Shown here: positions 1 through 64,000 of the stretch, piece after piece | How positions within the stretch are numbered: the first letter of the stretch is position 1 | Layout: every line of letters starts with the position of its first letter | From: a virus | Taxonomy: Duplodnaviria; Heunggongvirae; Uroviricota; Caudoviricetes | Length of the DNA: 64,000 bases | IMG/VR virus record: IMGVR_UViG_3300038499_000012 | Span: 1 to 64,000 of that record | Direction: 5' to 3' (one strand) | Notes under the pieces: generated by a model | The model's database searches: none | What the model saw: only the letters and a program-made list of their open reading frames with translations | What the model was told of the DNA's origin: nothing | Program-made: the position numbers and the translations under genes

Positions 1-406
1 TACCCATACAAAGCCCGTAAGGGCAGGTATTGGTCGTTGGAAGACAACTGAACCTACTACCCGTGGCAGGGTAAAAGACATTAGGGATGCTTCCCTAGTC
101 CCTATTCCCTCTGTAGGTCAGTCTCGAAGGGCGTAATTACCTATCTTGCCCGCAAGGGCTGGATAGAGTCCAGAGTTCCATAAGCCTGTAGGAGTTCTGG
201 TTACAAGTTCCATCAGGTTCCCGGCCTAGTCGTGGGAAGGACTTCGATTCCTCCCACGACTAAAGCCGTGGGTTTCTTCTCGTGGAGGATCATGAGGCAA
301 AAGAGTCCATCAAAAAATTGATAGACTATGCCCAAAATCATGGTGATCACCCAAAAACACCTGAAACAGAAATTGAAAATAAAACCACAAACGAAAGGGG
401 CCTCCA
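1..406. other. non-coding structured region (possible ncRNA; may be partial at window edge)
   Basis: No ORF with a ribosome-binding site. GNRA-tetraloop hairpins gcccGTAAgggc (~13-24) and gcccGCAAgggc (~148-159). A 12-bp hairpin with a T-loop-like loop cTTCGAt at ~229-260. Confidence 0.25.
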
Positions 407-1207
407 ATGAAGGGGATCTTGATTAAAGCAGCCAAAAATCTATATGACCTACTTCTGGGTAAGGATCCCGAGGAAGAAAAGACCGTCCAGGAGAAGATTC
501 AAAGTGCTGTACAACGAGAGCTTGAGCTCGCAAACCTCAAGGAGACCACAGCTACCACAGCTATTTCCGCGGCACTGACCTACCGTAAGGAACTGGCCAA
601 ACTTGTTGCTCAGTCTCAAGAACTCCAAGTCCAGGCCCTCAAAGCCCAGAAAGCCGGAGAGGAAGACAAGGCCAAACGAATCCTCGCCCTGAGAATGGCT
701 ATTGATGAAAAGATAGCGGCCCAGACCGACCAATATCAAAAGTCGGATGCCGTAGCCAACAATGCTATCGTGGCTGCTAAAAAACAGTTCAAGAAAGCCC
801 AAGATGCATCCCAAGACCTTCCGAGAAAAATCATGCAGCTTGAAGTTAATAGTATGATGGACAAAGCCATAGCCTTTGAGAAGGACACAGGTTGGAAAAT
901 GTCCGCTCAGGAGAGCTACAAGGCCTTGGCAGATTCCATCGATCTGAAAACTGCACAACTTACAGCCCGAGCTCTGATTGAGGATTCATCTCAATTAGGG
1001 CTGGATGAAGAGGTCGGGAATGTGATAAAAGAAGGGCGATTCGAAGAAGAGTACAAGAAGCTACAGCAGGACTCTGCTATAGTAAGGGATGCCGACTACA
1101 CAGTCGTAGATAATGTGGCTACAACGGCTGCCAAACTTCTGGCCGAGCCGGCTTTTGGTGGTACTGTTCCAGGGCTTGAGGCTACCATTCCAAAGAAACT
1201 TACATGA
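407..1207 (+). CDS. PspA/IM30 (phage-shock protein A)-like coiled-coil protein
   Basis: ORF with RBS aaagggg. N-terminus LLGKDPEEEKTVQEKIQ... and long Q/A/E/K heptad coiled coil resemble E. coli PspA ([20 protein letters not shown]...). Confidence 0.4.
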   Translation: MKGILIKAAKNLYDLLLGKDPEEEKTVQEKIQSAVQRELELANLKETTATTAISAALTYRKELAKLVAQSQELQVQALKAQKAGEEDKAKRILALRMAIDEKIAAQTDQYQKSDAVANNAIVAAKKQFKKAQDASQDLPRKIMQLEVNSMMDKAIAFEKDTGWKMSAQESYKALADSIDLKTAQLTARALIEDSSQLGLDEEVGNVIKEGRFEEEYKKLQQDSAIVRDADYTVVDNVATTAAKLLAEPAFGGTVPGLEATIPKKLT

Positions 1208-1455
1208 GAATCAAACAGGCTATCACAGAGCTACAGAGGGCTCTGAAGAAGGTCGGAAATGTACGGATTCTAGTTGATACAGAGGCTGGAGAGTTCCCCT
1301 GTCACATGGTGGATGTAGACCACTTTACCGGCAGTGATGTATCAGAAAGTGGGGGAAAGGCCTACTGTCTTGTAACGTTAGATCCGGAAGTCATGTGTAT
1401 GGTACATCCTGTGCCTCCTCGGGCACAACCTTCAGTAAGGAAACACAAAGTATGA
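1204..1455 (+). CDS. hypothetical protein
   Basis: ORF whose start overlaps the upstream stop (ATGA). Confidence 0.3.
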   Translation: MRIKQAITELQRALKKVGNVRILVDTEAGEFPCHMVDVDHFTGSDVSESGGKAYCLVTLDPEVMCMVHPVPPRAQPSVRKHKV

Positions 1456-1655
1456 GTATAGAAAGACATCCGAACTTTCATGCATGCCAGTTTGCAGCGG
1501 AAATAACAGCATCTTATTTCGATTGTCTGAGAAATGAGACAGCAAAACAAGAACACCCTGACGTCACGCGGGCCATCGTTGAATTCGTATCATAAATCGA
1601 AGCGAGAGTTGATGAAACAGTGGCCTCTAACACCACAAAAGCTGAGTGAATATTT

Positions 1656-2108
1656 ATGTGCATGTGTTGTTCAGCAAAAGCACGGACTATCAAAAGGGAT
1701 ATCCTCCCAGGCTACAACCTCTTAAGGGCTACTGTAGATGTTGATGCATATTCCTCAGAGCTCTCAGTAATGACTCGTGAGGGCGTTGGACTCTCGTGGC
1801 CCAAGGGATGGTACGCCCTGCAGCGCTGGAATGACCCTGATATCATCTTTGAGCATAAACCAGCACCCGACCCACTTCAATTAGGAAAGCTCAACGCCAA
1901 CACACATCCTAAAGAATTCGAAGCCTGGAAAAAATGGGCAGATAATGCTGAAATTACAGAAAAATCTCTAACGCTCCCTGCCGATGTGGGATACTTTTTC
2001 GTGAGAGCCTGTAAGAAGGCTGGATATCGAAATCGAGACGGAAGATTGTCGTTCTGGTTAGTTGATTACTTGGGACGACAGCTCAAGCGAAAGGCAAGGT
2101 CCGTATGA
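1656..2108 (+). CDS. hypothetical protein
   Basis: 150-aa ORF; true start may lie downstream of the track start. Confidence 0.3.
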   Translation: MCMCCSAKARTIKRDILPGYNLLRATVDVDAYSSELSVMTREGVGLSWPKGWYALQRWNDPDIIFEHKPAPDPLQLGKLNANTHPKEFEAWKKWADNAEITEKSLTLPADVGYFFVRACKKAGYRNRDGRLSFWLVDYLGRQLKRKARSV

Positions 2109-2290
2109 CCCAAAGAGAAATGTTTGAAAAGTCCTTTCAGAGACCATGCAACTATTTTGAACTCTCTGGAGAAAGCCAGTGGGCCATCGATAAAGAATTG
2201 GGAATTCTAGACTGGGATGGAAAAGACCTGTCGAAAGCGGATAAGCTCAGATTCAAGAACCATTACAATAAGGAAAAAAGGCTTAAATGA
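2105..2290 (+). CDS. hypothetical small protein
   Basis: ORF with start overlapping the upstream stop (ATGA). Confidence 0.25.
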   Translation: MTQREMFEKSFQRPCNYFELSGESQWAIDKELGILDWDGKDLSKADKLRFKNHYNKEKRLK

Positions 2291-2631
2291 AAACCCACAA
2301 GCTAAAGACTCTGCCGGAGTATTTCAAAGCCCTCAAGGAAGGCTCCAAACCTTTTGAAATACGCAAAAATGACACGGACTTCCAGGTGGGAGACGAGCTC
2401 ACGCTGGCTGAATGGGACCCCATAGGAAAGAAAGAAACCGGTCACTACGTGGGCTGTCGAGTCACGTACGTCTTGGACAGCTCCTCATTTCCTGAAGGAC
2501 TCAAAGACGGTTACGTAATAATGGGCACCCAAATAAAAGAAGTCTGGATCAACCCCAACCTCGTTCCTTATCCGGAAGTTTTCACCAGGGAGTCTTGGAA
2601 AATGGGTGCCGTGGGCGTGATGGGAGTTTGA
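2287..2631 (+). CDS. ASCH/PUA-like domain protein
   Basis: GxKxxExR motif (GSKPFEIRKND) typical of ASCH domains; size ~110 aa. Confidence 0.45.
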   Translation: MKTHKLKTLPEYFKALKEGSKPFEIRKNDTDFQVGDELTLAEWDPIGKKETGHYVGCRVTYVLDSSSFPEGLKDGYVIMGTQIKEVWINPNLVPYPEVFTRESWKMGAVGVMGV

Positions 2632-2883
2632 ATGGCAGGATTCCTCGATAGCTATGAGTGGGAAGATTGGGACTTAGCCGAGTATGCCCTCGGTGAATCT
2701 TTAGGCATTTTACCTAAGGGCGGTTTTCCTGTAACTCATAATTGGGTAGTAACTACTGATACTCCTATGGGGAGGTTGTTGGGTAAAATGCTTCGTGAAC
2801 TTATTGATATAGGTTATTTAGAAACTGATGTAGATGATGACCTCCGCATCCGAAGATGCTCCAACTGGAAACTATCCCAATGA
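2632..2883 (+). CDS. hypothetical protein
   Basis: ORF immediately following the upstream gene. Confidence 0.3.
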   Translation: MAGFLDSYEWEDWDLAEYALGESLGILPKGGFPVTHNWVVTTDTPMGRLLGKMLRELIDIGYLETDVDDDLRIRRCSNWKLSQ

Positions 2884-3101
2884 AACCTTTCATCCTATTG
2901 GTGGCTACTGTAGATGGATTATATGGGACGGCAACTCAAGAAAAAACAGATTCAAAAGGTTCACGGTGCCAGTAGACCTACTAAACCTACACCGAAAAGG
3001 TTGAACTCTATAGTCACCGTGAAATCAGAAAAAATAACTAAGAATATTTTCGCTATGGCAGACATAGAACATGTGTAACATCCTTGACGTAGCTAACGTC
3101 A

Positions 3102-3392
3102 GTGTGGCGGGATTCCTCGATACAAAAAATGACTATAACAATGAAATCTCTCATCATCCTCATCACCTTCCTGAGCGTAGCGTCCGCAGAGTGCTACCTC
3201 AAAGCAGTCATCACAGCCTCCGGGACCAAAGGACTGTTCAGGACCCCTTACACCGTCGTACGTACCATCCAAGATACCCCCCAACTCCTACAGATAGACG
3301 GCATCAACGCCGGTGCCCGTGGGGATACCGTCACCGTGCATACGGGATGTGGCGGGACGTGTGAAAGAGGATTTTGCTGGGAAATAAAATAG
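3102..3392 (+). CDS. small secreted Cys-containing protein
   Basis: Signal-peptide-like MKSLIILITFLSVASA. Real start probably the internal Met (MTITMKSL). Confidence 0.3.
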   Translation: MWRDSSIQKMTITMKSLIILITFLSVASAECYLKAVITASGTKGLFRTPYTVVRTIQDTPQLLQIDGINAGARGDTVTVHTGCGGTCERGFCWEIK

Positions 3393-3434
3393 ACTTATAC
3401 CGTATGACCCTTCTGAAAGTAAAGGATAGTTAAA

Positions 3435-3740
3435 ATGACCCTGGGACAACGCATGCTTTTAGCTATAGCTAAAGAGCACATCGAACAAAGCAATACATCA
3501 GGAGCTCTGGACATCCTTTCCGCCATCCTTAAAGGAGATGGAGGCCCTTCTTCAGACATCACCGTGTACATCCGTAAGGATCAGGGGGAAATCATTCTGG
3601 GTACTTCTGAAGAAGGTATCCAAGGCAAGTACTTTGGGCCTATGGTGGCTAACTCCTCTCGCTGCGAAGAAGAGTATGAAGTCGTACGTATGGCATCCCC
3701 CATATCCATTCAAATTCAACCACAAATCGTGATAGGATAG
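3435..3740 (+). CDS. hypothetical protein
   Basis: ORF with RBS aaaggatag. Confidence 0.3.
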   Translation: MTLGQRMLLAIAKEHIEQSNTSGALDILSAILKGDGGPSSDITVYIRKDQGEIILGTSEEGIQGKYFGPMVANSSRCEEEYEVVRMASPISIQIQPQIVIG

Positions 3741-3746
3741 ACTACC

Positions 3747-4193
3747 GTGGGCGGAGAAGTACTTCTTGTCTTGGAAAAGGGAGAGGTGCATAAGCTTAGA
3801 AGATTTTTCGACATCAATCCAACAGTCTTCATAGAAGGTGATGATGGTATCTATTCTGTGGAAGCACCTACAAAAGGCGACGGATGTTGGATCGAGTTCA
3901 GAGGAGGAAATAAAGTTCAGGTAGGCTACCAAATATTTGACTTATGCTCAGAATGGGCCTTGGCTGTAGCCTGTGGCATCAGGGATAATTTCAAAGTCTT
4001 AAAAGGTGGTTGGGACTCAGTTGGGTATTGCAAAGATTTTTTCACTACCCATCCATTCAGGGCCAAGATAAGAGTGCTGCAGAGATTCCTGAAAGAAAAA
4101 CCCAATGCCGCTTCATTAGAATCCATAAAAGACTACAGAAAATACAAAAAAATGTATACCAAAAGAGTAGAAGAAATATTCAGAAGCGTATAA
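3747..4193 (+). CDS. hypothetical protein
   Basis: ORF. Confidence 0.3.
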   Translation: MGGEVLLVLEKGEVHKLRRFFDINPTVFIEGDDGIYSVEAPTKGDGCWIEFRGGNKVQVGYQIFDLCSEWALAVACGIRDNFKVLKGGWDSVGYCKDFFTTHPFRAKIRVLQRFLKEKPNAASLESIKDYRKYKKMYTKRVEEIFRSV

Positions 4194-4209
4194 AGAAAGA
4201 GAGTGATCT

Positions 4210-4884
4210 ATGGAACTTATGAAATCCCTGATCTGTGACTGGCATAATGCCTTCTTCACAGCAAATATTGTGTTCTGGATCATTTATCTGTTCATTACAC
4301 TCGTCGGAGGCTCGGACGGGTCAGACGTAAGCCACGATACAGACATGGATGGACACTTATTCTCAGGACACGATGTTCATCACGATGTCAGTCATGACGG
4401 GCACCCCAACATTACCAGTAATTTCCTGAACTTTTTAGGTATCGGACGATGCCCCATGAGTATCGTCTTCATGATCATGGGCATAAGTTTTGGATTCACA
4501 GGACTTGTGTGCAATACCGTCTTTTCATTCTTACGAATCATTCCAGCAGGCCTCTACTTCTTTCTATCCGCAATCATAGCTCTGATAGTATCCATGATCA
4601 TAACCAGCGCCTGCTCCCGGGTCGTAGCCAAGATAATGCCTAAGAAAGGAACCACAGCCATCGAACTCAGTAGTCTTGTAGGCCGATACGGAGAATCCTC
4701 AATCACCATAGACAGTAAAAGCGGCCGTGCTCGCGTCCAGGATCAGTATGGAACACTGCACAACATCTATTGCCGTATATCAAAAGATGATCAACCCATT
4801 CCACCTAACACAGAAATACTGATATTGCTTCGTGATGAAGAAAATGTCTTTGTTGTTACCAAAAAGCCCGGCTATCAAGCATAG
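4210..4884 (+). CDS. NfeD/YqiJ-like inner-membrane protein
   Basis: Multi-TM N-terminus plus OB-fold-like C-terminus. NFLNFLGIGRCPMSIVFMI... and ...GTLHNIYCRISKDD... resemble E. coli YqiJ. Sits directly upstream of the flotillin gene, as in the yqiJK pair. Confidence 0.5.
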   Translation: MELMKSLICDWHNAFFTANIVFWIIYLFITLVGGSDGSDVSHDTDMDGHLFSGHDVHHDVSHDGHPNITSNFLNFLGIGRCPMSIVFMIMGISFGFTGLVCNTVFSFLRIIPAGLYFFLSAIIALIVSMIITSACSRVVAKIMPKKGTTAIELSSLVGRYGESSITIDSKSGRARVQDQYGTLHNIYCRISKDDQPIPPNTEILILLRDEENVFVVTKKPGYQA

Positions 4885-4922
4885 GGCCCCTATATCCACA
4901 TACCACATAAAAGGAGTCTTGG

Positions 4923-6812
4923 ATGAAACTCAAAGTTTCTCTCACACTGATGCTGTTGACAGGTGTCGGAATCATCGCCCTGTCCATATTCGCAATCCCC
5001 GGAAATCTTTCCAAAATTATCTGGTCAGCAGTCGGATTGGGTATCATCGTCATCGCCGGCATAGGTCTTATCATCAGCACCCTCTATGTCAAAGCCAAAG
5101 GTAACCTCGCATATGTGAAAACCGGATCCGGGGGCCTGGAAGTCATCAAAGATAAAGGACGCATCATCATAGGCTTCCTGCATGAGATCATACCCGTGTC
5201 TCTGGAAACCATGAAGATTACCGTAGAACGAACCGGTAAGGAGTCACTGATAACCCTCGATAAGATGCGTGCGGAAGTCACCGCCGAGTTCTACATCCGC
5301 GTTAAAGCCGACGCAGATCAAGGAGATGGCAAGAAACCTATCTACGGAGGCATACAAACCGCAGCGAGAACTCTGGGTGATAAGATAGCATCCCGACGTA
5401 AAAATGATCAAGGAAGCGTCCTGGCAGCACAAACAGAAGCCGTCAAAGAACTCGAGAAGGAAAAGCTCATCGACGCCCTACGCACCGTAGCAGCCAAGAT
5501 CAGCTTGGAAGATCTCAACCTGAAACGCGATGAGTTCAAGAAAGCCGTTATGGAAGTGGTCAAAGATGGCCTCGAACAAAACGGCCTCGAACTGGAAGAC
5601 TGCACAATATCCTCTCTGGATCAGGCCCCCTCGGCCGTTCTGGATCCCAATAACTCCTTCGATGCTCAGGGTCTCAAGAACCTGCAACAAATCATCTCCC
5701 AAGCATCAGTGAAGACCAATGAACTGAGACGGACCGCGGAACTGCAGATCAAAAAGCAAGACGTAGAAACACGTAAAGCCATTCTTGATCAAGAGCAAGA
5801 CCAGAAGTTCAAGGAAGCAGATCAGGCGAAACAAATCCGTGCCTATACCGCCGAACAGAACAGAGTAGGATCCATGGCGGAAATAGCCTCCCAGGAAGAA
5901 GTAGCCAAAAGAGGTATCGCCAAAGACCAAGCCATCGAAACAGAGACCGTCCTTAAAACCCAAAAGGTCCAAATGGCAGTGGTTGAACAGACCAGAGCCG
6001 TTCAGACCGCGACTATTGAACAACAGAAATCCACAGAACTTGCGGACCGGTCAAAACAGATTGCTATAGCCCAAAAAGACGCCGAACGGGCTACGGTAGA
6101 CCAAAAACGTGCAGAGGCCGAAGCCCTAGCCGAAAAAGCCCGCCAAAACATCGAAACGGTCAAAGTCACTGAGACGGCCGAACGTCAGAAAAGTAAGCTC
6201 GTCATCGACAAACAGGCGCAAATCGAGCAATCACGCCAGGAAGAGCAGATGAAGGCCGACGTCAAGGCCTACACAACCGAGAAGGAAGCCCAGGGACGTA
6301 AGCAAGCTGCTGAAGCCGATTATCAAGCCCGGGTCAAAGCTGCTCAGGCCGATAAGGAAGCCGCCATGATGATTGCCGAAGGTTCCCGGGCATCAGCTAT
6401 GGTACCTGTCGAGGTCGCTCAGAAACAGGTTGAAGTCGATACCGCCCGAATAGCCAACGTTCTCAAACCCGAGCTCGAAGCCAAGTCCAATCACCAGAAG
6501 GTGTCAGTGGAATTGGAACTCGGGAAGCTGCAGATCGTGGCTCAACAGACTATTGGTGTCGAGTTCGCCAAAGCTATGGGTAGCATGACCTCCAAGGCCA
6601 ACATGACCATCTTCGGAGATCCCAGTACCCTCGCCACTATGTTTGAAAAGTTCTCCAAGGGCATGGGAATGGGGAAGATGGTAGAGGGCTTCCTACATAA
6701 CCCTGAGGCTGTATCGGCCATTCAGGGGCTCGTAGAGAAGGCTGGAGGAACTGTGGGCGGAATCGTGGACCGTCTCCTTCCCAAAAAGGATCCGACATCT
6801 GATAAGAAGTAG
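4923..6812 (+). CDS. flotillin-like SPFH/band-7 protein (YqiK/FloT-like)
   Basis: N-terminal TM segment, SPFH-like segment (LAYVKTGSGG...IIPVSLETMKITVE), then a very long EA/Q-rich coiled coil typical of flotillins. Confidence 0.6.
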   Translation: MKLKVSLTLMLLTGVGIIALSIFAIPGNLSKIIWSAVGLGIIVIAGIGLIISTLYVKAKGNLAYVKTGSGGLEVIKDKGRIIIGFLHEIIPVSLETMKITVERTGKESLITLDKMRAEVTAEFYIRVKADADQGDGKKPIYGGIQTAARTLGDKIASRRKNDQGSVLAAQTEAVKELEKEKLIDALRTVAAKISLEDLNLKRDEFKKAVMEVVKDGLEQNGLELEDCTISSLDQAPSAVLDPNNSFDAQGLKNLQQIISQASVKTNELRRTAELQIKKQDVETRKAILDQEQDQKFKEADQAKQIRAYTAEQNRVGSMAEIASQEEVAKRGIAKDQAIETETVLKTQKVQMAVVEQTRAVQTATIEQQKSTELADRSKQIAIAQKDAERATVDQKRAEAEALAEKARQNIETVKVTETAERQKSKLVIDKQAQIEQSRQEEQMKADVKAYTTEKEAQGRKQAAEADYQARVKAAQADKEAAMMIAEGSRASAMVPVEVAQKQVEVDTARIANVLKPELEAKSNHQKVSVELELGKLQIVAQQTIGVEFAKAMGSMTSKANMTIFGDPSTLATMFEKFSKGMGMGKMVEGFLHNPEAVSAIQGLVEKAGGTVGGIVDRLLPKKDPTSDKK

Positions 6813-6816
6813 TCGT

Positions 6817-6833
6817 TTCCCCTGTATAATACA
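6817..6833 (+). promoter_or_regulatory. promoter motif ttCCCCtGTATAATAca (member of a recurring CCCCGTATAATAA family)
   Basis: TATAAT at ~6825-6830, only ~6 nt from the ATG at 6837; the transcript could be leaderless. Confidence 0.35.
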
Positions 6834-6836
6834 GAC

Positions 6837-7538
6837 ATGCTCACAAAGATAACGACCTACTGTACCATGGGCTGTACGCACTGCTTGGAAGATGCGACAG
6901 TCCATGGTACGCATATGTCTGAGGAAACCTTCATAGCTGCTCTTGATTTCATCACGAAACACGACCTAAAGTTCATTCTGATCAGCGGAGGAGAACCTAC
7001 CGACCATCCTTTCTATGAGCGTTTCATAGGCCTGATACCTCCTGGAATAAAGGCCATCGTTCTGAGCAACGGCCTGTTCACTCTTGATGAACGGCGTCGT
7101 TTCTTGAACATGCCTGTTGATTATCAGATCATCAATGACCCTGCCTATTACCCAAAGATGGTTCCTCGAATAGAACAGGAAAACGTCCTGTACGATAATA
7201 AGGTCTTTGGAAACATCTACCCATTAGGACGTGCAAAAACTAATGGTCTCGAAGCTACTCGTCAGAGTCCCTCCTGTTACAACTTTAGGGCCCTGGTAAA
7301 GAATAGAAGAGACTTCATTGAGGGACTTTTGACTCTCAGAACTATGGGTAAAATGTGTAGTCCTTCTATTGATGTGGAAGGGAACCTACTTGCCGGGGAA
7401 TGTAGATTCTGTTCCAAGGTCGGGACAGTCTGGGATTCAAATATACGACTCACACAAAACTGCCTAGACCTCAAGTGCAATCGCTGTGGACTGTTCGATA
7501 ATCTCAGCCCAGCACTTAGAGCTCAGCTCAGTTGCTAA
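6837..7538 (+). CDS. radical SAM domain protein
   Basis: CxxxCxxC (CTMGCTHC) near the N-terminus, GGEPT motif, C-terminal Cys cluster. Confidence 0.5.
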   Translation: MLTKITTYCTMGCTHCLEDATVHGTHMSEETFIAALDFITKHDLKFILISGGEPTDHPFYERFIGLIPPGIKAIVLSNGLFTLDERRRFLNMPVDYQIINDPAYYPKMVPRIEQENVLYDNKVFGNIYPLGRAKTNGLEATRQSPSCYNFRALVKNRRDFIEGLLTLRTMGKMCSPSIDVEGNLLAGECRFCSKVGTVWDSNIRLTQNCLDLKCNRCGLFDNLSPALRAQLSC

Positions 7539-7974
7539 AGAAGCGAATGTGAAAGCAAAGCCATTCACGCCATTCACGCACATTAAACATATCTACAATG
7601 GGATTGTTAAGACCATTGAGTATTCCAAGGTTCATAGAAGGCACTCATTGGAAACTCCCCGAGTATTCCTAAAAGAGTTCTGCACCCTACGTCTGTCTCT
7701 ACCACGTAGACTTGGTAACACCACCCTGTGTTGGATGCTAATGGAACGCTATAAGAATGCGTTATGCGTAACATTAAATCAGGACCTGCTCAATCAGATA
7801 CTAGCGGGAAATCCTCGTAAGTACGATGGTGTATACCTAACATGGAATCAGGTTATCAGAGAAACAAGGATGTCTAAATTAGATTTAGTGGTTGTAGATT
7901 GCGCTTCACTTGTGGAGCGCCTGGACGATATCTACGAAAGCACTCAAGCATCTTTCTATGTTTTTATTTCATAG
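7486..7974 (+). CDS. hypothetical protein
   Basis: ORF overlapping the upstream gene end. Confidence 0.25.
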   Translation: MDCSIISAQHLELSSVAKEANVKAKPFTPFTHIKHIYNGIVKTIEYSKVHRRHSLETPRVFLKEFCTLRLSLPRRLGNTTLCWMLMERYKNALCVTLNQDLLNQILAGNPRKYDGVYLTWNQVIRETRMSKLDLVVVDCASLVERLDDIYESTQASFYVFIS

Positions 7975-7984
7975 GAGTACGAAA

Positions 7985-8218
7985 ATGTCAAGAGTATGTC
8001 ACGAGTGCGGATACAACGTCCAAAATCCGTTTCATGCGGTCAGCGGAGTGGTTCGAAATGGTTCCCGCACAGCCTACACGAATATGGAAGTGAGTCTCTG
8101 TGATACAGAATACGGCGTAATCAAACCATTTCTGCTGAATGAAGCCCCCGAAGGAACATGCTTTGGGGTGGATGGAGTGACCGGTTCTCTTGGGGGTTCT
8201 CGAACAGCGTTCAACTGA
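7985..8218 (+). CDS. hypothetical small Cys-containing protein
   Basis: Internal Met MSRVCHECGY preceded by RBS aggagt; the track ORF 7910 probably starts here. Confidence 0.25.
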   Translation: MSRVCHECGYNVQNPFHAVSGVVRNGSRTAYTNMEVSLCDTEYGVIKPFLLNEAPEGTCFGVDGVTGSLGGSRTAFN

Positions 8219-8523
8219 CAGGGGCTTACGAGAAGCACGGTACGTGGCAATACCTCAGCATGGAAGATGCCAAAAAACTACTGCCAAAAACTGCAAGAGA
8301 TTTATTGAACGAGCCGGAATGGTTTGAGAATACAGACAATACCTGGAAGGAAGCCTCTTGGGTCAAATAAAAGAACAACCTGTATGTCTACAGACGAACA
8401 CATATGTGCAAAAATCAAAATATGGGGAAGCCTCTTTTTAATAAAACCAGATAACTACTTGTACGGCACAATAGGATTAGGGGTGGCCTTAGAAGCAGGA
8501 AGATTGGAGCGATAAGGAGATAC

Positions 8524-9402
8524 ATGGAAGCAAAACCTTTTGTGAAATGGGCCGGCGGTAAGGGCAGACTTCTGGAACAATACGACCGATTCTTCCCAAC
8601 AGAACTCAAAAAGGGCACCATAAAAACCTACGTGGAACCCTTCGTAGGAGGAGGAGCCGTCTTCTTTCATATCGTTCAGAAATATCACATTGGAAAGGCT
8701 GTTTTATGTGACATTAATCAGGACCTGTGTAACACCTACAGCATCCTTCAAAGACAGCCCGAACTACTCATCAATATTCTTAAAGATATCCAAGAGGCCT
8801 ATTGGGCCAAAAACGACGCGGCTCGTGTAGCGTATTTCAATCTGATGCGCAGACGGTACAATACGCCATCCGTATCGTATACGGATAGAGCAGCCCTTTT
8901 TGTCTTCCTCAACAAAACCTGTTACAATGGTTTGTATCGAACCAACAGCCGCGGGGAATTCAATGCCCCTATAGGACGGTACGTCCAACCCCGCATACTG
9001 GATGCAACCAACTTTCGATTGGTATGCGAGGTCCTGAAAAAAACCGAGATCTTATGTGGAGACTTCGCAAATGTTTCCCAACACGTAGATGCGGATAGCT
9101 TTGTATACTTTGACCCTCCCTACAGACCCATTAGTAAAACATCTTCCTTTAGCTCTTTCGATAAGGCAGGATTCGGGAATTCTGAGCAGGAGCGGCTGGG
9201 ACAGTTCTTCAGAGACCTGGATCTTACCGGGGCCAAGCTCATGCTCAGCAACTCCAATCCAAAAGTTGTGAATCCTCATGACAATTTCTTTGACCGGCTC
9301 TTCAAGGGCTTCAAAATACGGAAGGTTTTGGCTCATCGATTCATCAACAGTGCCGGCGGAAAACGTGGGAAGATATCGGAGCTCTTAATCACGAATTATT
9401 AG
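8524..9402 (+). CDS. dam: DNA adenine methyltransferase (Dam family, N6-adenine)
   Basis: KWAGGKGRLL, EPFVGGGAVFF and DPPY motifs. Confidence 0.8.
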   Translation: MEAKPFVKWAGGKGRLLEQYDRFFPTELKKGTIKTYVEPFVGGGAVFFHIVQKYHIGKAVLCDINQDLCNTYSILQRQPELLINILKDIQEAYWAKNDAARVAYFNLMRRRYNTPSVSYTDRAALFVFLNKTCYNGLYRTNSRGEFNAPIGRYVQPRILDATNFRLVCEVLKKTEILCGDFANVSQHVDADSFVYFDPPYRPISKTSSFSSFDKAGFGNSEQERLGQFFRDLDLTGAKLMLSNSNPKVVNPHDNFFDRLFKGFKIRKVLAHRFINSAGGKRGKISELLITNY

Positions 9403-9427
9403 CACATCATTCATAAGGAGTATTGGG

Positions 9428-10003
9428 ATGAAGTATCTAGCTATTCTTCTGCTGTCAGTCAGTCTATCGTATGCCGGGCCAGAAGTCACAGTGGATCTAT
9501 CCAAGCTTTCATCAGAGGCCCGGGATGCCGTGCTGAAAACTGTGAACAATCAGCCCAAATCATCTTTTGATTCCCTGGTTGGTAAGGCTGTTACCGACCC
9601 AACAGTGGTAGTTGGATGGGCTAAGGACATAGGTTTGGCGGTAGCCGAGGTCTGCAAAGCCCTCAATGTCCAGGTCAATGAGTTCTCAAAAACTCGAGTA
9701 GGTGTTCTGATTACCGGACTCATCATATGGAAAGTGGCCGGTAAGGACATAATGTCTATTGTCGGATCGTGCGTGATAATGTTGATTTTTCTCCCCATAT
9801 GGCTATGGTCTTACCGTCATTTCCATATGCGAGAACGCATCGTTACAAAAGTTGAGGTACGAGGTAAAAAAGAAGTCCCTATTGAAGTAGGGTATATTTC
9901 CAGGTACGAGTTCAGGTCATCGGATGCTAGAGTAGCATCTGCTTGCGTCCATGTCGGATTATTGTTGGGTCTCATGCTTATTGTCGGTGTCATAGGTTGC
10001 TAA
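9428..10003 (+). CDS. secreted/membrane protein
   Basis: Signal peptide MKYLAILLLSVSLSYAG plus hydrophobic helices. Confidence 0.35.
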   Translation: MKYLAILLLSVSLSYAGPEVTVDLSKLSSEARDAVLKTVNNQPKSSFDSLVGKAVTDPTVVVGWAKDIGLAVAEVCKALNVQVNEFSKTRVGVLITGLIIWKVAGKDIMSIVGSCVIMLIFLPIWLWSYRHFHMRERIVTKVEVRGKKEVPIEVGYISRYEFRSSDARVASACVHVGLLLGLMLIVGVIGC

Positions 10004-10021
10004 AAGGACAAGGAGTATTTC

Positions 10022-10507
10022 TTGATGACTGATACTGTGTCAAAACTCAAGGAATTGTTAGAGGGGCGTAAGGTCTTAGCTGTTAATGAGTCCCCACAAA
10101 GGGACTCTATCTGTGAATTGGTGGTGGAGAACCTGGATAAAGACTGTTCAAGTTTCATCCTATTTGCCACTGATTTGGGATCATGGATAGGGAATGAAAG
10201 GGAGGGGGGTCTATTCAAAAATGTACGGGATCTGTTTGACGAAGTCTTTGAGCACAGTACAAAGACTCACAGTGTGACAGACGAGGATATCTACGAAGCA
10301 CATGAAGACACAATGCAGCGCACGTTAGGATTTCGATGCAAGAAGTGTCAGGAGCTGTTTTTGGTGGGTCTGACGACTGCTAAGGATTCTGAATATGCGG
10401 AGTTCTTCCAGACCCCAGAAGACCGCAGAAAGCTGGCTAAGGTAGTAGGGGATACGTATATCTTGAATGTAGCAACCCTAAAAGAGTGTATGGTCTGGTA
10501 TGAATAA
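10022..10507 (+). CDS. hypothetical protein
   Basis: ORF. Confidence 0.3.
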   Translation: MMTDTVSKLKELLEGRKVLAVNESPQRDSICELVVENLDKDCSSFILFATDLGSWIGNEREGGLFKNVRDLFDEVFEHSTKTHSVTDEDIYEAHEDTMQRTLGFRCKKCQELFLVGLTTAKDSEYAEFFQTPEDRRKLAKVVGDTYILNVATLKECMVWYE

Positions 10508-10979
10508 AGACGAAGTTAAAAGTTTGTTTGAAAGACATACTAAAAAGAACTACAAGAAAAGTGGTACTTTCCTTTATAGGTTCCCTTCTGAAAACGAAAC
10601 AGTTCTGACCATAGTTGCGGGAAAGCTTGAGGCTTTGAAAACTGCGGTATTCGGTGAGTCTGTTGTACTCCGTAATATATCTCTCGGTAGCTCAGCCGAA
10701 ACATACATCATTGATCTAGTAGTTTTTGCAAAAAGATACGACCTGATTGAAAAAAGTGTGACTGTTGACAAAGTCTTATGGAAATATTGCGAAGCAATAG
10801 GCAAAGTTGAAGCCTTCTGTTATCATGGAAAAACGATAGAGTTTGTTGCTCCTTGGGGGGAGAAAATGTTGTGTGAAGACGGGGATTACATAGCCAGGCC
10901 CTTGGGCGGTTCCCCCGAAGATATTTATAGAATTGAAAAGCAAACATTCAATCAGACTTATACGGAGATAGTAACCTAA
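10500..10979 (+). CDS. hypothetical protein
   Basis: ORF overlapping the upstream stop. Confidence 0.3.
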   Translation: MNKDEVKSLFERHTKKNYKKSGTFLYRFPSENETVLTIVAGKLEALKTAVFGESVVLRNISLGSSAETYIIDLVVFAKRYDLIEKSVTVDKVLWKYCEAIGKVEAFCYHGKTIEFVAPWGEKMLCEDGDYIARPLGGSPEDIYRIEKQTFNQTYTEIVT

Positions 10980-11049
10980 AAGGAAATCTGTACCATGGCC
11001 TGCTCAAATATTTACAATTTGAAACTCCACGAGACGATAGAAGTCAATC

Positions 11050-11757
11050 TTGGAATTGCGTATGGTTATGTCATCATTATCAGAGTCCCTGGAGGATGGA
11101 TCTACAAGATGCATGGTTCCGGATGCTTTGTTCCATATACAGAAGCAGACAAAGCACTCATCCAAATCTAAAGACAGGGAAATGTGTATGAATCAGAATC
11201 AACTAAATAGACTTTTGGACAAGCCCTATTGGCCTCCAAATCTCGAAGCCGATCGAATCTACGTCACGACGCACGACGACCACGACGGAGAGCCCTTGAC
11301 TGGCTACCTTTTGATATCTGTAGACCACATGGGAGACGCCTATATTAGCGTACACGGTGAGAGATTACGATTTAGGACGAAGGGCGGAGGTGGCAAATTT
11401 TCAAAGATAAGATCTGCGTTAGTACTACTCGCTGAAGCCATCCGACAAGAAGGTGAAGATCCCTTTCAGGATCGTAAGGACCCTCCCGAGCAGTACGTTG
11501 AGCAGGAAACGAGAATGTGCGAGTATTGCGACAGCTGTCCTTTGCAGTCACCCTGTGCACTTGAGCCGGAGCGTCCGCCTTGTGCCTCCTCCAGATTTGA
11601 GGAAGCTGCCAACGCCAACAGAGATTATACGGCCGCATTAATTGATTTAGAACATTTGGCACAGAATTTTGATGTGTATAAAAAAGCAAACGACTCTCGC
11701 ATTTTGCGTGAGGTTATCCAGCGCCTCGCACAACATTTCGTGACGAGGAAATCATAA
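11050..11757 (+). CDS. hypothetical protein (Cys-rich C-terminal region)
   Basis: ORF; start uncertain (several in-frame Met). Confidence 0.3.
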   Translation: MELRMVMSSLSESLEDGSTRCMVPDALFHIQKQTKHSSKSKDREMCMNQNQLNRLLDKPYWPPNLEADRIYVTTHDDHDGEPLTGYLLISVDHMGDAYISVHGERLRFRTKGGGGKFSKIRSALVLLAEAIRQEGEDPFQDRKDPPEQYVEQETRMCEYCDSCPLQSPCALEPERPPCASSRFEEAANANRDYTAALIDLEHLAQNFDVYKKANDSRILREVIQRLAQHFVTRKS

Positions 11758-11758
11758 A

Positions 11759-12031
11759 ATGGACTACATAGCAAAAATGAAAATTGATGGGACAACCGTC
11801 TGTAAAAAAGTATCCCGGGAAGAGGCATTCAAAATTATTCAGCCCTACCCGCAAGTGATGGTAGATTGTTTCGATGAGCACGGACATTATGGAAGTTTCG
11901 GATGCGTGTTCGCAACACAAGTTCAACTTAACCGTCAAATCGAGTATCACCATGAAGAAAAAACAACCGGCAGAAAAACCATCGGTAAAGAAGAAGATAA
12001 ACTATTACTGGCAGGACCCAGCCCTGGATGA
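11759..12031 (+). CDS. hypothetical protein
   Basis: ORF. Confidence 0.25.
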   Translation: MDYIAKMKIDGTTVCKKVSREEAFKIIQPYPQVMVDCFDEHGHYGSFGCVFATQVQLNRQIEYHHEEKTTGRKTIGKEEDKLLLAGPSPG

Positions 12032-12127
12032 ACTCAAAGACAGGAGAAGATCCGTATCAGATCCTGCTTCTTTTGTCCTGCATAAATCTGTTAGTGCCAG
12101 AAAACATTCTCGGAGCTCGGAGGACTG

Positions 12128-12565
12128 ATGGCCACTTTAATCAATGTTGCAGATATCGTGGAAGAGAACGGCAGGACCAATAGGGAAAACAACCTGGAGG
12201 AAATCCACGATATCCCTATCGGAACCCTTGTTGAGGTGAAATACGATAAGTGGCATTCTGGGGGTGCATGTGAAAAAATTCATGCCCGTTTATGGGTGGT
12301 GAGCCATGACCGGGACTGTGATGGTACTCCGCTCTATTCTCTGAGTCCTCACAAAACCGATACGTTCGAAGGAGCACGAATAGTTCTTCCTTCTGGTTTT
12401 TGGGGTACAGGAACCTTCGACGATCAGAAAACTATCCTAAACCTGAATGTGACCAAAGACATACTCAACAGCATATCGTCAGGATTTGCCAGAGAAGCCC
12501 TGACCCCCGTTGAAGTAACAAAAGAGCTTGAGGACGGTGTAGGCGCTTTGAGGTGGGAGAGTTAA
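12128..12565 (+). CDS. hypothetical protein
   Basis: ORF. Confidence 0.3.
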   Translation: MATLINVADIVEENGRTNRENNLEEIHDIPIGTLVEVKYDKWHSGGACEKIHARLWVVSHDRDCDGTPLYSLSPHKTDTFEGARIVLPSGFWGTGTFDDQKTILNLNVTKDILNSISSGFAREALTPVEVTKELEDGVGALRWES

Positions 12566-12568
12566 ATC

Positions 12569-13144
12569 ATGACCAAAACATTTGCGATAGGTATTGACTG
12601 TGAAACTGGGGGTTTGGACCCCGAGAAACACGCCCTGCTCTCTATTGGCTATGCCTTGGTCGACAAGTCTTTCAGGGTCATTAGCTGTGGAGATTTCTTC
12701 GTTAAAGCTAACCCCAAGCGGGTCATCCCAGCGGCCCTTCAGGTTAACGGCATCGACATGAAGACGCATAATCAAAGAGCTCAGCACAAAAAGACCGTAG
12801 CCCGCGCACTCCAGAACATCATCACACTCCATTTTGGAGACAAGCCAGCCAAAATCTTTGGACAGAACGTACCCTTCGACGTAAGCTTTCTTAATAAACT
12901 CAGCGTAGACACGGGCTATAAATTCAAATTCGATTACGGATACATAGACACACAGGCATTCACCCGGGTCCTTAAAGCTCTAGGGGAGCTACCTGTAGAG
13001 AATTGCAAGCTCACGACCTTGTGTAAGTACTTCAAAATACGAATAGGAAAAGCTCACACAGGACTCTCCGACATTCTCAGGACTGCAGCACTCCTACGCA
13101 AATTCAAAAGGTCTCTGGTTTTAGACCTAAGTCCACTGAGCTAA
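12569..13144 (+). CDS. DnaQ-like 3'-5' exonuclease (DEDD family)
   Basis: Exo I motif IGIDCETGGLDP and the general layout of epsilon-subunit-like exonucleases. Confidence 0.55.
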   Translation: MTKTFAIGIDCETGGLDPEKHALLSIGYALVDKSFRVISCGDFFVKANPKRVIPAALQVNGIDMKTHNQRAQHKKTVARALQNIITLHFGDKPAKIFGQNVPFDVSFLNKLSVDTGYKFKFDYGYIDTQAFTRVLKALGELPVENCKLTTLCKYFKIRIGKAHTGLSDILRTAALLRKFKRSLVLDLSPLS

Positions 13145-13153
13145 GGGGTAAAT

Positions 13154-13618
13154 ATGACTATAACGATTTCTGACAAGACCGCGGATTTCTTGGCTAAGTT
13201 CTCTGCCCTACTAGAGGCTCAAAACAACCAAGGTACTGCATCCCCGTTTTTCTATGTGGTACGAGGTACCAAGAAGATCGCAGCTCCTGCAGGCCAAACC
13301 GGTGACACCCGATACTACTACCAGGATACTTCATTTACCGAGGCGGAGCTAGAAAAGTACTGTCAAGAAAATGGGGAGGACTACGAACACGTTAAGGCTA
13401 CCTGTATCTCTTATGATCTTCAAGAGGTCGACGAGCACGTAAACGTATTCTTTACGATCGAAGGATATCACGAGCATATCAAGCTTAACGGGCATAATTA
13501 CCGGAATTACGAGTCATACGGGTCCTATCTTTTGCATGCTTTTCGGAACCCTGAAATAGCCTCATTGTTAGAGGCCATTAAAGAGGTAGGACGAGAACTC
13601 AAGAATGTAGGATCATGA
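13154..13618 (+). CDS. hypothetical protein
   Basis: ORF. Confidence 0.3.
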   Translation: MTITISDKTADFLAKFSALLEAQNNQGTASPFFYVVRGTKKIAAPAGQTGDTRYYYQDTSFTEAELEKYCQENGEDYEHVKATCISYDLQEVDEHVNVFFTIEGYHEHIKLNGHNYRNYESYGSYLLHAFRNPEIASLLEAIKEVGRELKNVGS

Positions 13619-14025
13619 AGGTATATAACAGACCTCCGGTGTCGTATCAAAGGGCCCTTCAGTGTATCTTACCAGAAATTGATATGGTGTGTAAAAGTAT
13701 GTTGCTGCCTAATCCTCAAATAAAAGCCGTTAGAGACTTTAGATCCTTAGGAGGATATGAACCTGACTCCTACCTAACGCACCCTTTAATTGTAATCAAT
13801 TTGGATCGATTACCCTTCTCACTACTCAAGAAAGGAGTGGACCTTAAAAGAATATTGAGTATGATTGTCTTGCACGAACTAGGACATGCATACCTAGATA
13901 GCCAAGGGGTTCCTTTGCCTCATGACGAAAAGAACATATACCATTTTTGGATAAAGTATTCCGAGACTAACTCAGTAGACCTTACGGTCTTGAAAGCAAA
14001 CATAATTGTTAAACTGTCGTCATAA
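13615..14025 (+). CDS. putative zinc metallopeptidase (HExxH)
   Basis: VLHELGHAYLD motif (ImmA/IrrE- or SprT-like). Confidence 0.3.
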   Translation: MKVYNRPPVSYQRALQCILPEIDMVCKSMLLPNPQIKAVRDFRSLGGYEPDSYLTHPLIVINLDRLPFSLLKKGVDLKRILSMIVLHELGHAYLDSQGVPLPHDEKNIYHFWIKYSETNSVDLTVLKANIIVKLSS

Positions 14026-14039
14026 GAGGTCAAACAGAT

Positions 14040-14312
14040 ATGTGGCCAGACTGCAAACATTGCAATTCCCCTGCCCGTAACAACCCTAAGACATGCCGTG
14101 CCAAAGGCAAAAAATTGGGCACCATGAAGGATTCCACAGGCAAGATCCCTGAGGTGAGTTCCCATATGGAGGCTCTGCAGCTCATCAAACAGGTCAGCGA
14201 GGACAAAAGAAGTCACTTCATGCTAGAAGATCTGTGTGACTGGCTGGAGCTCAAGATAAAAATAATGGGCACTCTTGCCGGCAGGGGTCTTAAATTGAGG
14301 AAGATATGTTAG
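14040..14312 (+). CDS. hypothetical protein
   Basis: ORF. Confidence 0.25.
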   Translation: MWPDCKHCNSPARNNPKTCRAKGKKLGTMKDSTGKIPEVSSHMEALQLIKQVSEDKRSHFMLEDLCDWLELKIKIMGTLAGRGLKLRKIC

Positions 14313-14345
14313 GGGTAGGATAGTCTGGCATACAAATTTCGAATT

Positions 14346-14404
14346 TCCCCCGTATAATAAAAGTGAATGCAGATCTTGACACGAATCCTTTTTAGTGGTA
14401 TATT
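14346..14404 (+). promoter_or_regulatory. tandem promoters upstream of the cas operon
   Basis: A cccccGTATAATAA motif at ~14346-14360. A sigma70-like TTGACA-N17-TATATT at ~14376-14404. Both lie ~70-130 nt upstream of the first cas gene. Confidence 0.35.
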
Positions 14405-14476
14405 AATCTCTGCCAGGCTATATTCGAGGGTAAAATAGACTTAAGGACGCCATATCAGGTAACCCAAGGAGAAGAT

Positions 14477-16342
14477 ATGATACAAAACGAAATCGACTTC
14501 TGCAGAAAAATTGTTGACCTTGCTGATGCAATCAAATTCCATACCTATTCCGTTCCTGCCGTGACCAAATCCAAACTGAATCCCAAGGGTAAAAAGGCAA
14601 AGCAGAAGGTTTTTCCGGCCTACCGTGCAATTCTCCAACCTGATGGACTTACCTTGTTGCCCCAGCAATATCGTAACGAGAACGTCTTAGAACATGCCTA
14701 CGCCCTTCAATACCGAAACTGTCCAGCCGATACCTCAGAATCCCGAGCAATCTACGGCTCAGATATCCGATTGGAAGTTCGAAAGAAGAAAGAGATCTGG
14801 GTCCGAAATCTTGAAACTCCGCTACTCAATAGCATAGTCTCTTCAGAACTCAGGACCATCAAAAATGCCCTAGCTCTGAGTTCTAAACGGATCCTGGAAT
14901 TCTACCAAAAACGAATGGATGAGTTCACCAATAGGGACCAGAACGGCAACACCCTAGACGATAACGAAGACATCGTATGCGGAATCTTCCTACACATAGA
15001 CTGTTCAATCCTTGGTTACGAACATTGGTACGAGATCCCCGGTGTACTTTCCGCTTCAGATACAGCCGAAATCATGAGGATCACCAACGAAGTTGGTGAA
15101 AAGAAGAAAGAGGCCGCATTTTTGGCCGTACCTGGGGAAGAATGCTATTCACTAGTCAAAAGTCTTCTCAATACGGTTGCATCCGGGGATGAGTCCTCAG
15201 ACAACCAGTTTCAGGATTTTGATTTGGCCGCACGACACAAATCATTCTCGTTAACGTCAGACGATAGACGAATCGTCGCTTTCTATTGGTCAAAAACGAT
15301 GAACATGCTCCGTGTTTCTATTCCCAAGACAAAAGGAGAATATTTCTTCAGAGTTGTGCCGTGCGGTGATTTCAGTCCTATGAATGCCCAAATGTTTATT
15401 GATAACCAAAAAGCATTCAGGGGCAAGTTTGATACCCAAGAGAAAGCCGAAAGTGGGGTATCAGAAGAGGACGATAATATCGAAATTATGCCTGACGAGC
15501 CTATTGATGGGTACGATAAAAAGATCTACAACATGGCCCAACAGGCCCCCTCGGGAATCACCTCGTTCGATATAACCCTTATGCACCGGGAATCCCATGG
15601 ACAGACAAATGTCTCAGAACTATCCAGACTCTACAGAAGTTCGTTCTGCCGGCAACTCAAACGTATCGAGGCGGTCTCGGAAGAAGTCACAAAAAAATAC
15701 AAGTGCACTTGGGAACCCCAGATATGGTCCGCACTGAATACCATCTACTCTCGGTGTGAAAAACGATATCTCAATATCATCGGGCAGATTTTTATGAAGT
15801 TATGGTCCGGAAGCTACAGAGGAATAGCTTCCCTTAAAGAACTTTTTATTGACGGAATACAATACAACATTCGCAATTCGGAAGGGCCTGGTGAATACGC
15901 CCTTCGTGTGGCGTACTTATTCTTGAAAAAACTCAACACAACGGAGGAGCAGATGGATGAAAAATCTTACCGTCTAGGAGAACTCTGTGCCGAGTTCTGC
16001 TGGCCCTTGATCTATCAGATCGGAAGTTTTGATAAGCAGTATTCAGGGTACATCACAAGGAAAGTCAAAAGTGTTGATGAGGTCACTGAGTTCATTGTTT
16101 TCTCCGAGGGAAAACTGATCCTGCATGCAGGTGAAATGATGTATGCCACTGGAAAAGGAGGTCAATTTCCTATCGGAGTAGTTCCAGATACAAGCTACTA
16201 CGCACTGGAAGCTCGAAAGCTCATCAAGGAAGGAATCGAAAAGTTTGATGCGCTTTCCTTTGCCGACGGATACTACTTCATGCGTGGTAACAAATTGTAC
16301 ACTTCCAAAAAAGGAGGCCAGAGTGAAGAATCAAGAGGTTAA
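14477..16342 (+). CDS. putative Cas8-like large subunit (divergent; possibly encodes Cas11 from an internal start)
   Basis: First gene of the cas operon, 621 aa, immediately upstream of cas7 with overlap. I see no recognisable motif; the assignment is positional only. Confidence 0.35.
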   Translation: MIQNEIDFCRKIVDLADAIKFHTYSVPAVTKSKLNPKGKKAKQKVFPAYRAILQPDGLTLLPQQYRNENVLEHAYALQYRNCPADTSESRAIYGSDIRLEVRKKKEIWVRNLETPLLNSIVSSELRTIKNALALSSKRILEFYQKRMDEFTNRDQNGNTLDDNEDIVCGIFLHIDCSILGYEHWYEIPGVLSASDTAEIMRITNEVGEKKKEAAFLAVPGEECYSLVKSLLNTVASGDESSDNQFQDFDLAARHKSFSLTSDDRRIVAFYWSKTMNMLRVSIPKTKGEYFFRVVPCGDFSPMNAQMFIDNQKAFRGKFDTQEKAESGVSEEDDNIEIMPDEPIDGYDKKIYNMAQQAPSGITSFDITLMHRESHGQTNVSELSRLYRSSFCRQLKRIEAVSEEVTKKYKCTWEPQIWSALNTIYSRCEKRYLNIIGQIFMKLWSGSYRGIASLKELFIDGIQYNIRNSEGPGEYALRVAYLFLKKLNTTEEQMDEKSYRLGELCAEFCWPLIYQIGSFDKQYSGYITRKVKSVDEVTEFIVFSEGKLILHAGEMMYATGKGGQFPIGVVPDTSYYALEARKLIKEGIEKFDALSFADGYYFMRGNKLYTSKKGGQSEESRG

Positions 16343-17309
16343 GCAGGTCGAGGTCGAGACCAATGGCGTTAAGAGGGCGGATCTTCTGATTCTGTGGACC
16401 AGCAGAAATTGCATCGTGAACGGTGATCCCTGGACAGGAGAGCAGCGCTATGATGAAGCCACAGGCAGACCTCTGTGCTCTGATGTCAGGCTTAAGGCCT
16501 TCGCCAGATGGTATGCAGACCACATACACCTTTTCGAACCCGGCCATCCTGCTCTGGATGTGTTTTTCAAGGATTTCACGCAGAGTGATATAGCTCTAGC
16601 CAGGGCCGAGAAAGAAGGGGCATCAGGAGCTTCCGTTCGGGTGCGTATGCTCAAGGCCAAGTACAAACCGGAAGAGGACTTGAAGACTCTGGTTCTCAAG
16701 TGCCTCGATTCTCGTGGTTTCGGAAACGTCGTCACGGAGAAGAAGACTCCGGTGCATCTCACAGGCCCGATCCAGTTCGAGCAGCTCAATCCGACTCTGC
16801 ATCAAGTGAAGCTGATGGAAAACCAGAATACCTGTCATCTTCCATCAGATATCAAGAACAATGCAGGAGCAATAGCCACCAGCAGCCTGGTTCCCTTCAG
16901 CATCAACCAAGTGGTCGGCGGGGTCTATTCAATCCTCGCTCTCGAAACCGGCCTGACGGAAGATGATGTCATCCTCATTCTTCGGTGCCTGTGGCGGGGA
17001 ATAAACTGTTACAAGAGCCGGAGCAAGATGGGGCAGAATTCAAGACTGATCTTGAAGATCAACTATCAAGATCTGGCAACAGCAACCGCCGATCTGAATA
17101 CCTTGGTCACACTCAAGAATTCAGAAGACAAAGGCCTTCGCAGAATAGACCAAGCCGTATGGGATTTTTCGAGGCTGGACAATCTCATGAAGGACCCCAA
17201 TGTCGTAACGGTTGAGTATCGTGCGGATTCCTTCATGAAGCCGGTACTCCTGGGTGCCATCTCGAAAGATACGGTTTCTAAAATGGTCGAGTTGCAAGGT
17301 CTCTGGTAA
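16323..17309 (+). CDS. cas7: Cas7 (Cascade backbone subunit; DevR/Csd2/Csh2-like N-terminal motif)
   Basis: GTG start 5 nt after aaggagg; track start 16245 is probably too far upstream. N-terminal NGDPwtgeqRyDeaTGrplcSDVrLKafaRwY resembles the NGDPDxxNxPRiDpeTGxGLVTDVCLKRKIRNY motif of I-B/I-C Cas7 and is also similar to CasC. Confidence 0.55.
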   Translation: MKNQEVKQVEVETNGVKRADLLILWTSRNCIVNGDPWTGEQRYDEATGRPLCSDVRLKAFARWYADHIHLFEPGHPALDVFFKDFTQSDIALARAEKEGASGASVRVRMLKAKYKPEEDLKTLVLKCLDSRGFGNVVTEKKTPVHLTGPIQFEQLNPTLHQVKLMENQNTCHLPSDIKNNAGAIATSSLVPFSINQVVGGVYSILALETGLTEDDVILILRCLWRGINCYKSRSKMGQNSRLILKINYQDLATATADLNTLVTLKNSEDKGLRRIDQAVWDFSRLDNLMKDPNVVTVEYRADSFMKPVLLGAISKDTVSKMVELQGLW

Positions 17310-17638
17310 GAAAAGAGAAGGTAAAGACCTTACACGGAAAAACGTGTAGGGTCTTACCAACTCATAGGAGTACTCGGTCAATTACCACCAGCACAAGGCT
17401 GGAGGCTTGTCCTTCCAAATTTCGTCCAGAGAACGATGACTCTAATGAGTCATAACGGAGGACTATAAGCCAATTGACTGTGGCTCATTATCATACAGCA
17501 TGCTGTATGATAATCACTTGTACTCAGAACTCTGTGAGTACTCGCTACAGTTCCTAAGATACATTATGGAAGAGAGCACGAGTCATTACTCGCTTCCTCC
17601 GCCACCACAAGGGTAGCGGTTTCCGCTCGTGAGGTTTT
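17310..17638 (+). other. structured non-coding spacer inside the cas operon (hairpins and a perfect 28-bp palindrome)
   Basis: No ORF. Imperfect ~16-bp hairpin with 6-nt loop (ggtaaagaccttacacg/cgtgtagggtcttacc) at ~17320-17358. atgactcTAATgagtcat at ~17436-17453. Perfect 28-bp palindrome attatcatacagca|tgctgtatgataat at ~17487-17514. gtactcagAACTctgtgagtac at ~17520-17541. Stem ggaag...cgagtCATTactcg...cttcc at ~17568-17610. Confidence 0.5.
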
Positions 17639-18385
17639 ATGAAAGCCGTAACCATACGAATTTCTGGTAGCCGGGCGCATTTCAAGCGGCCAAATACCAA
17701 CAACAATCCATGTACTTATGCCGTTATTCACAAACCAGCGCTTTTTGGAATCATGGGCGCTGTCTGTGGAATTCAGAGGGCAGAAATGGCATCCCTCTAT
17801 CCTAAGCTGTGCAGTGAAAATAAATCTGACGGCATAAAGATGGCCCTTCGAGTTCTAAATCCTATTTCAAAAGAGGCACATGGATTCACAAAACGAAATG
17901 TCACTCCAGTTCCTGAGCGCCAAGGGGATTTGAAGGGCTTTAAGAACAATTCCCGTGGCAGAAGGTTCTGTGAAGTCCTTCGAGATCCTTCTTATGAGGT
18001 CACACTGGGATCTCAGAATCCTCAATTCGTTGAGATATTATCGACCTTCAAAAATCAGATACTAGCCAATAGGTCGATTTATCCACACTACCTCGGCAGT
18101 ATTAACTGCATGTGTCAGCTGGCCTTCATATCGGACTCAGAAGTATCGGAAGAAAAAAACGGTGAGTTCTCTACCCGACACATTGTTACGAAAACAGGCC
18201 ATGAAATTTCTGACACAGGAGATATGGATATTCTGTGTGAGAATATCCCGATCGCAGAAGATGCCAATAGGAGATACACAGCCACTGCCGATGTCTATTG
18301 TTTCTGGGAAGGCCTACTGGACGTAAAAGGTTCTTATCAGACCATTTCCAACCAAACCGGAGATGCCACAGCATGTTTCATCTAA
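17639..18385 (+). CDS. cas5: Cas5
   Basis: N-terminal ISGSRAHFKRP...ALFGIMGAVCGIQR resembles E. coli CasD (LAGPMQAWGQP...LLGLLGACLGIQR) and the AhFrxP signature of Cas5 proteins. Confidence 0.6.
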   Translation: MKAVTIRISGSRAHFKRPNTNNNPCTYAVIHKPALFGIMGAVCGIQRAEMASLYPKLCSENKSDGIKMALRVLNPISKEAHGFTKRNVTPVPERQGDLKGFKNNSRGRRFCEVLRDPSYEVTLGSQNPQFVEILSTFKNQILANRSIYPHYLGSINCMCQLAFISDSEVSEEKNGEFSTRHIVTKTGHEISDTGDMDILCENIPIAEDANRRYTATADVYCFWEGLLDVKGSYQTISNQTGDATACFI

Positions 18386-20961
18386 GCTCCTATACGCTCA
18401 ACTGCATCTCGCACCCAGGCAAAAAACTCCTTCGTCATTCACAAGGTACGACGAAGGGACTCCTTGATCTATTGCCCAAAATAGCACGCCACTTAAAAAA
18501 AGTTGCTGCTGTGGTGGGCAATTTTCATGATACAGGAAAATTCCTTAATCGATATTTTCAGGACAAGCTTAGAGGAATCCTTTATAAAGACAAGTACACA
18601 CATCACTCCTACCTATCCATGATGTCCCTTTTGGGTTTTTTGCTTCCCGGTAATCATCAATACCGCTCCTACAGGGATATGGTAATAGCCCTGATATGCA
18701 TCATTAAACACCACGGAGGCATTCCGAATCTGGATAAACTAATCAACGACAAAGAACTAAAACAAATGCGGGATTACATCACAGAAGTCCAGTCAAAAGG
18801 ACTTCTTCCAGATATAACGGAATTCAGGCATCAAATAGGATTCGATGGAGACACGAAGCCTGTGTCAGAAATCAAGGACAGCTTGATACGATGTATTTTT
18901 TCTAGGGCAGATAAAATAAACAGCATTTTTACTCGAATCAGCGAGGAAGATCGATTGGGATTTTGGCTTGATTTGAGAATGGTGTTCTCCTGCTTGGTGG
19001 CTGCGGACAAGCAGGATGCAGGAGATCACAAACTTGATATAAATGACAAATTCCTTCGAAAGAAATTTCATAAAGGTATTAAGGCTTACATTGATAATCT
19101 TTCTAAAGTAGTAGCGAAAACGGAGAACGCTAGGAAACTGAACCTTATCCGAACCGAGATGAGAAAAGTGGCGGTACAGAACCTGATAGAAGTCGTAGCC
19201 GCCAATCCTGATAGGCGTCTATTTCAGCTCACATACCCGACAGGAGCGGGAAAAACGGTCATTCTGTACTGCTGTGGCTCGGTGATTCAACTGAAGAAAG
19301 GTTCCCGAAGAATAATATATTCCGTACCTTTTCTTTCTATAACGGATCAGGTTGCTACCATCATAGAGGAAATCTTCCCAAACGAGGAAGATAACATTCA
19401 GCGCATTGATTCCAAGGCCCAACCGGATGAAGATTTGGACTATGACCTGACATCAAGCGGTGATGATGTATCACCCTTGATGGAGGCGCTAAAAAAGTTC
19501 ATAAAAAACTTCATAAAGTTTACACTTAAAAAAGATATCAGTGACATCTCCGCAAACAAAATTCTTAAACAAGAACTCCAGGAGATTTGCTTCTCTTACC
19601 CATTGATCACAACTACATTCGTGCAGATGTTCCAAACTCTGACTACAGCCTCCAACCGTGGACTGATGAGATACAACGGGCTCTCTGGGTGTATATTTCT
19701 GATAGATGAAATTCAGGCCCTCCCACCGAGGCTCTACAACTTTTTAGTGGCACTTCTGGATGCCTTCTGCCGGCGCTTTGATAGCTATGCAGTTATATCA
19801 TCCGCAACAATGCCTTATTTCGATATACCGACGAAGTCAAAAGAAGGCCAGAAAATGTTTCCTGGCTACATGCCCCCTATCGAAATAGGAGACATCAGCT
19901 ACTTTGATGACCCCATCTTCAATCGGTATGATATCGTCGGTATAAAGACCAAGATGACCGTCGATAGTATTGCAGAGAAAATCCGCAAAGAGGAAAAATC
20001 CACTCTAGTGATATTGAACACGAAGAAGGATGCCAAAAGAGTCTATAAAAGAGTCAAAAAGACCGGAGAGGATGCAATTCTGCTTACAAGTTTGAATTGT
20101 GACCGGCAGGATATTTTAGACCTGTGTCAAAAAAAGTTAGATAACCATGAGCGCTTCTTTCTCATATCTACAAATCTCATAGAAGCTGGTGTGGATATCG
20201 ACTTCTGCACAGTATATCGAGAAATAGCCCCCCTGCCGAATATCATTCAGAGCGCAGGTCGAGGTAATAGAAATGGCAATCTCTACCCAGATAGAGCAAC
20301 CATTTATGTTTTTGATTTGATCGACGACAAGGGACGATCCCGATCAAAGTGTATATACAATGGCGATGTCGATGGACCATCCTTAGAATATGCTAAAAAA
20401 ATATTCCTTCTATCCGACAGGATTGCCACACCTGAATTAGAACTCCTGTCCCTTCAAAAGGCTTTCTTTATGGAACAGGGAGAAAATCTCTATTTTGGAA
20501 CTTGGGATTTCTCGATGCCTATCGAGGATGAGGAAGAAGATGAAGAAGAATACAAAACAAAACCAAAAAGGATGAACTTCGTAGATCTCATCAATGGATT
20601 CCAGTATGGAGACATTGGAAGATTTAGGCTGATTCCTGAATGCCGCTACGGAGCGCAGGTTCAATTCTATGTTCCAGAATCGGACGAGGATAAGAGATTT
20701 GAGAAGTTGGTGGAGTATCAGGCCGCGATTCAACAATCGGAAGAAGAGGACGTCCCTATTAAGACAAGGCTGGCTAATAAAAGGAAACTCCATCTACACC
20801 TTCGGGAAATGATGCCTCGGGTAGTTCAGATGAATCTTGGCGAAAAGGACCCTCCTCTTTCAGAGTTAGCAGAGTATGAAGGTATGGTGAGCCATTTGTA
20901 TAAACTAAAGCTGAAATACTACAGTAAGGAATACGGTATAACCTGGGAGGAACAACAATGA
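18373..20961 (+). CDS. cas3: Cas3 (HD nuclease + SF2 helicase)
   Basis: HD motif (VVGNFHDTGKF). Walker A YPTGAGKT. DExQ box LIDEIQALP. SAT motif SATMP. Helicase C-terminus QSAGRGNR. Start taken as the Met overlapping the cas5 stop. Confidence 0.8.
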   Translation: MFHLSSYTLNCISHPGKKLLRHSQGTTKGLLDLLPKIARHLKKVAAVVGNFHDTGKFLNRYFQDKLRGILYKDKYTHHSYLSMMSLLGFLLPGNHQYRSYRDMVIALICIIKHHGGIPNLDKLINDKELKQMRDYITEVQSKGLLPDITEFRHQIGFDGDTKPVSEIKDSLIRCIFSRADKINSIFTRISEEDRLGFWLDLRMVFSCLVAADKQDAGDHKLDINDKFLRKKFHKGIKAYIDNLSKVVAKTENARKLNLIRTEMRKVAVQNLIEVVAANPDRRLFQLTYPTGAGKTVILYCCGSVIQLKKGSRRIIYSVPFLSITDQVATIIEEIFPNEEDNIQRIDSKAQPDEDLDYDLTSSGDDVSPLMEALKKFIKNFIKFTLKKDISDISANKILKQELQEICFSYPLITTTFVQMFQTLTTASNRGLMRYNGLSGCIFLIDEIQALPPRLYNFLVALLDAFCRRFDSYAVISSATMPYFDIPTKSKEGQKMFPGYMPPIEIGDISYFDDPIFNRYDIVGIKTKMTVDSIAEKIRKEEKSTLVILNTKKDAKRVYKRVKKTGEDAILLTSLNCDRQDILDLCQKKLDNHERFFLISTNLIEAGVDIDFCTVYREIAPLPNIIQSAGRGNRNGNLYPDRATIYVFDLIDDKGRSRSKCIYNGDVDGPSLEYAKKIFLLSDRIATPELELLSLQKAFFMEQGENLYFGTWDFSMPIEDEEEDEEEYKTKPKRMNFVDLINGFQYGDIGRFRLIPECRYGAQVQFYVPESDEDKRFEKLVEYQAAIQQSEEEDVPIKTRLANKRKLHLHLREMMPRVVQMNLGEKDPPLSELAEYEGMVSHLYKLKLKYYSKEYGITWEEQQ

Positions 20962-21482
20962 AAGCATTTATTGTCGAGGGCGTCACATTAGGAGAAGACA
21001 GTTATACCAAGCATCAGCAGATTGCCGACCTGATTGATAGCAAAAATACTCGATTCCATGAAAGAGAAGACGGTTCCATCGTTCTTCTCTCAGAAACAAT
21101 GCCTGAGGGATCCAAATACACGGCCGTTGGAATGTCTTATTCTAAGGGTGAGATTCTTTCTTTCTCTATCAGAGCTTGTGTCTCAAAACGGTCAGGGGAT
21201 AAAGAAATTCCAATAACCAATATGACAGAGATAGTCAATTGGATAACCAGAAAGGCCAGAGAAAATGGTTTTGTTATCAACTTTTTTGACAATATTGAAG
21301 GCCCTTGTGTCAGAGATGTGACCAAGCCTGGATTTGTTTTCAAAATCAGTACCGTAGATTTTGCCGGCAACCTTACAGTCCTTGACAAGGACTTATTCGA
21401 CCGGGCCTTGAGAACCGGCATTGGAAGAAAAAAAGCTTTTGGCTGTGGAGTTCTCTGTGTTACGCGTAGTACAGATGTTTGA
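20958..21482 (+). CDS. cas6e: Cas6e (CasE) crRNA endoribonuclease
   Basis: C-terminal G-rich loop GIGRKKAFGCGVLCV matches E. coli CasE GIGPAKSMGCGLLSL. ~175-200 aa. ATGA overlap with cas3. Confidence 0.65.
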   Translation: MKAFIVEGVTLGEDSYTKHQQIADLIDSKNTRFHEREDGSIVLLSETMPEGSKYTAVGMSYSKGEILSFSIRACVSKRSGDKEIPITNMTEIVNWITRKARENGFVINFFDNIEGPCVRDVTKPGFVFKISTVDFAGNLTVLDKDLFDRALRTGIGRKKAFGCGVLCVTRSTDV

Positions 21483-21638
21483 TTTCCCGCCCACGCGGGA
21501 GTTTAATAATGAGACGCACTACTGTGCAGGAAGATCTTTCCCGCGTGACGCGGGAGTTGAATGTATAGAGTGTCGAGAACAGATGCAGCGTCATGATCTT
21601 TCCCGCATCACGCGGGGGTTGAATTAAGAGATTATTAA
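21483..21638 (+). CRISPR. mini CRISPR array (3 repeat-like units, 2 spacers) between cas6e and cas1
   Basis: Units tttcccgcccacgcgggagtttaat, ctttcccgcgtgacgcgggagttgaat and ctttcccgcatcacgcgggggttgaat, separated by spacers of ~28 and ~35 nt. Confidence 0.6.
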
Positions 21639-22508
21639 ATGATCTACACAGATTTAAGTGGCCGCCTACCTTTTGTCTATGTAGAAATGGGAAAGCTTAG
21701 GGTATCAGGAGCTTCCCTTGTTTTTGTCAGTGAATCCTCTGTGATTGCTATCCCCGTAGGTAGGATAGCTGCCGTATTCCTTGGACCTGGAATTTCTGTT
21801 ACGGACAGGGCTGTTCATTTGGCCGCTACTGCCGGAAGTATGCTTCTATGGGTAGGTGAGGGAATTACCAAGTGCTACGCAGTGTTACCTACACACCATC
21901 AATCCTCAAAGAATCTTTTATCCCAAATTGAGCTCCTCACCAAACATAAGACTAAAATCTTAAAACGATACACACTGCTTAGGTTTGGAAAAAAACTGCT
22001 GGCTTGGGAACGGCTTAATGAAAATAAGATACGAGGGATAGAGGGCAGCTTCATGAGAAAGGTATATGTAGAATGTGCTAAAAAATTCGGTATTCCCTAC
22101 GGAGGTCGATCCAAAGAGGGGTCCTGGGAAAACAATTCGGTCTATAATAAAGCCATCTCTATATGTAATTCTTACTTATACGGCATGGCTACAGCGGTTT
22201 TGATTGCCTTGGGTTACTCCCCAGCTCTTGGAATTCTACATAATGGAGACTCCTTCTCATTGTCCTTTGATATTGCCGACCTTTATAAACACAAGTTTTC
22301 GATACCTTTGGCATTTGAAGCGTCAAAAAAAGTCTTGGGATCGGATAACATCAGAATAGAAAAAGAAATCAGGATCATGGCTTTAGAAAAAATGAAGGGC
22401 ACTAATTTCGTTAAAGCTATGGTAGAAGATATTCAGGAAATATTCGATGACGGTATTCATCACGAAAAGAATATCAACGAGGACGAGGCGACTTCTGTCA
22501 GCTTATAA
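21639..22508 (+). CDS. cas1: Cas1 (type I-E-like integrase)
   Basis: VGRIAAVFLGPGISVTDRAVHLAATAGSMLLWVGEG aligns closely with E. coli YgbT VGSVACIMLEPGTRVSHAAVRLAAQVGTLLVWVGEA. GIEGSFMRKVY and YGMATAVLIALGYSPALGILHNG are also conserved. Confidence 0.85.
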   Translation: MIYTDLSGRLPFVYVEMGKLRVSGASLVFVSESSVIAIPVGRIAAVFLGPGISVTDRAVHLAATAGSMLLWVGEGITKCYAVLPTHHQSSKNLLSQIELLTKHKTKILKRYTLLRFGKKLLAWERLNENKIRGIEGSFMRKVYVECAKKFGIPYGGRSKEGSWENNSVYNKAISICNSYLYGMATAVLIALGYSPALGILHNGDSFSLSFDIADLYKHKFSIPLAFEASKKVLGSDNIRIEKEIRIMALEKMKGTNFVKAMVEDIQEIFDDGIHHEKNINEDEATSVSL

Positions 22509-22734
22509 TGCTGAGGTATCTTTAGGGGTTTACGTAGGATACCACAACGAAGGCGTGTATATGCGTATTCTTAAATGGTTGAGAAAAAATATAAAGGGGA
22601 ATGAAAAAATACTTATATTGCGTCCGGATAAATCCTGGATTGGCTTCTCAGATGAGTATTTTAATTGGGAATCTCAAGCGGTGTACTTAGATGGTGTTAA
22701 GTTATATAAACCTCTTCATTATTCTTCCGAATAA
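22447..22734 (+). CDS. cas2: Cas2 (type I-E-like)
   Basis: MTVFITKRISTRTRRLLSAYNAEVSLGVYVG aligns with E. coli YgbF ...[22 protein letters not shown]. Overlaps the cas1 3' end. Confidence 0.65.
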   Translation: MTVFITKRISTRTRRLLSAYNAEVSLGVYVGYHNEGVYMRILKWLRKNIKGNEKILILRPDKSWIGFSDEYFNWESQAVYLDGVKLYKPLHYSSE

Positions 22735-22797
22735 CCCATGTTTTAGTGCCCGTTCTTTGAAATAACACATTGATGTAAAAGGACATACCCTTTAAGG

Positions 22798-25700
22798 GTC
22801 TTTCCCGCGTCACGCGGGGGTTGAATATTACATTGTCGGGGTATTCGGGGTAGTCGGATGTCTTTCCCGCGTCACGCGGGGGTTGAATGAGTATGCCCCT
22901 TATACCGTAGGAGGAGACCGGTCTTTCCCGCGTCACGCGGGGGTTGAATTGGACTACGTATACGATACCTGTAGGTCTGTCTGGTCTTTCCCGCGTCACG
23001 CGGGGGTTGAATTCCGGTAGATTTGAGATCGTGTATTAGTTGGGGGTCTTTCCCGCGTCACGCGGGGGTTGAATCCCGAGTCCCTGTCTGTCGTAATATT
23101 GTGATCCGTCTTTCCCGCGTCACGCGGGGGTTGAATTATGGGAATAGGTGGGCCATCTATAGTAGTCTGGTCTTTCCCGCGTCACGCGGGGGTTGAATAA
23201 GAACTCTATAGCAGCGTAAGGAACTTTTGTTTTGTCTTTCCCGCGTCACGCGGGGGTTGAATTATCTACCCGACCGGGAATTCTTCCTCGGTCAGGTCTT
23301 TCCCGCGTCACGCGGGGGTTGAATCTTATCAAGTATGTACACAGGGTATGTTGTGGAGTCTTTCCCGCGTCACGCGGGGGTTGAATAATCGTCTGACCGT
23401 GCACGGACGCCCTCGGTTTGGTCTTTCCCGCGTCACGCGGGGGTTGAATGCCTGTGCACGTTATGGATGCAGACTGAGCGGCGTCTTTCCCGCGTCACGC
23501 GGGGGTTGAATATACTCCATGATCGCAGAGTGCATAGCACTGTTGTCTTTCCCGCGTCACGCGGGGGTTGAATCCACTAAATTGATCTATGATCACAGGG
23601 GGAAGTCTTTCCCGCGTCACGCGGGGGTTGAATGCCTGTGCACGTTATGGATGCAGACTGAGCGGCGTCTTTCCCGCGTCACGCGGGGGTTGAATGATGT
23701 GGATTTGAAGAAACTCGATATACCCGATTGTCTTTCCCGCGTCACGCGGGGGTTGAATCATCTTGTCCCCGTTTTTTGTACCGTCATAGTTGTCTTTCCC
23801 GCGTGACGCGGGAGTTGAATCATGGTAACGTCACGTCCAGACCGTGTCGCAGCGTCTTTCCCGCGTGACGCGGGAGTTGAATTCCCCGTGTGGTCAAAGT
23901 GGCTGGTAAAGTTGTCTGTCTTTCCCGCGTGACGCGGGAGTTGAATACAATCAGCTCAGTTCCGAACCGGCAGACGATCGTCTTTCCCGCGTGACGCGGG
24001 AATTGAATTTCCCGAAGTAGTTGGACAGAACTTCGTCCATGGTCTTTCCCGCGTGACGCGGGAGTTGAATATTCCCCCAATCCTCCGTTGTCCAACCCAG
24101 TTTGAGTCTTTCCCGCGTGACGCGGGAGTTGAATCCTACTTCAAACACGGACTTTTCAGCTGGTGGTCTTTCCCGCGTCACGCGGGGGTTGAATATGGAC
24201 GAGGCCTATGTTGATATCTTCAGCAGGTCTTTCCCGCGTGACGCGGGAGTTGAATCATTTCTCCGATACGCCTATGGTCAGATTTATTGTCTTTCCCGCC
24301 TACGCGGGAGTTGAATTGTTTACGATTTAAGAAAAGAGGGCTATTTGGAACATGTCTTTCCCGCCCACGCGGGAGTTGAATACCAAGACACGAATAGAAA
24401 TGGTGTTTCAGTCTTTCCCGCGTGACGCGGGAGTTGAATACTCTCGATTCGTGGTTTTATGCCAGACTATCTGGTCTTTCCCGCGTCACGCGGGGGTTGA
24501 ATCTATTATTCGTTGCTCTCGCAGGAAAGTCTTTCCCGCATCACGCGGGAGTTGAATGTGGTCAAGCGGGTTCTCACCGGATTCTGCGTCGTCTTTCCCG
24601 CCCACGCGGGAGTTGAATCAGCGGAATGCTAACCGGGGCAATATCCATTCCGTCTTTCCCGCGTGACGCGGGAGTTGAATAATCGGCTGTGTAGGAGGGA
24701 GGAGAGTGTGAAGTCTTTCCCGCATCACGCGGGAGTTGAATCCTGTACGATGAGTTCTTCTCCAAGGCGAAGTCTTTCCCGCGTCACGCGGGAGTTGAAT
24801 CTCATCAACAGCGTCAACACGTACCATCAACAGCGTCAACACGTACCGTGGAACGTCTTTCCCGCCCACGCGGGAGTTGAATTGGGGGTATCTATCAACG
24901 GGTCCCCCGTTTTGTTGTCTTTCCCACGTGACGCGGGAGTTGAATTATCATCTGCTTGTATGCCTCAAGGCAGACCTGGTCTTTCCCGCGTAGGCGGGAG
25001 TTGAATAATCCACTACGCAGACGAGATCATTAGTGATAGTGTCTTTCCCGCCTACGCGGGAGTTGAATACCGCCATCATCCGACGCCCGAACCTAGTGGT
25101 GTCTTTCCCGCGTGACGCGGGAGTTGAATTAAACACGGATCTTCGGCGACGACATTACCCAGTCTTTCCCGCACCACGCGGGAGTTGAATATTTCGAACC
25201 TACCTAGGGATAGTAATGAGGTGGTCTTTCCCGCCAACGCGGGAGTTGAATTCTCGAGGCGCTCTTGAAGGTTGTCAACCCGCAGTCTTTCCCGCATCAC
25301 GCGGGAGTTGAATAGGCATCCGAATAACGAAACCAGAAACGTTCTGTCTTTCCCGCCTACGCGGGAGTTGAATTAACCGATTGACTTGTCAAGTGCTAGT
25401 AGTGATGTCTTTCCCGCCTACGCGGGAGTTGAATTACACTCCATATGATCCGGAACCAATCCAGAAGAGTCTTTCCCGCCTACGCGGGAGTTGAATCATA
25501 TCTCCATAAACATTCGTCAAGAAGTTTGGTGGTCTTTCCCGCACTACGCGGGAGTTGAATCATCATGTCGTTCTCGCCAAGGAATGAACGGAATCTTTCC
25601 CGCACCACGCGGGAGTTGAATTGTAGGCCGTCCTACGCGGTTTGGTGGGCACTGCGTCTTTCCCGCCCACGCGGGAGTTGAATAGGCATCCGAATAACGA

Positions 25701-26369
25701 AACCAGAAACGTTCTGTCTTTCCCGCGTCACGCGGGAGTTGAATACAATGTCATCTCAGGGTGGTGTACTGGCGAATCTGTCTTTCCCGCGTGACGCGGG
25801 AGTTGAATCCTTCTGGACATACATGCAGAGACCCAACAAAGGGGTCTTTCCCGCGTGACGCGGGAGTTGAATCCCGTACCCTCGTTCCACGCTATTGACA
25901 CGCCGGTCTTTCCCGCGTGACGCGGGAGTTGAATTTCCTCGGTCGGGAACGTCGTTTCCAGGTCGTCAAGGTCTTTCCCGCCTACGCGGGAGTTGAATAC
26001 GACTATGGGAAGCAAATCAAGGATGTCGTAATCTTTCCCGCATCACGCGGGAGTTGAATGTGGTAGGACCCTGTATCTCAGGCTGTATCTTAGGCCGAGA
26101 AGTCTTTCCCGCCCACGCGGGAGTTGAATCACCGGCGTACAGATGGGTGCTGCCATGCAGCAGTCTTTCCCGCGTAGGCGGGAGTTAAATTATTCGTTTG
26201 TGGACCATGCCTTGACCTAGTCTTTCCCGCGTCACGCGGGAGTTGAATAGCTGCCGCTTCTTTTGCAGCTCTCACCGTCGGTCTTTCCCGCCCACGCGGG
26301 AGTTGAATCACACCCTGCTGGAAGAACGTATGGTCCGTCACTGTCTTTCCCGCGTAGGCGGGAGTTGAA
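22798..26369 (+). CRISPR. CRISPR array, 58 repeats (28-29 nt) and 57 spacers (mostly 32-33 nt); leader on the cas2 side
   Basis: Consensus GTCTTTCCCGCGTCACGCGGGGGTTGAAT with hairpin cccgcg/cgcggg followed by an 8-nt handle (I-E style). Repeats 1-16 are identical; repeats 17-58 carry ...GCGGGAGTTGAAT with many loop variants (TGAC, CTAC, CCAC, ATCAC, ACCAC, CAAC, GTAGG). Degenerate repeat remnants extend to ~26500. Confidence 0.95.
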
Positions 26370-26563
26370 TAGTTGAATAGTTGAATCTAAGAGTAATGGA
26401 AGAATTATTTTGTAGTTACTTTTCCCATCTACATAGAATGGGAGTTAAATAGGCTATATTCGAGGGATCAAATTTCCCGCGTAAGCGGGAGCATTTTATT
26501 ATGTTTTTTGGATACGGGTGTATAATAAGAACGGGTATAAGGAGTATTTCCCGCGTCAAACGG

Positions 26564-26929
26564 ATGTATCATGAAAGCATACACCATCACACACAATCCC
26601 CGAACGACCCTGATAAAGGGGGCAGTATGGACGATAGTAGCTCTGGGACTACTATTCATACTCTCAGTAGTCCTGATCATCCTATCCGTGTCTTGTACCA
26701 CACAGACCAGACACTACTCTTGGAAGTCGAAATGTGTACGACCGGTGCCAACATACACCGGGTCAATCAAATCCGAGCCGTCTACTATAACCTCATAGAC
26801 CTCATCAACCGGTCCCAGCCCAATGAGAAAACCACCCTTATGGAAGGATACCTTCATCATGTTGAACAACTGTTTCAATCGTTTGTGGCCACGGGCATCA
26901 TCAAGCGACTCCCCCATATTGACCTCTGA
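26564..26929 (+). CDS. hypothetical protein
   Basis: Internal Met of track ORF 26501, downstream of a GTATAATAA motif at ~26515-26529 and aaggagt; the alternative-frame 75-aa membrane ORF 26571..26798 is also possible. Confidence 0.2.
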   Translation: MYHESIHHHTQSPNDPDKGGSMDDSSSGTTIHTLSSPDHPIRVLYHTDQTLLLEVEMCTTGANIHRVNQIRAVYYNLIDLINRSQPNEKTTLMEGYLHHVEQLFQSFVATGIIKRLPHIDL

Positions 26930-27464
26930 TGCCACAACCATTATCAGCCCTACCTACACAGCCATCTCCACGGTTACAGTAGGCCTGGACTACCAACTGT
27001 CCCCAAACTTCACCTTCGGAATGCTCACCAAAACCGAACATAGGGAATTCCTCGAGCTCAACCGAAAAGAAGGGGCCCAAAAACTCACAAACCTCGCCAG
27101 ACTGTGTAACGAGATTCTGGAACCCGTCAGAACCTTCATGGGCTCAGCACTCATTACCTCCGCATTCCGCTGCCCAGCCCTCAATACGGACATCGGAGGG
27201 GCCAAGAACTCTCAACACGTTCAGGCCGAGGCCGCGGACATGGAATTCACCGGAGCTACGGAAGGGGCCCCTCTGAGAGAGGCATTCAACAAAATAGCGT
27301 TCACATCAACCATTCAATACTCGCAGATCATACTCGAATTCGGGCAATGGATCCATCTTGGCCTTATAAATGAAATCCTGTACCCGGGAAGGAAATTGCA
27401 GAAGCTCATAGCTTCAACCGTGAATGGAAAAACTGTGTACACTGCAGTGACAAAATCCATCTAA
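26823..27464 (+). CDS. peptidase M15-family (VanY/L-Ala-D-Glu peptidase-like) cell-wall hydrolase, candidate endolysin
   Basis: LSPNFTFGML... and ITSAFRCPALNTDIGGAKNSQHVQAEAADM match the Peptidase_M15 signature (ITSGYRxxxxNxxxGGxxxSxHxxGxAxD). True start probably downstream of the track start. Confidence 0.5.
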   Translation: MRKPPLWKDTFIMLNNCFNRLWPRASSSDSPILTSDATTIISPTYTAISTVTVGLDYQLSPNFTFGMLTKTEHREFLELNRKEGAQKLTNLARLCNEILEPVRTFMGSALITSAFRCPALNTDIGGAKNSQHVQAEAADMEFTGATEGAPLREAFNKIAFTSTIQYSQIILEFGQWIHLGLINEILYPGRKLQKLIASTVNGKTVYTAVTKSI

Positions 27465-27480
27465 AAGTTTATTCCTGGAC

Positions 27481-27500
27481 GATTCCCCCGTATAATAAGT
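27481..27500 (+). promoter_or_regulatory. promoter motif gattCCCCCGTATAATAAgt
   Basis: TATAAT ~21 nt upstream of the ATG at 27518; same motif family as 6817, 14346, 26515 and 49088. Confidence 0.35.
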
Positions 27501-27517
27501 GTGAAAGGAAACCTAAT

Positions 27518-27940
27518 ATGAAATATTTACTTGTTTTGGTGGGGATTGGGCTTCTTCACTTGGCTTGTGGTGATGCGGGGAATCCTGTAACAGGCACCAA
27601 AGACACTCTATACGTCAGGGATACCCTGATCATAAGGGATTCTTTGACTATTCGTGATTCTATGACCATAAAAGACACATTGGTGATTAAAGACACTCTG
27701 GTCAAAAAGGATACCATAAGCAGACGGGATACGCTAATTACCAGAGATACGATGTTCCGCAAAGACACCATATTCAGCAAAGATACGGTGTTCAGCAAAG
27801 ACACGGTATTCAGTAAGGACACCTTAATCCGAAGACACCCTGGTAAGAAAAGATACCCTAATCCGAAGGGATACATTGGTAAGGAGAGACACCCTAATCC
27901 GAAGAGATACATTGGTTTACATAGATTCTGTTTTGATTAG
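27518..27940 (+). CDS. lipoprotein with hexapeptide (K/R)DT(L/V)x(I/V) tandem repeats
   Basis: Signal peptide and lipobox LLHLAC. About 17 tandem 18-bp DNA repeats encode RDTLII/RDSLTI/KDTLVI... Confidence 0.4.
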   Translation: MKYLLVLVGIGLLHLACGDAGNPVTGTKDTLYVRDTLIIRDSLTIRDSMTIKDTLVIKDTLVKKDTISRRDTLITRDTMFRKDTIFSKDTVFSKDTVFSKDTLIRRHPGKKRYPNPKGYIGKERHPNPKRYIGLHRFCFD

Positions 27941-29297
27941 GCAGACTTGGTCCAAACTTGTTGATAGCATAAAAACCGCTTCTTATTTGATAGGTCTAAG
28001 AACAAACAATGAAGTTATCCTTATAGGAAGTGCTTCCGCGATAAACTCGACGACTCTTATTACCAATGCTCATGTATGGATGGGTGTTTTGAGTTCTTAC
28101 ATCCTTTTTAAACAGCAGGGAACGGTGGTCATTCCTATTGCGGTCCGAAATGGAAGTACATCAACAGGAACTAATGCCTATGCTTTAGACATAGGTGGTT
28201 TTCATGCGGATTACTCAAGAACTACCGTCTTCACTCCTGACATCGGATTTTTCAAATTAAACCAACCCCTACTCTCAACCAGTATTCTTGTACCGATAAA
28301 TGACACCATCCGGAATATCAGAACAGGCCAAGAAGTCGGTACTATAGGATATCCAGGAGAAACTTCTGACCGAGTTAATTACGTAGCTTACGCTACTTTC
28401 AAAAATGGTACTATATCCGCATTGACGCCTTTTGATACTTACCTAACAGCCAATACGTTTAATACCTTGGTGGTACAACATAATTTCAATACAACTGGAG
28501 GAACGTCAGGAAGTCCTATTTTTGATAACAAAGGACGCCTGATTGCCATCAATAATAGCGGAGCTGTTACCAATGTGTGGAACGATGCAACAGGCTCTTT
28601 CACATCTATCCCCACGGGGTCTATCGGGTATGGAATACGATCTGATGTTGTGAATGATATGTTCACGAGCGGCAGGTACGTGCTTGATACCATATCTACG
28701 TGGTACATTCCGAATCTCTATTCATTTTACCCGGGTAGTCGAATATGTCTTCGTAATGGAACACGATCGGTCTACATGAACACGACCATGTCTGTTGCTC
28801 AGGCATCAGCAAACGTGCTTTTTTCTAAGGCTGCACCTGATTATGTCTATTCAGATGGATCCCTGTTCTACACGGATAACGCTTCGTATGAAATACAGCT
28901 GATAAAAGGTGCATCTCTTCCTGATCATGTTTGGTCTATATTAATCATGGCTCCTGTAAGTACCATATACCAACCATCTTTCCGGGACTATTGGGGCATC
29001 ACCATAGGAACATCAAGGTCGTTCATTCTTGAATCTTATGGATATGGTTACACAAATGCTTTTTCGATCGACAGCTCAGTGTATTACTATAACTACTCTA
29101 CTAAGGGTATTGGTTTTGGATTCAAACAGAACGAATCAGACTGGAATTGTGATGCCATACAAATAGCAGTACCAGGTACTTTGGGGAAAACGACAGCCGG
29201 AACTTCTCATGAAATATTCGCAAATCCATCAATCAGACGTATTTCACCAAAAACGGTTGAAAAATATCCATTACCAATCAAAGTCATAACTAAATGA
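27876..29297 (+). CDS. trypsin-like (S1) serine protease domain protein
   Basis: TNAHVW (His), GGTSGSPIFD (Ser, GDSGSP-like) and ...INNSGAV. The N-terminus overlaps the upstream repeat region in another frame, so the start is uncertain. Confidence 0.4.
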   Translation: MVRRDTLIRRDTLVYIDSVLIRQTWSKLVDSIKTASYLIGLRTNNEVILIGSASAINSTTLITNAHVWMGVLSSYILFKQQGTVVIPIAVRNGSTSTGTNAYALDIGGFHADYSRTTVFTPDIGFFKLNQPLLSTSILVPINDTIRNIRTGQEVGTIGYPGETSDRVNYVAYATFKNGTISALTPFDTYLTANTFNTLVVQHNFNTTGGTSGSPIFDNKGRLIAINNSGAVTNVWNDATGSFTSIPTGSIGYGIRSDVVNDMFTSGRYVLDTISTWYIPNLYSFYPGSRICLRNGTRSVYMNTTMSVAQASANVLFSKAAPDYVYSDGSLFYTDNASYEIQLIKGASLPDHVWSILIMAPVSTIYQPSFRDYWGITIGTSRSFILESYGYGYTNAFSIDSSVYYYNYSTKGIGFGFKQNESDWNCDAIQIAVPGTLGKTTAGTSHEIFANPSIRRISPKTVEKYPLPIKVITK

Positions 29298-29944
29298 AAA
29301 ACTACCTCAAAGGACATCCGTTCCAGGAAGTCCTCCGCTTGCATAGGTCAGGAAAAACCACTAAACAAATGGCCACACTATTTCATTGCACCAGCCACAA
29401 TATCACCTACTGCCTACGGAAGCATGGCATACACCAGAACAAGGGCAAGAAACGACATCCGGCCTACGATGAAGTAGTCGAACTCCTGAAACATCATGTA
29501 CTTGTAGATGATATCGTTTCTAAGACCGGGGTCAAAAGAAACTACGTTAGAGACACGGCACGTCAAATCGGTGTCCGCCCTTTATACAAGCTGAGACACG
29601 ACAAACGGCTGGATGATGTTGAATGGCTCCGGAAGGTATATCTCAAGCAGAACAAGTCTAAAGAGCATATCTCTCGAATAACCAACACTAATCTGGCCAC
29701 CGTGATCAGGCAGATGAAGAAACTGAAGCTGCCGGCCAGATTCAAGTCCAGGGCGGATTACTCGTTCAGACCGCGGAGATACCCACAACTCAGAGACAAA
29801 AAGTACATGGTGGATCAGATGAAATCCGGGAAATCCATGCGGGAAATCGCTCTAGAAATAGGATGTTGTGAGAACTCTATCATCCGGGCACGAGTGAAAC
29901 TTGGGCTTATCAAAGAAGCTCCATGGACCCTAAGGATTTCCTGA
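29294..29944 (+). CDS. putative DNA-binding protein with repeated helix-turn-helix units
   Basis: Repeated basic HTH-like segments (TTKQMATLFHCTSHNITYCLRKHG..., NYVRDTARQIG, NLATVIRQMKKL, SMREIALEIGCCENSIIRAR). Confidence 0.3.
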   Translation: MKNYLKGHPFQEVLRLHRSGKTTKQMATLFHCTSHNITYCLRKHGIHQNKGKKRHPAYDEVVELLKHHVLVDDIVSKTGVKRNYVRDTARQIGVRPLYKLRHDKRLDDVEWLRKVYLKQNKSKEHISRITNTNLATVIRQMKKLKLPARFKSRADYSFRPRRYPQLRDKKYMVDQMKSGKSMREIALEIGCCENSIIRARVKLGLIKEAPWTLRIS

Positions 29945-30119
29945 CGGGAATTCATATGCACGGATGCACAGCAAACGAAAACGAGGATTAAAGCCCAGGT
30001 ACAACCTCCAGCAATGCGTTGGTCGGTCGGTGTGAGAATCTACACATTGCGGTAGAGGACTACCGGCGTAACGATCTGAAAACCTGGGCTATAAATAAAG
30101 GGATGGAAAGTGGGATCGT

Positions 30120-30323
30120 ATGAAACTGTCAAAGCGTAAACTTAAAGAATTACAAATACTTTCAACCGGCCACGACGCTCTACAGCACTGTGGGTATGAC
30201 TTTGTTGATAACCATCCCGAAGAATGGAGTAATTCCGATAAACAAATCTACGATTTAGTCAACGAAGTTGAAAAAAGGATGTTGACTGGTTTTTTAGAAG
30301 TACTCGGCGTGACTGTTGAATAA
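30120..30323 (+). CDS. hypothetical small protein
   Basis: ORF. Confidence 0.25.
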   Translation: MKLSKRKLKELQILSTGHDALQHCGYDFVDNHPEEWSNSDKQIYDLVNEVEKRMLTGFLEVLGVTVE

Positions 30324-30335
30324 GGAGATTCGTAA

Positions 30336-30809
30336 ATGCCCTGGGTAAAAAATATCAATCCTACACAAGAAGTTCTTGATGAACTCATGCATGAGTGTCT
30401 GAAGCAATCCAATAAACCGTGCCATGACTGTGGGGTATTACCAGGCCAAGCACACATCGGAGGCTGTGATACGGCTCGGTGTCTCGTTTGCGGTAATCAA
30501 TGGCTATCTTGTGGATGTAAAAAAGGTGAAGGGGATATATGGACAGGACTATGGCCAGGAACTATATCCTGCTATGAGTATGGATTAGTAAGTCATTGGG
30601 AGGGGGAATGTCCTATCAAAGGTTGGGGGAAGAACCAACCAACATTTGATTATAATGCAGAAGCTTTGCTTCGCCTGTATAAAGGCCACAAAAAGGTGTG
30701 CTCTTTTAAAGAGTTCTTGTCAAGAAACAACATGCTTGAAAAATATGCCCAGCTTCGACAGACAACTAAAAAGGACGGGAATAATGGAAGTATCTATTGG
30801 AATGACTGA
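30336..30809 (+). CDS. Cys-rich (zinc-binding?) protein
   Basis: CHDCG...CDTARCLVCGNQWLSCGC cysteine clusters; RBS aaggag. Confidence 0.3.
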   Translation: MPWVKNINPTQEVLDELMHECLKQSNKPCHDCGVLPGQAHIGGCDTARCLVCGNQWLSCGCKKGEGDIWTGLWPGTISCYEYGLVSHWEGECPIKGWGKNQPTFDYNAEALLRLYKGHKKVCSFKEFLSRNNMLEKYAQLRQTTKKDGNNGSIYWND

Positions 30810-31083
30810 GAATGAAGTGGAAAAGCTTGCAAGCGTGCACACCAGTCATGCTATCAATGCCTACATGGAAAATTCGCCCGACTTTGAGGATAGTGAGGCT
30901 CTTACGTCCATAGTCTTAGAATCTATGCGGCTTTTGGGCACCATACTTGTTAAACGTCATTGTGAAGAAATCCTGAAAGTGCAGGAACTCTATTTCGACC
31001 ACACTCGAAAGGTGAACGAGACAACAATCGACATACTCAAAAATCTCGTGATCGGAAGAATAAAGCCTTCCGAGAAAATTTGA
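30784..31083 (+). CDS. hypothetical protein
   Basis: Internal Met (MEVSIG) of track ORF 30646; the upstream part overlaps the preceding gene. Confidence 0.25.
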   Translation: MEVSIGMTENEVEKLASVHTSHAINAYMENSPDFEDSEALTSIVLESMRLLGTILVKRHCEEILKVQELYFDHTRKVNETTIDILKNLVIGRIKPSEKI

Positions 31084-31304
31084 CCATCCAAAGGGAGACC
31101 TTTATGGACGAACAGGATACCTTCCCCATTGATGATGAACTCTTCGGAAAAAGCTCTTTTGAGGACATGGTCGAGGAGTCCGAAAAAGCCTCACTTCCTC
31201 CAGAGGATTTTCGTGAAAGCTCTTTTGAGGACATGGTAGAGGAGTCCGAAAAGGCCTCACTTCCTCCCGAGGAAATGCCTGATTGCCGCAAAGAAGAAGA
31301 TTAA
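31080..31304 (+). CDS. small acidic protein with 21-aa tandem duplication
   Basis: SSFEDMVEESEKASLPPE appears twice, from a 63-bp tandem DNA repeat at ~31153-31278. Confidence 0.3.
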   Translation: MTIQRETFMDEQDTFPIDDELFGKSSFEDMVEESEKASLPPEDFRESSFEDMVEESEKASLPPEEMPDCRKEED

Positions 31305-31341
31305 AGTCTCTTACTCCACCCTCATAAAAGGAGTCCCTTCA

Positions 31342-31908
31342 ATGGCTGATCACAAGGTCATAGACTATTCGAAGATTGCCGAGTTCCTGAAAGAAAATCC
31401 TGATGCACCCTTCAGTGAATTCCAGGATAAATGTCCCGTGGATATCACGGACGTGACCTACTATAAGTACCGAAAATTGTCCCGCGCCGGAAAATGGAAT
31501 TGGGTCACCCCGATGTCAAAAACCGAGCGTGTTCAAACAAAACGACTGGCAAGAGATCTATTCGGAAAACCCGGCAAGAAGCCTGAAAAGGATCATGACA
31601 AGATTGTGGCCTATATTCAGGCCAATCCCGACGCGACCTACGAAGAGTTCAGGAAAGATACGACCTTTAAGCTGTCGTCGGGTCACTACTACAAGGTCCG
31701 AAAACAACAGACAGGAAGAACTTCCAAGTACTCACCTCGTAAGAGTCTCTACATGAGTCTTTTCAGGCATCCCACTGCCAGTATGTCTCAAGAGTCCAAA
31801 GACCTCCTGAAGAGCTTCGTAGACACGTTGAATGGCAGTAAACGGGCCAAGCTGGAAATCGTCGAGTACATATCACCGGCCATGCTTGAGGTCCGCGAGG
31901 TAAGATAA
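31342..31908 (+). CDS. hypothetical protein with two ~45-aa internal repeats
   Basis: DYSKIAEFLKENPDAPFSEFQDK...YYKYRKL versus DHDKIVAYIQANPDATYEEFRKD...YYKVRKQ. Confidence 0.3.
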   Translation: MADHKVIDYSKIAEFLKENPDAPFSEFQDKCPVDITDVTYYKYRKLSRAGKWNWVTPMSKTERVQTKRLARDLFGKPGKKPEKDHDKIVAYIQANPDATYEEFRKDTTFKLSSGHYYKVRKQQTGRTSKYSPRKSLYMSLFRHPTASMSQESKDLLKSFVDTLNGSKRAKLEIVEYISPAMLEVREVR

Positions 31909-31936
31909 CATACCACATAGAAAGGTTGGTGTCGGG

Positions 31937-32344
31937 ATGAACAAAAACCTACAGTTAGACGCCCTCCGGAATGAGAGGAACTGGATTGTTGAGGAAAGGA
32001 CCGGAGGAACCATTTCAATGACCAAGGCCATCAATGGTCGGGCAGTCCATGTGAGTCTCATCCGACAGCCGGGCAAGAAGAAGTATGAGCTACGATTTCC
32101 GTCATACATCTTCCAGTCGACAATCTCTCACTTCGGGCCGGCCAGTGATGAGGTCCGTCTCTGCAGGAATAAGCAACTGTTGTTCACGCTCATCAAGGCT
32201 TTGAAACGGTCAGCAGCATGGCCTCTTATTGATAACCAGCGTTTCCTGGTCATCAACAATTCCAACCCCAGGTCCAACAAGGCTATCCTGAAGAAGCAGC
32301 TTGAGGATATTGTGAACTACGATCCCAACAAGAAGGATATTTGA
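31937..32344 (+). CDS. hypothetical protein
   Basis: ORF. Confidence 0.3.
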   Translation: MNKNLQLDALRNERNWIVEERTGGTISMTKAINGRAVHVSLIRQPGKKKYELRFPSYIFQSTISHFGPASDEVRLCRNKQLLFTLIKALKRSAAWPLIDNQRFLVINNSNPRSNKAILKKQLEDIVNYDPNKKDI

Positions 32345-32785
32345 GTGGTCAAAAACTACACCTCTACAGTACCGGCAAACCGTTCGGTCCAGCACATAGA
32401 GGACCGGTTGGTTAAGCATAATGCCAAAAACATCCTGAAACTCTACGAGGACCAGTGTCTGGTAGGTGTGGCATTCATCATCCCAAACAACGGCAAAGAT
32501 ATCCCATTCAAGTTGCCGGCCCGTATCGACCGTGTGGAAGCCCGTCTTCGGAGTGTCATAAAAAGGCCTCGGAAGGGCACCTTAGGTAAGCTTAAGGAGC
32601 AAGCTGCTCGTACGGCATGGAAACTTCTGGCGGACTGGGTGGACATTCAGCTATCGTTGGTAGAGCTGGACCAGGTTGAGATGCTTGAAATTTTCATGCC
32701 CTACATATACGACTCTGAGAAGGATAAGACCTTTTTTGAGCGCATGAAGGACAGTGGATTCAAGCTTCTTGAACACAAGGGATGA
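32345..32785 (+). CDS. hypothetical protein
   Basis: ORF. Confidence 0.3.
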   Translation: MVKNYTSTVPANRSVQHIEDRLVKHNAKNILKLYEDQCLVGVAFIIPNNGKDIPFKLPARIDRVEARLRSVIKRPRKGTLGKLKEQAARTAWKLLADWVDIQLSLVELDQVEMLEIFMPYIYDSEKDKTFFERMKDSGFKLLEHKG

Positions 32786-33075
32786 CCATGAACAGATTTT
32801 TTGGTGTACTTCTTATTGTGTTTATTTTTGTGAGTGCTGGTGTTGGAATCTCTTACGGAATGATATGGATTGAAAACAACAGGGAAATTTCCCCTACTGA
32901 CTACCGCATGCTCGTTAGATATGAAGAGCCTGAGCTACAATTAATGATTCAGAACTTCATGGAAGACAACAAAATGACTCAGGGCGAGTTCATGAAAGTC
33001 ATTCGCAGGTCGAATAAGATTAGGGAATCAAAGGTGAATGTCGATAGCATCAAGCAGCTACTTCGAGGGCCTTGA
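32782..33075 (+). CDS. small membrane protein
   Basis: N-terminal TM helix FFGVLLIVFIFVSAGVGISYGMIWI. Confidence 0.3.
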   Translation: MTMNRFFGVLLIVFIFVSAGVGISYGMIWIENNREISPTDYRMLVRYEEPELQLMIQNFMEDNKMTQGEFMKVIRRSNKIRESKVNVDSIKQLLRGP

Positions 33076-33442
33076 AGCGGGTCACTACTCGAAGGGCTGC
33101 TTTCTTGTCGGGCTTGTTTTCAGGACTCTTTTTCCAGAAGGGATTATCAGTAAGGGCGTGTTCCTTTTGATGTTCCCCCTTCTTTTTGAAGAGTTCTAGG
33201 TTGGAGAGGGCATTATTGGCCTGATTACCGTCTTTGTGATGCACCTCTTCGTCTTTTCGCAGATAACGTCCTAATTTCAATTCCATAAGGGCAACATGAT
33301 GGTAGATATACTTAAGCTTTCTATCTTTGAGCTCCATTCCATGTGGATGAGGCGGATCAGTAACGCAGTACTTGTAGCCATTTCCCGATGCATCTACGAT
33401 GCTGCCTGGAACTATTTTGAATAACGGTTTCTTTTTGGCCAT
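33050..33442 (-). CDS. HNH homing endonuclease
   Basis: HHKDGNQANNALSNLEL HNH motif; free-standing 130-aa gene on the opposite strand to its neighbours. Confidence 0.7.
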   Translation of the reverse strand: MAKKKPLFKIVPGSIVDASGNGYKYCVTDPPHPHGMELKDRKLKYIYHHVALMELKLGRYLRKDEEVHHKDGNQANNALSNLELFKKKGEHQKEHALTDNPFWKKSPENKPDKKAALRVVTRFKALEVAA

Positions 33443-33475
33443 ACTTCAGATTGTATATCGAAAGATTATTACAGC

Positions 33476-33727
33476 ATGTATCCTAACGAATTTTGTGCTG
33501 ATTGCACGTACCAATTATGCGATAAGTGCGTGTGTTTTGAAGATTTTTACAAAAAAAGGAAATGGGATTGGGTAGATTGGTATTCACCCTCTCTCTATCC
33601 AAAAAAACCGAAATTTGAATATGTTCCCCCTTCTGAGCCAGAACAAAAGTTGGAATTAGAATACAACCTCTCTCATTCTAAATCGGAACTCACACCAATC
33701 CCTAAACGAAAGGTCCTGTGGAAATGA
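33476..33727 (+). CDS. hypothetical Cys-containing small protein
   Basis: ORF. Confidence 0.25.
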   Translation: MYPNEFCADCTYQLCDKCVCFEDFYKKRKWDWVDWYSPSLYPKKPKFEYVPPSEPEQKLELEYNLSHSKSELTPIPKRKVLWK

Positions 33728-34197
33728 CCACTATCGCTGTATCTTGTATAATTTCACTGTGTCTGGCAATCATCCTAGAGTTTATGGGTATGTGGTACCA
33801 AAAGCGTAGGATAGCCGAGCTCACAATACAGCTGGCAGATACGGCAAAAGTTGCCTCCCCCAAACAGGTGGCCCAACAGAAAGAGGAGGATGCCGGCAAA
33901 ACCGATAGCAATGAGCTCTACGGGGGTCTCGTACTCAAAACTACAAGTACCTGGTCCGGTCGGTCGACTGAGAAATATACCCTTACCGATAAAATGCCTG
34001 TGTTTGGGTCTATTTCTGAAGCGGCGGCATTTGGAGCCGGGATGTTGTCCAAAATGGAAGACCTATCAGTCGCGAACATATCTCCGTATGGGTATGTGAC
34101 TTCAACGGCCAACTACGTAGGATTGAAAATCATCGTTGGTAACATTATTGAGCAGATCAACGGACTGAACCAGAAAGGAGACGCACAAGCACAATAG
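33718..34197 (+). CDS. membrane-anchored hypothetical protein
   Basis: N-terminal TM helix. Confidence 0.3.
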   Translation: MEMTTIAVSCIISLCLAIILEFMGMWYQKRRIAELTIQLADTAKVASPKQVAQQKEEDAGKTDSNELYGGLVLKTTSTWSGRSTEKYTLTDKMPVFGSISEAAAFGAGMLSKMEDLSVANISPYGYVTSTANYVGLKIIVGNIIEQINGLNQKGDAQAQ

Positions 34198-34560
34198 AGG
34201 CATGGCAATACGCTTGCCGGAAGCGAAGCAAAAGAACCCATGTACCTCAACCTATGCTTCGAAATAGGGGTGTGGGAGCGGTGCTTCTAGTAGAAGTATT
34301 AGAATTTCGACTATCAGATGGATGTGTGGAGAGAATCATTCTCCTGCAACTTGAGGTGTGACCTCTTCTGAGGAGCACCAAGTGGAGTAAAATCTGCACC
34401 CAACAAGCCAAGTAATAATTAATGCGTAAGTGCTGTGCGCTAGTTAGATTAATTTTGCATCCAGCGGCCATCCATACGTTGATTATTCTAAAACCAATAT
34501 CTGAAGCGATTTTTTTAAAGATGTCCTCTGTTGTGCTTTTGCGACTCCTAGAAAGGTTCT

Positions 34561-34758
34561 ATGTTAGTACTATGTGACATGTGTGGCAAACCTTTGAAGG
34601 ATCTACCGTTACCTATCCCTATGAAGCATCGAGGGAAACTATATCGGTTGACTTTTCAAGTTCGTACCGGAAAAGGTAGATGGCAACATCTTTGGAAGAA
34701 CTCGGACTGTTGTTGTACTTGCTTGAAAAAATACAGGGATCGGTTAGTGCATGACTGA
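34561..34758 (+). CDS. small Cys-rich protein
   Basis: CDMCG...CCCTC cysteine motifs. Confidence 0.25.
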   Translation: MLVLCDMCGKPLKDLPLPIPMKHRGKLYRLTFQVRTGKGRWQHLWKNSDCCCTCLKKYRDRLVHD

Positions 34759-35545
34759 TCAATTCATCACAGGAGACTGTAGGAATGTCCTACCACAGCT
34801 TCCCGAAGAGTCCGTGGACTTAGTAGTCACTTCCCCGCCCTATAATCAGGATGTGGCGTATGAAGACCACATGGATGCTCTTTCCCATTCAGAATACATA
34901 GCATGGCTGAAAGACATCTTTTTCAAGATACACAGAGTCTTGAAGTTTGGTGGAAGGGTATGCATCAATGTAGGCGATGGAAACAATGGGGCTATACCTA
35001 CTCATTCCGACATCATTCAGTTCATGCAAGACCTGAGCTACATACCGATGACGACCATCATATGGGACAAAAAGAACTGTTCTAGCCGCACGAGCTGGGG
35101 GTCTTTTAAGTCTCCTTCCTGCCCATCTTTCCCTACTCCTTTTGAATACATATTGGTTTTTGCGAAGGGATCCAGGAAACTTCAGACTCCTGGGGAAACA
35201 GACCTGACCAAGGAAGAGTTCATAGAATGGTCCTTACCAATATGGTTCGTGCAGGCTAAGGATTACATGACTACGACCGCTTTGATAAACCGCGGGGTGC
35301 ATCCTGCTCCCTATCCTGAAGAAATACCCAAACGATGCATAAAGATGTTCTCTTGGAAGGATGCGGTGGTATTGGATCCCTTTGCGGGGTATGGGACTAC
35401 GGCCGTTGCCTGTAAGAAGTATGATCGACGATACATCTGCATTGAGCTTTCTGAGACGTATGCAGAAAAAGCACTTAAGCGTCTTGAAAATCTATCCGTA
35501 ATGGATTCTCTATTCGGGGAAGAAGATCTCGATGGCAAAATCTGA
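34751..35545 (+). CDS. DNA methyltransferase (N6-adenine/N4-cytosine, beta-class with SPPY motif)
   Basis: VVTSPPYNQ motif IV and C-terminal VLDPFAGYGTTAVA motif I (N6_N4_Mtase architecture). Confidence 0.75.
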   Translation: MTDQFITGDCRNVLPQLPEESVDLVVTSPPYNQDVAYEDHMDALSHSEYIAWLKDIFFKIHRVLKFGGRVCINVGDGNNGAIPTHSDIIQFMQDLSYIPMTTIIWDKKNCSSRTSWGSFKSPSCPSFPTPFEYILVFAKGSRKLQTPGETDLTKEEFIEWSLPIWFVQAKDYMTTTALINRGVHPAPYPEEIPKRCIKMFSWKDAVVLDPFAGYGTTAVACKKYDRRYICIELSETYAEKALKRLENLSVMDSLFGEEDLDGKI

Positions 35546-35643
35546 TCGTATTCAAGTCTTTCTGAAGAAGGCCAAGACTGAGATGTACATAGTTCTTGGT
35601 GATTGTGAGCCGGATGATTTGACGGATTCTGAAAAGTTGATAT

Positions 35644-36219
35644 TTGAAATCTTGTCGAGGGATTCTGATGTCGAATCTAAGAGTAAACTACATAGGTAAG
35701 CGTCTGCACGCACAGGGGCCTGGTACTAGATATACGATATGGGTTCAGGGCTGCAGCATACATTGTCCGGACTGCATGAATACCGATACCTGGGACCCGT
35801 CCGGAGGTAAGGACTACGATGTCCAGGAGCTTGCTGATGACATCCTTTCAACTAATTGGATCGACGGGGTAACCATTACCGGCGGAGAGCCTCTAGACCA
35901 ACTGGAAGCTGTTAGTGAGCTGTGCAGTCTAATATTTGATAAGGTATGCGTATTCCTGACTACCGGATATAAATTTTCGGAATCGTGTATCAGTGTTGGT
36001 GCACTGCGAATCTGCTCAATAATGCCTGTATTGGATATTTTATGTGTAGGTCCTTTCGAAGCTGTTAAGGTGTGTACGGATGGGTGGAGAGGATCATCCA
36101 ACCAAGCAGTGATGTTTTTGACCGATCGTGGTAAGAGTCAGAAAGATTTTCAAATTATCTCAAAAGAAATGATTGTATCTGCAGATGGTCAAGTTATTAA
36201 AACAGGATTTCATTTATGA
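35644..36219 (+). CDS. nrdG: anaerobic ribonucleotide reductase-activating protein NrdG-like (radical SAM)
   Basis: GPGTRYTIWVQGCSIHCPDCMNTDTW, TITGGEPL and WRGSSNQAVMFL parallel E. coli NrdG. Probable start is the Met at ~35668. Confidence 0.65.
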   Translation: MKSCRGILMSNLRVNYIGKRLHAQGPGTRYTIWVQGCSIHCPDCMNTDTWDPSGGKDYDVQELADDILSTNWIDGVTITGGEPLDQLEAVSELCSLIFDKVCVFLTTGYKFSESCISVGALRICSIMPVLDILCVGPFEAVKVCTDGWRGSSNQAVMFLTDRGKSQKDFQIISKEMIVSADGQVIKTGFHL

Positions 36220-36373
36220 TTAGAAAGAAAATAACAAAGACACCGGCTGCCAGATTTTGTGGGAATTGTGGTCGAATGGATATTGTAGGGAAAGACGATC
36301 CTTGCCCTAAAATACGTGCCTGTATTCTTTATGTAAAACCTGGCCAAGAGCTTAAATATTGGATTCCAAAATC

Positions 36374-36658
36374 ATGAAGAATGTGACCAAAAAAGAACTT
36401 GCCAGAGATATGGCTGATAGCGACCTGTCAATTCCTATTAATCAGGCTGTAGCTACAGAGATGATTGATGAGTTGATAAATATTATTCTGAATAAGTACA
36501 GGAAGGGCCGGCGTATCGAACTGAGAGGCTTTGGAACGTTTTACCCATACAAAAGAAGCGCTCGGGCCATCAGTAGTCCCGTAACGGGTGTCATAAGGAA
36601 AGTCAAAGCCTGTACCATGCTCAAATTCAGGGCTTCGAAGGATACTCAACGACCATGA
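36374..36658 (+). CDS. HU/IHF-family DNA-binding protein
   Basis: LRGFGTFYPYKRSARAISSPVTGV..KVKACTMLKFRAS matches the bacterial DNA-binding protein signature. Start at the Met with RBS. Confidence 0.6.
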   Translation: MKNVTKKELARDMADSDLSIPINQAVATEMIDELINIILNKYRKGRRIELRGFGTFYPYKRSARAISSPVTGVIRKVKACTMLKFRASKDTQRP

Positions 36659-37039
36659 AAGACGGACACGGACATACTCGTGGAGTGTATCTATGTGTTG
36701 GGAAAAAGTGCCCCAACTTTCCGTGTATTACATATTGCGGTACTCTAAGTGACTGGTGCAAGTATTACCCCGGGTATGGGTACTGCAACAGCAAAAAGTT
36801 TGGAAAACCACTTAACGGTTAGCGTTTACGATTTCGCATGTAGGGGCTATTGTCGATATATCCCAATTCTCGGTTGGTTTTGATCATCCGCAGCAGACTA
36901 ACCATAAAACGCACCACAAGAATCATAATCACGACAGCAAAAAAAATACTGACAATAAGGTTGAGCATGGGCGGGCCTCCAAGTGATCAAAAGAAATTGG
37001 ATCTATTTATATTGGAGAGTATCCATGCAAAACGAGCGG

Positions 37040-38170
37040 TTAAGCGACATTAAGAGTCATCGCACCGCCTGAGTGTATCAAATCATGGCTCGAGTCCATG
37101 TCGGATCTGCTCAATACTGCTACTGCATTATTCGTGTCATAGACTTTCACAACAGTCTTCTGCCACGTCCCGTCACGAGCTCCAGAAGGCCAGGATACTG
37201 AGGCGGTATAGTTAGGAGCCGTGTGGACAACCCGTTTGTTTTGACGGCCATCCTGATGCGTGTAGAACACTACGGCCCTGCTGATTTCCGATGTTGTATC
37301 AAAATAAGTGTCGGCACCCTTATTCTGTATAGTTTCTACTAAATATTCTGGATAGGCATGACTGATAACGGAGGATCCATCGGAAGCGGAAGTAGTATCG
37401 TAGTAGTTTGAGCTTCCGGGCATAAAGCCACTGCCTATCCTTGAACGAGGATTACCCCAAAGATCATTCTCGTAGTTCGTGTAGGGGGCGGTACCATTTT
37501 TTACTGAACTGTCAAGACCACCTAAAAATCTGTCTATCCTCCAAGATTCTTTTGAGGCGTTCCAGGCAGGAAGGGTTGTTGTCCAGTCTTTTGCACAATC
37601 TGTAACAGTTCCTGGTGCAAAATCTCCGCGAAAAGCACACTTCGTGTACTCTCCAGAAGGAGGGCCAGAATAATTGTTATAATCAAAAAGGGTGTCTTTT
37701 GCACGAAAAACTGCGCCACATCCAGCTATTATAAAATCTTCAGTTAATAATATAGAACCTTCAATATTTAGGTTTTGATAAATAGGGAATTGTGGTAGAA
37801 CCGGATATATGCGAAGGACACTGTTACGAATTATAGCAGGAGTAACAGATGTAAATATTGTGTTGTTCTCTACCGAAATAATTGCACCCTCTAAATAACA
37901 ACGGTATAATAAAAAATTTGAACAATCCTGAGCTCTTAATCTCCACGGACCATTAATTTCGGGAAGCCAGCTCGTAAGAGTCATGTCTGTTATAAAAGGA
38001 GATCCCAAATACACATTTCTTGAAGTATCCAATTGTCCTTTGATATGAAAAACATCTCCAGGAGTCACATACATATAGGAAAGAGCAAAAAACTGATCCG
38101 CCCCATAAGGAGTGCTGTCAGTCCCTAATCCATATTCTGATTTTTCAAGATTTACATAGTAATCGGCCAT
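37040..38170 (-). CDS. putative tail fibre/tailspike-like structural protein
   Basis: First gene of the minus-strand structural cluster; S/T/N/G-rich, beta-rich composition. Confidence 0.3.
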   Translation of the reverse strand: MADYYVNLEKSEYGLGTDSTPYGADQFFALSYMYVTPGDVFHIKGQLDTSRNVYLGSPFITDMTLTSWLPEINGPWRLRAQDCSNFLLYRCYLEGAIISVENNTIFTSVTPAIIRNSVLRIYPVLPQFPIYQNLNIEGSILLTEDFIIAGCGAVFRAKDTLFDYNNYSGPPSGEYTKCAFRGDFAPGTVTDCAKDWTTTLPAWNASKESWRIDRFLGGLDSSVKNGTAPYTNYENDLWGNPRSRIGSGFMPGSSNYYDTTSASDGSSVISHAYPEYLVETIQNKGADTYFDTTSEISRAVVFYTHQDGRQNKRVVHTAPNYTASVSWPSGARDGTWQKTVVKVYDTNNAVAVLSRSDMDSSHDLIHSGGAMTLNVA

Positions 38171-38171
38171 T

Positions 38172-38693
38172 TCAATTTCCTTCGCTAACAGTATGATCGG
38201 TCAGATATCCTATTTTCAAATCAAGTTTCTTAAAATCCGCACATACTCCCAAGCAGTTACATCCACAGTCATTGTGAAATTTAATGTTCCGCAGACTGGA
38301 ATTCCTAATCAAAATACAGGCAATATCAACATGCATCATATGATCAACAACCTTCAGTTGATAATCCCTAGTCCAACAGCACACCGCTCCATGATCTTGA
38401 TTCACCGACAGAAACTGGATCATCCTCTGAACGGTATCTGATTTTAGGATGACATCCCGATTCATCATCAAAAAGTATTCATCATCAGGCCAGTTCTTCA
38501 GCGCACAATCCCTGAGAATATTCCGACACTCTGTTATCGATAGAAGACCCTTAGTCTGATCAGGCTGACTCGGATCATCTCTTTGAGGCCTGGATACACA
38601 AACCGGCTCCAGTGGCACTGTTTGATTTGCCAGCCCATACAGAACCTTTCTGTGGAGCTCCATGCCATCCTTTAGCGGGATGAGTGCTTTCAC
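38172..38693 (-). CDS. hypothetical protein
   Basis: ORF inside the tail-fibre cluster. Confidence 0.3.
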   Translation of the reverse strand: MKALIPLKDGMELHRKVLYGLANQTVPLEPVCVSRPQRDDPSQPDQTKGLLSITECRNILRDCALKNWPDDEYFLMMNRDVILKSDTVQRMIQFLSVNQDHGAVCCWTRDYQLKVVDHMMHVDIACILIRNSSLRNIKFHNDCGCNCLGVCADFKKLDLKIGYLTDHTVSEGN

Positions 38694-41080
38694 AGGTGGC
38701 CACCGCCATATTTCAAGAGGATTCGAGCTACCTTCCCATTATTAGCCGGCACGAAATATGCGTACTTATCATCTATGAATCCTCCGCTGAATGAAGTAGA
38801 TCCAAGCAATCTGGCATAAATACTTCCAAATTGCACACAGGCGTAAACATCTCCGTTAGGAGCTGCGGCCATACTGCTCCACAGTCGGGACGTCTGTCCC
38901 AATGGAAGGAAATCTCCTACGCCAATCGTCTGCTTATAAATATCTCCATTCTCAACACAGGCGTAAACATCTCCGTTAAAAACTGCAGCCATGCCGTGCC
39001 AGTATCTGGCTGTCAGTCCCAATGTAAGGAAATCTCCTACACCACCCGCCTGCTTGTAAATGTTTCCAGGGCCATACACACAGGCATAGACATCGCCATT
39101 AGGAGCTGCGGCCATGCCCCTCCAATTTCTGGACGACTGTCCTAATGCAAGGAAATCTCCTACGCCCCCCGTCTGCTTATAAATGTCTCCACCTTGCACG
39201 CTGGCATAGACATTACCATTAGGAGCTGCGGCCATGCAACTCCAATTTTGACTCCCTTGTCCTAATGCAAGGAAATCTCCTACACCCCCCGTCTGCTTGT
39301 AAATGTCTCCACCATACACACAGGCATAGACATTACCATTAGGAGCTGCGGCCATGCCCCTCCAATTTTGACTCCCTTGTCCTAATGCAAGGAAATTTTC
39401 TATGCCTCCCGTTTGCTTGTAAATGTCTCCAGGACCATATACACAGGCATAGACATCACCATTGGGAGCTGCGGTCATGCCCATCCAGTATCTGGACGTC
39501 TGCCCTAATGTAAGAAAAGCACTCGCATCTGTAGAGGCAATCATATACGGAAAAAGATTCAGCACGCTCACTGTAGTGAAATCATACAAATCCACCCGAG
39601 CTAACTTGCATCCTGATCCACCTTTGTTTGGTACCAAATATCCGTACCGACCATCAGTGAATCCACCCTCAAATCCTACCAAGCTTGCATCCGTATTTGC
39701 CAAATTAAGGTATGAAACAGAGGTGAAATCCGTCAGATTAATCCTAGTGAAGTAACCATGATAGGCTGTTCCATCTAAAGTATGAGGTACAAGATATGCA
39801 CAGCTTCCATCCGTGAATCCTCCGCTGAATCCTTTTAGATTGGCGTTGTAGTCCGTTAGATTCAGAATACCAATGCCGGCAGCAGCGAAATTGGTAAGAT
39901 CTACTCGTACAAACTTTCCGAATGCAGCACCGTTGTTGTAAGGAACATAGTACCCGTATTTTCCGTCTGTGAATCCACCTCTGAAACCCTTCAGGCTTGA
40001 ATCAGTAAGGGCCAGATCCAATACAGTTGCTGTAGAAAAATTACCAAGATCTATCCGTCCTATATGTCCTGAAGTACTTCTATCTGGTACGTAATATCCA
40101 TAGGCACCATCCGTGAATCCTCCCCAGAATCCATATAGTTCTGAATCACTGGCTGGCATATTAAGAGACATTACTGTAGTGAAATCTGAAAGATCTATTC
40201 TACATGCTCTACCTGACGTATCACTACCATTTGGAACACAATACCCATATCTTCCATCCGTGAATCCTCCCCTGAATTTTCTTAAATCTGCGTGTGTTGA
40301 TGTCAAATTCAAAATACGTACAGAGGAATCATAAGGGTCTACCCTAGCTATTTTTCCATAATTGGTATTAGGAACAAAATAAGAATATCTTCCGTCAGAA
40401 AATCCTCCACTAAATCCAGTCAGGTCTGTATCCGCATCCGACAGATTTATAACGGTTGGCCTACCTAATGCATAGTAAGGAGAGTATCCACGAAGTCCGG
40501 TGTACCCCTGTACTCCTGTCTGACCTACGAGTCCCGTCTGTCCTATAAGTCCTGTTTGACCCTGAACTCCTGTTTGGCCTTGTACACCAGTCTGCCCTTG
40601 TACTCCTGTCTGCCCTATGAGTCCCGTCTGCCCCTGTATTCCTGTCTGCCCTATGAGTCCCGTCTGTCCTTGTACACCAGTCTGTCCCTGTACTCCTGTC
40701 TGACCTATGAGTCCCGTCTGCCCTGTGAGTCCCGTCTGTCCTGTGAGTCCTGTTTGACCCTGAACTCCTGTTTGGCCTTGAGTACCGCCGCTCGTTATCA
40801 TCGCAACCCAATTGGCGTTATTTGTACCATCAATAAGCTGCCAGATAACGTTATCATCAATCTGATATAGGGCCATGCCTTCGACACGAAAGGCATCAGG
40901 AAAACTGGATCGATCGACAGCGGAAGAGACGGTTCTCCATCCTCCAGGATAAGACATAGTACCGTCTACTTGGGCATTACCAGTAACATGAAGTCTTTGG
41001 AGAGTGTAGCTATCCGAGGCGTCCAATTTGGTATGATCAATAGCTCCGTCTGCTATCCATCGGCCTAATATCTGAGACAT
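38690..41080 (-). CDS. tail fibre protein with collagen-like GQTG repeats and ~47-aa tandem repeat modules
   Basis: Conserved N-terminus RWIADGAIDHTKLD. About 35 G-X-Y triplets (GQTGVQGQTGLTGQTG...). Repeats of ...DLxDFtTVxxLNLxxxDxxLxGFxGGFTDGxYGYxVP and NGDVYACVxGGDIYKQTGG. Confidence 0.55.
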   Translation of the reverse strand: MSQILGRWIADGAIDHTKLDASDSYTLQRLHVTGNAQVDGTMSYPGGWRTVSSAVDRSSFPDAFRVEGMALYQIDDNVIWQLIDGTNNANWVAMITSGGTQGQTGVQGQTGLTGQTGLTGQTGLIGQTGVQGQTGVQGQTGLIGQTGIQGQTGLIGQTGVQGQTGVQGQTGVQGQTGLIGQTGLVGQTGVQGYTGLRGYSPYYALGRPTVINLSDADTDLTGFSGGFSDGRYSYFVPNTNYGKIARVDPYDSSVRILNLTSTHADLRKFRGGFTDGRYGYCVPNGSDTSGRACRIDLSDFTTVMSLNMPASDSELYGFWGGFTDGAYGYYVPDRSTSGHIGRIDLGNFSTATVLDLALTDSSLKGFRGGFTDGKYGYYVPYNNGAAFGKFVRVDLTNFAAAGIGILNLTDYNANLKGFSGGFTDGSCAYLVPHTLDGTAYHGYFTRINLTDFTSVSYLNLANTDASLVGFEGGFTDGRYGYLVPNKGGSGCKLARVDLYDFTTVSVLNLFPYMIASTDASAFLTLGQTSRYWMGMTAAPNGDVYACVYGPGDIYKQTGGIENFLALGQGSQNWRGMAAAPNGNVYACVYGGDIYKQTGGVGDFLALGQGSQNWSCMAAAPNGNVYASVQGGDIYKQTGGVGDFLALGQSSRNWRGMAAAPNGDVYACVYGPGNIYKQAGGVGDFLTLGLTARYWHGMAAVFNGDVYACVENGDIYKQTIGVGDFLPLGQTSRLWSSMAAAPNGDVYACVQFGSIYARLLGSTSFSGGFIDDKYAYFVPANNGKVARILLKYGGGHL

Positions 41081-41095
41081 TGCGAATGTTCCTGA

Positions 41096-42781
41096 TTAAA
41101 GGTTTCCACTGAACTTTAGGGGGAATTTTACAACTTTCCCATTCACAGGACTGCCATACGGAACAAGATATCCGTACTTACCGTCTGTGAATCCATACTC
41201 AAAGTATTTCAAACTAGCATCACCAAAAAAACTCACCAAATCTAAAGTTCTCACACAATCAGATGTTGCTGTAAATATGGTTAAATCTATTCTAGCCAGT
41301 ACGCTATTTTCATAGGGAACAAGATACGCATATCTTCCATCAGTGAATCCACCATGAAATCCTGTTAAACTTGCATTAACAGTAGCAAGATTTATGGACG
41401 TTATGCCTGATACTGAAAAATTATTAAGATCTATCCGAGTAAAAAATTGATTAATAAAATACCCGTATTTTCCATCTGTGAATCCACCGTAAAAACCACC
41501 TGTTCCAATATTCAATCTTGTTATAGTAGAAAAATCGTCGAGGCTAACACGTGCTACTTCATCAGAAAAACCACCGCTGGGTCCATAATCATTGTACGGA
41601 ACAAGATATCCGTATTTACCATCAGTAAATCCTCCCTTATACGCAATAGCCGAACCGGGTGATCCTGGGGAAATTTGTAAAGAGCTTACTGTTGTAAAAT
41701 TATCTAAATCAGCTCGATAAAGGTTTTTTGCGTTAGAGGAGTCCCAACTAGGAATAAAATACCCGTAATTACCAGCTACAAATCCTCCACAAAATCCATA
41801 TTCACCTAGATCAAGAGAAGTTACCGTTGAAAAATCCGATAAATTCACACAAGCTACAGTGTGTCCTGGATCTGTGTATCCGGACACTCCTCGAGGAACA
41901 AAATATCCATATTTACCATCTGTGAATCCACCATTAAACCCTGTTAGAGTGGTGCTGATTGCCAATAAATCTAAAGTTGCCACAGAAGAATCTCTAGGGT
42001 CATAACGAGCAATTTTTCCGTCTAAAGGAGGGATAGAATTATTTCCTCGATACGGGACAAAATAACAATATTTTCCATCACTGAAACCTCCACAAAATCC
42101 AACTAAATCAGCAGCAGTAGTTTCCAAATTTAACAAGGTAGGTTTTCCAAGCCCGTAATAAGGAACATCTTGAGTTCCCTGAAGACCTGTCTGTCCCTGA
42201 ATCCCTATTAGGCCTTGTATTCCTGTAGAACCATATAGTCCTGTCTGACCCTGAACTCCTGTCTGACCCTGAACTCCCGTCTGACCTTGGACTCCCGTCT
42301 GACCCTGGACTCCGGTACGGCCCTGTAAGCCTGTGGGGCCTTGCAGACCTGTCTGATACTGGATACCCGTCTGACCCTGAATTCCTGTCTGCCCCTGGAC
42401 TCCTGTATGGCCTTGTAATCCTGTAGGACCGTACAGACCCGTTTGTCCTTGTACTCCAGTAGATCCTATGACACCTAATGTTCCCGCGGCTACTATTTCT
42501 ATCGCCGTCCATTTTGAGTTATCGGTGCCATCATAAAGCTGCCACGTGACATTAGTATCTTTCTGAAAAAGAACCATGCCTTCAATACGCATGGCATCAG
42601 GAAAGCTTGAACGATCGCTTTCAGAAGCTACCGATACCCAGCCTCCAGGCATGGACACGGTACCATCAACTTGTAGACTCTCAGCGCGGAATCCGGACAT
42701 GACGTATGAACTGTCAGAGCTATCGAGCTTCACGGCAGTTATATCGTTATCTGCAATCCATCTGCGTTCTATTTTAGGCAT
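41096..42781 (-). CDS. tail fibre protein paralog (collagen-like repeats)
   Basis: N-terminus RRWIADNDITAVKLD...SVASESDRSSFPDAMRIEGM is homologous to the 38690 protein; GxY repeats; GGFTDGKYGYxVP modules. Confidence 0.55.
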   Translation of the reverse strand: MPKIERRWIADNDITAVKLDSSDSSYVMSGFRAESLQVDGTVSMPGGWVSVASESDRSSFPDAMRIEGMVLFQKDTNVTWQLYDGTDNSKWTAIEIVAAGTLGVIGSTGVQGQTGLYGPTGLQGHTGVQGQTGIQGQTGIQYQTGLQGPTGLQGRTGVQGQTGVQGQTGVQGQTGVQGQTGLYGSTGIQGLIGIQGQTGLQGTQDVPYYGLGKPTLLNLETTAADLVGFCGGFSDGKYCYFVPYRGNNSIPPLDGKIARYDPRDSSVATLDLLAISTTLTGFNGGFTDGKYGYFVPRGVSGYTDPGHTVACVNLSDFSTVTSLDLGEYGFCGGFVAGNYGYFIPSWDSSNAKNLYRADLDNFTTVSSLQISPGSPGSAIAYKGGFTDGKYGYLVPYNDYGPSGGFSDEVARVSLDDFSTITRLNIGTGGFYGGFTDGKYGYFINQFFTRIDLNNFSVSGITSINLATVNASLTGFHGGFTDGRYAYLVPYENSVLARIDLTIFTATSDCVRTLDLVSFFGDASLKYFEYGFTDGKYGYLVPYGSPVNGKVVKFPLKFSGNL

Positions 42782-42808
42782 TCCTGCTCAATCCGTGCTA
42801 AAAGATTA

Positions 42809-43993
42809 TTAACCCAATGCACTTCTGTATCCAGTAGCAACTATGCGTGCTATTTTTCCAATGTTGCTACCACCTACTCCTGTGCGGGCCGTTCGGAAGC
42901 TCTGAATGTATGCATACGTTTTATCCAAGAAACCCCCTCGGCAAGAAACTATTTGTGCATCATAAGTACGCAAATCAAGTATTTCGACGCCAGAGGGTGT
43001 AAAATTGTTCAAATCAATTCTGACCATTTTACCATAGCTATCCGGTGTTATATAGGCATAACGTCCATCACAAAAACCGTTGTTAAACCCTACCAATTCT
43101 GCATCTATGGCCCCTAAGTCAAGAACAGTGACTCCACTGGCAGTGAAATTATTTATGTCAATACGGGCTAACTTACCTGTTAGAGTTATAGCATCTGCTT
43201 TGGTGGCTGGAACCACGTACACATAACGGAAATCAGTGAAAGGTCTTCCAAAATTAGCCATATCAGCATCAACCGTTGTAAGATCGATATAACTAAAATG
43301 ATTAATGTCAAAATTCAGTGTATCAAAACGAACTATCTTTCCATCTGATCTAGCTGCTGAACAGATATATCCATAACGCCCATCTAAACACAGCCCCTTG
43401 AAAAGGGAATACGTCTGGGGTGGAGGTAGAGGGACATTTGTTACGGTTATTGCAGTAACACCCCCCGCTGCAAAATTATTTGTATCAACTCTAATAATTG
43501 TTGACGATGAAAATGGACAAAGATAAAGATACCTACTATCAAGGGCACACCCATTAAATGACTTGTAATTTGCATTTATTGCAGCAAGATCTAGTACTGT
43601 TACTCCTCCTGTTGTAAAATCGATCATGTCAAATCTTACAAGATAACCATGTATAACGTCACCCCCGTGAGGAGCTGCATAGCCATAGCGCCCATCGGTA
43701 ACACCATCAAGATACCATATATAAGCAGGGTTGATCGTAGTAAGATCAATAGAGGTTACTGTAGAAAAATCACGTAAATCAATACGAGCTATTTTTCCAT
43801 GGCATACACCAGCAATAGCTGCTGGAATGAAATAACCATATTGACCATCTGTGAAACATCCATTGAATCCTGTTAAAGTAGCATCACCCGCTGCTAAATT
43901 TGCGATACGAGGTCTTCCCAAAGGATACCACACATCCGATTTACCAATAAAGGCCCGTCCCGTCTCTGTATCCACTTGTCCTAATAATGACAT
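42809..43993 (-). CDS. tail fibre-associated repeat protein
   Basis: The same ~47-aa GF(N/S)GxFTDG(Q/R)YGY module is repeated about 7 times. Confidence 0.4.
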   Translation of the reverse strand: MSLLGQVDTETGRAFIGKSDVWYPLGRPRIANLAAGDATLTGFNGCFTDGQYGYFIPAAIAGVCHGKIARIDLRDFSTVTSIDLTTINPAYIWYLDGVTDGRYGYAAPHGGDVIHGYLVRFDMIDFTTGGVTVLDLAAINANYKSFNGCALDSRYLYLCPFSSSTIIRVDTNNFAAGGVTAITVTNVPLPPPQTYSLFKGLCLDGRYGYICSAARSDGKIVRFDTLNFDINHFSYIDLTTVDADMANFGRPFTDFRYVYVVPATKADAITLTGKLARIDINNFTASGVTVLDLGAIDAELVGFNNGFCDGRYAYITPDSYGKMVRIDLNNFTPSGVEILDLRTYDAQIVSCRGGFLDKTYAYIQSFRTARTGVGGSNIGKIARIVATGYRSALG

Positions 43994-44002
43994 ATCTTCT
44001 CC

Positions 44003-45112
44003 TTAGTAACCATCGGTACTCATGAGATTTGATCCAATTTTCATTATGTTACCACTACAGCCAACAGCACGCTTCTCATACGGATATAAAGCAAAAGCTT
44101 CTTCCGGTGTTGAAGATCCCAACCAAACAACACATCCTTTGTATATCCCTAATAATCCAGTTGCTCCCCATTGAGCAGATATATGAGGTAACCGAAAATT
44201 TGCGGAAGAAGGAAAAACAGCAATTTCAACGGCAGTTGTTCCATTATATTCAAGAATTTTGTATAGGGGTACTGAAACGCTGCCTTCGCTGGATATGATG
44301 TAAAGATTACCGTCATTCCATTGACCTGCCCAAAAGCAATAACTGGATGCAAATGAAGTACCTGTGACCAGTGTTGTATAGGAGGAAGAATCTATCCATC
44401 GGATAACTGTGGCAGGAACTGCCGCAGTCCCAACCCATTTTCCTGTGAATGTATACAATACACCATTATAAGAACAATGACGGCAGTACATAGCTTGCGT
44501 AAACGTAGGCGGGTTGTACACAGGCCCCCGGTCAAATACAAAAACGCTTACTCCGTCCCACCTATAAATATTCTGCTTAGTTGCAGCGTACAGGGTACCT
44601 GCATTAACAAAAAGCTGCATGACTTGTGTTCCTGCAACACCAGATCCTGATATAGCCATACTTGCAACAATTGACCAAGCACTCTCACCATCCCATCGAA
44701 GAAGATATGAAGTTGTCCCAACTGCTGCTACACCTACAGCAAAAATGGTACCTGAAAAGACAACGGGAGGACATGAGAAATTGAGGATACTACTTACTTG
44801 GGGGGCTACGATTATAAAGGCACTACCATCCCACTTGTAAAGTACACCACCTATCCCCGCAACTGTGTATAGCTCATTATTCAGCACAACCGGATGGTTA
44901 TATGAAAAAGCACTCGTACCTTGACCTCCGGTGTAAAACGGATCGGCCAATGCAGTCCATGTACCTGTTAGATCGTCGCAACTTATTACAGCGGAACGTG
45001 TTAAAGGAGCTGTGGCATACGTACCTGCATATATCCTGTTGTTCCAAAGAACACAGCTTGTTATGCTCTCCTGTACGGCATAACCGCTGGCATAATTTCT
45101 TAAATAAAACAT
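44003..45112 (-). CDS. putative structural protein (beta-propeller-like)
   Basis: Y/G/T-rich repeats (LYxxxG...W); within the tail cluster. Confidence 0.3.
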   Translation of the reverse strand: MFYLRNYASGYAVQESITSCVLWNNRIYAGTYATAPLTRSAVISCDDLTGTWTALADPFYTGGQGTSAFSYNHPVVLNNELYTVAGIGGVLYKWDGSAFIIVAPQVSSILNFSCPPVVFSGTIFAVGVAAVGTTSYLLRWDGESAWSIVASMAISGSGVAGTQVMQLFVNAGTLYAATKQNIYRWDGVSVFVFDRGPVYNPPTFTQAMYCRHCSYNGVLYTFTGKWVGTAAVPATVIRWIDSSSYTTLVTGTSFASSYCFWAGQWNDGNLYIISSEGSVSVPLYKILEYNGTTAVEIAVFPSSANFRLPHISAQWGATGLLGIYKGCVVWLGSSTPEEAFALYPYEKRAVGCSGNIMKIGSNLMSTDGY

Positions 45113-45113
45113 A

Positions 45114-45812
45114 CTACCATGTTCTTTCGTGTACAGATCTTACCCAGGTATTCGTTGCTACGCAATCATACAAATAACCTGTGGTAGAGTCGTAATACCG
45201 CTGACCTTTGACACCCGTTCCTGTTGGAGTAGGTATCGATAAAACATATTGTTCAACAATAGCTATATTAGAATCTTTTAATAACAGTCCTGTAGAATCT
45301 GTAAATGCTGCAAGATGATCTGCTACAGATACAGCAGGATCCTTAACTACAGCCCCTTTGGTACCTACATAACGATACCCGGAAATTTTGAAGGGCTTGG
45401 ATAATGACGACGTACTGCCCGAAAATATCAAAACACCAGTCTGATAATTGAAAAACCATCCGCACGGATCCGTTGAAAAAATCTCCACATTAGTATTTTG
45501 ATACACGCGAATAATGTAGTCCGATCCATATTTTGGAGGAACCCAATCCTTTAACCTACTCCCAGAATATGCATAGTAACACTGCTGACTTCCAACCGAA
45601 GTATCCTCAGTCATTGTGAACAGCACCCGCTGCTCCGCTACACCATTCGATACGGCAAGTGCCGCTGAAGATGGTATTGAAGAAGTCCACACATCTTGAA
45701 GACTCTTATTGATTAAGTCATCCGCTTCTTCATTGTAATACTGTTTTGAAGATGAGGTGACCCGCCTATCAATAAGAGTCTTAAATGATAAATCCGCTTG
45801 CGTCCAAGACAT
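45114..45812 (-). CDS. putative tail fibre component
   Basis: ORF within the cluster; stop/start junctions with its neighbours. Confidence 0.3.
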   Translation of the reverse strand: MSWTQADLSFKTLIDRRVTSSSKQYYNEEADDLINKSLQDVWTSSIPSSAALAVSNGVAEQRVLFTMTEDTSVGSQQCYYAYSGSRLKDWVPPKYGSDYIIRVYQNTNVEIFSTDPCGWFFNYQTGVLIFSGSTSSLSKPFKISGYRYVGTKGAVVKDPAVSVADHLAAFTDSTGLLLKDSNIAIVEQYVLSIPTPTGTGVKGQRYYDSTTGYLYDCVATNTWVRSVHERTW

Positions 45813-45821
45813 GATGATTCC

Positions 45822-47933
45822 TTATATTACTAAACCGGTGATGACCATCCTGGAAGCCCGAGCAGCAGATCCGTTCTTCAACGTGACTTTTATATATACA
45901 TACCCGTTTGAGTCTGATGAAGTAGATGTGCCAAACGTAAGATTCAGAGTAGTGCCACTGGACGTTCCAAGCCGACACCCATTACTATCCCCAAAGTCAC
46001 GGCCGGCATCCATCCATCCCGTAGGAGCAAAAGAAGGTGTAACAGAGGGCAAACGCACCTCAAGATTCAAATTACCAGCCCCATCCGCGGAAATGTCCGT
46101 GTAATTTATCCCTGTGAACACTATACGCATATTGGAATAGGCTGATCCAATATTTACTCCCCATACAATAACCTGCTCCCCAGTGAATCCCGTATAATCC
46201 GCCGTCTGTGTAGGCAAATACCCCGACGTGAAATTCAAACTCGGATAAGTCCAATAAGTGTCATACAGCTGTCCATCGCCATTAGTGAGAAGACTGCTCG
46301 ATGTCCAATTACCCGTAAGAGCGCTGGTCTTATCGTCAAAATTCCGGGTCAGAGGTATTCGGTAGTTCTCATCAAACATCGTAATGTCACCACTGGTGCT
46401 GTACGAGGTTGAATAAGTATTCACCAACCGATTCTGAGATGCAGACGTACTGGTCGCAGAAGTCCCACTAGGCTTGGTGGCTGTTATCGTGAGCCGGGCA
46501 TTGGAGCTATACACATTCGAAGCATTCAAAGAATCCAAGCCAGTCCTATCCAAAACATAGGCCTGGTCATAAGCAAACACCGCTCCGCCAATACTAAGAT
46601 TGGCAGCAGTTAGACCGGACATGGAATAGGAAATAGGATTGGTAGGACGGATACACTGATTCGCAAGATTAGCTATGATAGCATGAAGGTTAAAAGTATC
46701 ACCATTGTAGTAGTACCTGACACCAGATAGGTACCTGCTGCTGCCCAAAGTGTTCTGAGTAACAGTCGCATCATCGGTGAACACAGGCGTAAGATTGCTG
46801 TTATCATACCAGAATTTAGTACTGCCGGTCTGCTGTGTCGTATCCCCCACCACGTACATCATTGAGTGATAACTGTATCCAGGACTAGATTGGGTATAGT
46901 TTATACGTGCGTTGGCCTTACGCCACACAGTGTTGTATGTGTCTAAAGCCGAGATAGTGACCGTACCTGTGGTTCCTGTACCAGAAGAAGTGTCCCTGGA
47001 AGAACCTACCGCCCCATCCGAAAAATGTACCACAGATCCTACGTCACCACCAAAAGTCGATCCAGCCTTGAATGATGTAGAAGTGCTTGGAGACGTAAGA
47101 ACGTATGCGTTAATAATCACATAATCTGTTATTGAATCTCCAGCTACTTTACCATCCTGATACCAAGAACTATTTAATCCTGTGGGAAGGATTGCGGTAT
47201 ACTTAGTAACCCCACTGAGTGTCAGAGTACCAGATAGGGCACTAGGGGGCGTGGGAGCTATTGCCAATAGCAGATCATTAATGGAATCGATGGCGTCTGC
47301 GGTATACGTGCTTGCTGTGAATGGGAAAATGCCGCTATAAGTAGCATCTGAGGGCCATCCAAGAGGTATGGCATTTGCTTCATTGGCTCCTGTTATTCCC
47401 TGTATCCCTGTTTGTCCATGCAAACCAGTCTGGCCTAAAACACCGGTCTGTCCTTGAATACCGGTATCGCCTTGGAATCCAGTATCGCCCTGATACCCTA
47501 TTTCTCCTTCAGCTCCTGTTGGTCCTTGTATGCCCGTCTCGCCCTGAATGCCTGTTTGACCAAGAACTCCTGTTTCGCCCTGAATGCCCGTCTCGCCCTG
47601 AACTCCTGTCTGACCCTGAACTCCCGTCTGACCCTGAACTCCCGTCTCGCCTTGGACACCTGTTTGGCCCTGAATTCCGGTGGGGCCCTCAACTCCTGTA
47701 GAACCTAATGGACCTGTTTCTCCTAAAACCCCTGTCTGCCCTTGGATTCCTGTGGGGCCTTGAAAACCGGTTGGACCCTGCAAACCTGTAGTTCCCTGTG
47801 CTCCTGTGCCACCCTTTACCGCAACATTAACGGCATCTTTGATGGTGCTATGGGCATCGAAGGGTATATCTTGGGCCCTGAGTGCGTCGGGGTCGTTCCA
47901 ATCAAGTTCTATCCATTTTCGTTTGGTTTTCAT
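45822..47933 (-). CDS. tail fibre protein with collagen-like triple-helix region
   Basis: About 50 GxY triplets (GTGAQGTTGLQGPTGFQGPTGIQGQTG...) followed by a large S/T-rich C-terminal domain. Confidence 0.5.
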   Translation of the reverse strand: MKTKRKWIELDWNDPDALRAQDIPFDAHSTIKDAVNVAVKGGTGAQGTTGLQGPTGFQGPTGIQGQTGVLGETGPLGSTGVEGPTGIQGQTGVQGETGVQGQTGVQGQTGVQGETGIQGETGVLGQTGIQGETGIQGPTGAEGEIGYQGDTGFQGDTGIQGQTGVLGQTGLHGQTGIQGITGANEANAIPLGWPSDATYSGIFPFTASTYTADAIDSINDLLLAIAPTPPSALSGTLTLSGVTKYTAILPTGLNSSWYQDGKVAGDSITDYVIINAYVLTSPSTSTSFKAGSTFGGDVGSVVHFSDGAVGSSRDTSSGTGTTGTVTISALDTYNTVWRKANARINYTQSSPGYSYHSMMYVVGDTTQQTGSTKFWYDNSNLTPVFTDDATVTQNTLGSSRYLSGVRYYYNGDTFNLHAIIANLANQCIRPTNPISYSMSGLTAANLSIGGAVFAYDQAYVLDRTGLDSLNASNVYSSNARLTITATKPSGTSATSTSASQNRLVNTYSTSYSTSGDITMFDENYRIPLTRNFDDKTSALTGNWTSSSLLTNGDGQLYDTYWTYPSLNFTSGYLPTQTADYTGFTGEQVIVWGVNIGSAYSNMRIVFTGINYTDISADGAGNLNLEVRLPSVTPSFAPTGWMDAGRDFGDSNGCRLGTSSGTTLNLTFGTSTSSDSNGYVYIKVTLKNGSAARASRMVITGLVI

Positions 47934-48108
47934 GCCCGCAAGACCAATATTAGAGTGGGGATGCCCAAGTGACGGAATATGTGTAGGGTATTAGTAGATT
48001 ATGATGGTCGAAGAACTGTTTCCGTTGCTTTTCAAACTTCCTCAAAGGTATTTTTGTTGGTATAGATTGTTTGTAGGTACTCCACCCAATCCTTAGCAGG
48101 AGTGAGTC

Positions 48109-48567
48109 ATGAACGATTCCCCAGAGGAATTTCCTGTTTCTGTTGAACAGCCTAAAGAAGACCCGCCTAGTACTCTCAGACAGCCTAGTTCCCTAAGAGA
48201 AGTGAATCTTCTTCTTAAAAGCCACCTTCCTCCGTCATCTCCTTTAATCCCAAAACCATCTAGACCTTACGTGAAGTGTTCCTTTTTTCTCACCAAAGAG
48301 GACGGGTCAGACGTACAAATTTTTAATGCCCGACTTATGGAAATGCCCAGGAAGAATGACGTCTTCTTGATCGATAACACCACCTTCGAAGTCGTTAGCT
48401 TCACCAGAATTCTGGCTTTCGCCAATGAGGAACAGGACTATGTAAAAGAGGTGAAGGTGGATGTCTTGGTACGAAAACGTCCTGTCTTCCATCACGGAAA
48501 CGATCAGGAAGAGGATCAAGACCCTTCTGAAGAGCGTAGACCCTTTCAAAGACGTTATTCAAGGTGA
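48109..48567 (+). CDS. hypothetical protein
   Basis: ORF. Confidence 0.3.
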   Translation: MNDSPEEFPVSVEQPKEDPPSTLRQPSSLREVNLLLKSHLPPSSPLIPKPSRPYVKCSFFLTKEDGSDVQIFNARLMEMPRKNDVFLIDNTTFEVVSFTRILAFANEEQDYVKEVKVDVLVRKRPVFHHGNDQEEDQDPSEERRPFQRRYSR

Positions 48568-49014
48568 GCAGTAGTAGTACCCACTAGCCGGGTCCGTTCT
48601 GATAGACACAGATACGGGTTTCTGGAATTGATACCAGGAACCCTTCGTATTCAGCTTAAAATAGTGAATCCAGTACGTTTTCTTGATCACTACCACATCA
48701 CTGACCTTGGTATAGTAAGTCTCGACAACGATTCGGTACTCCTCTAGGCTGTCAGGTTTGAAGACCAGAAAACCATAGTCTGGTACATAAATACTACGAC
48801 CTGAGACCTTAAACTCAAAATCACAGTACCTTGGTGCTCTACTATAATCGATTATTTCGTATTCGAATTTTGAACCTCGAACAGTCTGGTTGTATTCCAG
48901 CTGCTGTTTTGAATAGTCTTTCACCACTGAAGACAGCAACCGTATGAAATCGTAATTCCCATCCTGAGCCAGGCATAGAATAGGCATAATCAACAGTGTT
49001 TTCAGCCACTTCAT
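48559..49014 (-). CDS. secreted protein
   Basis: Signal peptide MKWLKTLLIMPILCLAQD. Confidence 0.35.
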   Translation of the reverse strand: MKWLKTLLIMPILCLAQDGNYDFIRLLSSVVKDYSKQQLEYNQTVRGSKFEYEIIDYSRAPRYCDFEFKVSGRSIYVPDYGFLVFKPDSLEEYRIVVETYYTKVSDVVVIKKTYWIHYFKLNTKGSWYQFQKPVSVSIRTDPASGYYYCSP

Positions 49015-49087
49015 AGTAACCTCCTTTTTTTAGTTATGCGATTAAATTAGGAGCTTATTACAGAAGGTTTATATTTGCTGGGATTGG

Positions 49088-49100
49088 GCGTATAATAAGT
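49088..49100 (+). promoter_or_regulatory. promoter motif gggcGTATAATAAgt
   Basis: Same family as the other four copies; ~20 nt upstream of the ATG at 49118. Confidence 0.3.
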
Positions 49101-49117
49101 ACAGGAAGGAGCAACTT

Positions 49118-49351
49118 ATGGTCAGATTACCGAACAATAAGGTCAACATTACCTGGGAACAGCTGAAAGCCGCTACGGGTATGTCTGAGACCTTTTACAT
49201 TGAATTGAGTGAGTGCGAGAGGTACCACGACCTGAACGAGAGCTACAAGAAAACACGGGAACCGTACACGAAACCTGAATGCAGGACGATTAGTTTTCGG
49301 AAGGAACTCCATGAAACTGGCAACGGAAGCGGAAACGACCACTGTTTCTGA
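49118..49351 (+). CDS. hypothetical protein
   Basis: ORF with RBS aggaaggag. Confidence 0.3.
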   Translation: MVRLPNNKVNITWEQLKAATGMSETFYIELSECERYHDLNESYKKTREPYTKPECRTISFRKELHETGNGSGNDHCF

Positions 49352-51212
49352 AGAAGTTCCATCCTACTCCTTTGGCATCCGTAGCCTCGATATGGGTTTG
49401 GTCATCGAGGTCCTACGGTCCAAAATGTACACCAATCCCATACGCATCATCTGCCAGGAAATAGCTGCAAACGCCCGGGATGCAAATCGAGAAGCGGGCA
49501 ATAAGAACAGTCCGATCAAAATCCGTTTTGACCAAAACTTTTTCAACAACAAGGGCTGCAGCATAGTCATAGAAGATGATGGTCCTGGTATCAGCCCTGA
49601 ACGCATGACCGAAATCTTTATCAACTACGGAGCATCAACAAAGCGCCATACCAACACTCAGACCGGAGGATTCGGACTCGGATGTAAGACCCCCTTCGCC
49701 TACACGGACACTTTCACTATCCTGACGAAAGTCGATGGAGTCAAATACACCTATCAGGCTGTAATTGAGAAGAACCGTACCGGAAAGATTTATCTGTTAT
49801 TTCAAGAACCCACTTCCGATCCAAACGGCACCGCCATCATCATTCCAGTTGGAGAGTACGAAAAAAATACCTTCATCAAAGAATGCCATAGGGCTACCCT
49901 TTTCTGGAATCCCAGGCCGGTATTAGATCCAGCTTTTATTACGCCTTTGCCGGCCCTGAAAAAGCATGAGGACAGTTTCATCATAGACACGGGATTCTGT
50001 GGTCTCTACGCCGCGGGTATATACGCTCTTGTGGACGACATACCCTACTTTTTCAACAACAATGATAGCTTCAATAAAATCGCTATTTTTCTCCGATTCA
50101 AGACAGGGGAACTGTCCATATCAGCTAATCGGGAAACGCTGCACATGGACAACGAGACGGAAGAGAAGATCACAAAACGATATAAGAGTTTTGTTGCATC
50201 TTACACAAAAGCTGTTTTCGAAGAGATAGACAAGGCCCCGACATATTATCACGCGGCAATCTTGTATAGTGCTTGTTCCGACAACCCTATAGTGATGGAA
50301 TGCTGTGAAGATCCCAAATGGAATGGCATCCCAATCAAAACTGATTTCAATGATCTTTTTCATTTCTTAAGATTGAAGAAAGGGACACACTTAGAATCCG
50401 TTTATCAAATACCAGCCGATTTTTTGGTTGTTCCTAAGTATATCAATGATGCCAAGTCTTTTCACAAAGCTCGGTTCAATGAAGCCGCGCTTAAACATCC
50501 AGATTCAAAACCATATCTGATATACGCAACGGGTGGTAGTGAAGAAGAAAAAGAAAAGTCCCTTATTGCTCTCCTCAATACATGCGGCAAAACAGAGTTT
50601 CTGTCTTCGATACGCATCCAAAAAAAGTCTTGTTCTATCAGAGAAAAACGAAATACTCTCGTATATCACTGTTCTACTGGATGGCACAGCAGAAATCCGA
50701 TATCTCCACAACGTATAGACTCCACCGCAAAAGGGTACTATATTCCATTCAAGTTCAAAAGAGATCTGACCCAGGAACAGATGTATTGGGGCAGGAATAT
50801 TTCCGCCATATCGAAAGAGAACGTATATTTCGTCAAAGGGCACTCAATAACGGCGTATCCAAACCTCCTACCGTTGTCGGTTGCGGAGAAGAAATATGAA
50901 GAGCAATTCAAAAATCAAGCCCGTTCAGGTGTATTCAAGAAACATGGACTTGACTTAAAACTACTCAGGAAATTGAATTTTCCTAAAGAAATAAAGAAAC
51001 TGATAGGCCCGGATGTTGCGGATGACTTCGTCATAAACGAAAAAATGCTTGCTAAGTACATAACCGAACAAGAAAAGATCGAGATAAAAGGTATTTTGAC
51101 GACATATCCTTTGCTGACTTATTACAATGGCCCTCATACGGAAGAATTCAATAAATACATACAGGTAAACTACCGCCAGGACAAGCCGGCGGCTTTAGAC
51201 CTGAATCCCTGA
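49311..51212 (+). CDS. GHKL-superfamily (histidine kinase-like) ATPase domain protein
   Basis: N-box EIAANARDA, G1 box IEDDGPGISPERMTEIF and G2 box GGFGLGCK; no HisKA/DHp region. Confidence 0.5.
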   Translation: MKLATEAETTTVSEEVPSYSFGIRSLDMGLVIEVLRSKMYTNPIRIICQEIAANARDANREAGNKNSPIKIRFDQNFFNNKGCSIVIEDDGPGISPERMTEIFINYGASTKRHTNTQTGGFGLGCKTPFAYTDTFTILTKVDGVKYTYQAVIEKNRTGKIYLLFQEPTSDPNGTAIIIPVGEYEKNTFIKECHRATLFWNPRPVLDPAFITPLPALKKHEDSFIIDTGFCGLYAAGIYALVDDIPYFFNNNDSFNKIAIFLRFKTGELSISANRETLHMDNETEEKITKRYKSFVASYTKAVFEEIDKAPTYYHAAILYSACSDNPIVMECCEDPKWNGIPIKTDFNDLFHFLRLKKGTHLESVYQIPADFLVVPKYINDAKSFHKARFNEAALKHPDSKPYLIYATGGSEEEKEKSLIALLNTCGKTEFLSSIRIQKKSCSIREKRNTLVYHCSTGWHSRNPISPQRIDSTAKGYYIPFKFKRDLTQEQMYWGRNISAISKENVYFVKGHSITAYPNLLPLSVAEKKYEEQFKNQARSGVFKKHGLDLKLLRKLNFPKEIKKLIGPDVADDFVINEKMLAKYITEQEKIEIKGILTTYPLLTYYNGPHTEEFNKYIQVNYRQDKPAALDLNP

Positions 51213-52410
51213 GCAAGTAACGCTATGACGCGATACAACCTCAAGTCCATAACCCGATCTTTCTTGGGTGTTTACAGACCCCATCCTGCGAAAGCCTTGC
51301 TCTCGCAGGATATATCGTCCCCGTATATTCTTAGAAGCCGTCAGGTCTGCATCTCCTCTGTAGCCGCAGGCCATACATCGGAATTGCAAACCAATACGGT
51401 TCCCCTTAGCAATATGGCCACATTTCGGACACGTCTGAGATGTGTAGGCCGGGTCTACTGTCTCAGTCTTTATGCCTTTCTCGGCAAGCTTATAGCCCGC
51501 CTTGAACTGCAAAGAAGAATACGGCCACCGACAAACCTTCTCTCTAAGGTCCTTGCCCTTTTTCAGAGAAGCTTCTCGGATATTGCTAAGGTCTTCGAAC
51601 ACGACCACCCGAGCATTAGACTTAACGGCGTACTGAGTCAAGGCCTTAGAGGCAACATGCATAAGCTGTTCCGTAATGGCCCTTTCGCGGTGTGCCAATC
51701 GCTGAAGAAGGCGATGGGCCGACCGGGTACCTACGGCTTGAATCTTACTCCGTCGAGTCCTGATACATTTTCTCTGGTGGTTAAGTTTTCCGCCCGAAAA
51801 GAAGAAGGCTTTATTATTGGAGGAGTTCGAGGCAACAAGCATACGCTTGATGCCAGAATCCACTCCAATGATACAGCCCTGTTGAGCAGGTTCAGGGATG
51901 TCTTTTTCGTAGCTCAGAAGCAGGTACAGTTTATTTTTGACTTGTTTAAGTTTCGAGTCCTTCCACGTATTTGTCGGAGCTATGCTCGGGTGATACAAGG
52001 AAATGCGTTCACCCCAAAGGGTGACACCTTTCCCCGACTTGTTGAAGTCCCGTTTCCATACCAGAGGGATCACGGCGTTCTTAAAGACTGCCAGTTTCCA
52101 TCTTTTGTTGGACTTGGCCGTGTTATATGTAGCTGCAATTTGCTTGCAGATACTGCAGGCAAGTTGCGAAGGAAGTTGGAACTTATCACGAAGGACGGGG
52201 TAATGGGCTTTGGCGATGCGATTCGAGTTCAGCTCTTTGGAGTTGAAGACGATAGGCGAGAGCCAGTTAAGGGCCTGGATATAATTTTGGATTATTGTTG
52301 GGGCCTTAGAGGAGCCATTAATTTTGATTTTAGTAGTTCTGATAGTTTTCACGGTAGTAGGTCCTATGTACTACCGTAGTGAATATCGAAAGATTATTAC
52401 GGTATCCGCT
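51050..52410 (-). mobile_element. IS605-family tnpB-only element (IS1341-like); ends approximate
   Basis: TnpB ORF. Subterminal hairpin cggtagta...tactaccg (~52352-52376) at the tnpB 5' end. TTAC next to the 18-bp motif at ~52383-52400. Confidence 0.35.
51195..52352 (-). CDS. tnpB: TnpB (IS200/IS605-family OrfB, RuvC-like RNA-guided nuclease)
   Basis: RuvC-I GVDSGIKRMLV, RuvC-II VVFEDLSNI, zinc finger CPKCGH...CMACG, RuvC-III DADLTASKNI; GTG start. Confidence 0.8.
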   Translation of the reverse strand: MKTIRTTKIKINGSSKAPTIIQNYIQALNWLSPIVFNSKELNSNRIAKAHYPVLRDKFQLPSQLACSICKQIAATYNTAKSNKRWKLAVFKNAVIPLVWKRDFNKSGKGVTLWGERISLYHPSIAPTNTWKDSKLKQVKNKLYLLLSYEKDIPEPAQQGCIIGVDSGIKRMLVASNSSNNKAFFFSGGKLNHQRKCIRTRRSKIQAVGTRSAHRLLQRLAHRERAITEQLMHVASKALTQYAVKSNARVVVFEDLSNIREASLKKGKDLREKVCRWPYSSLQFKAGYKLAEKGIKTETVDPAYTSQTCPKCGHIAKGNRIGLQFRCMACGYRGDADLTASKNIRGRYILREQGFRRMGSVNTQERSGYGLEVVSRHSVTCSGIQV

Positions 52411-52437
52411 CGTGTCACAATCATAAAAGGAGTGATT

Positions 52438-53523
52438 ATGGACTTGGGATGGATCATCACAAAACAGCATGTCATCGTCGCCCACAACGGTGTTCCGCAG
52501 GCGTTTCCCAAAACAGCTTCCATCTATTCACAGATCATGAAGTTTATCCGGAAAAAGGATAAACAAGGACTCATAGGTCTTCTGCATCCTGAGAAAGCTG
52601 TGGAGCATTTTTCCAATGGACAGCTGGAGATGACCGGTAATCAAATCAAGAAAAAGGACACTGGAGAAGCGATCGATGGAATTTTGGCGCAAAAAGTATT
52701 CGGATTCATAAACAATGGACACCCATATACTCCTTACAAGAAATTCCTGAAGAATCTGGAATCCAATCCCAATAAGGATTCCAGAGATCAGTTGCTCATT
52801 TTCCTGAAGCACAATAATTTCCCCATAACCCCTGATGGGTGTTTCCTAGCCTATAAGTACGTGACGGAATCCAACGGTAAGTTGATGGACTCGTACTCGA
52901 AGACCTTCAACAACAATCCTGGTCAAATCGTCGCCATGGATCGCAAGGATTGTGATCCTGACCGGACTGTTACCTGTAGTAAGGGACTCCATGTCGCGGC
53001 ATATGCTTATGCTAAGGATTGTGGTGGGGGTTCCACAGTCATTCAGGTCAAAGTGAACCCCAAGGATGTTGTGGCAGTTCCTGAAGACCACAACAACCAA
53101 AAAATAAGGGTATGCAGGTATGAAGTTCTAAAAGCCGGGGCGGGAGAGGTAACGGCGGACTACAGCCGAATTTCAAAGCAGGAAATACCGTCACAAGTAC
53201 AGCAGGACGATAAGATCAATTTCAACACCATGTCCGGACAGGCCATCATTGATTACGTGAAGGAGAAGACTGGCCATGTCATCCCAGTGACTCCCAAGAG
53301 CAAGAAAAGCGTCATCAAGCATGCCCTGAAGGCTTTGGGTATGGCTTCCAAAGTATCGACGAAAGACACCATTGACCTCAAAGGTAAGTCAGGGAAAGAG
53401 ATAGTGGATCTTGTCTTCGCACAAACAGGAGCCAAAATTACCTGTTCCGTTAAGAGCAAAAAAACCGTACTGAAACAGGCCTGGAGCTTCCTCGTAAACC
53501 ACGGCCTTAAAGTAGCAACCTGA
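52438..53523 (+). CDS. hypothetical protein with C-terminal ~40-aa tandem repeats
   Basis: Start at MDLGW with RBS aaaaggagtg. Repeats SGQAIIDYVKEKTGHVIPVTPKSKKSVIKHALKALG and SGKEIVDLVFAQTGAKITCSVKSKKTVLKQAWSFLVNHG. Confidence 0.35.
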   Translation: MDLGWIITKQHVIVAHNGVPQAFPKTASIYSQIMKFIRKKDKQGLIGLLHPEKAVEHFSNGQLEMTGNQIKKKDTGEAIDGILAQKVFGFINNGHPYTPYKKFLKNLESNPNKDSRDQLLIFLKHNNFPITPDGCFLAYKYVTESNGKLMDSYSKTFNNNPGQIVAMDRKDCDPDRTVTCSKGLHVAAYAYAKDCGGGSTVIQVKVNPKDVVAVPEDHNNQKIRVCRYEVLKAGAGEVTADYSRISKQEIPSQVQQDDKINFNTMSGQAIIDYVKEKTGHVIPVTPKSKKSVIKHALKALGMASKVSTKDTIDLKGKSGKEIVDLVFAQTGAKITCSVKSKKTVLKQAWSFLVNHGLKVAT

Positions 53524-53534
53524 AGGAGATAGGC

Positions 53535-53801
53535 ATGAGCTCAATAACCATCAAGAATGCCACGGTATGGCTGACGACTGTGACTCTGACAGAACTAATG
53601 GATGCCTGTGAGGATGCCAAAGAGAAAGGCCTGACTCAGGTAACCATCAGGTCGGAATTCGTTCCCATCGAGTTCGTAGTGGACTTAAAACCTGAGACAG
53701 AATCCCTGGGATATCAAATGGTCATACCGGAAAAGTCTTCTGAGGATAACGGCGGTAGGGTCATTGAATTCAAAAAACCGACAAGGCCATCAGCAGCATG
53801 A
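53535..53801 (+). CDS. hypothetical protein
   Basis: ORF with RBS aaggag. Confidence 0.3.
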   Translation: MSSITIKNATVWLTTVTLTELMDACEDAKEKGLTQVTIRSEFVPIEFVVDLKPETESLGYQMVIPEKSSEDNGGRVIEFKKPTRPSAA

Positions 53802-54235
53802 TCATAAAGGACTTCGAGCATGGTGGATTTCCAATCAACAAACGGAATCCTGTCCTATGCTTTTTTACAGGGGATGGAATACAGCCCACGGCCGTTTTCA
53901 TTGCCTATGATCGAACAACCTTAAAAACCATACTCACGAGTAGAGTTATCGTGAAATGCCTGGGTATTTGGCCGGGAAAAATGAACACAGACTGCTACCC
54001 TCTGAATATTGAAGAATACAAAGATATCCCGACACCCCCTTCAATAAACAGAGACATAGACAACGCAATCAGCATCGTACTAACATATGGCAAGAAACAG
54101 AAGTTATCCGGAGTACGTTACAGCATCCCAAAAGAGGAAGGGGAAGGCTTTGTAGAAATTGTTTCCAAAGACCCTGATCTCGCAGAGTATGTCACCAAAG
54201 TAGGGCTCAAACACAGCTCAATAATCGAGGAGTGA
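53798..54235 (+). CDS. hypothetical protein
   Basis: ORF overlapping the upstream stop. Confidence 0.3.
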   Translation: MIIKDFEHGGFPINKRNPVLCFFTGDGIQPTAVFIAYDRTTLKTILTSRVIVKCLGIWPGKMNTDCYPLNIEEYKDIPTPPSINRDIDNAISIVLTYGKKQKLSGVRYSIPKEEGEGFVEIVSKDPDLAEYVTKVGLKHSSIIEE

Positions 54236-54312
54236 CCGTCAACGTGAAAAAAGTGGATATCTCCCAGCATCGGAAGATTTTCAAGACTAACCGTTAAACA
54301 AAAGTTGATCAC

Positions 54313-54582
54313 ATGAGAATATCTTCGGCACGTGCAGATTCTTTAGCACAGGCTGTGGCATACATACAAGATGGCGAAATAAGTCGCCCAATTCGCATGA
54401 TTAACGAGGTAATCAAACAATTACGTGATAGTGACGACCCCAAATTGCCACCGTTTGATGGTGTGTGGAATCATGTAAAGCAGAAGTTGTGGATCGAAGG
54501 TAGACCTGAGATCAATCTTGGAACGTCTGCAAGCTGCAAAGAAACTTACGATTACATTGCAAAAATAGGGGCATATCCGTGA
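54313..54582 (+). CDS. hypothetical protein
   Basis: ORF. Confidence 0.3.
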   Translation: MRISSARADSLAQAVAYIQDGEISRPIRMINEVIKQLRDSDDPKLPPFDGVWNHVKQKLWIEGRPEINLGTSASCKETYDYIAKIGAYP

Positions 54583-54935
54583 GATATCCAGACAGGGAAC
54601 CTAGGAAGATAAGTTCAGTTAACGTGGGTAAGTTTATTGATCATGAGGCTGTTCCTCAAGAAGATGGCAGAATAGCAGTCTTTAAATTCACGAGACTGAC
54701 GAAGAACAGTTTGGGGAATATGCGAAGATGCTTGTAGCATCCGAGAAAGATGTAGATTCCTTTTCAAATGAGATACCCCCATACGAGGCCATTAGTGCGG
54801 GTGAGAAGCTACATGCGTATAAGTATGGCGGAATCTTGTCCATGCGAATGGGATGGTATATCACTCCTAAAGTAGAACCAAATAGAGTTTTAAGGTCGAA
54901 GCAAATAGCCATGAGCTAAGATAGGATACCCAACG

Positions 54936-55253
54936 ATGCTTATGAAACTTCATATAGAACTCGATACCGTAGCCGTAGTGAAGAAAGAAGACCTATTATA
55001 CAGTCCTGACGGGACCTTACTGGGAGTCCAACCCCCTTTTGCATCACGTATCTTGCGTGAGACTGTGGGAAATGTCCCGGATACAGACATAAGAGTAAGC
55101 CTTGAGGAAATCAAGGGAGAGAAAGACCTTCCACAGGATTGGGAAATGAACTGCATCCCTTTCTTTGAAGAAGAGGACCGTACCATACGAGATATCCTTG
55201 AACAGAAACACATAGATGAAACCCATATACTTTGTGACCGCCATAGCGTCTAA
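54936..55253 (+). CDS. hypothetical protein
   Basis: ORF. Confidence 0.3.
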   Translation: MLMKLHIELDTVAVVKKEDLLYSPDGTLLGVQPPFASRILRETVGNVPDTDIRVSLEEIKGEKDLPQDWEMNCIPFFEEEDRTIRDILEQKHIDETHILCDRHSV

Positions 55254-55500
55254 TGAACGTGCATACAGGAGCAGGTGCTGGGCATGGTACCCTAATATGT
55301 TAGGGGCATCCAAAGCTGCCCTACGTAACGACAGCGATATGCACGAGCAGTCCTACGACTATCTTGTGATAGAAAAGATGTCGTCTGGTGTGATGCAGAT
55401 AGCCGAACAGGTCCAATGGTATCGCTGGGTGAAAGGAAAGTGGAAGGATTGTAGTGTCCCCAAGTTTGCTAAAGGTATCGTCAACTGGTGCGTGGGGTAG
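55216..55500 (+). CDS. hypothetical protein
   Basis: ORF. Confidence 0.3.
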   Translation: MKPIYFVTAIASNERAYRSRCWAWYPNMLGASKAALRNDSDMHEQSYDYLVIEKMSSGVMQIAEQVQWYRWVKGKWKDCSVPKFAKGIVNWCVG

Positions 55501-55730
55501 AAATGAAAGAACGTATGCCATTCGTTATCCAAGGAAATTTCAGGAAAGAATTTCTGGAGAGTATGGGCTATAAGCCGTTCGTTCCAGCACCGATTGAAAT
55601 AAGTAAAGACCCTGTCATGCCGATAATGCATATCGTTGAAGGATTATTTCCTAAATGCAAATATTTTAACGATAAAAACATAGATGCTACCACACAGAAT
55701 CAAACCTTAAATAAAGTGGGACACCTATGA
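55488..55730 (+). CDS. hypothetical protein
   Basis: ORF. Confidence 0.3.
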   Translation: MRGVEMKERMPFVIQGNFRKEFLESMGYKPFVPAPIEISKDPVMPIMHIVEGLFPKCKYFNDKNIDATTQNQTLNKVGHL

Positions 55731-56179
55731 CGAGCCCATGGTTAGACTCTTTGTTTGATGGGATAGAATTAGACATCTCTGACAAAAAACGAGCAATAGA
55801 CCTGATAAAGAAAGCCCTTAGCTCACTGAGCCCCCTAGAACTGGAAGAGCTGCATGCATTGCAGCCAAGTATCATGGTGGAAGTTACTCGTAGTTCGGAT
55901 GCGGTTGTTAGAGGAAAGAATAGAGAGGAATACCCGACCTTCGTAGTTGTAGGTAGTAATAACGGGACGGCTCTCTGTTTGGGCCCCTGTCCTGACCCTG
56001 ACCCATCAAGAAAAGAACAGCCTTATTACTGGAGAGATGCAGGTCAGTGGGGTACCTACGCCAAAAAAGTAGAAGGCCAACTCCTGATAGATTATCCAGA
56101 GATGCCTCATCTACACAACACTCCTCTGATTGAGATCAGCCAAAAAGAATGGCGAAAGAGCAACGACAGGTATCTATAA
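55727..56179 (+). CDS. hypothetical protein
   Basis: ORF. Confidence 0.3.
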   Translation: MTSPWLDSLFDGIELDISDKKRAIDLIKKALSSLSPLELEELHALQPSIMVEVTRSSDAVVRGKNREEYPTFVVVGSNNGTALCLGPCPDPDPSRKEQPYYWRDAGQWGTYAKKVEGQLLIDYPEMPHLHNTPLIEISQKEWRKSNDRYL

Positions 56180-56385
56180 ACCTTTCTTGACTAGACTGCA
56201 ATGAAGAGTTTGAAATGGCAACATTTTCCCTTATTCTTCTCTGCGGAGTGTTGCTGCTTTTTAGAGCAATAAAACTATTCAATGACGTCAGAATATTTAT
56301 TGGCATGGTCACTCTTGTTGTAAGCTTATTTTGCTTCTGGTGTTGCTTATACCTTCTGACCCACTGATGCCCTAACGCAAAAAAT

Positions 56386-56412
56386 AAAGGGACCGATATT
56401 TCTACCGGTCCC
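56386..56412. terminator. bidirectional intrinsic terminator-like hairpin
   Basis: gggaccg-atatttcta-cggtccc stem-loop with T/A-rich flanks, between convergent gene sets. Confidence 0.35.
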
Positions 56413-56438
56413 TTCTCTTCGTTCTCAACCTCAATTCA

Positions 56439-56606
56439 TCAATTTTTACAAGGACGAGGACGACCCTTCGGCTTGATGATGAACTGCTCCCACATCTTCA
56501 CTACTACTTCAAAAATGAATAGATTGTGGGACCTGGCATATTCCTCAATCTGCTTATAGACCGACTGAGGAACGCCTATGGGTTGTTTAGGCTCAGCTCT
56601 TGGCAT
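56439..56606 (-). CDS. small ribbon-helix-helix-like protein (not in the ORF track, 55 aa)
   Basis: ATG 3 nt after the Ro60 stop, using caggagtaagt as RBS. MPRAEPKQPIGVPQSVYKQIEEYARS resembles Arc/CopG-type RHH. Confidence 0.25.
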   Translation of the reverse strand: MPRAEPKQPIGVPQSVYKQIEEYARSHNLFIFEVVVKMWEQFIIKPKGRPRPCKN

Positions 56607-56608
56607 AC

Positions 56609-58075
56609 TTACTCCTGTTCTGCCACAACCTGCCCGGTAGGAACGCCTTCTTCGAATATCCGGATGTAGTCCAGAACAGCCTCAGACCACCCATTGATAT
56701 GCACCCACTTCGTACCGTAAGCAACACCACAGTCGTAGGTGTTAACATTGACGATGTAGTTGTGCGTTCCAAAAGCATTGGCCTTGTCCGGCGATTGACG
56801 ACTTGAAATGTCACAATCCTGCTCATCGGTGAATACAATGATCCGATCAGCAGTCTTTTCCTTATCATGCACGAAATTCATCACCTGAGTGAGGAAGATA
56901 CCCCCACCACCCAGAGGACCCGTCAAAGCGTAGATGACATCAGACAGGGCAAACCCTCTACGAGACGGTACCAACTGAGTCTTGTGAATCCTCGTACTAT
57001 CACAGCCGGCAGTAGCATAGATAACCGGGTCTTCACAAAGCTCCCTGGCAATCATTGCCAATGCACAGCCAGCTCGAGCTCGGTCCATCTCGGACTTTTT
57101 GGATACCTGAGCGTGATACATGCTCCCCGATACATCGACGATAAGGATCGTCTTGCCATTGAGCTTAGGCTTACCCTCCATAGTCTTCATGAACGCCACT
57201 TCAAGATCCGGCTCGAACTTTGGAGCATGAATAGCCGCGGCAATGTAACGAAACGGCAGCACCTGGGTGCTCTTCATGTCCCGTACAGCCTGTGACACCA
57301 GCTTAGGAGTCACTTCAGCCTGAGTCATGTTACGAAGATTCCGAATCAATGCCAAATCACCCAGCTTCTTCTCCTTCAGAAGCCGTTCCCAAGAGTCCTT
57401 GTTGTTACCCTTGGCGGAAATCTCAACTTCCCAAGTATCAGGAGTCTTCAAGGTGCCGGTGATAAGCTTCTTGAATAGGTCGCTACCAGGATCCTGAGGA
57501 AGAGACGCACCTGCCTTTCTAGCTTTCCTGGTAAATCCTGCCACACCAGTCTTCGGCTTCGCATGACTCAGAAACAGGACATCACGAAGTTTGACATCCT
57601 TATCTTGATTGTACTTGGACAGGGCATATTCCGAGAACTTGTTGAATGCCGCAGCCAAGCCCTTTTTGACCTGAGAAGATACAGACTGGTTCTTATCATC
57701 AGACCAATAGATGGACATGAACTCAGAGAGCTCATCAGGACGCTGAATAACCTGTTCAAGCGTACGGGAAACAAGATGCTTATGGGTGGAAAGACGGGCC
57801 ATTTCCCGAACGAGAAGCAGAGGGACATGCCTCAACTTCATCAGAGTTCGGGCTTCAAGGGCGATTTCAGCGACCTTATTGGCCGGCAATTGAGGAATGA
57901 GATCCTTAATCCGTTGGGCAATAGAAACCCCGGACTCGTAGTGGGTATCTTCCCACAACAGACAGCTCATCACTGCCCTGCGAAGAAGTTCCTCGGCATT
58001 GGTGATCTTTTTGGTGATCGCACCCTCATGAGTGTGGGCAGGAGTCGGGGGAGTCTTTTTGTTGATCGATGCCAT
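56609..58075 (-). CDS. rsr: Ro60-like ribonucleoprotein (TROVE + vWA domains)
   Basis: DVLFLSHAKPKTG matches the Ro60 DLLRLSHxKP TROVE signature. vWA MIDAS ILIVDVSGSMYH. Start set at MASINKK (RBS aggaga) rather than track start 58138. Confidence 0.6.
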   Translation of the reverse strand: MASINKKTPPTPAHTHEGAITKKITNAEELLRRAVMSCLLWEDTHYESGVSIAQRIKDLIPQLPANKVAEIALEARTLMKLRHVPLLLVREMARLSTHKHLVSRTLEQVIQRPDELSEFMSIYWSDDKNQSVSSQVKKGLAAAFNKFSEYALSKYNQDKDVKLRDVLFLSHAKPKTGVAGFTRKARKAGASLPQDPGSDLFKKLITGTLKTPDTWEVEISAKGNNKDSWERLLKEKKLGDLALIRNLRNMTQAEVTPKLVSQAVRDMKSTQVLPFRYIAAAIHAPKFEPDLEVAFMKTMEGKPKLNGKTILIVDVSGSMYHAQVSKKSEMDRARAGCALAMIARELCEDPVIYATAGCDSTRIHKTQLVPSRRGFALSDVIYALTGPLGGGGIFLTQVMNFVHDKEKTADRIIVFTDEQDCDISSRQSPDKANAFGTHNYIVNVNTYDCGVAYGTKWVHINGWSEAVLDYIRIFEEGVPTGQVVAEQE

Positions 58076-58279
58076 TGGACACTCTCCTATGTTATTTAGG
58101 ATAGGATGGGGAACAAACGGGCAGGGGTCTTTCCACATTATCAGTATGAAGTATCCCTACTCCTACGCCACCACCCTAATACTCGACAGCCTCAAAAAAT
58201 AAAGGACAGGGAACAAACAACAAGAGTTTTTTTCGATGATTGAAGTAGCCCTTGTCAACGCCACTGTCCTATTTTATCT

Positions 58280-58440
58280 GGCGGGGAACAAACGAATCGG
58301 GGCTTTTTTTCTGTTGCTCTACCAACTGAGCTACCGCCCCGTAAATGTGGAGCGGGTAGGACTCGGACCTACGACCCACAGTTTGATATGAAGGATCCCA
58401 ACTCTACGCCACCGCCCGTAATGGTTTCAACCCACGCATC
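58280..58440 (-). ncRNA. candidate Y RNA-like ncRNA with permuted tRNA-like module (T-arm, closed acceptor hairpin, D-arm)
   Basis: On the minus strand: T-arm-like gtagg-TCCGAGT-cctac, then ccgctcc-A-catttac-ggggcgg (a 7-bp acceptor-like hairpin closed by a loop), then TA-gctc-AGTTGGTAG-gagc, a canonical D-arm (~58313-58376). Lies ~180 nt upstream of rsr on the same strand. Confidence 0.4.
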
Positions 58441-58614
58441 AATACAGGATGCGACACAAATTAAAGGATCTCAGGAACAGACGAACCAGGACTGCCCTTT
58501 CGGGCGTTCCATGTAATGAAGTATCCCGATTCTAACGCCATGAGATCCATTTCCGAAGTGCACCTTAAATATACGACCACAAAATTGAAAAGTCAAATAT
58601 TTTTTAATTTATTT

Positions 58615-58800
58615 TTAGAGGCCCCATCTAGAGGCTGCGTCCTCAAGCCCTTTCTCGGCCGGTTCCACAGGCTGAGTATATTTACACTTAGGAAAATTTG
58701 TACACCCAAGAAAATACTCTTTGGTAAGTTTATTCTGCCTCTTGACTAGCTTACCATCACACCTGGCGCAGTCCCATATGGTGATGTCTTCGTCCTGCAC
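58615..58800 (-). CDS. topoisomerase-type C4 zinc-ribbon protein
   Basis: CARCDGKLVKR...FLGCTNFPKCKYT (zf-C4_Topoisom-like). Confidence 0.45.
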   Translation of the reverse strand: MQDEDITIWDCARCDGKLVKRQNKLTKEYFLGCTNFPKCKYTQPVEPAEKGLEDAASRWGL

Positions 58801-58803
58801 GCT

Positions 58804-59523
58804 CTACCACCAATTTTTGAGGTATAGATACAAAGCGGTTTCAGACGTTTTCACGAATGAAAACTGGTCAAGCTTATCCGACAAAAACAGATAGAACTCT
58901 TTATCATGATCCCGGTATTTTGACCAATCAAAACCCATAGCCATAACCTTATCCATAAATATCCGTGACAACAACATGGACCCACTTCCCACAGTCCCTT
59001 TCTTAAAATCGCAGTTGGTCATAACACTACCCAATCTGTTTTCATGAATCATTAAAAGCGGACACAATACCCCATCAATTCCGTCTTTCAAATAACGTGT
59101 CATAACTTTCAGACAATCCGGCATGAGTACGTCATCCGAATCAAACATTTTCACATACTCAGACTTACCCTTCCACTCAAAAATCCATTGCCGAGCGTTA
59201 CCCGCATGCCCCGTATAAGCACCCAGATGTCTGACCAGCACACCCTTCTTACAATACTCTACAGAGGCTTTAGGCCCATATTCGGAAGGAATCCTGCTAT
59301 CCTCAGGCGTATACCAATACTTCTCTATCATAGACTCGAGCTGTAAATGATTATCCTCTACCCAAAGTACGATTCTTTTGGGCTCATAAGTCTGATAGAA
59401 AGCACAACACAGGGCAATCTGCAGGCGCATGAAATGATTAGATACAGTAGGAACAAATAGATCAATCAATGGGTTTTCTGACATAAATACCATAGTTGAA
59501 GGTGGAGCTGTGATAAGAAACAA
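58804..59523 (-). CDS. putative glycosyltransferase (GT-A-like)
   Basis: DSDD (DxD-like) motif; weak. Confidence 0.25.
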   Translation of the reverse strand: MFLITAPPSTMVFMSENPLIDLFVPTVSNHFMRLQIALCCAFYQTYEPKRIVLWVEDNHLQLESMIEKYWYTPEDSRIPSEYGPKASVEYCKKGVLVRHLGAYTGHAGNARQWIFEWKGKSEYVKMFDSDDVLMPDCLKVMTRYLKDGIDGVLCPLLMIHENRLGSVMTNCDFKKGTVGSGSMLLSRIFMDKVMAMGFDWSKYRDHDKEFYLFLSDKLDQFSFVKTSETALYLYLKNWW

Positions 59524-59980
59524 ATAAAGACTTCAATACAGGATATCGCTCCAGCATTATCTGAGGAGTCAGGTCATCCTGAACATGACACTCATTATCA
59601 GGACCTTTTTGAGGAAGCTCATAGGGCACTGCAACAATCAGCTCTGAACACTTTGGCAGGATCCGTTCAAGAAGTGCCTGTGCCCTGATTATGGATATGT
59701 GCTCAAGCACATCGCCCATAATGATCAAATCGTAATATTTGAATTCAAAAGTACAGATATCTGCTATGAATATCTTTCGATACTTATTTTCAAGATTATA
59801 CTCCCGCACATATGAACCCCAGATTTCACAGGCATCCATATTCAGATAAGGGGGTCTGAGAAGCTTTGAATAGGCCCCCTTACCTGGCCCCACATCCAAT
59901 ATTTGTATACTCGTATCAGGAAACCGGGTTGTGATGTACTCCAGAGTCTCTTGCTTGAAAACATGCGTGCTGTCAGGCAT
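59462..59980 (-). CDS. class I SAM-dependent methyltransferase
   Basis: Motif I ILDVGPGKGAY and motif ~IV IIMGDVLEHI. Confidence 0.5.
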   Translation of the reverse strand: MPDSTHVFKQETLEYITTRFPDTSIQILDVGPGKGAYSKLLRPPYLNMDACEIWGSYVREYNLENKYRKIFIADICTFEFKYYDLIIMGDVLEHISIIRAQALLERILPKCSELIVAVPYELPQKGPDNECHVQDDLTPQIMLERYPVLKSLFVSYHSSTFNYGIYVRKPID

Positions 59981-59982
59981 CT

Positions 59983-61752
59983 TTATCCCGCCATCTCTTT
60001 CCCGTAGACATTAAAATACGTACGTCTAAACAAATCACTCGGATAGGTATCCCGCTTTTCCCCCCTATAAGATCGAGACCTTGCATAACTGATGTTTAGG
60101 TACAATTTTGCGCGGGTCATCGATACGTAGTATAGCCTTTCCTCCTCCTTCAAATCCTCGGAAAGTTTATGGGGCCACACTTCGTGCTCAACACCCACTA
60201 CAAATACCCTATCAAACTCCAAGCCCTTACTAGCATGGGCTGTCATGAGCTGTACCCCGTGCCCCGAGTCTTTCTCCAGGAAACTACTACCCAATATCAA
60301 AGACTCGATAGAATCAAAACCTGAGGCAACATCCAATAAGGCATCCACCATGGCTATATCCGAATCCTTATCCAATGAAGCCTTATAAGCTGTACGTTGC
60401 AAGATAACGTTCAAAGCATCTAACGGACTAATACCCTTAGTATCATCAAGAGCTTTCAATAACGCTTTTATGGCCGGCATCTCCTCCGCCACGGAATCTA
60501 CATAAGGCCGACCTTCATGTAGCAGACGTTCAATTTTGGCGTCCCCAAAGCCCCTTTTAGGGACATTGATTATTCTGGCAAGACTCTCAACATCCTCCCT
60601 ATTGTTCCCTGCCTTAAGGAATGCCAAAAGATCCTTCACGACCCGACGTTTGAAAAACGGAACGTCCCCAACAACCTTATAGGGTATCTGGTGTCTGCTG
60701 AATGCTTTCTCGAATTCCAGGGATCGGGTATTCACTCGGTATAGGACTGCGAAGTTCTCGTAGTCATTCATCTGTTTGATGGCCAGAGCTACACGCTCAG
60801 CTTCTTCTTCCGTACTCATAAATTGGGTAAGGGACACCTTACCTGAAATGGAGGACTTGGCAACCATCGGTTTGCCGTATTGTAGAAAGTTGTTGGCTTG
60901 AGTAATGATTTCAGGGCATGACCGGTAGTTGTATGTAAGAGAACAGTCAGAAGGAGAATGCTTGTTTATGAAATCCTGAATGTTCTGAGGACGGGCCCCT
61001 CGGAATCGGTAAATGGATTGGTTGAGATCTCCAACGAGAAACAATGTCTTAGTAGCTGTTGGGTCATAAAGGAGCATGACAATATCAAACTGGACCTGAG
61101 AGGTGTCCTGCACTTCATCTACCAGAATATGTTTCCAGAGCTCTGTATAATGCTTTCTGCAGTCATCATACTCGAGGCATTCCAAAGCGAATAGAAGCAG
61201 GTCATCAAAATCACAGGCATTGTTCCTTTTTAGGATCTCCTCATACTGTTCATAGACCATCGCCTCAACCTCATCCAAGGCCGGTTCCTGCGTTCCTGAA
61301 GACTTGTACCGACTGATAGCCCTCAAGATGTCGTAGGGGCTTTCCTTGCGATTACGGGCCTTTAGGATGGTTTTTACGACGGTTACCTGATCTGAGTCGT
61401 CATAAATTGTGAAAGGTACTTTCAAACGGGTGTATTGAGCATACTCACGGATGATGCGTACGCACATGCTGTGGATGGTGCTGATCTGCATTCCGGTGAT
61501 ATCATGCTCTTTTTTGATCCTGGACTTCATCTCGTCCGCGGCTTTATTCGTAAAAGTGATGGCACATATGCTGCTTGGAGGCACCCCAGAGTCTAATAGG
61601 TGATATATCTTCGCCACGAGACATCGAGTCTTACCACTACCAGCTGAGGCGTGAACTATCGTAGGGGAGGGGGCAAGAATTGCTGCTTCTTGCTCATCGT
61701 TCAGTCCGTACTTCATTCCGAAAAAATTCCTCGTTGTTTCAGACGTGGGCAC
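59983..61752 (-). CDS. UvrD/Rep/PcrA-like superfamily I DNA helicase
   Basis: Walker A ASAGSGKT, motif Ia ITFTNKAADEM, DExx ILVDEVQD, motif III LVGDLNQSIY; ~590 aa. Confidence 0.8.
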   Translation of the reverse strand: MPTSETTRNFFGMKYGLNDEQEAAILAPSPTIVHASAGSGKTRCLVAKIYHLLDSGVPPSSICAITFTNKAADEMKSRIKKEHDITGMQISTIHSMCVRIIREYAQYTRLKVPFTIYDDSDQVTVVKTILKARNRKESPYDILRAISRYKSSGTQEPALDEVEAMVYEQYEEILKRNNACDFDDLLLFALECLEYDDCRKHYTELWKHILVDEVQDTSQVQFDIVMLLYDPTATKTLFLVGDLNQSIYRFRGARPQNIQDFINKHSPSDCSLTYNYRSCPEIITQANNFLQYGKPMVAKSSISGKVSLTQFMSTEEEAERVALAIKQMNDYENFAVLYRVNTRSLEFEKAFSRHQIPYKVVGDVPFFKRRVVKDLLAFLKAGNNREDVESLARIINVPKRGFGDAKIERLLHEGRPYVDSVAEEMPAIKALLKALDDTKGISPLDALNVILQRTAYKASLDKDSDIAMVDALLDVASGFDSIESLILGSSFLEKDSGHGVQLMTAHASKGLEFDRVFVVGVEHEVWPHKLSEDLKEEERLYYVSMTRAKLYLNISYARSRSYRGEKRDTYPSDLFRRTYFNVYGKEMAG

Positions 61753-61932
61753 CAGATAGGAATAGGATTTTCACCCCCTACATCAGGGACCTTCTTATAG
61801 CCTTCCATGGCTCCACAGGCTGCCCCAGTTCCATCCAATTTACCTGGATACCCATCTGCACAGTCCCTACAATCATCGATTAACAGCTGACGCTTATGTT
61901 TGGGATTGATTACCGGTCCAAACAACCAGTAT

Positions 61933-62100
61933 CTACGTCTCACTTTTAGGTTTCCTTTTTTGAGCTAAACGTCTACGCCAATATATAAGATCTTTAACCT
62001 TGTTGGCATACCCATTTTTAGGCTGTTGACCACTCTGGATGCTTTTGATTTCTTCCGTTAAGGCATCGATCTTGGAGATGATTTGGTTTCGATTTTTCAT
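61933..62100 (-). CDS. small basic protein (55 aa)
   Basis: ATG just downstream of the terminator hairpin (MKNRNQIISKIDALTEEIK...). Replaces the composite track ORF 61933..62382. Confidence 0.3.
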   Translation of the reverse strand: MKNRNQIISKIDALTEEIKSIQSGQQPKNGYANKVKDLIYWRRRLAQKRKPKSET

Positions 62101-62106
62101 AAATAA

Positions 62107-62137
62107 GGGAGGGCCTTTGTTGAGTTCAGGCCCTCCC
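62107..62137 (-). terminator. intrinsic terminator hairpin
   Basis: gggagggcc-N13-ggccctccc followed by a T-rich run on the minus strand. Confidence 0.45.
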
Positions 62138-62171
62138 TTATGATACGAAAGATAACGGATAAGATAAAGTT

Positions 62172-62321
62172 CTATTTCACAATAGGAAACAACTCCGCAA
62201 TTGCTGACTTGATTTCTTCCTCGGGCCATCCTCTTTTTTTGAGCAGGGCTTTGAACTTTCTCTTCAATGGATCGGACTTCTTTCGCGTAGACTTTTTCAA
62301 TGGAACGGACTTCCTGGGCAT
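62172..62321 (-). CDS. small Lys/Arg-rich protein (49 aa)
   Basis: RBS caaggagtaaagATG. MPRKSVPLKKSTRKKSDPLKRK with an internal duplication. Confidence 0.3.
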   Translation of the reverse strand: MPRKSVPLKKSTRKKSDPLKRKFKALLKKRGWPEEEIKSAIAELFPIVK

Positions 62322-62346
62322 CTTTACTCCTTGTGACAGGCAAAAT

Positions 62347-62377
62347 CTTCTGCTCTAGCCAAACTGAGCTACACCCC
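62347..62377 (-). ncRNA. tRNA 5'-half-like fragment (acceptor + D-arm + partial anticodon stem)
   Basis: Minus strand GGGGTGT-A-GCTC-AGTTTGGCTA-GAGC-A-GAAG... with no matching 3' half nearby. Confidence 0.3.
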
Positions 62378-62555
62378 ATCAAAATACATCAGCACGCAGT
62401 GTTATCAATATACATGAAGGAAGCCTAAAGCTGCTTATTGAGCAGCACGTCCAGGTTCTCGACTTCTGGGACGGTGTCAGAGATGAACACACCTTAAGTC
62501 ATTGAGTCCTTCTTTATAAAATGCTTTTTGAACTGGAAGCAAGTATATTTAGAAT

Positions 62556-63431
62556 ATGCCAAAATACATAAAAGTACGGTGTTCTTTGTGTAAGTTACCC
62601 TTTGAGAAATCTTCACAAAGATATAATGAAGCAATAAAAAAGGGTTCTAAACTATTTTGTTCCTCCAAATGTCGTATAACTGACAGGACTACCTCTAAGG
62701 ATCTGACTTGTGACCTGTGCGGTAAAAAGTTCGTAAGGCAGAAGTACGCTATTAGGGATGGTCATAACTTTTGTAGTCAGTCCTGCTCTGCTCGGTATAC
62801 AAATAAAGGCAGGGCCATGAAAGAGTCTACCAAAATTAAAATATCCTCTAGACTATCTGGTGTTAAAAGAACGGAAGAGCAGAAAAAACAGACTCAACAA
62901 AGAATAATGCTGTCTGGCCACTTTTCAGGAAAATTGTTCACAGGGATACGTATCTCAAATTGTGTTGTTTGTGGTAAACTCTTTTGTTCTCGTGCTGCTG
63001 AAAAGAGAAAGACATGTTCTAAAGATTGTAAAACGATATCAAGCACTAAACTGAGGACATATCAGAATGGTTCTAGAAAGGCTGTTTGGTTTTTTAATCC
63101 ATTTCAAAATAAAAAAGTTTTATTGGAGTCCTCTTGGGAGGTTAAAACAGCAGAAATGCTCTGTGCTTATAATATAGAATGGACTCGACCTGAACCAATG
63201 AGTTGGATAGATATTAACAACAAGAGGCATCTGTATTTTCCTGACTTTTATCTACCAAAGTATGATACATATTTAGACCCCAAAAATCCTTTTTGTATGA
63301 ATAGAGACAAAGAAAAACTCGCCTATTTTAAAAACAGAATAAATTTGATTTATGGTGATATGACGATAATCAATCAGTATATAGAGAATATAACTCGGAG
63401 TGACAGGACTCGAACCTGCATTTCCCGTTAG
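62556..63431 (+). CDS. Cys-rich zinc-ribbon repeat protein with possible PD-(D/E)xK nuclease C-terminus
   Basis: Repeated CxxC...CxxC pairs. C-terminal YFPDFYLP...YLDPK resembles a PD...(D/E)xK core. The 3' end overlaps the tRNA on the opposite strand. Confidence 0.3.
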   Translation: MPKYIKVRCSLCKLPFEKSSQRYNEAIKKGSKLFCSSKCRITDRTTSKDLTCDLCGKKFVRQKYAIRDGHNFCSQSCSARYTNKGRAMKESTKIKISSRLSGVKRTEEQKKQTQQRIMLSGHFSGKLFTGIRISNCVVCGKLFCSRAAEKRKTCSKDCKTISSTKLRTYQNGSRKAVWFFNPFQNKKVLLESSWEVKTAEMLCAYNIEWTRPEPMSWIDINNKRHLYFPDFYLPKYDTYLDPKNPFCMNRDKEKLAYFKNRINLIYGDMTIINQYIENITRSDRTRTCISR

Positions 63432-63476
63432 GGACCTGAACCCAAATCAGGTGGGTAGCCATTACCCTACACTCCG
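63395..63476 (-). tRNA. tRNA (type II-like long variable arm; isotype uncertain, anticodon loop TTTGGGT)
   Basis: Cloverleaf: acceptor CGGAGTG/CACTCCG, D-arm GGGT-AATGGCT-ACCC, anticodon stem CCTGA/TCAGG, variable hairpin TCCC-TAAC-GGGA, T-arm GCAGG-TTCGAGT-CCTGT, discriminator A, no encoded CCA. Confidence 0.55.
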
Positions 63477-63578
63477 TATTCAACAAAAATCATGGAACCT
63501 AAAGCTCTATCTATCACTTAATGTTTTTAAAAAAAAATAGTAGGGCACGTGCTCTAGCCAGACTGCGCTACTCTCCGT

Positions 63579-64000
63579 TTAGATTCCGTACTTGATCAGA
63601 TACTCGTTCGATACCGCCTTAAAACTGGTCTTTCTATCCTTACCTTTCATCCTAAACACAATACCTTCACGTAGCACATTAGTATTCAGAGGACAAGGTC
63701 CGTCCGCCATTTTCAAAATATCTTCAAGAGTATGTCCGAGCACCAGGTCTCTGTACAGGATAGGTACCGTCTTGAGACCTAACTTTGTACAGAACTCTTC
63801 CATTTCCTCCAACTCAAGATATCGGGACTTCTCAATATCGAACACATAAAAAATGTAGACATCCTGTCCCTTGAGTTTGTGCCGATTGTCGTTGATACCT
63901 TCACCTACGCATTCCCCTTGTATAGCATACCCCTCAGGAAGTTTGTTCCGAAGGTCATACTTGTTAGCAACTTTCCAGAAGGAGTTCTTTTCAGTCTCTT
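63579..64000 (-). CDS. ATP-dependent RNA ligase-like protein (C-terminal part; 5' end beyond window)
   Basis: Frame is open to the window edge. EGYAIQGECVGEGI (nucleotidyltransferase motif IV EGxV-like) and REGIVFRMKG (motif V-like), Rnl2/DRB0094-type. Confidence 0.45.
   Translation of the reverse strand, partial: ETEKNSFWKVANKYDLRNKLPEGYAIQGECVGEGINDNRHKLKGQDVYIFYVFDIEKSRYLELEEMEEFCTKLGLKTVPILYRDLVLGHTLEDILKMADGPCPLNTNVLREGIVFRMKGKDRKTSFKAVSNEYLIKYGI

What the first reader, a model, noticed from the sequence alone, without database searches (positions are those of the whole stretch)
17310..17638. 330-bp ORF-free structured spacer between cas7 and cas5 with a perfect 28-bp palindrome and three further inverted repeats
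Cas genes in this operon otherwise overlap or abut. This gap holds a long imperfect hairpin right after the cas7 stop (~17320-17358). It also holds atgactcTAATgagtcat, the perfect palindrome attatcatacagca|tgctgtatgataat, gtactcag-AACT-ctgtgagtac, and a compound stem at ~17568-17610. Perfect palindromes suggest dimeric protein operator sites; they could also form an RNA processing or stability element. The gap sits where a cas11 gene would be in I-E. Possibilities include an internal regulatory node, an anti-CRISPR-responsive operator, or a small RNA.
Basis: seen in the sequence. Interest (0 to 1): 0.55.

Follow-up and report, generated by a model that had tools for sequence, protein, structure and literature searches.

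The report
Mini transposon inserted before cas5
The "structured spacer" is mostly a 262-bp gene-less mini insertion sequence of the IS200/IS605 family that landed exactly between the ribosome-binding site and the start codon of cas5. Its palindromes match the transposon-end hairpins and guide-RNA stems of that family, so they are not likely to be operator sites of the CRISPR operon.

Summary
The gap (17310-17638) and its palindromes are real and far beyond chance. It has two parts of different origin.

(1) 17310-17376 is the native cas7-cas5 spacer. It holds a strong hairpin (17320-17358) that close relatives keep through two compensatory pair changes. It also holds the ancestral cas5 Shine-Dalgarno (SD) sequence.

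(2) 17377-17638 is a 262-bp insertion. It is absent from the closest relatives, whose sequence is contiguous across exactly this point.

The insertion is a gene-less derivative of an IS200/IS605 element, a palindrome-associated transposable element (PATE), lying on the minus strand. Evidence:
- Subterminal hairpins at both ends and no target duplication.
- Insertion 3' of the target-adjacent motif (TAM) TTCAT, which is the reverse complement of the cas5 ATGAA start.
- Ends shared with copies that encode a TnpA transposase and a TnpB nuclease.
- A TnpB guide-RNA (omegaRNA) scaffold that a covariance model built without the window recovers full length (63.5 bits, E 1.8e-12).

The perfect 28-bp palindrome sits where the family has omegaRNA stem A. 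The element's left end supplies a replacement SD (GAGG-TTTT-ATG) for cas5.

RNA expression, mobility and any effect on the cas operon were not tested. The operator and cas11-position readings are not supported. This is a new member of a known kind, of modest interest.

The parts
16323..17309 (+). cas7 (Csh2-type), the upstream neighbour
   Evidence: Pfam Cas_Cas7, 2.9e-27. The 328-aa product equals P0001, which JGI names 'Csh2'.
17320..17358 (+). Native post-cas7 hairpin (stem 17320-17336 / 17343-17358). Likely an intra-operon attenuator or mRNA-stability hairpin; that function is inferred.
   Evidence: Present in L001 and L002 with two fully compensatory pair changes (A-T to G-C, C-G to T-A) against L002. 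L003 has a GC-rich hairpin plus T-run at the same place. Fold energies are -21 to -30 kcal/mol.
17357..17376 (+). Ancestral cas5 5'UTR with the old Shine-Dalgarno sequence (AGGAG, 17366-17370). Its reverse complement, CGAGTACTCCTATGAGTTGG, is the flank that an omegaRNA read out of the element's right end would carry as its guide.
   Evidence: In L001 and L002, AGGAGTACTCG is followed directly by the cas5 ATG. The rule that the guide equals the right-end flank comes from Karvelis 2021.
17377..17638 (-). 262-bp non-autonomous IS200/IS605-family element (PATE). Its canonical orientation is the minus strand: left end at 17638, right end at 17377.
   Evidence: blastn shows L002 1614|1615 is contiguous where the window has 17376|17639. 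The ends are shared with about 20 viral and 53 metagenome loci. It falls in the PATE size class of 215-442 bp.
17639..17643 (-). TAM / TnpA target TTCAT (minus strand), which is ATGAA, the cas5 start codon plus 2 nt
   Evidence: TT[C/T]AT precedes the left end at the 31 non-identical sites for which a motif could be called (21 TTCAT/TTTAT-flanked sequences listed by eye, 31 after extraction). The same TAMs were shown experimentally in ISGst elements.
17620..17638 (-). Left-end 5' arm (AAAACCTCACGAGCGGAAA), including the G at -4 from the hairpin foot. On the plus strand it provides the replacement SD GAGG (17631-17634), 4 nt before the cas5 ATG.
   Evidence: LE profile hit. G at -4 goes with TTCAT. 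L003's native cas5 RBS is GGAGGTTTTATG, with the same spacing. Predicted RBS accessibility is similar to L001 and L002.
17599..17619 (-). Left-end subterminal hairpin (CCGCTACC-CTTGT-GGTGGCGG on the minus strand)
   Evidence: It is 97% identical over 31 nt to the L013 left end.
17515..17598 (-). Left-end-proximal interior with two further hairpins (17568-17600 and 17520-41). It has no homologue in other copies, and its function is unknown.
   Evidence: Folds. No similarity in 117 loci.
17487..17514 (-). The perfect 28-bp palindrome, which is omegaRNA-type stem A (12-bp stem, 4-nt loop)
   Evidence: A hairpin of variable sequence occupies this position directly 5' of stem B in most family members, both PATEs and TnpB-encoding copies.
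17468..17485 (-). Stem B, with loop GTCAAT (minus strand) complementary to the terminal ATTGAC. This is a predicted pseudoknot.
   Evidence: Stem B has 4 pairs with double changes. The pseudoknot is invariant inside the family, but it covaries in the resident TnpB IS (GTAAAC with GTTTAC).
17409..17463 (-). Stem C, with the family's conserved bulged A. Here it carries a 36-nt branched insertion that includes the ATGACTC-TAAT-GAGTCAT hairpin (17436-17453).
   Evidence: Seven of 9 stem C pairs show double changes in the family. Other copies also carry insertions here (L075, L077, L110, L111).
17377..17405 (-). Right-end hairpin (stem D, 17385-17405) plus the terminal TAATTGAC (right-end cleavage motif TTGAC)
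   Evidence: 94-97% identical to the right ends of TnpB-encoding copies. In L026 the TnpB ORF ends at this right end.
17639..18385 (+). cas5, the downstream neighbour. The ORF is intact.
   Evidence: Pfam Cas_Cas5d, 8.4e-4, which is below the Pfam cutoff. Gene calls in L001 and L002 start at the homologous ATG.

Best explanation
Window 17377-17638 is a 262-bp non-autonomous IS200/IS605-family insertion sequence, a palindrome-associated transposable element (PATE), lying on the minus strand.

Inferred history: a Y1 transposase (TnpA) supplied in trans inserted it as single-stranded DNA 3' of the pentanucleotide TTCAT. On the other strand, TTCAT is the ATGAA at the start of cas5. The element therefore sits exactly between the old cas5 ribosome-binding site and the start codon.

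What it keeps (shown):
- Both subterminal transposase-binding hairpins.
- About 138 nt of the right-end guide-RNA (omegaRNA/reRNA) scaffold that full-length relatives encode downstream of tnpB. The 28-bp perfect palindrome, the stem with the GTCAAT loop, the branched stem with ATGACTC-TAAT-GAGTCAT, and the right-end hairpin occupy the positions of scaffold stems A to D.

What follows from that (inferred):
- The left end now supplies a substitute Shine-Dalgarno sequence (GAGG, 4 nt before the ATG), so cas5 probably stays translatable and the insertion is tolerated.
- If the scaffold is transcribed and a cognate TnpB is present, the RNA would guide cleavage of the empty site (TTCAT + CGAGTACTCC...) in sibling genomes, favouring retention or spread of the element.

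The remaining 67 bp (17310-17376) are the native spacer. They hold a conserved hairpin after cas7 that most likely attenuates transcription or stabilises the cas7-proximal mRNA (inferred).
For: Insertion polymorphism:
- L001 (92-98% DNA identity in the flanks) and L002 are contiguous exactly where the window has 262 extra bases. There is no target duplication.
- L003 also has only a 51-bp spacer.

Family membership:
- The first 34 nt (GTCAATTACC-hairpin-CTTG) are 94-97% identical to about 20 unrelated viral contigs.
- The exact 25-nt right-end core occurs in 19 viral and 53 metagenome stretches.
- In L026 the same ends bracket a Y1_Tnp TnpA (1.8e-37) and a TnpB (Cas12f1-like TNB, 2.4e-22), and the TnpB 3' end abuts this right end.
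- Element sizes fall into classes of 47-48 nt, 215-442 bp, 1.25-1.36 kb and 1.65-1.70 kb.

Target rule:
- TT[C/T]AT precedes the left end at the 31 non-identical left-end sequences for which a motif could be called.
- The third TAM base covaries perfectly with the base 4 nt 5' of the left-end hairpin foot: TTCAT with G in 12/12, TTTAT with A in 14/14, and the window has G with TTCAT.
- This is the guide/cleavage-site pairing described for IS608 TnpA (PMC3201880).

Guide-RNA scaffold:
- On 23 relatives, with the window excluded, 96.7% of cells are paired and 12 pairs show double changes. No shuffle out of 500 reached these values, and slid controls gave 19-47% paired.
- The covariance model built from those relatives hits window 17377-17487 (-) full length at 63.5 bits, E 1.8e-12.
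- A hairpin at the stem A position is present in most members.

Literature:
- PATEs lacking genes often encode omegaRNAs used in trans, and TTTAT and TTCAT are known TAMs (Meers 2023).
- The reRNA is about 150 nt, made of the right end plus a 16-nt flank-derived guide (Karvelis 2021).
Against: - No TnpA and no close (L026-type) TnpB is present in the 64-kb window. The resident TnpB at 51195-52352 (-) is only 25% identical to the L026 type, and its right end scores 17.5 bits with the model. A cognate nuclease or transposase for this copy is therefore not shown.
- No sigma-70-like promoter was found on the minus strand of the insert, and there are no expression data. Production of an omegaRNA is unproven.
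- The right-end hairpin carries a T.T mismatch against the perfect family consensus, which may mean the copy is decaying.
- The interior left half has no homologue anywhere.
- Covariation counts come from related sequences and can be inflated by shared ancestry. E-values from the shortened calibration are rough.
Confidence: 0.9

Rival explanations
1. Exapted element. The insertion began as a PATE but now serves the cas operon. It might act as an antisense RNA against the cas7-cas5 junction, as a structured 5'UTR that tunes cas5-cas3 translation, or as a guide RNA used by the phage's own TnpB.
For: The left end provides a good SD at the same spacing as L003's native cas5 RBS. SD-like motifs occur in the left-end tip only in copies that sit on real ORF starts (window, L008, L099). 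The phage carries a TnpB gene. The omegaRNA scaffold keeps family-specific details such as the bulged A in stem C.
Against: It is a single lineage-specific insertion, absent from the closest relatives, so there is no evidence of selection for it. The resident TnpB belongs to a distant family at 25% identity. No promoter was detected.
Confidence: 0.07
2. Native regulatory node of the cas operon. The palindromes are operators for dimeric regulators, or Aca-type anti-CRISPR-responsive sites.
For: Perfect and near-perfect palindromes lie in a non-coding stretch inside an operon.
Against: The region is absent from homologous operons. Each palindrome maps to a stem of a transposon-borne RNA scaffold or to a transposase-binding hairpin, and the sequences of these stems covary across unrelated loci. 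No regulator gene is adjacent.
Confidence: 0.02
3. CreTA-like or mini-CRISPR RNA module (a degenerate repeat-spacer-repeat toxin/antitoxin or cas-regulating RNA), or a hidden small protein (cas11 or an anti-CRISPR) in the gap.
For: Such modules are known to sit in intergenic gaps inside type I cas operons (own knowledge: Haloarcula creTA). The gap size is similar.
Against: The best match of the 29-nt CRISPR repeat to the gap is 14/29, the same as random windows. There is no ORF of 40 aa or more inside the gap. The cas11-like module is the Cas8 C-terminus. No Rfam family scored above noise.
Confidence: 0.01

Closest known systems
PATEs (palindrome-associated transposable elements): gene-less IS200/IS605 derivatives, e.g. 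those in Geobacillus stearothermophilus described with ISGst2/ISGst5 (Meers et al. 2023)
   Same: No coding capacity. LE and RE subterminal hairpins are shared with TnpA/TnpB-encoding copies. TAM is TTCAT or TTTAT. There is no target duplication. The right-end guide-RNA scaffold is retained and would need TnpB in trans.
   Different: The end sequences are unrelated to any cultured-organism IS that I could find. No GenBank phage record carries these ends. The exact 25-nt right-end core is absent from 185,579 species-representative genomes, and a relaxed pattern hits only six MAG stretches. This copy sits in a phage-type contig, inside a CRISPR-Cas operon.
ISDra2 / IS608 (archetypal IS200/IS605 elements with TnpA + TnpB and a right-end RNA)
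   Same: Single-strand 'peel and paste' architecture: a hairpin 18-19 nt from the LE boundary and 8 nt from the RE boundary (own recollection for IS608: 19 and 10). Cleavage sites are read by a guide base 5' of the hairpin foot. The guide RNA is about 140-150 nt and ends at the RE.
   Different: Different TAM (TTCAT, against TTGAT and TTAC). L026-type TnpB is no more than 40% identical to any GenBank phage TnpB. The window copy has lost both genes.
REP/BIME elements mobilised by RAYT (TnpA-REP) transposases
   Same: Short hairpin-forming, Y1-transposase-related non-coding repeats. The 47-48-nt 'solo' LE/RE-fused hairpins of this family (L012, L047, L065, L088, L099) resemble REPs.
   Different: The window element is a two-ended 262-bp unit with an RNA scaffold. 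It is not a clustered high-copy REP, and there are no other copies in the 64-kb window.
CreTA / cas-operon-embedded small RNA modules
   Same: A non-coding, structured insert of about 300 bp between type I cas genes.
   Different: It has no CRISPR-repeat-like sequence, is not conserved in homologous operons, and has transposon ends.

Membership tests
IS200/IS605-family non-autonomous element (PATE) | Subterminal hairpins at both ends on the same strand, with no terminal inverted repeats | tested here: met
   Hairpins at 17599-17619 and 17385-17405 share the loop CTTGT (minus strand). They lie 19 and 8 nt from the boundaries.
IS200/IS605-family non-autonomous element (PATE) | Insertion without target-site duplication, 3' of a conserved tetra- or pentanucleotide | tested here: met
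   Empty sites in L001 and L002 define the exact boundaries with no duplication. TT[C/T]AT flanks the left end at the 31 non-identical sites where a motif could be called.
IS200/IS605-family non-autonomous element (PATE) | The cleavage site is read by a guide base 5' of the hairpin foot (target/guide covariation) | tested here: met
   TTCAT goes with G at -4 (12/12). TTTAT goes with A at -4 (14/14). The window has G with TTCAT. At the right end, the third base G of TTGAC faces C at -4, read by eye. The mechanism is described in PMC3201880.
IS200/IS605-family non-autonomous element (PATE) | The same ends bracket Y1 TnpA and/or TnpB in autonomous relatives | tested here: met
   L026 has Y1_Tnp at 1.8e-37 and a TnpB TNB domain at 2.4e-22. 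L009 has a TnpB fragment. Copies of 1.25-1.70 kb contain ORFs of 381-407 aa (only L026 and L009 were checked with Pfam).
IS200/IS605-family non-autonomous element (PATE) | No protein-coding capacity of its own | tested here: met
   No ORF of 40 aa or more with a start codon. The longest open frame is 55 codons.
IS200/IS605-family non-autonomous element (PATE) | Mobilisable by TnpA (excision as an ssDNA circle, then reintegration) | not testable with these tools
   This needs an excision assay, or junction reads from the source metagenome. No tnpA is present in the 64-kb window.
TnpB omegaRNA / reRNA | A structured scaffold of about 100-150 nt that ends at the RE boundary, with the guide taken from the flank | tested here: met
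   A model built without the window hits 17377-17487 (-) full length at 63.5 bits. With stem A the scaffold spans 17377-17514. The architecture is shared by more than 40 copies.
TnpB omegaRNA / reRNA | Secondary structure supported by covariation | tested here: met
   Stems B and C have 11 pairs with double changes, with 0 of 500 shuffles matching and low slid controls. Stem D and the pseudoknot are nearly invariant within the family, so they are uninformative there.
TnpB omegaRNA / reRNA | Transcribed and bound by a cognate TnpB | not testable with these tools
   No expression data. No promoter-like site on the minus strand. The only TnpB in the window is 25% identical to the family's TnpB.
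Conserved cis-regulatory / operator region of the cas operon | Presence and conservation in homologous operons | tested here: not met
   Absent from L001, L002, L003 and L004. Only the post-cas7 hairpin is conserved.
CreTA-like / mini-CRISPR RNA | Degenerate CRISPR repeats flanking a spacer-like segment | tested here: not met
   The best repeat match is 14/29, equal to the background level.
cas11 small-subunit gene | An ORF of about 100-150 aa at this position | tested here: not met
   No ORF here. L003's 136-aa ORF between cas8 and cas7 aligns to window Cas8 residues 497-599, E 2e-9.

The most novel reading that the evidence does not exclude
The PATE is an active RNA-guided drive element in a phage population. 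Under this reading it is transcribed from the minus strand, and its omegaRNA pairs with a TnpB supplied by a co-resident or co-infecting element. That complex cuts sibling phage genomes carrying the empty TTCAT|CGAGTACTCC site between cas7 and cas5, so the insertion, and the linked CRISPR-Cas allele, spreads by recombinational repair.

More broadly, this mostly virus-borne IS605 family, through its TTCAT TAM, systematically lands on ATGAA start codons and evolves left-end tips that act as ribosome-binding sites.
Probability: 0.12. Interest if true: 0.6.

Novelty: new member of a known kind. Interest (0 to 1): 0.35.

Why it matters
This result removes a tempting false lead, an 'operator-rich regulatory node' inside a phage CRISPR operon, and replaces it with a concrete, testable object.

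It documents a family of IS200/IS605 elements known so far only from uncultivated viral and metagenome contigs. The family includes TnpA+TnpB, TnpB-only, PATE and solo-hairpin forms.

It gives a sequence-only demonstration of the TnpA target/guide code: the third TAM base covaries with the base at -4 from the hairpin foot.

It also shows how a TAM that is the reverse complement of ATGAA places elements exactly between a ribosome-binding site and a start codon, where the element's tip can take over as the Shine-Dalgarno sequence.

For annotation pipelines, it is a reminder that long perfect palindromes in intergenic gaps may be guide-RNA stems of mini-transposons.

Tried and rejected
- Rfam, gathering threshold on the whole window and E-value mode on 17200-17750: only noise in the gap.
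- Six-frame translation and ORF listing of the gap: nothing of 40 aa or more with a start codon. A hidden or recoded small gene was not pursued further.
- Other copies of the insert in the window: none. Only the two hairpins themselves matched.
- Megablast of the cas locus against GenBank phages, and blastn of the insert against the same: no match.
- Cas7-based locus search in viral contigs: no relatives.
- Exact scan of the 28-bp palindrome core in viral contigs: zero hits, so the stem A sequence is private to this copy.
- CRISPR-repeat similarity (CreTA or mini-array idea): background level. No array spacer shares 12 nt or more with the insert.
- Sigma-70 promoter and intrinsic terminator scans of 16900-18000: nothing in the insert on either strand.
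- TnpA search in the window by tblastn: none.
- Interior homology of the insert to 117 fetched loci: none beyond the ends.
- Group I/II intron, retron and integron attC readings were considered. They were dropped because the boundaries, hairpin geometry and associated genes fit IS200/IS605, and no Rfam ribozyme or intron model matched.

Full report
CONTEXT

The window carries a type I cas operon on the plus strand:
- cas8: 14477-16342, no Pfam hit.
- cas7: 16323-17309, Csh2-type.
- The gap: 17310-17638.
- cas5: 17639-18385.
- cas3: ends at 20961.
- A Cas6e-type gene: 20958-21482.
- A three-repeat mini-array.
- cas1 and cas2.
- A CRISPR array of more than 50 repeats, from 22798 to about 26370.

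Surrounding genes are phage-like or accessory. No GenBank phage resembles the locus.

CHECKING THE OBSERVATION

- The hairpin at 17320-17358.
- ATGACTC-TAAT-GAGTCAT at 17436-17453.
- The perfect 14+14 palindrome at 17487-17514.
- A 7-bp stem at 17520-17541.
- A compound stem at about 17568-17600, followed by a hairpin at 17599-17619.

No ORF of 40 aa or more with a start codon lies inside the gap. Folding energies are far below shuffled controls: z = -5.6 and -5.4 for the two strands of the insert, and z = -9.0 for the whole gap. The near-equal z-scores on both strands show that the signal is DNA-level dyad symmetry.

THE GAP HAS TWO PARTS

A Cas7 search found three relatives with contigs. L001 and L002 have Cas7 that is 89% and 88% identical. 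L003 and L004 have Cas7 that is 40% identical.

All relatives have the same gene order but only 51-77 bp between cas7 and cas5. In L001 and L002 the spacer consists of the same post-cas7 hairpin followed by AGGAGTACTCG and then the cas5 ATG.

blastn shows that L002 positions 1614|1615 are contiguous where the window has 17376|17639. L001 is 92-98% identical in both flanks. Window 17377-17638 is therefore a precise 262-bp insertion with no target duplication, placed between the ancestral Shine-Dalgarno sequence and the start codon of cas5.

THE NATIVE PART (17310-17376)

The hairpin after the cas7 stop is kept in L001. In L002 it is kept through two fully compensatory pair changes. L003 has a GC-rich hairpin with a T-run at the same place. 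All four fold at -21 to -30 kcal/mol.

I infer an intra-operon attenuator or mRNA-stabilising hairpin that would favour Cas7 over downstream products. This was not tested.

WHAT THE INSERTION IS

A degenerate scan for the two similar hairpins, followed by blastn, gave the first lead. The first 34 nt of the insert (GTCAATTACC-hairpin-CTTG) are 94-97% identical to sequences in about 20 unrelated IMG/VR contigs. The other end matches several of them as well.

In longer copies, the strand opposite to the cas genes encodes a protein ending next to this terminus with the motif HSDVNAARNI. In L026 that ORF is a TnpB (Cas12f1-like TNB, 2.4e-22; OrfB_IS605), and it is preceded by a divergent Y1 transposase (Y1_Tnp, 1.8e-37).

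So the GTCAATT end is the right end (RE) of an IS200/IS605 element, and the window copy lies on the minus strand.

Element sizes in the fetched loci fall into four classes:
- 47-48-nt solo hairpins in which LE and RE are fused.
- Gene-less elements of 215-442 bp. There are eight, including this one.
- TnpB-only elements of 1.25-1.36 kb.
- TnpA+TnpB elements of 1.65-1.70 kb.

Gene-less IS605 derivatives that keep the ends and often the guide RNA are known as PATEs (Meers et al. 2023).

TARGET RULE AND MECHANISM SIGNATURE

A profile of the left end (LE) found the element flanked by TT[C/T]AT at the 31 non-identical left-end sequences for which a motif could be called. One PATE (L041, L044 and L072) has TTCAG instead. 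The window has TTCAT, which on the plus strand is the cas5 ATGAA.

The third base of this motif covaries perfectly with the base 4 nt 5' of the LE hairpin foot. TTCAT goes with G in 12 of 12 cases. TTTAT goes with A in 14 of 14 cases. The window has G.

At the right end, the third base G of the terminal TTGAC faces a C at the equivalent -4 position (read by eye). In the window's second, resident element, a terminal TTTAC faces an A (read by eye).

This is what is expected if TnpA reads its cleavage sites through a guide sequence 5' of each hairpin, as shown for IS608 (PMC3201880). TTTAT and TTCAT are experimentally defined TAMs in ISGst elements.

THE PALINDROMES ARE GUIDE-RNA STEMS

On the minus strand, the last 110-140 nt of more than 40 distinct copies share one layout:
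- Stem A: a long hairpin of variable sequence.
- Stem B: its loop GTCAAT is complementary to the terminal ATTGAC, giving a predicted pseudoknot.
- Stem C: it has a conserved bulged A.
- Stem D: this is the RE hairpin.
- The terminal TAATTGAC.

I aligned 23 relatives with the window excluded. On that alignment 96.7% of cells pair and 12 pairs show changes on both sides. None of 500 shuffles reached these values, and slid controls gave 19-47% pairing.

A covariance model built from that alignment recovers window 17377-17487 (-) full length at 63.5 bits, E 1.8e-12. It places a 36-nt insertion in the loop of stem C.

- The 28-bp perfect palindrome is stem A.
- AGCCA/TGGCT with the ATTGAC loop is stem B.
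- GTCCTTCC/GGAGGAC enclosing the ATGACTC-TAAT-GAGTCAT hairpin is a branched stem C.
- 17385-17405 is the RE hairpin.
- 17599-17619 is the LE hairpin.

The scaffold length (17377-17514, 138 nt) fits the reRNA of about 150 nt described for ISDra2. In that system the last 16 nt or so of the RNA come from the flank (Karvelis 2021). Here that flank would be CGAGTACTCCTATGAGTTGG.

CONSEQUENCE FOR THE CAS OPERON (INFERENCE)

The insertion separates the old SD from the ATG. The LE tip reads GTGAGGTTTT-ATG on the plus strand, which is GAGG four bases before the start. This is the same arrangement as L003's native GGAGGTTTTATG. Predicted accessibility of the SD and AUG is similar to L001 and L002.

All cas ORFs are intact. 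No terminator-like site is created. The insertion is therefore most likely tolerated. Whether it changes cas5 or cas3 dosage is unknown.

START-CODON TARGETING

Of 15 independent TTCAT sites, eight have an ORF of 70 aa or more beginning at the complementary ATG. They are cas5 (248 aa), L027 (218), L013 (178), L008 (144), L066 (135), L099 (107), L011 (85) and L014 (73). About 3.5% would be expected per site for random sequence (own arithmetic).

SD-like motifs in the LE tip (GAGG, GGAG, AGGAG) occur only in three of these eight copies and in none of the TTTAT copies. The numbers are small. The pattern is compatible with survival of only those insertions that leave genes expressible.

WHAT IS NOT SHOWN

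- No tnpA and no close tnpB is present in the 64 kb.
- The window has a resident TnpB-only element at 51165-52422 (-). Its TnpB is 25% identical to the L026 type, and its RE scores only 17.5 bits.
- That resident element's pseudoknot partners covary with the family's (GTAAAC with GTTTAC, against GTCAAT with ATTGAC). Its LE arm shares CACGAGCGGA[A/T]ACCG with the PATE. Cross-use of the two is untested.
- No promoter-like site is seen on the minus strand of the insert.
- The RE hairpin carries a T.T mismatch against a perfect family consensus.
- Transcription of the scaffold, TnpB loading, and present-day mobility therefore remain inferences.

DISTRIBUTION

- The exact 25-nt RE core is absent from 185,579 species-representative genomes.
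- A relaxed pattern hits six stretches on five MAG contigs.
- The exact core is found in 19 viral stretches.
- It is found in 53 metagenome stretches.
- No cultured-phage record carries it. The nearest GenBank phage TnpBs are no more than 40% identical.

RIVALS

- A conserved operator or regulatory node fails the conservation test.
- A CreTA or mini-CRISPR module fails the repeat test: 14/29 matches, equal to background.
- A cas11 gene fails. There is no ORF here, and L003's separate 136-aa gene between cas8 and cas7 aligns to the C-terminus of the window's Cas8 (E 2e-9).
- Exaptation of the element by the phage cannot be excluded, but it has no positive evidence.

VERDICT

Its main interpretation is not. 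The gap is a native hairpin-containing spacer plus a PATE of an IS200/IS605 family, with an omegaRNA-type scaffold, inserted at the cas5 start codon. This is a new member of a known kind, of modest interest. Its value lies mainly in a clean example of TAM-directed insertion at start codons and in an uncultivated, mostly virus-borne IS605 family.

Noticed in passing
window 51165-52422 (-): A second, resident IS200/IS605-type element of 1258 bp that is TnpB-only. The ORF is 51195-52352 (-), with Pfam TNB at 3.3e-20. The TAM is TTTAT at 52423-52427. The RE is ...CCGCCGGCTTGTCCTGGCGGTAGTTTAC. Its LE faces the SD and ATG of the plus-strand gene starting near 52437. Its LE arm shares CACGAGCGGA[A/T]ACCG with the cas-operon PATE.
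   Followed up: partly
window about 21480-21626: Three degenerate CRISPR repeats (two short spacers) sit in the 156-bp gap between the Cas6e-type gene and cas1, separate from the main array. L003 and L004 have no such gap after cas6. This could be a regulatory or remnant mini-array.
   Followed up: no
window 22798-26370: The main array contains at least three repeat variants (…GCGTCACGCGGGGG…, …GCGTGACGCGGGAG…, …GCC[C/T]ACGCGGGAG…). It also has duplicated repeat-spacer-repeat units: 23421-23511 equals 23605-23695, and 25298-25356 equals 25668-25726.
   Followed up: no
window 17368-17376 and 17536-17544: CGAGTACTC occurs both in the cas5 5'UTR next to the element's right end and inside the element. 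It contains the palindrome GAGTACTC, and these are its only two occurrences in 64 kb. This is unexplained. The chance is about 0.002, calculated post hoc.
   Followed up: partly
window 17365|17366 compared with L001 3290-3299 and L002: The window lacks 8-10 bp (TAACACCAAT in L001, ACACGAAT in L002) 11 nt upstream of the insertion point. That position lies inside the segment a right-end guide RNA would match. It could be a repair scar or simply unrelated.
   Followed up: no
L012, L020, L038, L047, L065, L088, L099, L103: 47-48-nt 'solo' units made of the LE arm, one hairpin and the RE tail (e.g. GATCTTATGCCAAGAAAA-CCACCAGCCTTGTGCTGGTGG-TAATTGAC). They are still flanked by TT[C/T]AT. They may be products of recombination between the LE and RE hairpins, or REP-like minimal elements.
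   Followed up: partly
window 14477-16342; L003 9526-9936: The 136-aa ORF between cas8 and cas7 in L003 aligns to residues 497-599 of the window's 621-aa Cas8 (E 2e-9). The small-subunit-like module is therefore fused in this operon and separate in the distant relative.
   Followed up: partly
window 56609-58138 (-) and 63395-63476 (-): A Ro60/TROVE-domain protein (Pfam 1.7e-15, with a below-cutoff vWA_Ro60 match at 1.4e-4) is encoded in a phage-like context. A tRNA gene lies nearby. No Y-RNA family reached the Rfam threshold.
   Followed up: no
window 38.7-47.9 kb (-): Several large minus-strand ORFs carry collagen-like 18-nt periodic repeats and repeated modules of about 150 bp. They are probably tail-fibre or receptor-binding proteins.
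   Followed up: no

What the first reader, a model, noticed from the sequence alone, without database searches (positions are those of the whole stretch)
21483..21638. Three-repeat mini-array wedged between cas6e and cas1
Three repeat-like units with two spacers (~28 and ~35 nt) occupy the cas6e-cas1 intergenic region. The flanking units are slightly degenerate (tttaat, and a missing first G). This placement is unusual. It could be a remnant of recombination between two cas modules, which would fit the hybrid I-B/I-E nature. It could also be a functional mini-array or a Cas6e autoregulatory decoy.
Basis: seen in the sequence. Interest (0 to 1): 0.5.

Follow-up and report, generated by a model that had tools for sequence, protein, structure and literature searches.

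The report
Small CRISPR array inside phage cas operon
A real three-repeat, two-spacer CRISPR mini-array sits between cas6e and cas1 of a phage-borne type I system; it is a leaderless second array confined to one phage lineage, an unusual placement of a known kind of element rather than a new mechanism.

Summary
The units are 21480-21507, 21534-21562 and 21596-21624, and the spacers are 26 and 33 nt. Unit 1 overlaps the cas6e stop codon. Unit 3 ends 14 nt before the cas1 ATG.

All three units keep the Cas6e hairpin. A model built from the main-array repeats scores them 28.9, 48.3 and 45.3 bits, against 41.5-52.1 for the main array.

The window is a phage genome carrying a hybrid system (I-B-like cas7/cas5, cas3, I-E-like cas6e/cas1/cas2). 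More distant relatives with the same gene order (Cas1 41-54% identical) have cas6e abutting cas1, so the mini-array is not a scar of the hybridisation. Contigs from two other sequencing runs, 91-97% identical, do carry repeat units at this junction. Unit 1 is conserved there, but the content after it differs, and one variant holds a 121-aa gene.

The mini-array has no leader motif, and its spacers have no convincing target.

Best reading: a secondary array fragment co-transcribed with the cas operon and cut by Cas6e. This would give two extra crRNAs and split the effector mRNA from the cas1-cas2 mRNA.

The locus's convincing autoregulatory RNA lies elsewhere. A degenerate repeat pair at the main-array trailer encloses a spacer with a 16-nt match to the cas8 promoter.

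The parts
20958..21482 (+). cas6e (174 aa). Its TGA stop at 21480-21482 forms the first 3 nt of repeat unit 1.
   Evidence: Matches PF08798 at 4e-18 and TIGR01907 at 2.4e-14. His19 and the C-terminal G-rich loop are invariant in an alignment with clade and canonical Cas6e proteins. The C-terminal domain aligns to T. thermophilus Cse3 structures.
21480..21507 (+). Repeat unit U1, 28 nt and degenerate: TGA in place of GTC, and handle AGTTTAAT instead of AGTTGAAT.
   Evidence: Model score 28.9 bits, E 2e-6, covering model positions 4-29. The hairpin is intact at -12.3 kcal/mol. The nearest main-array variant is the 28-nt CCCA-loop type, at 4 differences. The stop-codon overlap and the GTTTAAT handle are both conserved in L131 and L132.
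21508..21533 (+). Spacer 1, 26 nt: AATGAGACGCACTACTGTGCAGGAAG.
   Evidence: Defined. Identical in strain contig L131. No target found in the window, 9.4 kb beyond it, IMG/VR or the related loci.
21534..21562 (+). Repeat unit U2, 29 nt. It differs from the GTGA-loop main-array variant only at position 1 (A for G).
   Evidence: Model score 48.3 bits. Edit distance 1 from the variant. Hairpin at -12.9 kcal/mol.
21563..21595 (+). Spacer 2, 33 nt: GTATAGAGTGTCGAGAACAGATGCAGCGTCATG.
   Evidence: Defined. Only chance-level hits in phage records (E = 4) and none in IMG/VR. Its first 12 nt match 27613-27602, but ordinary spacers reach the same length by chance. L131 has an unrelated 27-nt spacer in this position.
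21596..21624 (+). Repeat unit U3, 29 nt.
   Evidence: Model score 45.3 bits. One difference from the main-array repeat at 26031. Hairpin at -10.7 kcal/mol.
21625..21638 (+). Junction TAAGAGATTATTAA. It holds an AAGAG Shine-Dalgarno-like motif 7 nt before the cas1 ATG.
   Evidence: Read directly from the sequence. The identical junction follows the last repeat unit in L133 and L132.
21639..22508 (+). cas1, type I-E family.
   Evidence: TIGR03638 at 6.6e-67, above the curated cut-off.
14376..14404 (+). Promoter-like site upstream of cas8 (TTGACA-17-TATATT). It is the inferred source of the transcript that carries the mini-array.
   Evidence: Matches 11 of 12 consensus positions, with TG before the -10 hexamer. 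No + strand promoter-like site lies between 20800 and 23000.
22798..26370 (+). Main CRISPR array, 58 repeats in 15 sequence variants. Its repeats are the reference for the mini-array units.
26421..26491 (+). Context: a degenerate repeat pair at the array trailer enclosing a 21-nt spacer. This is the locus's candidate autoregulatory crRNA-like RNA.
   Evidence: The first 16 nt of the spacer are identical to 14415-14430, which starts 10 nt after the -10 hexamer of the cas8 promoter. The second degenerate repeat is a terminator-like hairpin followed by a T-rich run.

Best explanation
The feature is a small, leaderless secondary CRISPR array (repeat-spacer-repeat-spacer-repeat). It was inserted exactly into the normally closed cas6e/cas1 junction in the ancestor of one phage lineage, and repeat-mediated recombination has reshuffled it since.

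How it most likely works (all steps below are inferred, not shown):
1. It has no promoter or leader of its own, so it is transcribed as part of the cas operon mRNA that starts at the cas8 promoter.
2. Cas6e, encoded immediately upstream, binds the three hairpins and cuts 8 nt before each spacer.
3. This releases two crRNAs. One is canonical: a 33-nt spacer with an AGUUGAAU handle. One is atypical: a 26-nt spacer, about one 6-nt Cas7 step shorter, with the variant handle AGUUUAAU.
4. These crRNAs load into the phage's own Cascade like main-array crRNAs.
5. The same cuts separate the cas8-to-cas6e mRNA, which would end in a Cas6e-bound hairpin right after the cas6e stop codon, from the cas1-cas2 RNA. 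That RNA would start with an 8-nt handle followed by its own AAGAG ribosome-binding site.

Shown here: the units, their hairpins, their orientation, the absence of a leader, the absence of the element in distant relatives, and its presence with variable content in close strains. Whether the insertion is useful to the phage or merely tolerated is not decided by the data.
For: - **Repeat quality and hairpins.** The units score like main-array repeats and keep the hairpin.
- **Orientation and fit.** They lie in the same orientation as the cas genes and main array and exactly fill the gap from the cas6e stop codon to the cas1 ribosome-binding site.
- **No own transcription signals.** No + strand promoter-like site occurs in 20800-23000, and terminator-like sites there are at chance level. 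A strong promoter-like site lies upstream of cas8.
- **Cas6e looks active.** It keeps His19 and the G-rich loop.
- **No leader.** The clade's leader motifs (ATTGAT at -31 to -26, AGG at -3 to -1) are absent upstream of U1.
- **Origin from an existing array.** Each unit is closest to a different, trailer-side variant of the main array, which argues for a fragment of a heterogeneous array rather than duplication in place.
- **Distant relatives lack it.** Relatives with the same gene order have a cas6e-cas1 gap of 0-12 nt or an overlap.
- **Close strains have it.** L131 and L133 come from one other sequencing run and L132 from a second, at 91-97% nucleotide identity. They keep U1 and the last unit plus the TAAGAG junction but differ in between. 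The window and L131 diverge from the loop of U2 onwards.
- **Precedent.** A canonical I-E locus (L089) has its whole array between cas6e and cas1.
Against: - No transcript, cleavage or crRNA data exist.
- Neither spacer has an identifiable protospacer, so guide function is unproven.
- U1's handle mutation and the short spacer 1 may prevent loading of the first crRNA.
- Retention of U1 and the last unit in three variants could reflect selection for something other than guides. That would favour the RNA-processing rival below.
- The join between L131 and L133 is inferred from an overlap that lies within a repeat.
- The mechanism that placed an array fragment at this junction is unknown.
Confidence: 0.55

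Rival explanations
1. Selected RNA-processing or feedback element. On this reading the useful parts are the hairpins, not the spacers. Cas6e binding to U1, on its own stop codon, would feed back on cas6e translation or stabilise the effector mRNA. Cleavage at the last unit would insulate cas1-cas2 expression from effector expression.
For: - Only U1, with its stop-codon overlap and GTTTAAT handle, and the last unit plus the TAAGAGATTATTAA-ATG junction are retained in all three close variants. The interior is replaced, and in L132 it holds a 121-aa gene.
- The U1 hairpin starts 6 nt after the first base of the stop codon.
- From general knowledge: Cas6e stays bound to its product, and Cas6-family hairpins are used synthetically as intercistronic insulators.
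Against: - Distant relatives with the same gene order manage without it and keep cas6e and cas1 abutting or overlapping.
- Conservation of the stems among the variants is not statistically distinguishable from shared ancestry at 5-9% divergence.
- Recombination between direct repeats cannot remove the last repeat copy, so terminal units persist without any selection.
Confidence: 0.17
2. Regulatory crRNA-like RNA of the CreR/CreA/crlRNA type. One of the spacers would guide Cascade to a partially matching site and repress a gene without cleavage. The only candidate is spacer 2 acting on the lipoprotein/protease gene at 27518.
For: - U1 is degenerate and spacer 1 is short, as in described regulatory mini-arrays (PMC10120712; 10.1101/2023.03.10.532045).
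- The first 12 nt of spacer 2 pair with the coding strand at 27602-27613, 85 nt into a gene just downstream of the array.
- The 5' flank of that site (CTGAC) resembles the flank of the trailer element's target (CTGCC).
Against: - An ordinary main-array spacer also has a 12-nt 5'-anchored match in the window. About 0.46 such matches are expected among 61 spacers.
- The site lies inside an ORF, not at a promoter, and the PAM of this system could not be determined.
- Spacer 2 is replaced by an unrelated spacer in L131.
- Spacer 1 has no seed match longer than 8 nt in 73 kb of the phage genome.
- The locus already has a much better candidate regulator at the array trailer, with a 16-nt match at the cas8 promoter.
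Confidence: 0.1
3. Inert debris. On this reading it is a decaying array fragment that is transcribed but gives no working crRNA and has no effect on cas expression.
For: - It has no leader.
- No targets were found.
- U1 is degenerate.
- It is absent from the wider clade.
- L132 shows further decay of the second and last units and an unrelated gene inserted between them.
Against: - All seven differences from the nearest main-array variants fall outside the 5-bp core stem. The chance of this is about 0.05 if they were placed at random.
- U2 and U3 are indistinguishable from working repeats, so Cas6e would be expected to process them whether or not that is useful.
Confidence: 0.15
4. Assembly artefact, produced by mis-joining reads at CRISPR repeats.
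For: Metagenome assemblers do break and mis-join at repeats. Contigs L131 and L133 and the P0122 contig all end inside or just beside these repeats.
Against: - An independent ENA assembly is identical over 17958-23511.
- Two other sequencing runs give the same cas6e-repeat junction, with their own sequence differences.
- The spacers are unique and the repeat variants are specific to this site.
Confidence: 0.02

Closest known systems
Mini-arrays and standalone repeat-like sequences inside CRISPR-cas loci (Shmakov et al. 2023, PMC10120712)
   Same: It is a short run of repeat-like units with a spacer of normal size, lying in an intergenic region between cas genes. It lacks a leader and occurs sporadically rather than across a clade.
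   Different: That survey found mostly two-repeat arrays and only 12 cases with three or more repeats. The preferred sites were cas3-cas8 in I-E and around cas6 in I-B. The arrays proposed as regulators had a 5'-anchored match of at least 10 bp, with a PAM, at a cas promoter. Here there are three units between cas6e and cas1, co-oriented with the operon, and no such target.
CreR / CreA degenerate mini-CRISPRs that auto-repress cas promoters (Liu et al. 2023, 10.1101/2023.03.10.532045)
   Same: The first repeat is degenerate and the first spacer is shortened. The element lies in a type I locus.
   Different: CreR spacers share 11-15 nt or more with the cas promoter. Neither mini-array spacer does. 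In this window that description fits the trailer element at 26421-26491 instead, which has a 16-nt match at the cas8 promoter.
I-E loci with the array relocated inside the cas operon: the C. diphtheriae variant with the array between cas3 and cse1 (Sangal et al. 2013, as cited in PMC12231136), and locus L089 (Butyricicoccus MAG) found here
   Same: CRISPR repeats lie between cas genes in the same orientation. In L089 they lie exactly between cas6e and cas1.
   Different: Those are the locus's only, full-length arrays. L089 has 39 repeats with a 91-nt upstream region and no array after cas2. Here the element is a three-unit extra array alongside a 58-repeat array in the normal position.
Virus-borne mini-CRISPR arrays (Medvedeva et al. 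2019, PMC6858448)
   Same: It is a one- or two-spacer array carried by a virus genome.
   Different: According to that paper's abstract, such arrays are involved in conflicts between viruses; the cas content of those viruses was not checked here. This phage carries its own complete cas operon and a large array, and no target of the mini-array spacers was found.

Membership tests
CRISPR array (secondary array of this locus) | Two or more direct repeats matching the locus's own repeat, separated by unique spacers of normal length | tested here: met
   There are three units scoring 28.9, 48.3 and 45.3 bits against the main-array model, with spacers of 26 and 33 nt.
CRISPR array (secondary array of this locus) | The repeat keeps the hairpin recognised by the cognate Cas6 | tested here: met
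   All three units fold like the main repeat, at -10.7 to -12.9 kcal/mol. None of the differences from main-array variants falls in the core stem.
CRISPR array (secondary array of this locus) | A leader with the clade's conserved motifs next to the first repeat (needed for spacer acquisition) | tested here: not met
   Clade leaders share ATTGAT at -31 to -26 and AGG at -3 to -1. The sequence upstream of U1 is cas6e coding sequence and has neither motif.
CRISPR array (secondary array of this locus) | Spacer content differs between strains in a leader-proximal pattern | tested here: inconclusive
   Content does differ. However, the spacer shared by the window and L131 is the first one and the differing spacer is distal, the opposite of leader-end acquisition. 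This is better explained by recombination inside U2.
CRISPR array (secondary array of this locus) | Transcription and Cas6 processing into crRNAs | not testable with these tools
   No RNA data are available. Processing is inferred only from orientation, the lack of internal promoters or terminators and an intact Cas6e.
crlRNA / CreR / CreA regulatory mini-array | A 5'-anchored partial match of at least 10-11 nt between the spacer and a promoter region, flanked by the system's PAM | tested here: not met
   Spacer 1 has no seed match longer than 8 nt. Spacer 2 has a 12-nt match, but inside an ORF and no longer than matches of ordinary spacers. The PAM could not be established.
crlRNA / CreR / CreA regulatory mini-array | Spacer and target conserved among related genomes | tested here: inconclusive
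   Spacer 1 is identical in L131, but that has a probability of about 0.28 by descent alone at 4.8% divergence. It is replaced in L132. Spacer 2 is replaced in L131.
crlRNA / CreR / CreA regulatory mini-array | Degenerate flanking repeats that keep the 5' handle upstream and the hairpin downstream | tested here: inconclusive
   U1 is degenerate, but its handle carries a G-to-T change. U2 and U3 are essentially intact repeats.
Phage RNA anti-CRISPR (solitary repeat units mimicking host repeats; PMC10651486) | Repeat copies on a phage that mimic a host array and act without cognate phage cas genes | tested here: not met
   The units match the phage's own 58-repeat array and lie inside its own complete cas operon. 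The host's repeats are unknown.

The most novel reading that the evidence does not exclude
The cas6e-cas1 junction of this phage lineage may be a selected Cas6e-dependent RNA-processing cassette. A hairpin on the cas6e stop codon and a second hairpin 14 nt before the cas1 start would set the balance between interference and adaptation proteins and feed back on Cas6e. Whatever lies between the two hairpins would be released as a Cas6e-bounded RNA. That content is two spacers in the window, different spacers in L131, and a 121-aa zinc-ribbon gene in L132.
Probability: 0.13. Interest if true: 0.65.

Novelty: new member of a known kind. Interest (0 to 1): 0.33.

Why it matters
Extra mini-arrays inside cas loci are already known to be common, and some are regulators. 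This one is therefore mainly a well-documented example in an unusual position (cas6e-cas1), on a phage, in a hybrid I-B/I-E-like system seen only in metagenomes.

Its value is as a natural test case. A Cas6e substrate embedded in the cas mRNA itself can be used to ask whether Cas6 processing shapes cas gene expression. The three strain variants show how quickly such an element is reshuffled.

The analysis also redirects the autoregulation idea. The better candidate is the degenerate repeat pair at the array trailer, whose spacer matches the cas8 promoter.

Tried and rejected
- **Scar of the I-B/I-E hybridisation.** Rejected, because the hybrid gene order is shared by more distant relatives that lack the element.
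- **Close relatives in reference genomes or IMG/VR.** None found. The best Cas1 identity was 35%, and no array with this repeat occurs in IMG/VR.
- **Targets of the two spacers.** None found in IMG/VR by exact 18-mers, in 50,697 phage records by BLAST (E = 4, chance level), in the window, in 9.4 kb beyond it, or in the fetched loci.
- **PAM inference.** I tried main-array spacers and 185 spacers from relatives. Nothing exceeded 14-16-nt chance matches, and three leader-proximal spacers were absent from IMG/VR.
- **A 14-nt match between main-array spacer 24440 and 14319-14332.** Dropped as chance, because many equal matches appear in the locus set.
- **Similarity between the sequence after U3 and the main-array trailer.** Not significant in a first test (89 of 500 shuffles). 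It was only suggestive (p about 0.01) when the L133 version and real genomic windows were used. Kept as a hint, not evidence.
- **Rfam.** No family matches the region at the gathering or E-value thresholds.
- **The 68-aa ORF at 21421-21627 that spans the units.** No Pfam hit. It simply reads through the repeats and is treated as spurious.
- **Assembly artefact.** Rejected on independent assemblies and samples.

Full report
**1. The observation**

The region between the stop codon of the 174-aa ORF at 20958-21482 and the ATG at 21639 holds three copies of the repeat that builds the large array at 22798-26370. In the register of that array the units are:
- U1, 21480-21507: TGATTTCCCGCCCACGCGGGAGTTTAAT
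- U2, 21534-21562: ATCTTTCCCGCGTGACGCGGGAGTTGAAT
- U3, 21596-21624: ATCTTTCCCGCATCACGCGGGGGTTGAAT

The spacers are 26 nt and 33 nt.

A covariance model built from the 15 repeat variants of the main array scores the three units 28.9, 48.3 and 45.3 bits. Main-array repeats score 41.5-52.1 bits. On the + strand, the only other matches with E below 1 in the 64-kb window lie in the arrays and their trailer. A degenerate repeat pattern has zero expected matches in shuffles. Each unit folds into the same hairpin as the main repeat.

The flanking genes are cas6e and a type I-E cas1.

**2. Context**

The cas operon reads:
- an unassigned 621-aa large subunit
- an I-B-like cas7 and an I-B-like cas5
- cas3
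- cas6e, cas1e and cas2e

The main array of 58 repeats follows.

The window is a phage genome. It encodes rIIA and rIIB, collagen-repeat tail fibres, an M15 endolysin, a Dam methyltransferase, a TROVE protein, an RNA ligase and a tRNA.

Cas6e has no word-sharing homologue outside its own cluster. Cas1 has a distinct set of relatives at 41-54% identity, all from metagenomes. Nothing above 35% identity was found in one genome per species of GTDB or in IMG/VR.

The relatives share the hybrid gene order. Their repeats combine an I-E-like stem-loop with an ATTGAAT 3' end, reminiscent (from general knowledge, not tested here) of the ATTGAAA-type repeat ends of I-B/I-C systems.

**3. Distribution**

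*Distant relatives.* In every more distant relative that covers the junction (L002-L012, L021, L025, L123-L128), cas6e and cas1 are 0-12 nt apart or overlap. The mini-array is therefore not part of the hybrid architecture and not a scar of its origin.

*Canonical I-E loci.* Among 84 I-E-type loci with a detectable array, five have repeats within 400 nt upstream of cas1. At least one of these has the repeats between cas6e and cas1. That is L089, a Butyricicoccus MAG, whose only array of 39 repeats sits there.

*Close strains.* The 90%-identity cluster of Cas6e holds variants from other sequencing runs. Their contigs could be read.
- L131 is 95% identical to the window across cas3-cas6e. It has U1, the identical spacer 1, a U2 with a different loop and handle, an unrelated 27-nt spacer and a third unit.
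- L133 comes from the same run. It shows a last unit, two partial handle copies, and the same TAAGAGATTATTAA-ATG junction into cas1.
- L132 is 91-94% identical. It has U1, an unrelated 34-nt spacer and a degenerate second unit. About 400 nt of unique sequence follows, encoding a 121-124-aa zinc-ribbon ORF with a strong ribosome-binding site. Then come a degenerate last unit and the same junction into cas1.

So the element is ancestral to this closely related group of phages. Its two ends are retained and its interior is replaced. The window and L131 diverge from the loop of U2 onwards, which points to recombination within a repeat.

The identity of spacer 1 between the window and L131 is not evidence of constraint. 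Its probability is about 0.28 at 4.8% divergence.

**4. Anatomy that bears on function**

- U1 starts with the cas6e stop codon, and U3 ends 14 nt before the cas1 ATG. An AAGAG motif lies 7 nt upstream of that ATG.
- Clade leaders share ATTGAT at -31 to -26 and AGG at -3 to -1. Neither motif is present upstream of U1, so this is not an acquisition-competent array.
- Each unit is closest to a different main-array variant from the trailer side (4, 1 and 1 differences). None is closest to the leader-proximal variant that is currently being copied. This fits a fragment of a pre-existing heterogeneous array, not duplication in place.
- All seven differences avoid the core stem.
- No + strand promoter-like site lies between 20800 and 23000, and terminator-like sites there are at chance level. 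A TTGACA-17-TATATT site lies upstream of cas8.
- Cas6e keeps an invariant His19, aligned with the same residue in a canonical Cas6e, and the G-rich loop.

**5. Spacers**

Neither spacer has a target in IMG/VR, in phage records, in the window, in 9.4 kb beyond it or in any fetched locus.

The only lead is a 12-nt 5'-anchored match of spacer 2 to 27613-27602, inside a lipoprotein/protease gene. An ordinary main-array spacer has an equally long match, about 0.46 such matches are expected among 61 spacers, and spacer 2 is not conserved in L131. I do not regard this as a target.

The PAM could not be determined.

**6. Where the autoregulatory RNA seems to be**

The trailer of the main array ends in two degenerate repeats (26421-26450 and 26474-26491) enclosing a 21-nt spacer. 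The first 16 nt of that spacer are identical to 14415-14430, which starts 10 nt downstream of the -10 hexamer of the cas8 promoter.

About 0.002 such matches are expected by chance, and it was the top hit of all spacers against all sequences held. The first degenerate repeat keeps a near-intact handle (AGTTAAAT). The second keeps the hairpin and doubles as a terminator-like structure.

This is the pattern described for CreR and crlRNA autorepressors (PMC10120712; 10.1101/2023.03.10.532045). It makes an autoregulatory role for the cas6e-cas1 mini-array less necessary.

**7. Mechanism**

The best-supported reading is a passive but processed secondary array.
- It is transcribed within the cas operon RNA.
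- Cas6e cuts it at three hairpins.
- This gives one canonical crRNA and one short, variant-handle crRNA.
- The same cuts separate the effector mRNA from the cas1-cas2 RNA.

The units, their hairpins, their orientation, the lack of a leader and the distribution are shown. Transcription, cleavage, loading and any benefit are inferred.

The main rival is that the two retained end hairpins are selected as Cas6e-dependent processing or feedback sites. The strain comparison is compatible with this but does not demonstrate it. Terminal repeats persist under repeat-mediated recombination without any selection, and the wider clade does without them. A crlRNA-type role, inert debris and an assembly artefact are less likely, for the reasons given under each rival.

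**8. Comparison with known elements and verdict**

Mini-arrays in cas loci are common, at 12-19% of loci, but those with three or more repeats are rare (12 cases in the survey). They cluster at other junctions (PMC10120712). Arrays inside I-E operons are known, for example in C. diphtheriae between cas3 and cse1 (cited in PMC12231136), and in L089 here.

This is a new example of a known kind, in an unusual position and on a phage. Interest is modest. It would rise if Cas6e processing of the cas mRNA proved to be regulatory.

Noticed in passing
window 26421-26491 and 14415-14430: A degenerate repeat pair at the trailer of the main array encloses a 21-nt spacer. Its first 16 nt are identical to a site starting 10 nt downstream of the -10 hexamer of the cas8 promoter (TTGACA-17-TATATT, 14376-14404). 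The second degenerate repeat is also a terminator-like hairpin. It looks like a CreR/crlRNA-type autorepressor of the cas operon.
   Followed up: partly
window 1-64000 (cas locus 14477-26500): The window is a phage genome (rIIA/rIIB, tail fibres, endolysin, Dam methyltransferase, TROVE, RNA ligase). It carries a complete type I system mixing I-B-like cas7/cas5 with I-E-like cas6e/cas1/cas2. The repeats join an I-E-like hairpin to a TTGAAT handle. Relatives occur only in metagenomes, with none above 35% Cas1 identity in GTDB genomes or IMG/VR.
   Followed up: partly
window 17310-17638: A 329-nt gap between cas7 and cas5 (about 60 nt or less in the relatives examined) has no ORF, promoter or terminator call. 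It folds at -123.9 kcal/mol, z = -8.7 against shuffles, and has no Rfam match.
   Followed up: partly
L132 1811-2245: In a 91-94% identical strain, the interior of the cas6e-cas1 mini-array holds a 121-124-aa ORF. It has a GAGGAG ribosome-binding site and CxxxxC...CxxC motifs. Its last 8 codons and stop codon are supplied by the last repeat unit and the TAAGAG junction. It has no significant Pfam match (best E = 0.07) and no PHROG hit, and no copy in the window.
   Followed up: partly
window 22798-26370: The main array has 15 repeat variants. The 18 copies of the leader-proximal variant include a 16-repeat run at the leader end, followed by a mosaic of 28- and 29-nt loop variants that all keep the stem. 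It also holds two duplicated spacers (23450 = 23634; 25314 = 25684), a 54-nt spacer with an internal 22-nt tandem duplication (24801-24854) and a 42-nt spacer. A second assembly lacks 184 nt between the duplicated spacers.
   Followed up: partly
window 21526-21532 and 24521-24527: The only two 26-nt spacers of the locus, one in the mini-array and one in the main array, share GCAGGAA just before the next repeat and are otherwise unrelated. The longest exact common suffix among 1596 spacer pairs is 5 nt.
   Followed up: partly
window 26363-26386; L133 20-52: Partial tandem copies of the 8-nt handle follow the last repeat in two places: the window's main array (AGTTGAAT three times) and the L133 mini-array (GGAAGTTGAAC GGGAACTGAAT). 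Each is followed by TAAGAG...ATTATT. The similarity has p of about 0.01 against random genomic windows.
   Followed up: partly
window 6817, 14345, 27483, 60058: The motif TTCCCCCGTATAATAA occurs upstream of ORF 6837, upstream of the cas8 promoter and 20 nt before the ATG at 27518. There are 4 matches with up to 3 mismatches against 0.48 expected. It may be a phage promoter type.
   Followed up: partly
window 27518-29297: ORFs 27518-27940 and 27876-29297 look like one gene, encoding a lipoprotein signal peptide, KDTLxx hexapeptide repeats from 18-nt tandem repeats, and a trypsin-like protease. A frameshift near 27830 breaks it.
   Followed up: no
L089 2822-6903: A canonical I-E locus in a Butyricicoccus pullicaecorum MAG has its only array (39 repeats, 3528-5894) between cas6e and cas1. 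No array follows cas2.
   Followed up: partly
L002 3284-3423: A clade relative carries three degenerate repeat units with two spacers on the minus strand just upstream of cas8. This is another three-unit mini-array, at a different junction.
   Followed up: partly

Follow-up and report, generated by a model that had tools for sequence, protein, structure and literature searches.

Nine loop versions in near-random order in the repeats of a phage CRISPR array accompanied by predicted I-B-like and I-E-like cas genes

Type I-B CRISPR-Cas systems (Haloferax, Clostridium) comprise Cas8b, Cas7b, Cas5b and Cas3, encoded in the order cas8-cas7-cas5-cas3, and have no separate cas11 gene; their repeats, like those described here, have an ATTGAA-like 3′ end. 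In type I-E (E. coli K-12, Thermus thermophilus), Cas6e, Cas1e and Cas2e accompany the effector subunits Cse1/Cas8e, Cse2/Cas11, Cas7e and Cas5e, the array lies 3′ of cas2, and spacers measure about 32–33 nt. CRISPR-Cas loci are also found among phage genes, as in Vibrio phage ICP1 (type I-F) and in huge phages, where arrays are mostly short and often come without cas1 and cas2. In type I-E, the crRNA carries a 5′ handle of 8 nt and, at its 3′ end, a 21-nt hairpin whose 7-bp stem is capped by a 4-nt loop; type I-B repeats have been described as unstructured (PMC5965381).

The locus described here lies in a window of 64,000 nt, which is the whole stretch of DNA analysed (positions 1 to 64,000 of IMG/VR record IMGVR_UViG_3300038499_000012). 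On one contig, it sits between phage genes on both flanks, with a DNA polymerase exonuclease subunit and a methyltransferase encoded upstream, and an endolysin, tail fibres, rIIA, rIIB and a helicase downstream. The CRISPR-Cas system is carried by a large phage, which the original prediction had overlooked. It shares this setting with the systems of ICP1 and the huge phages, from which it differs in subtype, in its complete set of acquisition genes and in its array, which comprises ∼58 repeats. Its targets are presumably host defences or competing elements.

The cas locus and its relatives

The gene order is cas8b-cas7b-cas5b-cas3-cas6e, a mini-array of three repeats, cas1e-cas2e and then the main array, with the following features (positions in the window).

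14477–16342, + strand: cas8b-like large subunit, 621 aa (PADLOC Cas8b1, 70.5 bits, E 3.5e-20)
16245–17309, + strand: I-B-like cas7 (Csh2; Pfam Cas_Cas7, 96 bits; PADLOC Cas7b; NCBIfam cas_Csh2, 108.9 bits, below the cutoff of 171.55)
17639–18385, + strand: I-B-like cas5 (PADLOC Cas5b, 89.7 bits; Cas5 domain model TIGR02593, above cutoff; NCBIfam cas_Cas5h, 75.8 bits, below the cutoff of 97)
18298–20961, + strand: cas3, HD nuclease and helicase (PADLOC Cas3b, 359 bits; NCBIfam cas3_HD, above cutoff; cas3_core, 93 bits)
20958–21482, + strand: cas6e-like crRNA endonuclease, 174 aa (NCBIfam casE_Cse3, 54.1 bits, above the cutoff of 45.2)
21480–21624, + strand: mini-array between cas6e and cas1, three repeats (loops CCAC, GTGAC and ATCAC), spacers of 26 and 33 nt
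21639–22508, + strand: cas1 of the I-E class (NCBIfam cas1_ECOLI, 225.6 bits, above the cutoff of 215.6)
22447–22734, + strand: cas2 of the I-E class (Pfam Cas_Cas2CT1978, 32.7 bits, above the cutoff of 24.7; NCBIfam Cas2e, 21.4 bits, below cutoff)
22735–22797, + strand: short leader, ending AAGG right at the first repeat

Judged by these profile matches, the locus is predicted to be a complete hybrid type I CRISPR-Cas system, with I-B-like interference and an I-E-like crRNA nuclease and acquisition module. That the module is such a hybrid, not plain I-E, had gone unnoticed in the original prediction, as had the mini-array. As in type I-B, homologues of Cas8b, Cas7b, Cas5b and Cas3 are encoded in the characteristic order and there is no separate cas11 gene; the best matches are to I-B, yet Cas7 and Cas5 stay below the NCBIfam cutoffs given above. 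In contrast to type I-B, neither Cas6b nor Cas4 nor Cas1b is present: Cas6 is of the e class, the operon contains no Cas4 ORF, and Cas1 (41.7 bits against the I-B Cas1 model, cutoff 304) and Cas2 are of the I-E class. With type I-E, the locus shares Cas6e, Cas1e and Cas2e homologues and the position of the array 3′ of cas2, whereas Cas8e (Cse1), Cas11 (Cse2), Cas7e and Cas5e are absent (no cse2 gene; Cas7 and Cas5 match I-B models best) and I-B-like proteins take their place. The cas6e-like protein matched PDB chains of T. thermophilus Cse3 and E. coli CasE. The cas8b-like protein had no match in Pfam and NCBIfam, and its gene holds the same position in all relatives. The gene caller placed the start of cas7 at 16323. 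A search of the + strand revealed no sigma-70 consensus promoter.

At least seven distinct related loci with this gene order were identified, all in a metagenomic clade (loci of the family are designated L plus number). His19 and the C-terminal glycine-rich loop of Cas6e are invariant in nine family members, the AGG–G junction of leader and repeat occurs in six of nine loci, and, in the repeats of the relatives, stems covary whereas the TTGAAT tail stays constant. The Logan contigs of L006, L037 and L038 end at the first repeat and contributed no arrays. Among the arrays compared, L011 and L009 have trailer spacers in common, L012 differs from L009 solely in its first spacer, and relatives with common trailer spacers diverge at the leader end; therefore, arrays grow at the cas2 end. 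Searches of INPHARED, IMG/VR and the GTDB representative genomes did not reveal the layout of the system. Scanning IMG/VR and GTDB genomes for the repeat pattern returned nothing, and JGI contigs yielded two lone chance matches on short contigs, neither in an array. Cas1 profile scans of IMG/VR and GTDB genomes returned ordinary Cas1e only (≤35% identity), the Cas6e alignment proved too diverged to be used for scanning loci, the upstream 22.7 kb had no megablast match in INPHARED, and no CRISPR-DR family of Rfam was matched.

Repeats and spacers of the main array

The feature is a genuine CRISPR array, with a pattern far from chance, parsed from the sequence as 58 repeats and 57 spacers (22798–26370, + strand).

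22798–23758, + strand: leader-proximal block, repeats 1–16, type A throughout, with spacers 1–15
23792–26370, + strand: older block, repeats 17–58, with 15 repeat sequences, nine loop versions, an invariant stem and near-random order
26363–26386, + strand: AGTTGAAT in three tandem copies, namely the 8 nt that close the final repeat and two extra copies (26371–26386), read directly from the sequence
26418–26499, + strand: two degenerate trailer repeats, the second (26470–26499) a hairpin followed by a T-run, terminator-like

Type A (GTCTTTCCCGCGTCACGCGGGGGTTGAAT) makes up repeats 1–16 and is seen again at repeats 23 and 28. All other repeats from 17 onward have the 3′ part ...GCGGGAGTTGAAT, with AATTGAAT and AGTTAAAT as single exceptions; the boundary between repeats 16 and 17 is sharp, position 22 switching there. 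Repeats are 28–29 nt long (28 nt in 16 of them), and 15 different repeat sequences, with nine versions of the loop, make up the array. The original prediction proved accurate on the identity of repeats 1–16, the return of type A at repeats 23 and 28, the 3′ part of the other repeats, the count of 57 spacers and the presence of two of them twice. Its claim that loop and inner stem vary through at least eight versions needs correction: the loop has nine versions, and the inner stem does not vary, the 5-bp core CCCGC/GCGGG being unbroken in 57 of 58 repeats. Its end point for the array, 26500, includes the degenerate repeats, which reach ∼26499; regular repeats stop at 26370.

Variation is restricted to the 4–5-nt loop, position 22 and, rarely, position 1. 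All 15 variants fold into the same 7–8-bp hairpin (RNAfold), with energies of −11 to −13 kcal/mol, except for one at −7.5. In each repeat, a hairpin in the style of type I-E is joined to a ...TTGAAT tail in that of type I-B. In length (28–29 nt) and layout, with about 4 nt ahead of the 7-bp stem, a loop of 4 nt and then a short tail, the repeat corresponds to type I-E, and the E. coli repeat has the same geometry (RNAfold). It departs from type I-E in its tail ((A/G)TTGAAT versus ATAAACCG), in the predicted 5′ handle ((A/G)GUUGAAU versus AUAAACCG) and in its final nucleotide, which is invariant here and variable in ordinary I-E arrays; from type I-B it departs in forming a stable hairpin at all.

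Spacers have a modal length of 33 nt, as in type I-E, but their range is looser (26–37 nt), and two are over-long:

24801–24854, + strand: spacer 33, 54 nt, a 32-nt spacer grown by a perfect 22-nt tandem duplication inside it (24803–24846; TRF)
26060–26101, + strand: spacer 53, 42 nt, a spacer of ∼30 nt grown by an imperfect 12-nt tandem duplication inside it (CTGTATCTCAGG/CTGTATCTTAGG)

Both are slippage duplications, which the original prediction had missed. It had described the first as a spacer of ∼54 nt with an internal 22-nt duplication, and the second as a spacer of 43 nt, one more than its actual length. The 57 spacers represent 55 distinct sequences: spacer 11 (23450–23482) equals spacer 14 (23634–23666; 33 nt), and spacer 41 (25314–25345) equals spacer 47 (25684–25715; 32 nt), probably through repeated acquisition of one protospacer. 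The search for targets was negative throughout: no spacer matches the remainder of the window, blastn of the whole array against INPHARED phages and PLSDB plasmids gave no match, and neither did seed patterns of spacers 1, 11 and 41 in IMG/VR. When spacers of the window and its relatives were compared with the other family loci, a single 17-nt match was obtained (spacer 8 of L007 to L021), which is probably due to chance.

The array is also present in a second assembly (ENA contig ERZ1744398 NODE_3), where the same repeat variants lie beside the same spacers (identical at 49 of 49 shared repeats); thus, the repeat pattern is not tied to one assembler. The two are identical over about 20 kb, mini-array included, save two segments bounded by the duplicated spacers, a coincidence that had escaped the original prediction:

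23483–23666, + strand: 184 nt without counterpart in the other assembly (repeat, spacer 12, repeat, spacer 13, repeat, second copy of spacer 11)
25346–25715, + strand: 370 nt without counterpart in the other assembly (repeats 42–47, spacers 42–46, second copy of spacer 41)

An ORF spanning the first segment, looked up in other assemblies, was not on record. A Logan contig, which runs no further than the first repeat, agrees there and over the mini-array, and the three assemblies differ by no SNP; all may come from one read set. An artefact, be it a chimeric consensus of coexisting arrays at about 9x or errors at GC-rich hairpins, with the duplicated spacers as a mis-resolved graph cycle, would be in keeping with a short-read metagenome contig (cov 9.38), with a single read set and with assemblies that differ exactly at the two duplicated-spacer segments. 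It is nevertheless very improbable. Every variant is flanked by unique spacers within about 90 nt, a distance spanned by ordinary reads and long k-mers, and the agreement of the ENA contig at shared repeats and of the Logan contig up to the first repeat, as well as the perfect uniformity of 16 consecutive type A repeats, which speaks against hairpin-induced errors, are at odds with it. Moreover, a graph cycle would require real reads linking spacer 11 to 12 and 13 to 11, and error correction would be expected to homogenise repeats, not to diversify them.

Order and origin of the loop versions

Along repeats 17–58, loop versions form 35 runs in 42 repeats, an order indistinguishable from a random shuffle. 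Seven identical neighbours were observed (4.9 ± 1.9 expected under shuffling), neighbouring repeats were marginally more alike than shuffled ones (p about 0.07), and the 28-nt and 29-nt classes switched about 22 times along the array (counted from the variant string). Ordinary I-E arrays, taken from the Cas1e loci returned by the Cas1 profile scans of IMG/VR and GTDB, differ markedly: the number of loop versions per array had a median of 1 and a maximum of 4 (n = 35), arrays of up to 141 repeats held a single version, and loops varied freely only between species, compared with nine versions in the window array. Such arrays are near-uniform in their loop because the leader-proximal repeat serves as template for every new one. 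The near-random loop order therefore means that leader-end copying alone is insufficient, and the uniformity of the ordinary arrays that active generation and mixing of variants is needed in this one. Relaxed constraint on the loop by Cas6e, as originally proposed, fits the common fold of the 15 variants and the freedom of loops between species, but does not suffice, as the 35 I-E arrays are near-uniform. Two sources of mixing were discarded: non-polarised internal spacer insertion would yield identical adjacent repeats, which are not enriched, and intra-array duplication would have to account for the recurring variants with just two spacers duplicated.

We infer, with a probability of roughly 55%, that loops changed neutrally, including by template-switch inversion, and that repeat-mediated recombination or gene conversion subsequently mixed them. 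By analogy to types I-E and I-B, the array would be transcribed from left to right from the short leader 3′ of cas2; Cas6e would bind the 7–8-bp hairpin and cleave at its 3′ base, leaving the 8-nt 5′ handle for an I-B-like Cascade. Spacers would enter at the cas2-proximal end, the first repeat being copied each time, and the 16 identical repeats would then reflect a recent, undisturbed run of acquisition. In the older 42 repeats, stem and handle would be under selection and the nine loop versions effectively neutral. Point mutation, together with template switching of the polymerase across the palindrome, is the most likely origin of the variants, which would have been shuffled through repeat-mediated recombination or short-tract gene conversion, with partner arrays conceivably supplied by co-infecting relatives or by multiple array copies in the same phage. 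The same slippage- and recombination-prone replication may also lie behind the two spacer duplications, the AGTTGAAT triplication and the fact that the segments between duplicated spacers were lost or gained.

Recombination is known to contribute to CRISPR array evolution; there, too, acquisition and deletion alone fail to explain the order of elements, but it was the order of spacers across strains that was considered, not repeat variants in one array without partner arrays (Kupczok et al, 2015; PMC4524480). Recombination between arrays had been part of the original prediction and is the best available account of the mixing. Against it count that the repeat searches (IMG/VR, GTDB genomes, JGI contigs) returned no donor array with the same repeats, which leaves the recombination partners hypothetical, that ∼34 loop changes along the array need roughly as many exchanges as acquisitions, and that mixing this extreme is specific to this phage: among relatives, the arrays of L009 and L013 are almost uniform, and that of L017 shows inversions in blocks only.

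One loop version can be converted into another by single transitions, by a 1-nt indel or by inversion of the whole hairpin. Exact inversions, unnoticed in the original prediction, occur in the window array (GTCAC/GTGAC and CTAC/GTAG) and in L017 (ACTT/AAGT, 33 versus 22 repeats). As GTGAC can also be reached from GTCAC by one point change, specific evidence for inversion comes from CTAC/GTAG and ACTT/AAGT only. Template switching is known to invert a spacer that lies between short inverted repeats (PMC8604942, PMC8794818). The two pairs resemble such mutations in that several nucleotides change at once, turning the loop between the arms into its exact reverse complement, and differ from them in that both states recur many times in one array. 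A literature search found no report of template-switch inversion in CRISPR repeats.

Loop change might instead be coupled to acquisition. Each integration would leave the two strands of the first repeat as single-stranded gaps flanking the new spacer, and gap filling would switch template to the other gap (inversion) or to other repeats (copying), so that new repeats sample the existing variant pool and no exchange between arrays is needed. Exact inversions in two independent lineages are in line with this, as is the flipped state of L017, inherited block-wise as expected from a flip of the leader-proximal repeat; repeats 47 to 42 read as single steps (CCAC, ACCAC, ACTAC, CTAC), variants recur without duplicated spacers, which is the outcome of inter-repeat copying, and the internal duplications and the 8-nt triplication point to slippage at this array. 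We still regard it as unlikely. The 16 newest repeats remained unchanged over 15 successive acquisitions, so that the process must have stopped, repeat length does not follow that of the spacer gained together with it (a "ruler effect", with 28-nt repeats next to spacers 1 nt longer, was not significant; permutation p = 0.18), and the similarity of adjacent repeats barely exceeds that after shuffling. To our knowledge, such template switching has no precedent in CRISPR integration. Similarly doubtful is a reading in which a process tied to the palindrome (template switching between the two single-stranded gaps that integration leaves at the repeat, or copy-choice among repeats) flips and reassorts loops, differences between repeats perhaps being favoured because they curb inter-repeat recombination and spacer loss in a highly recombining phage. 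If true, the loops would be a natural event-by-event barcode of spacer acquisition, and a new source of CRISPR array variation would have come to light in a previously undescribed I-B/I-E hybrid system.

Independent mutation in place, with the exposed loop as a hotspot at which the same few versions arise repeatedly after insertion, appears improbable. In its favour, three loop positions with transitions (G>A, T>C, C>T) account for most steps between versions, the variable part of the array is the older one, and single in-place loop changes do occur in relatives (GTAT in L009, GAAT in L007, position 31 in L017). However, the ∼22 alternations of length class demand the same 1-nt deletion many times over, three samples with 38 spacers in common show only three point changes in place and no inversions, and ordinary I-E arrays many repeats long keep one loop version. 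Age alone does not create heterogeneity either, as the oldest 15 repeats of L017 are uniform and its younger zone is mixed.

The original prediction of two repeat populations, suggestive of array fusion, was too simple. The sharp 16/17 boundary with its change at position 22 might be taken for the seam between a type A and a type B array, and L017 truly consists of two tandem arrays, with a 67-nt leader-like stretch between them. As the whole explanation, a single fusion is extremely improbable: it would leave blocks, but the older part contains eight further loop versions in near-random order, type A returns at repeats 23 and 28, and no leader remnant is present at the boundary in the window, for which a change of the first repeat followed by clonal acquisitions is the simpler account.

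Meaning for CRISPR biology

The combination of I-B-like interference with Cas6e and Cas1e-Cas2e, along with a repeat merged accordingly, is a natural case of module swapping between subtypes. For the phage, its own acquisition genes and an array of 58 repeats imply a putative long-term, active use of CRISPR. As far as can be judged from sequence, the array amounts to a natural mutagenesis experiment, according to which a Cas6e-type nuclease and Cas1-Cas2 would tolerate any loop of 4–5 nt, in either orientation, as long as stem and handle are fixed. The scrambled order of loops indicates that arrays are reshaped by more than addition at the leader end and deletion, which matters wherever arrays are used as chronological records.

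The cas operon and its phage setting

The main array is the final element of an operon running cas8b-like, cas7, cas5, cas3, cas6e, mini-array, cas1, cas2, which has no cas4, cse1 or cse2.

Assignment of the cas genes
cas8b-like: PADLOC, 70 bits
cas7: best match I-B Csh2
cas5: best match I-B
cas3: HD nuclease and helicase; Cas3b, 359 bits
cas6e: NCBIfam casE, over cutoff
cas1: NCBIfam cas1_ECOLI, over cutoff
cas2: I-E class

Cas6e matches Cse3 of T. thermophilus and CasE of E. coli (PDB); its C-terminal glycine-rich loop and His19, which is invariant, are kept throughout nine family members. The closest relatives of Cas1 form a metagenomic clade (41-54% identity), followed by a gap to ordinary Cas1e at ≤35%, and the contigs bearing them have the same gene order. 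This family was not found in IMG/VR, the best Cas1 match among GTDB species-representative genomes was just 35% identical, and no description of it was found in the literature.

The CRISPR-Cas locus is embedded in a phage genome, with PHROG matches to a DNA polymerase exonuclease subunit, two methyltransferases, an M15 endolysin (directly downstream of the array), three collagen-like tail-fibre genes, rIIA, rIIB and a helicase. No phage relative resembling it was found in INPHARED.

Features of the window
17310-17638: 330-nt insert between cas7 and cas5
21480-21624: mini-array of three repeats, between cas6e and cas1
22798-26370, + strand: main array, 58 repeats and 57 spacers
26363-26386: three tandem copies of AGTTGAAT
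26470-26501: degenerate repeat hairpin, then a T-run
27745-27916 and 31150-31273: short tandem repeats (TRF; periods 18/36 and 66 nt), downstream of the array, in or near small ORFs
38690-47933, - strand: three large ORFs with collagen-like 18-nt periodic repeats (TRF), matching phage tail-fibre PHROGs
38834-39518: 120/243-nt tandem repeat
63395-63476, - strand: phage-encoded tRNA-Pro (TGG)

The relatives lack the 330-nt insert; in them, cas5 lies within about 70 nt of cas7 or overlaps it. The insert has a predicted RNA fold of -125 kcal/mol (z = -7.5 versus shuffles) with several long perfect hairpins and no match in Rfam; a small mobile element and a structured RNA are both conceivable. The mini-array, absent from the original prediction, is identical in two further assemblies and begins with a repeat that overlaps the stop codon of cas6e. 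At its position, the related metagenomic locus L038 has a single orphan repeat (6800-6930). The mini-array could be a regulatory binding site for Cas6e or a second acquisition site.

A fixed stem and a free loop

Fuzzy repeat search and explicit parsing of the main array yielded the same 57 spacers as originally predicted. The repeats, numbered here from the cas2 end and lettered by sequence type, have the form GTCTTTCCCGC...GCGGGAGTTGAAT and comprise 15 distinct sequences. Their predicted arrangement held: repeats 1-16 are identical (all GTCTTTCCCGCGTCACGCGGGGGTTGAAT, type A), type A is back at repeats 23 and 28, and from repeat 17 on the 3′ part is changed, position 22 being A instead of G except in these two type A copies; either base pairs with U. 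Some repeats were also correctly said to be 28 nt long (16; all others are 29 nt).

The original prediction further held that loop and inner stem vary through at least eight versions. When each repeat was divided into 5′ flank, stem, loop, stem and 3′ flank, several versions were indeed found, nine by actual count, and most variation lay in the loop. A varying stem was contradicted, as 57 of the 58 repeats keep CCCGC/GCGGG intact; 56 keep the 5′ flank GTCTTT, and 56 the tail GTTGAAT. All 15 variants fold into the same hairpin of 7-8 bp at -11 to -13 kcal/mol (RNAfold), the lone stem mutant at -7.5. The observation of a heterogeneous array is confirmed.

Loop versions in the main array
GTCAC: 21 repeats
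GTGAC: 13 repeats (14 with type H, whose stem also differs)
CTAC: 6 repeats
CCAC: 6 repeats
ATCAC: 4 repeats
GTAG: 3 repeats
ACCAC: 2 repeats
CAAC: 1 repeat
ACTAC: 1 repeat

Two features behind the array had been missed. Degenerate repeats follow the last regular repeat up to about 26499, and AGTTGAAT, the final repeat's 3′-terminal 8 nt and the predicted crRNA 5′ handle, is followed by two extra copies of itself. The degenerate hairpin with its T-run looks like a terminator of the array transcript.

Stems of the relatives differ in sequence (CCTCAC/GTGGGG, CCCCGC/GCGGGG, CCCTCC/GGAGGG, ACTCAC/GTGGGT, CCCTAT/ATAGGG) but always pair, and all relatives share one layout: 4 nt, a 7-bp stem, a 4-nt loop and a tail ending in UUGAAU. 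I-B and related subtypes have an ATTGAA-type handle, which this tail resembles. The hairpin geometry is that of the E. coli I-E repeat (RNAfold) and agrees with the published I-E crRNA (PMC5965381). With an I-E hairpin and an I-B-like tail, the repeat is as hybrid as the gene set, and we infer that the hairpin is read by Cas6e and the handle by the I-B-like Cas5.

Spacers, a second assembly and the direction of growth

Both predicted spacer duplications were recovered (spacer 11 = spacer 14, 33 nt; spacer 41 = spacer 47, 32 nt), which leaves 55 unique sequences, and comparison of all spacers revealed no stretch >10 nt shared by any further pair. The repeats flanking the two copies of spacer 41 are unlike (F/D versus E/G), which speaks for one protospacer acquired twice independently rather than for a segmental duplication. 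Spacer 33 has the predicted 54 nt, 22 of them added to a 32-nt spacer by perfect tandem duplication; spacer 53, put at ∼43 nt, measures 42 nt, some 30 nt of spacer plus an imperfect 12-nt tandem duplication. These two duplications and the AGTTGAAT triplication are products of slippage.

A second assembly of the same phage, the ENA contig ERZ1744398 NODE_3 (79,912 bp), is identical to the window throughout the shared array and about 20 kb of flanking sequence. Just two window segments are missing from it, 23483-23666 and 25346-25715, which leaves 49 repeats; each missing segment is the stretch between the copies of a duplicated spacer plus one copy. The population may carry polymorphic deletions between duplicated units, or one assembler may have skipped a graph cycle; under either reading, such a cycle would need genuine 11-to-12 and 13-to-11 spacer joins. 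That the heterogeneity is an assembly or sequencing artefact is quite unlikely: the two assemblies agree in the sequence they share, although one read set may underlie all the data.

The spacers had no match in the rest of the window (self-targeting check), the related loci, INPHARED phages or PLSDB plasmids, nor had three spacer seeds in IMG/VR. Their mean GC content exceeds that of the phage (49.5% versus 44.8%), which suggests a foreign source.

Three related loci (L009, L010 and L012) have 26 spacers in common, and their only differences lie at the cas2-proximal end; L011 shares with them just the four trailer-end spacers. New spacers therefore enter beside cas2, as in other systems. The junction of leader and first repeat reads AGG, then G, in six of nine loci. 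By this polarity, the window array gained its block of 16 type A repeats last.

Order and origin of the loop versions

If each new repeat is copied from the leader-proximal one, each variant is expected as one contiguous block. Repeats 17-58, the older part, are instead broken into 35 runs among 42 repeats. Neighbours were identical in 7 cases, versus 4.9 ± 1.9 in shuffles (p = 0.19), and the mean edit distance between neighbours was just marginally under the shuffled value (p about 0.07). As a control, arrays adjoining 80 ordinary Cas1e genes from GTDB genomes were parsed, and the 35 with at least 15 repeats were used. These had a median of 1 loop version per array (maximum 4), a median fraction of 0 for repeats without the major loop (maximum 0.27) and at most 6 loop runs, whereas the window array, by the same measures, has 9 versions, 64% and 34 runs. 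The original prediction, which suggested recombination or array fusion with a relaxed loop, is partly supported: recombination remains in the preferred reading below, but a single fusion as the whole story is very unlikely. Between control species the loops vary freely, so the loop is weakly constrained in general, in keeping with relaxed constraint; the distinctive feature is that variants were generated and mixed inside a single array.

In the ordinary I-E arrays from GTDB genomes (loci L039-L118), it is mostly the last repeat nucleotide that varies, with variants interleaved (for example, in L066, L067, L100 and L102), which fits a protospacer-side origin of that base. The family of the window does not show it.

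Some loop versions are inversions. The hairpin cores of types G and B (GTCAC/GTGAC) and of types D and I (CTAC/GTAG) are exact reverse complements, as are the two main repeat types, ACTT and AAGT, of the related loci L016, L017 and L018. The latter change takes two specific simultaneous substitutions, and by direct count exact inversion is 1 of 54 possible tetraloop double substitutions. In L017, the two states alternate in blocks with a short mixed zone, requiring at least five switches. When a polymerase switches template between two short inverted repeats, the sequence between them is known to become inverted (PMC8604942, PMC8794818), and we propose this as the origin of the loop inversions. 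Other window versions are connected by single transitions and one 1-nt indel (GTCAC - ATCAC - ACCAC - ACTAC; ACCAC - CCAC; ACTAC - CTAC; CCAC - CTAC). Recurrent mutation in place could draw on such small steps but is unlikely.

L017 consists of two tandem arrays separated by a 67-nt AT-rich divider (10605-10671) that looks like a leader. One spacer is common to both arrays: the one at position 59 is also position 8 in L018.

The preferred reading, at about 0.55, is neutral loop diversification, combined with repeat-mediated recombination or gene conversion that shuffled the versions. Loop diversity would stem from template-switch inversion in addition to point changes and an indel; shuffling would involve arrays of co-infecting relatives or array copies within one genome, and the 16 newest repeats would have been added clonally and left undisturbed. 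Against this reading, searches turned up no partner arrays, and the relatives' arrays are far more uniform than that of the window. Rewriting of the loop coupled to spacer acquisition would also scramble the order, and would have to accommodate the 16 identical repeats; it is a doubtful alternative. The object is a phage-borne I-B/I-E hybrid CRISPR-Cas system with exceptional repeat-loop heterogeneity, including inversions.
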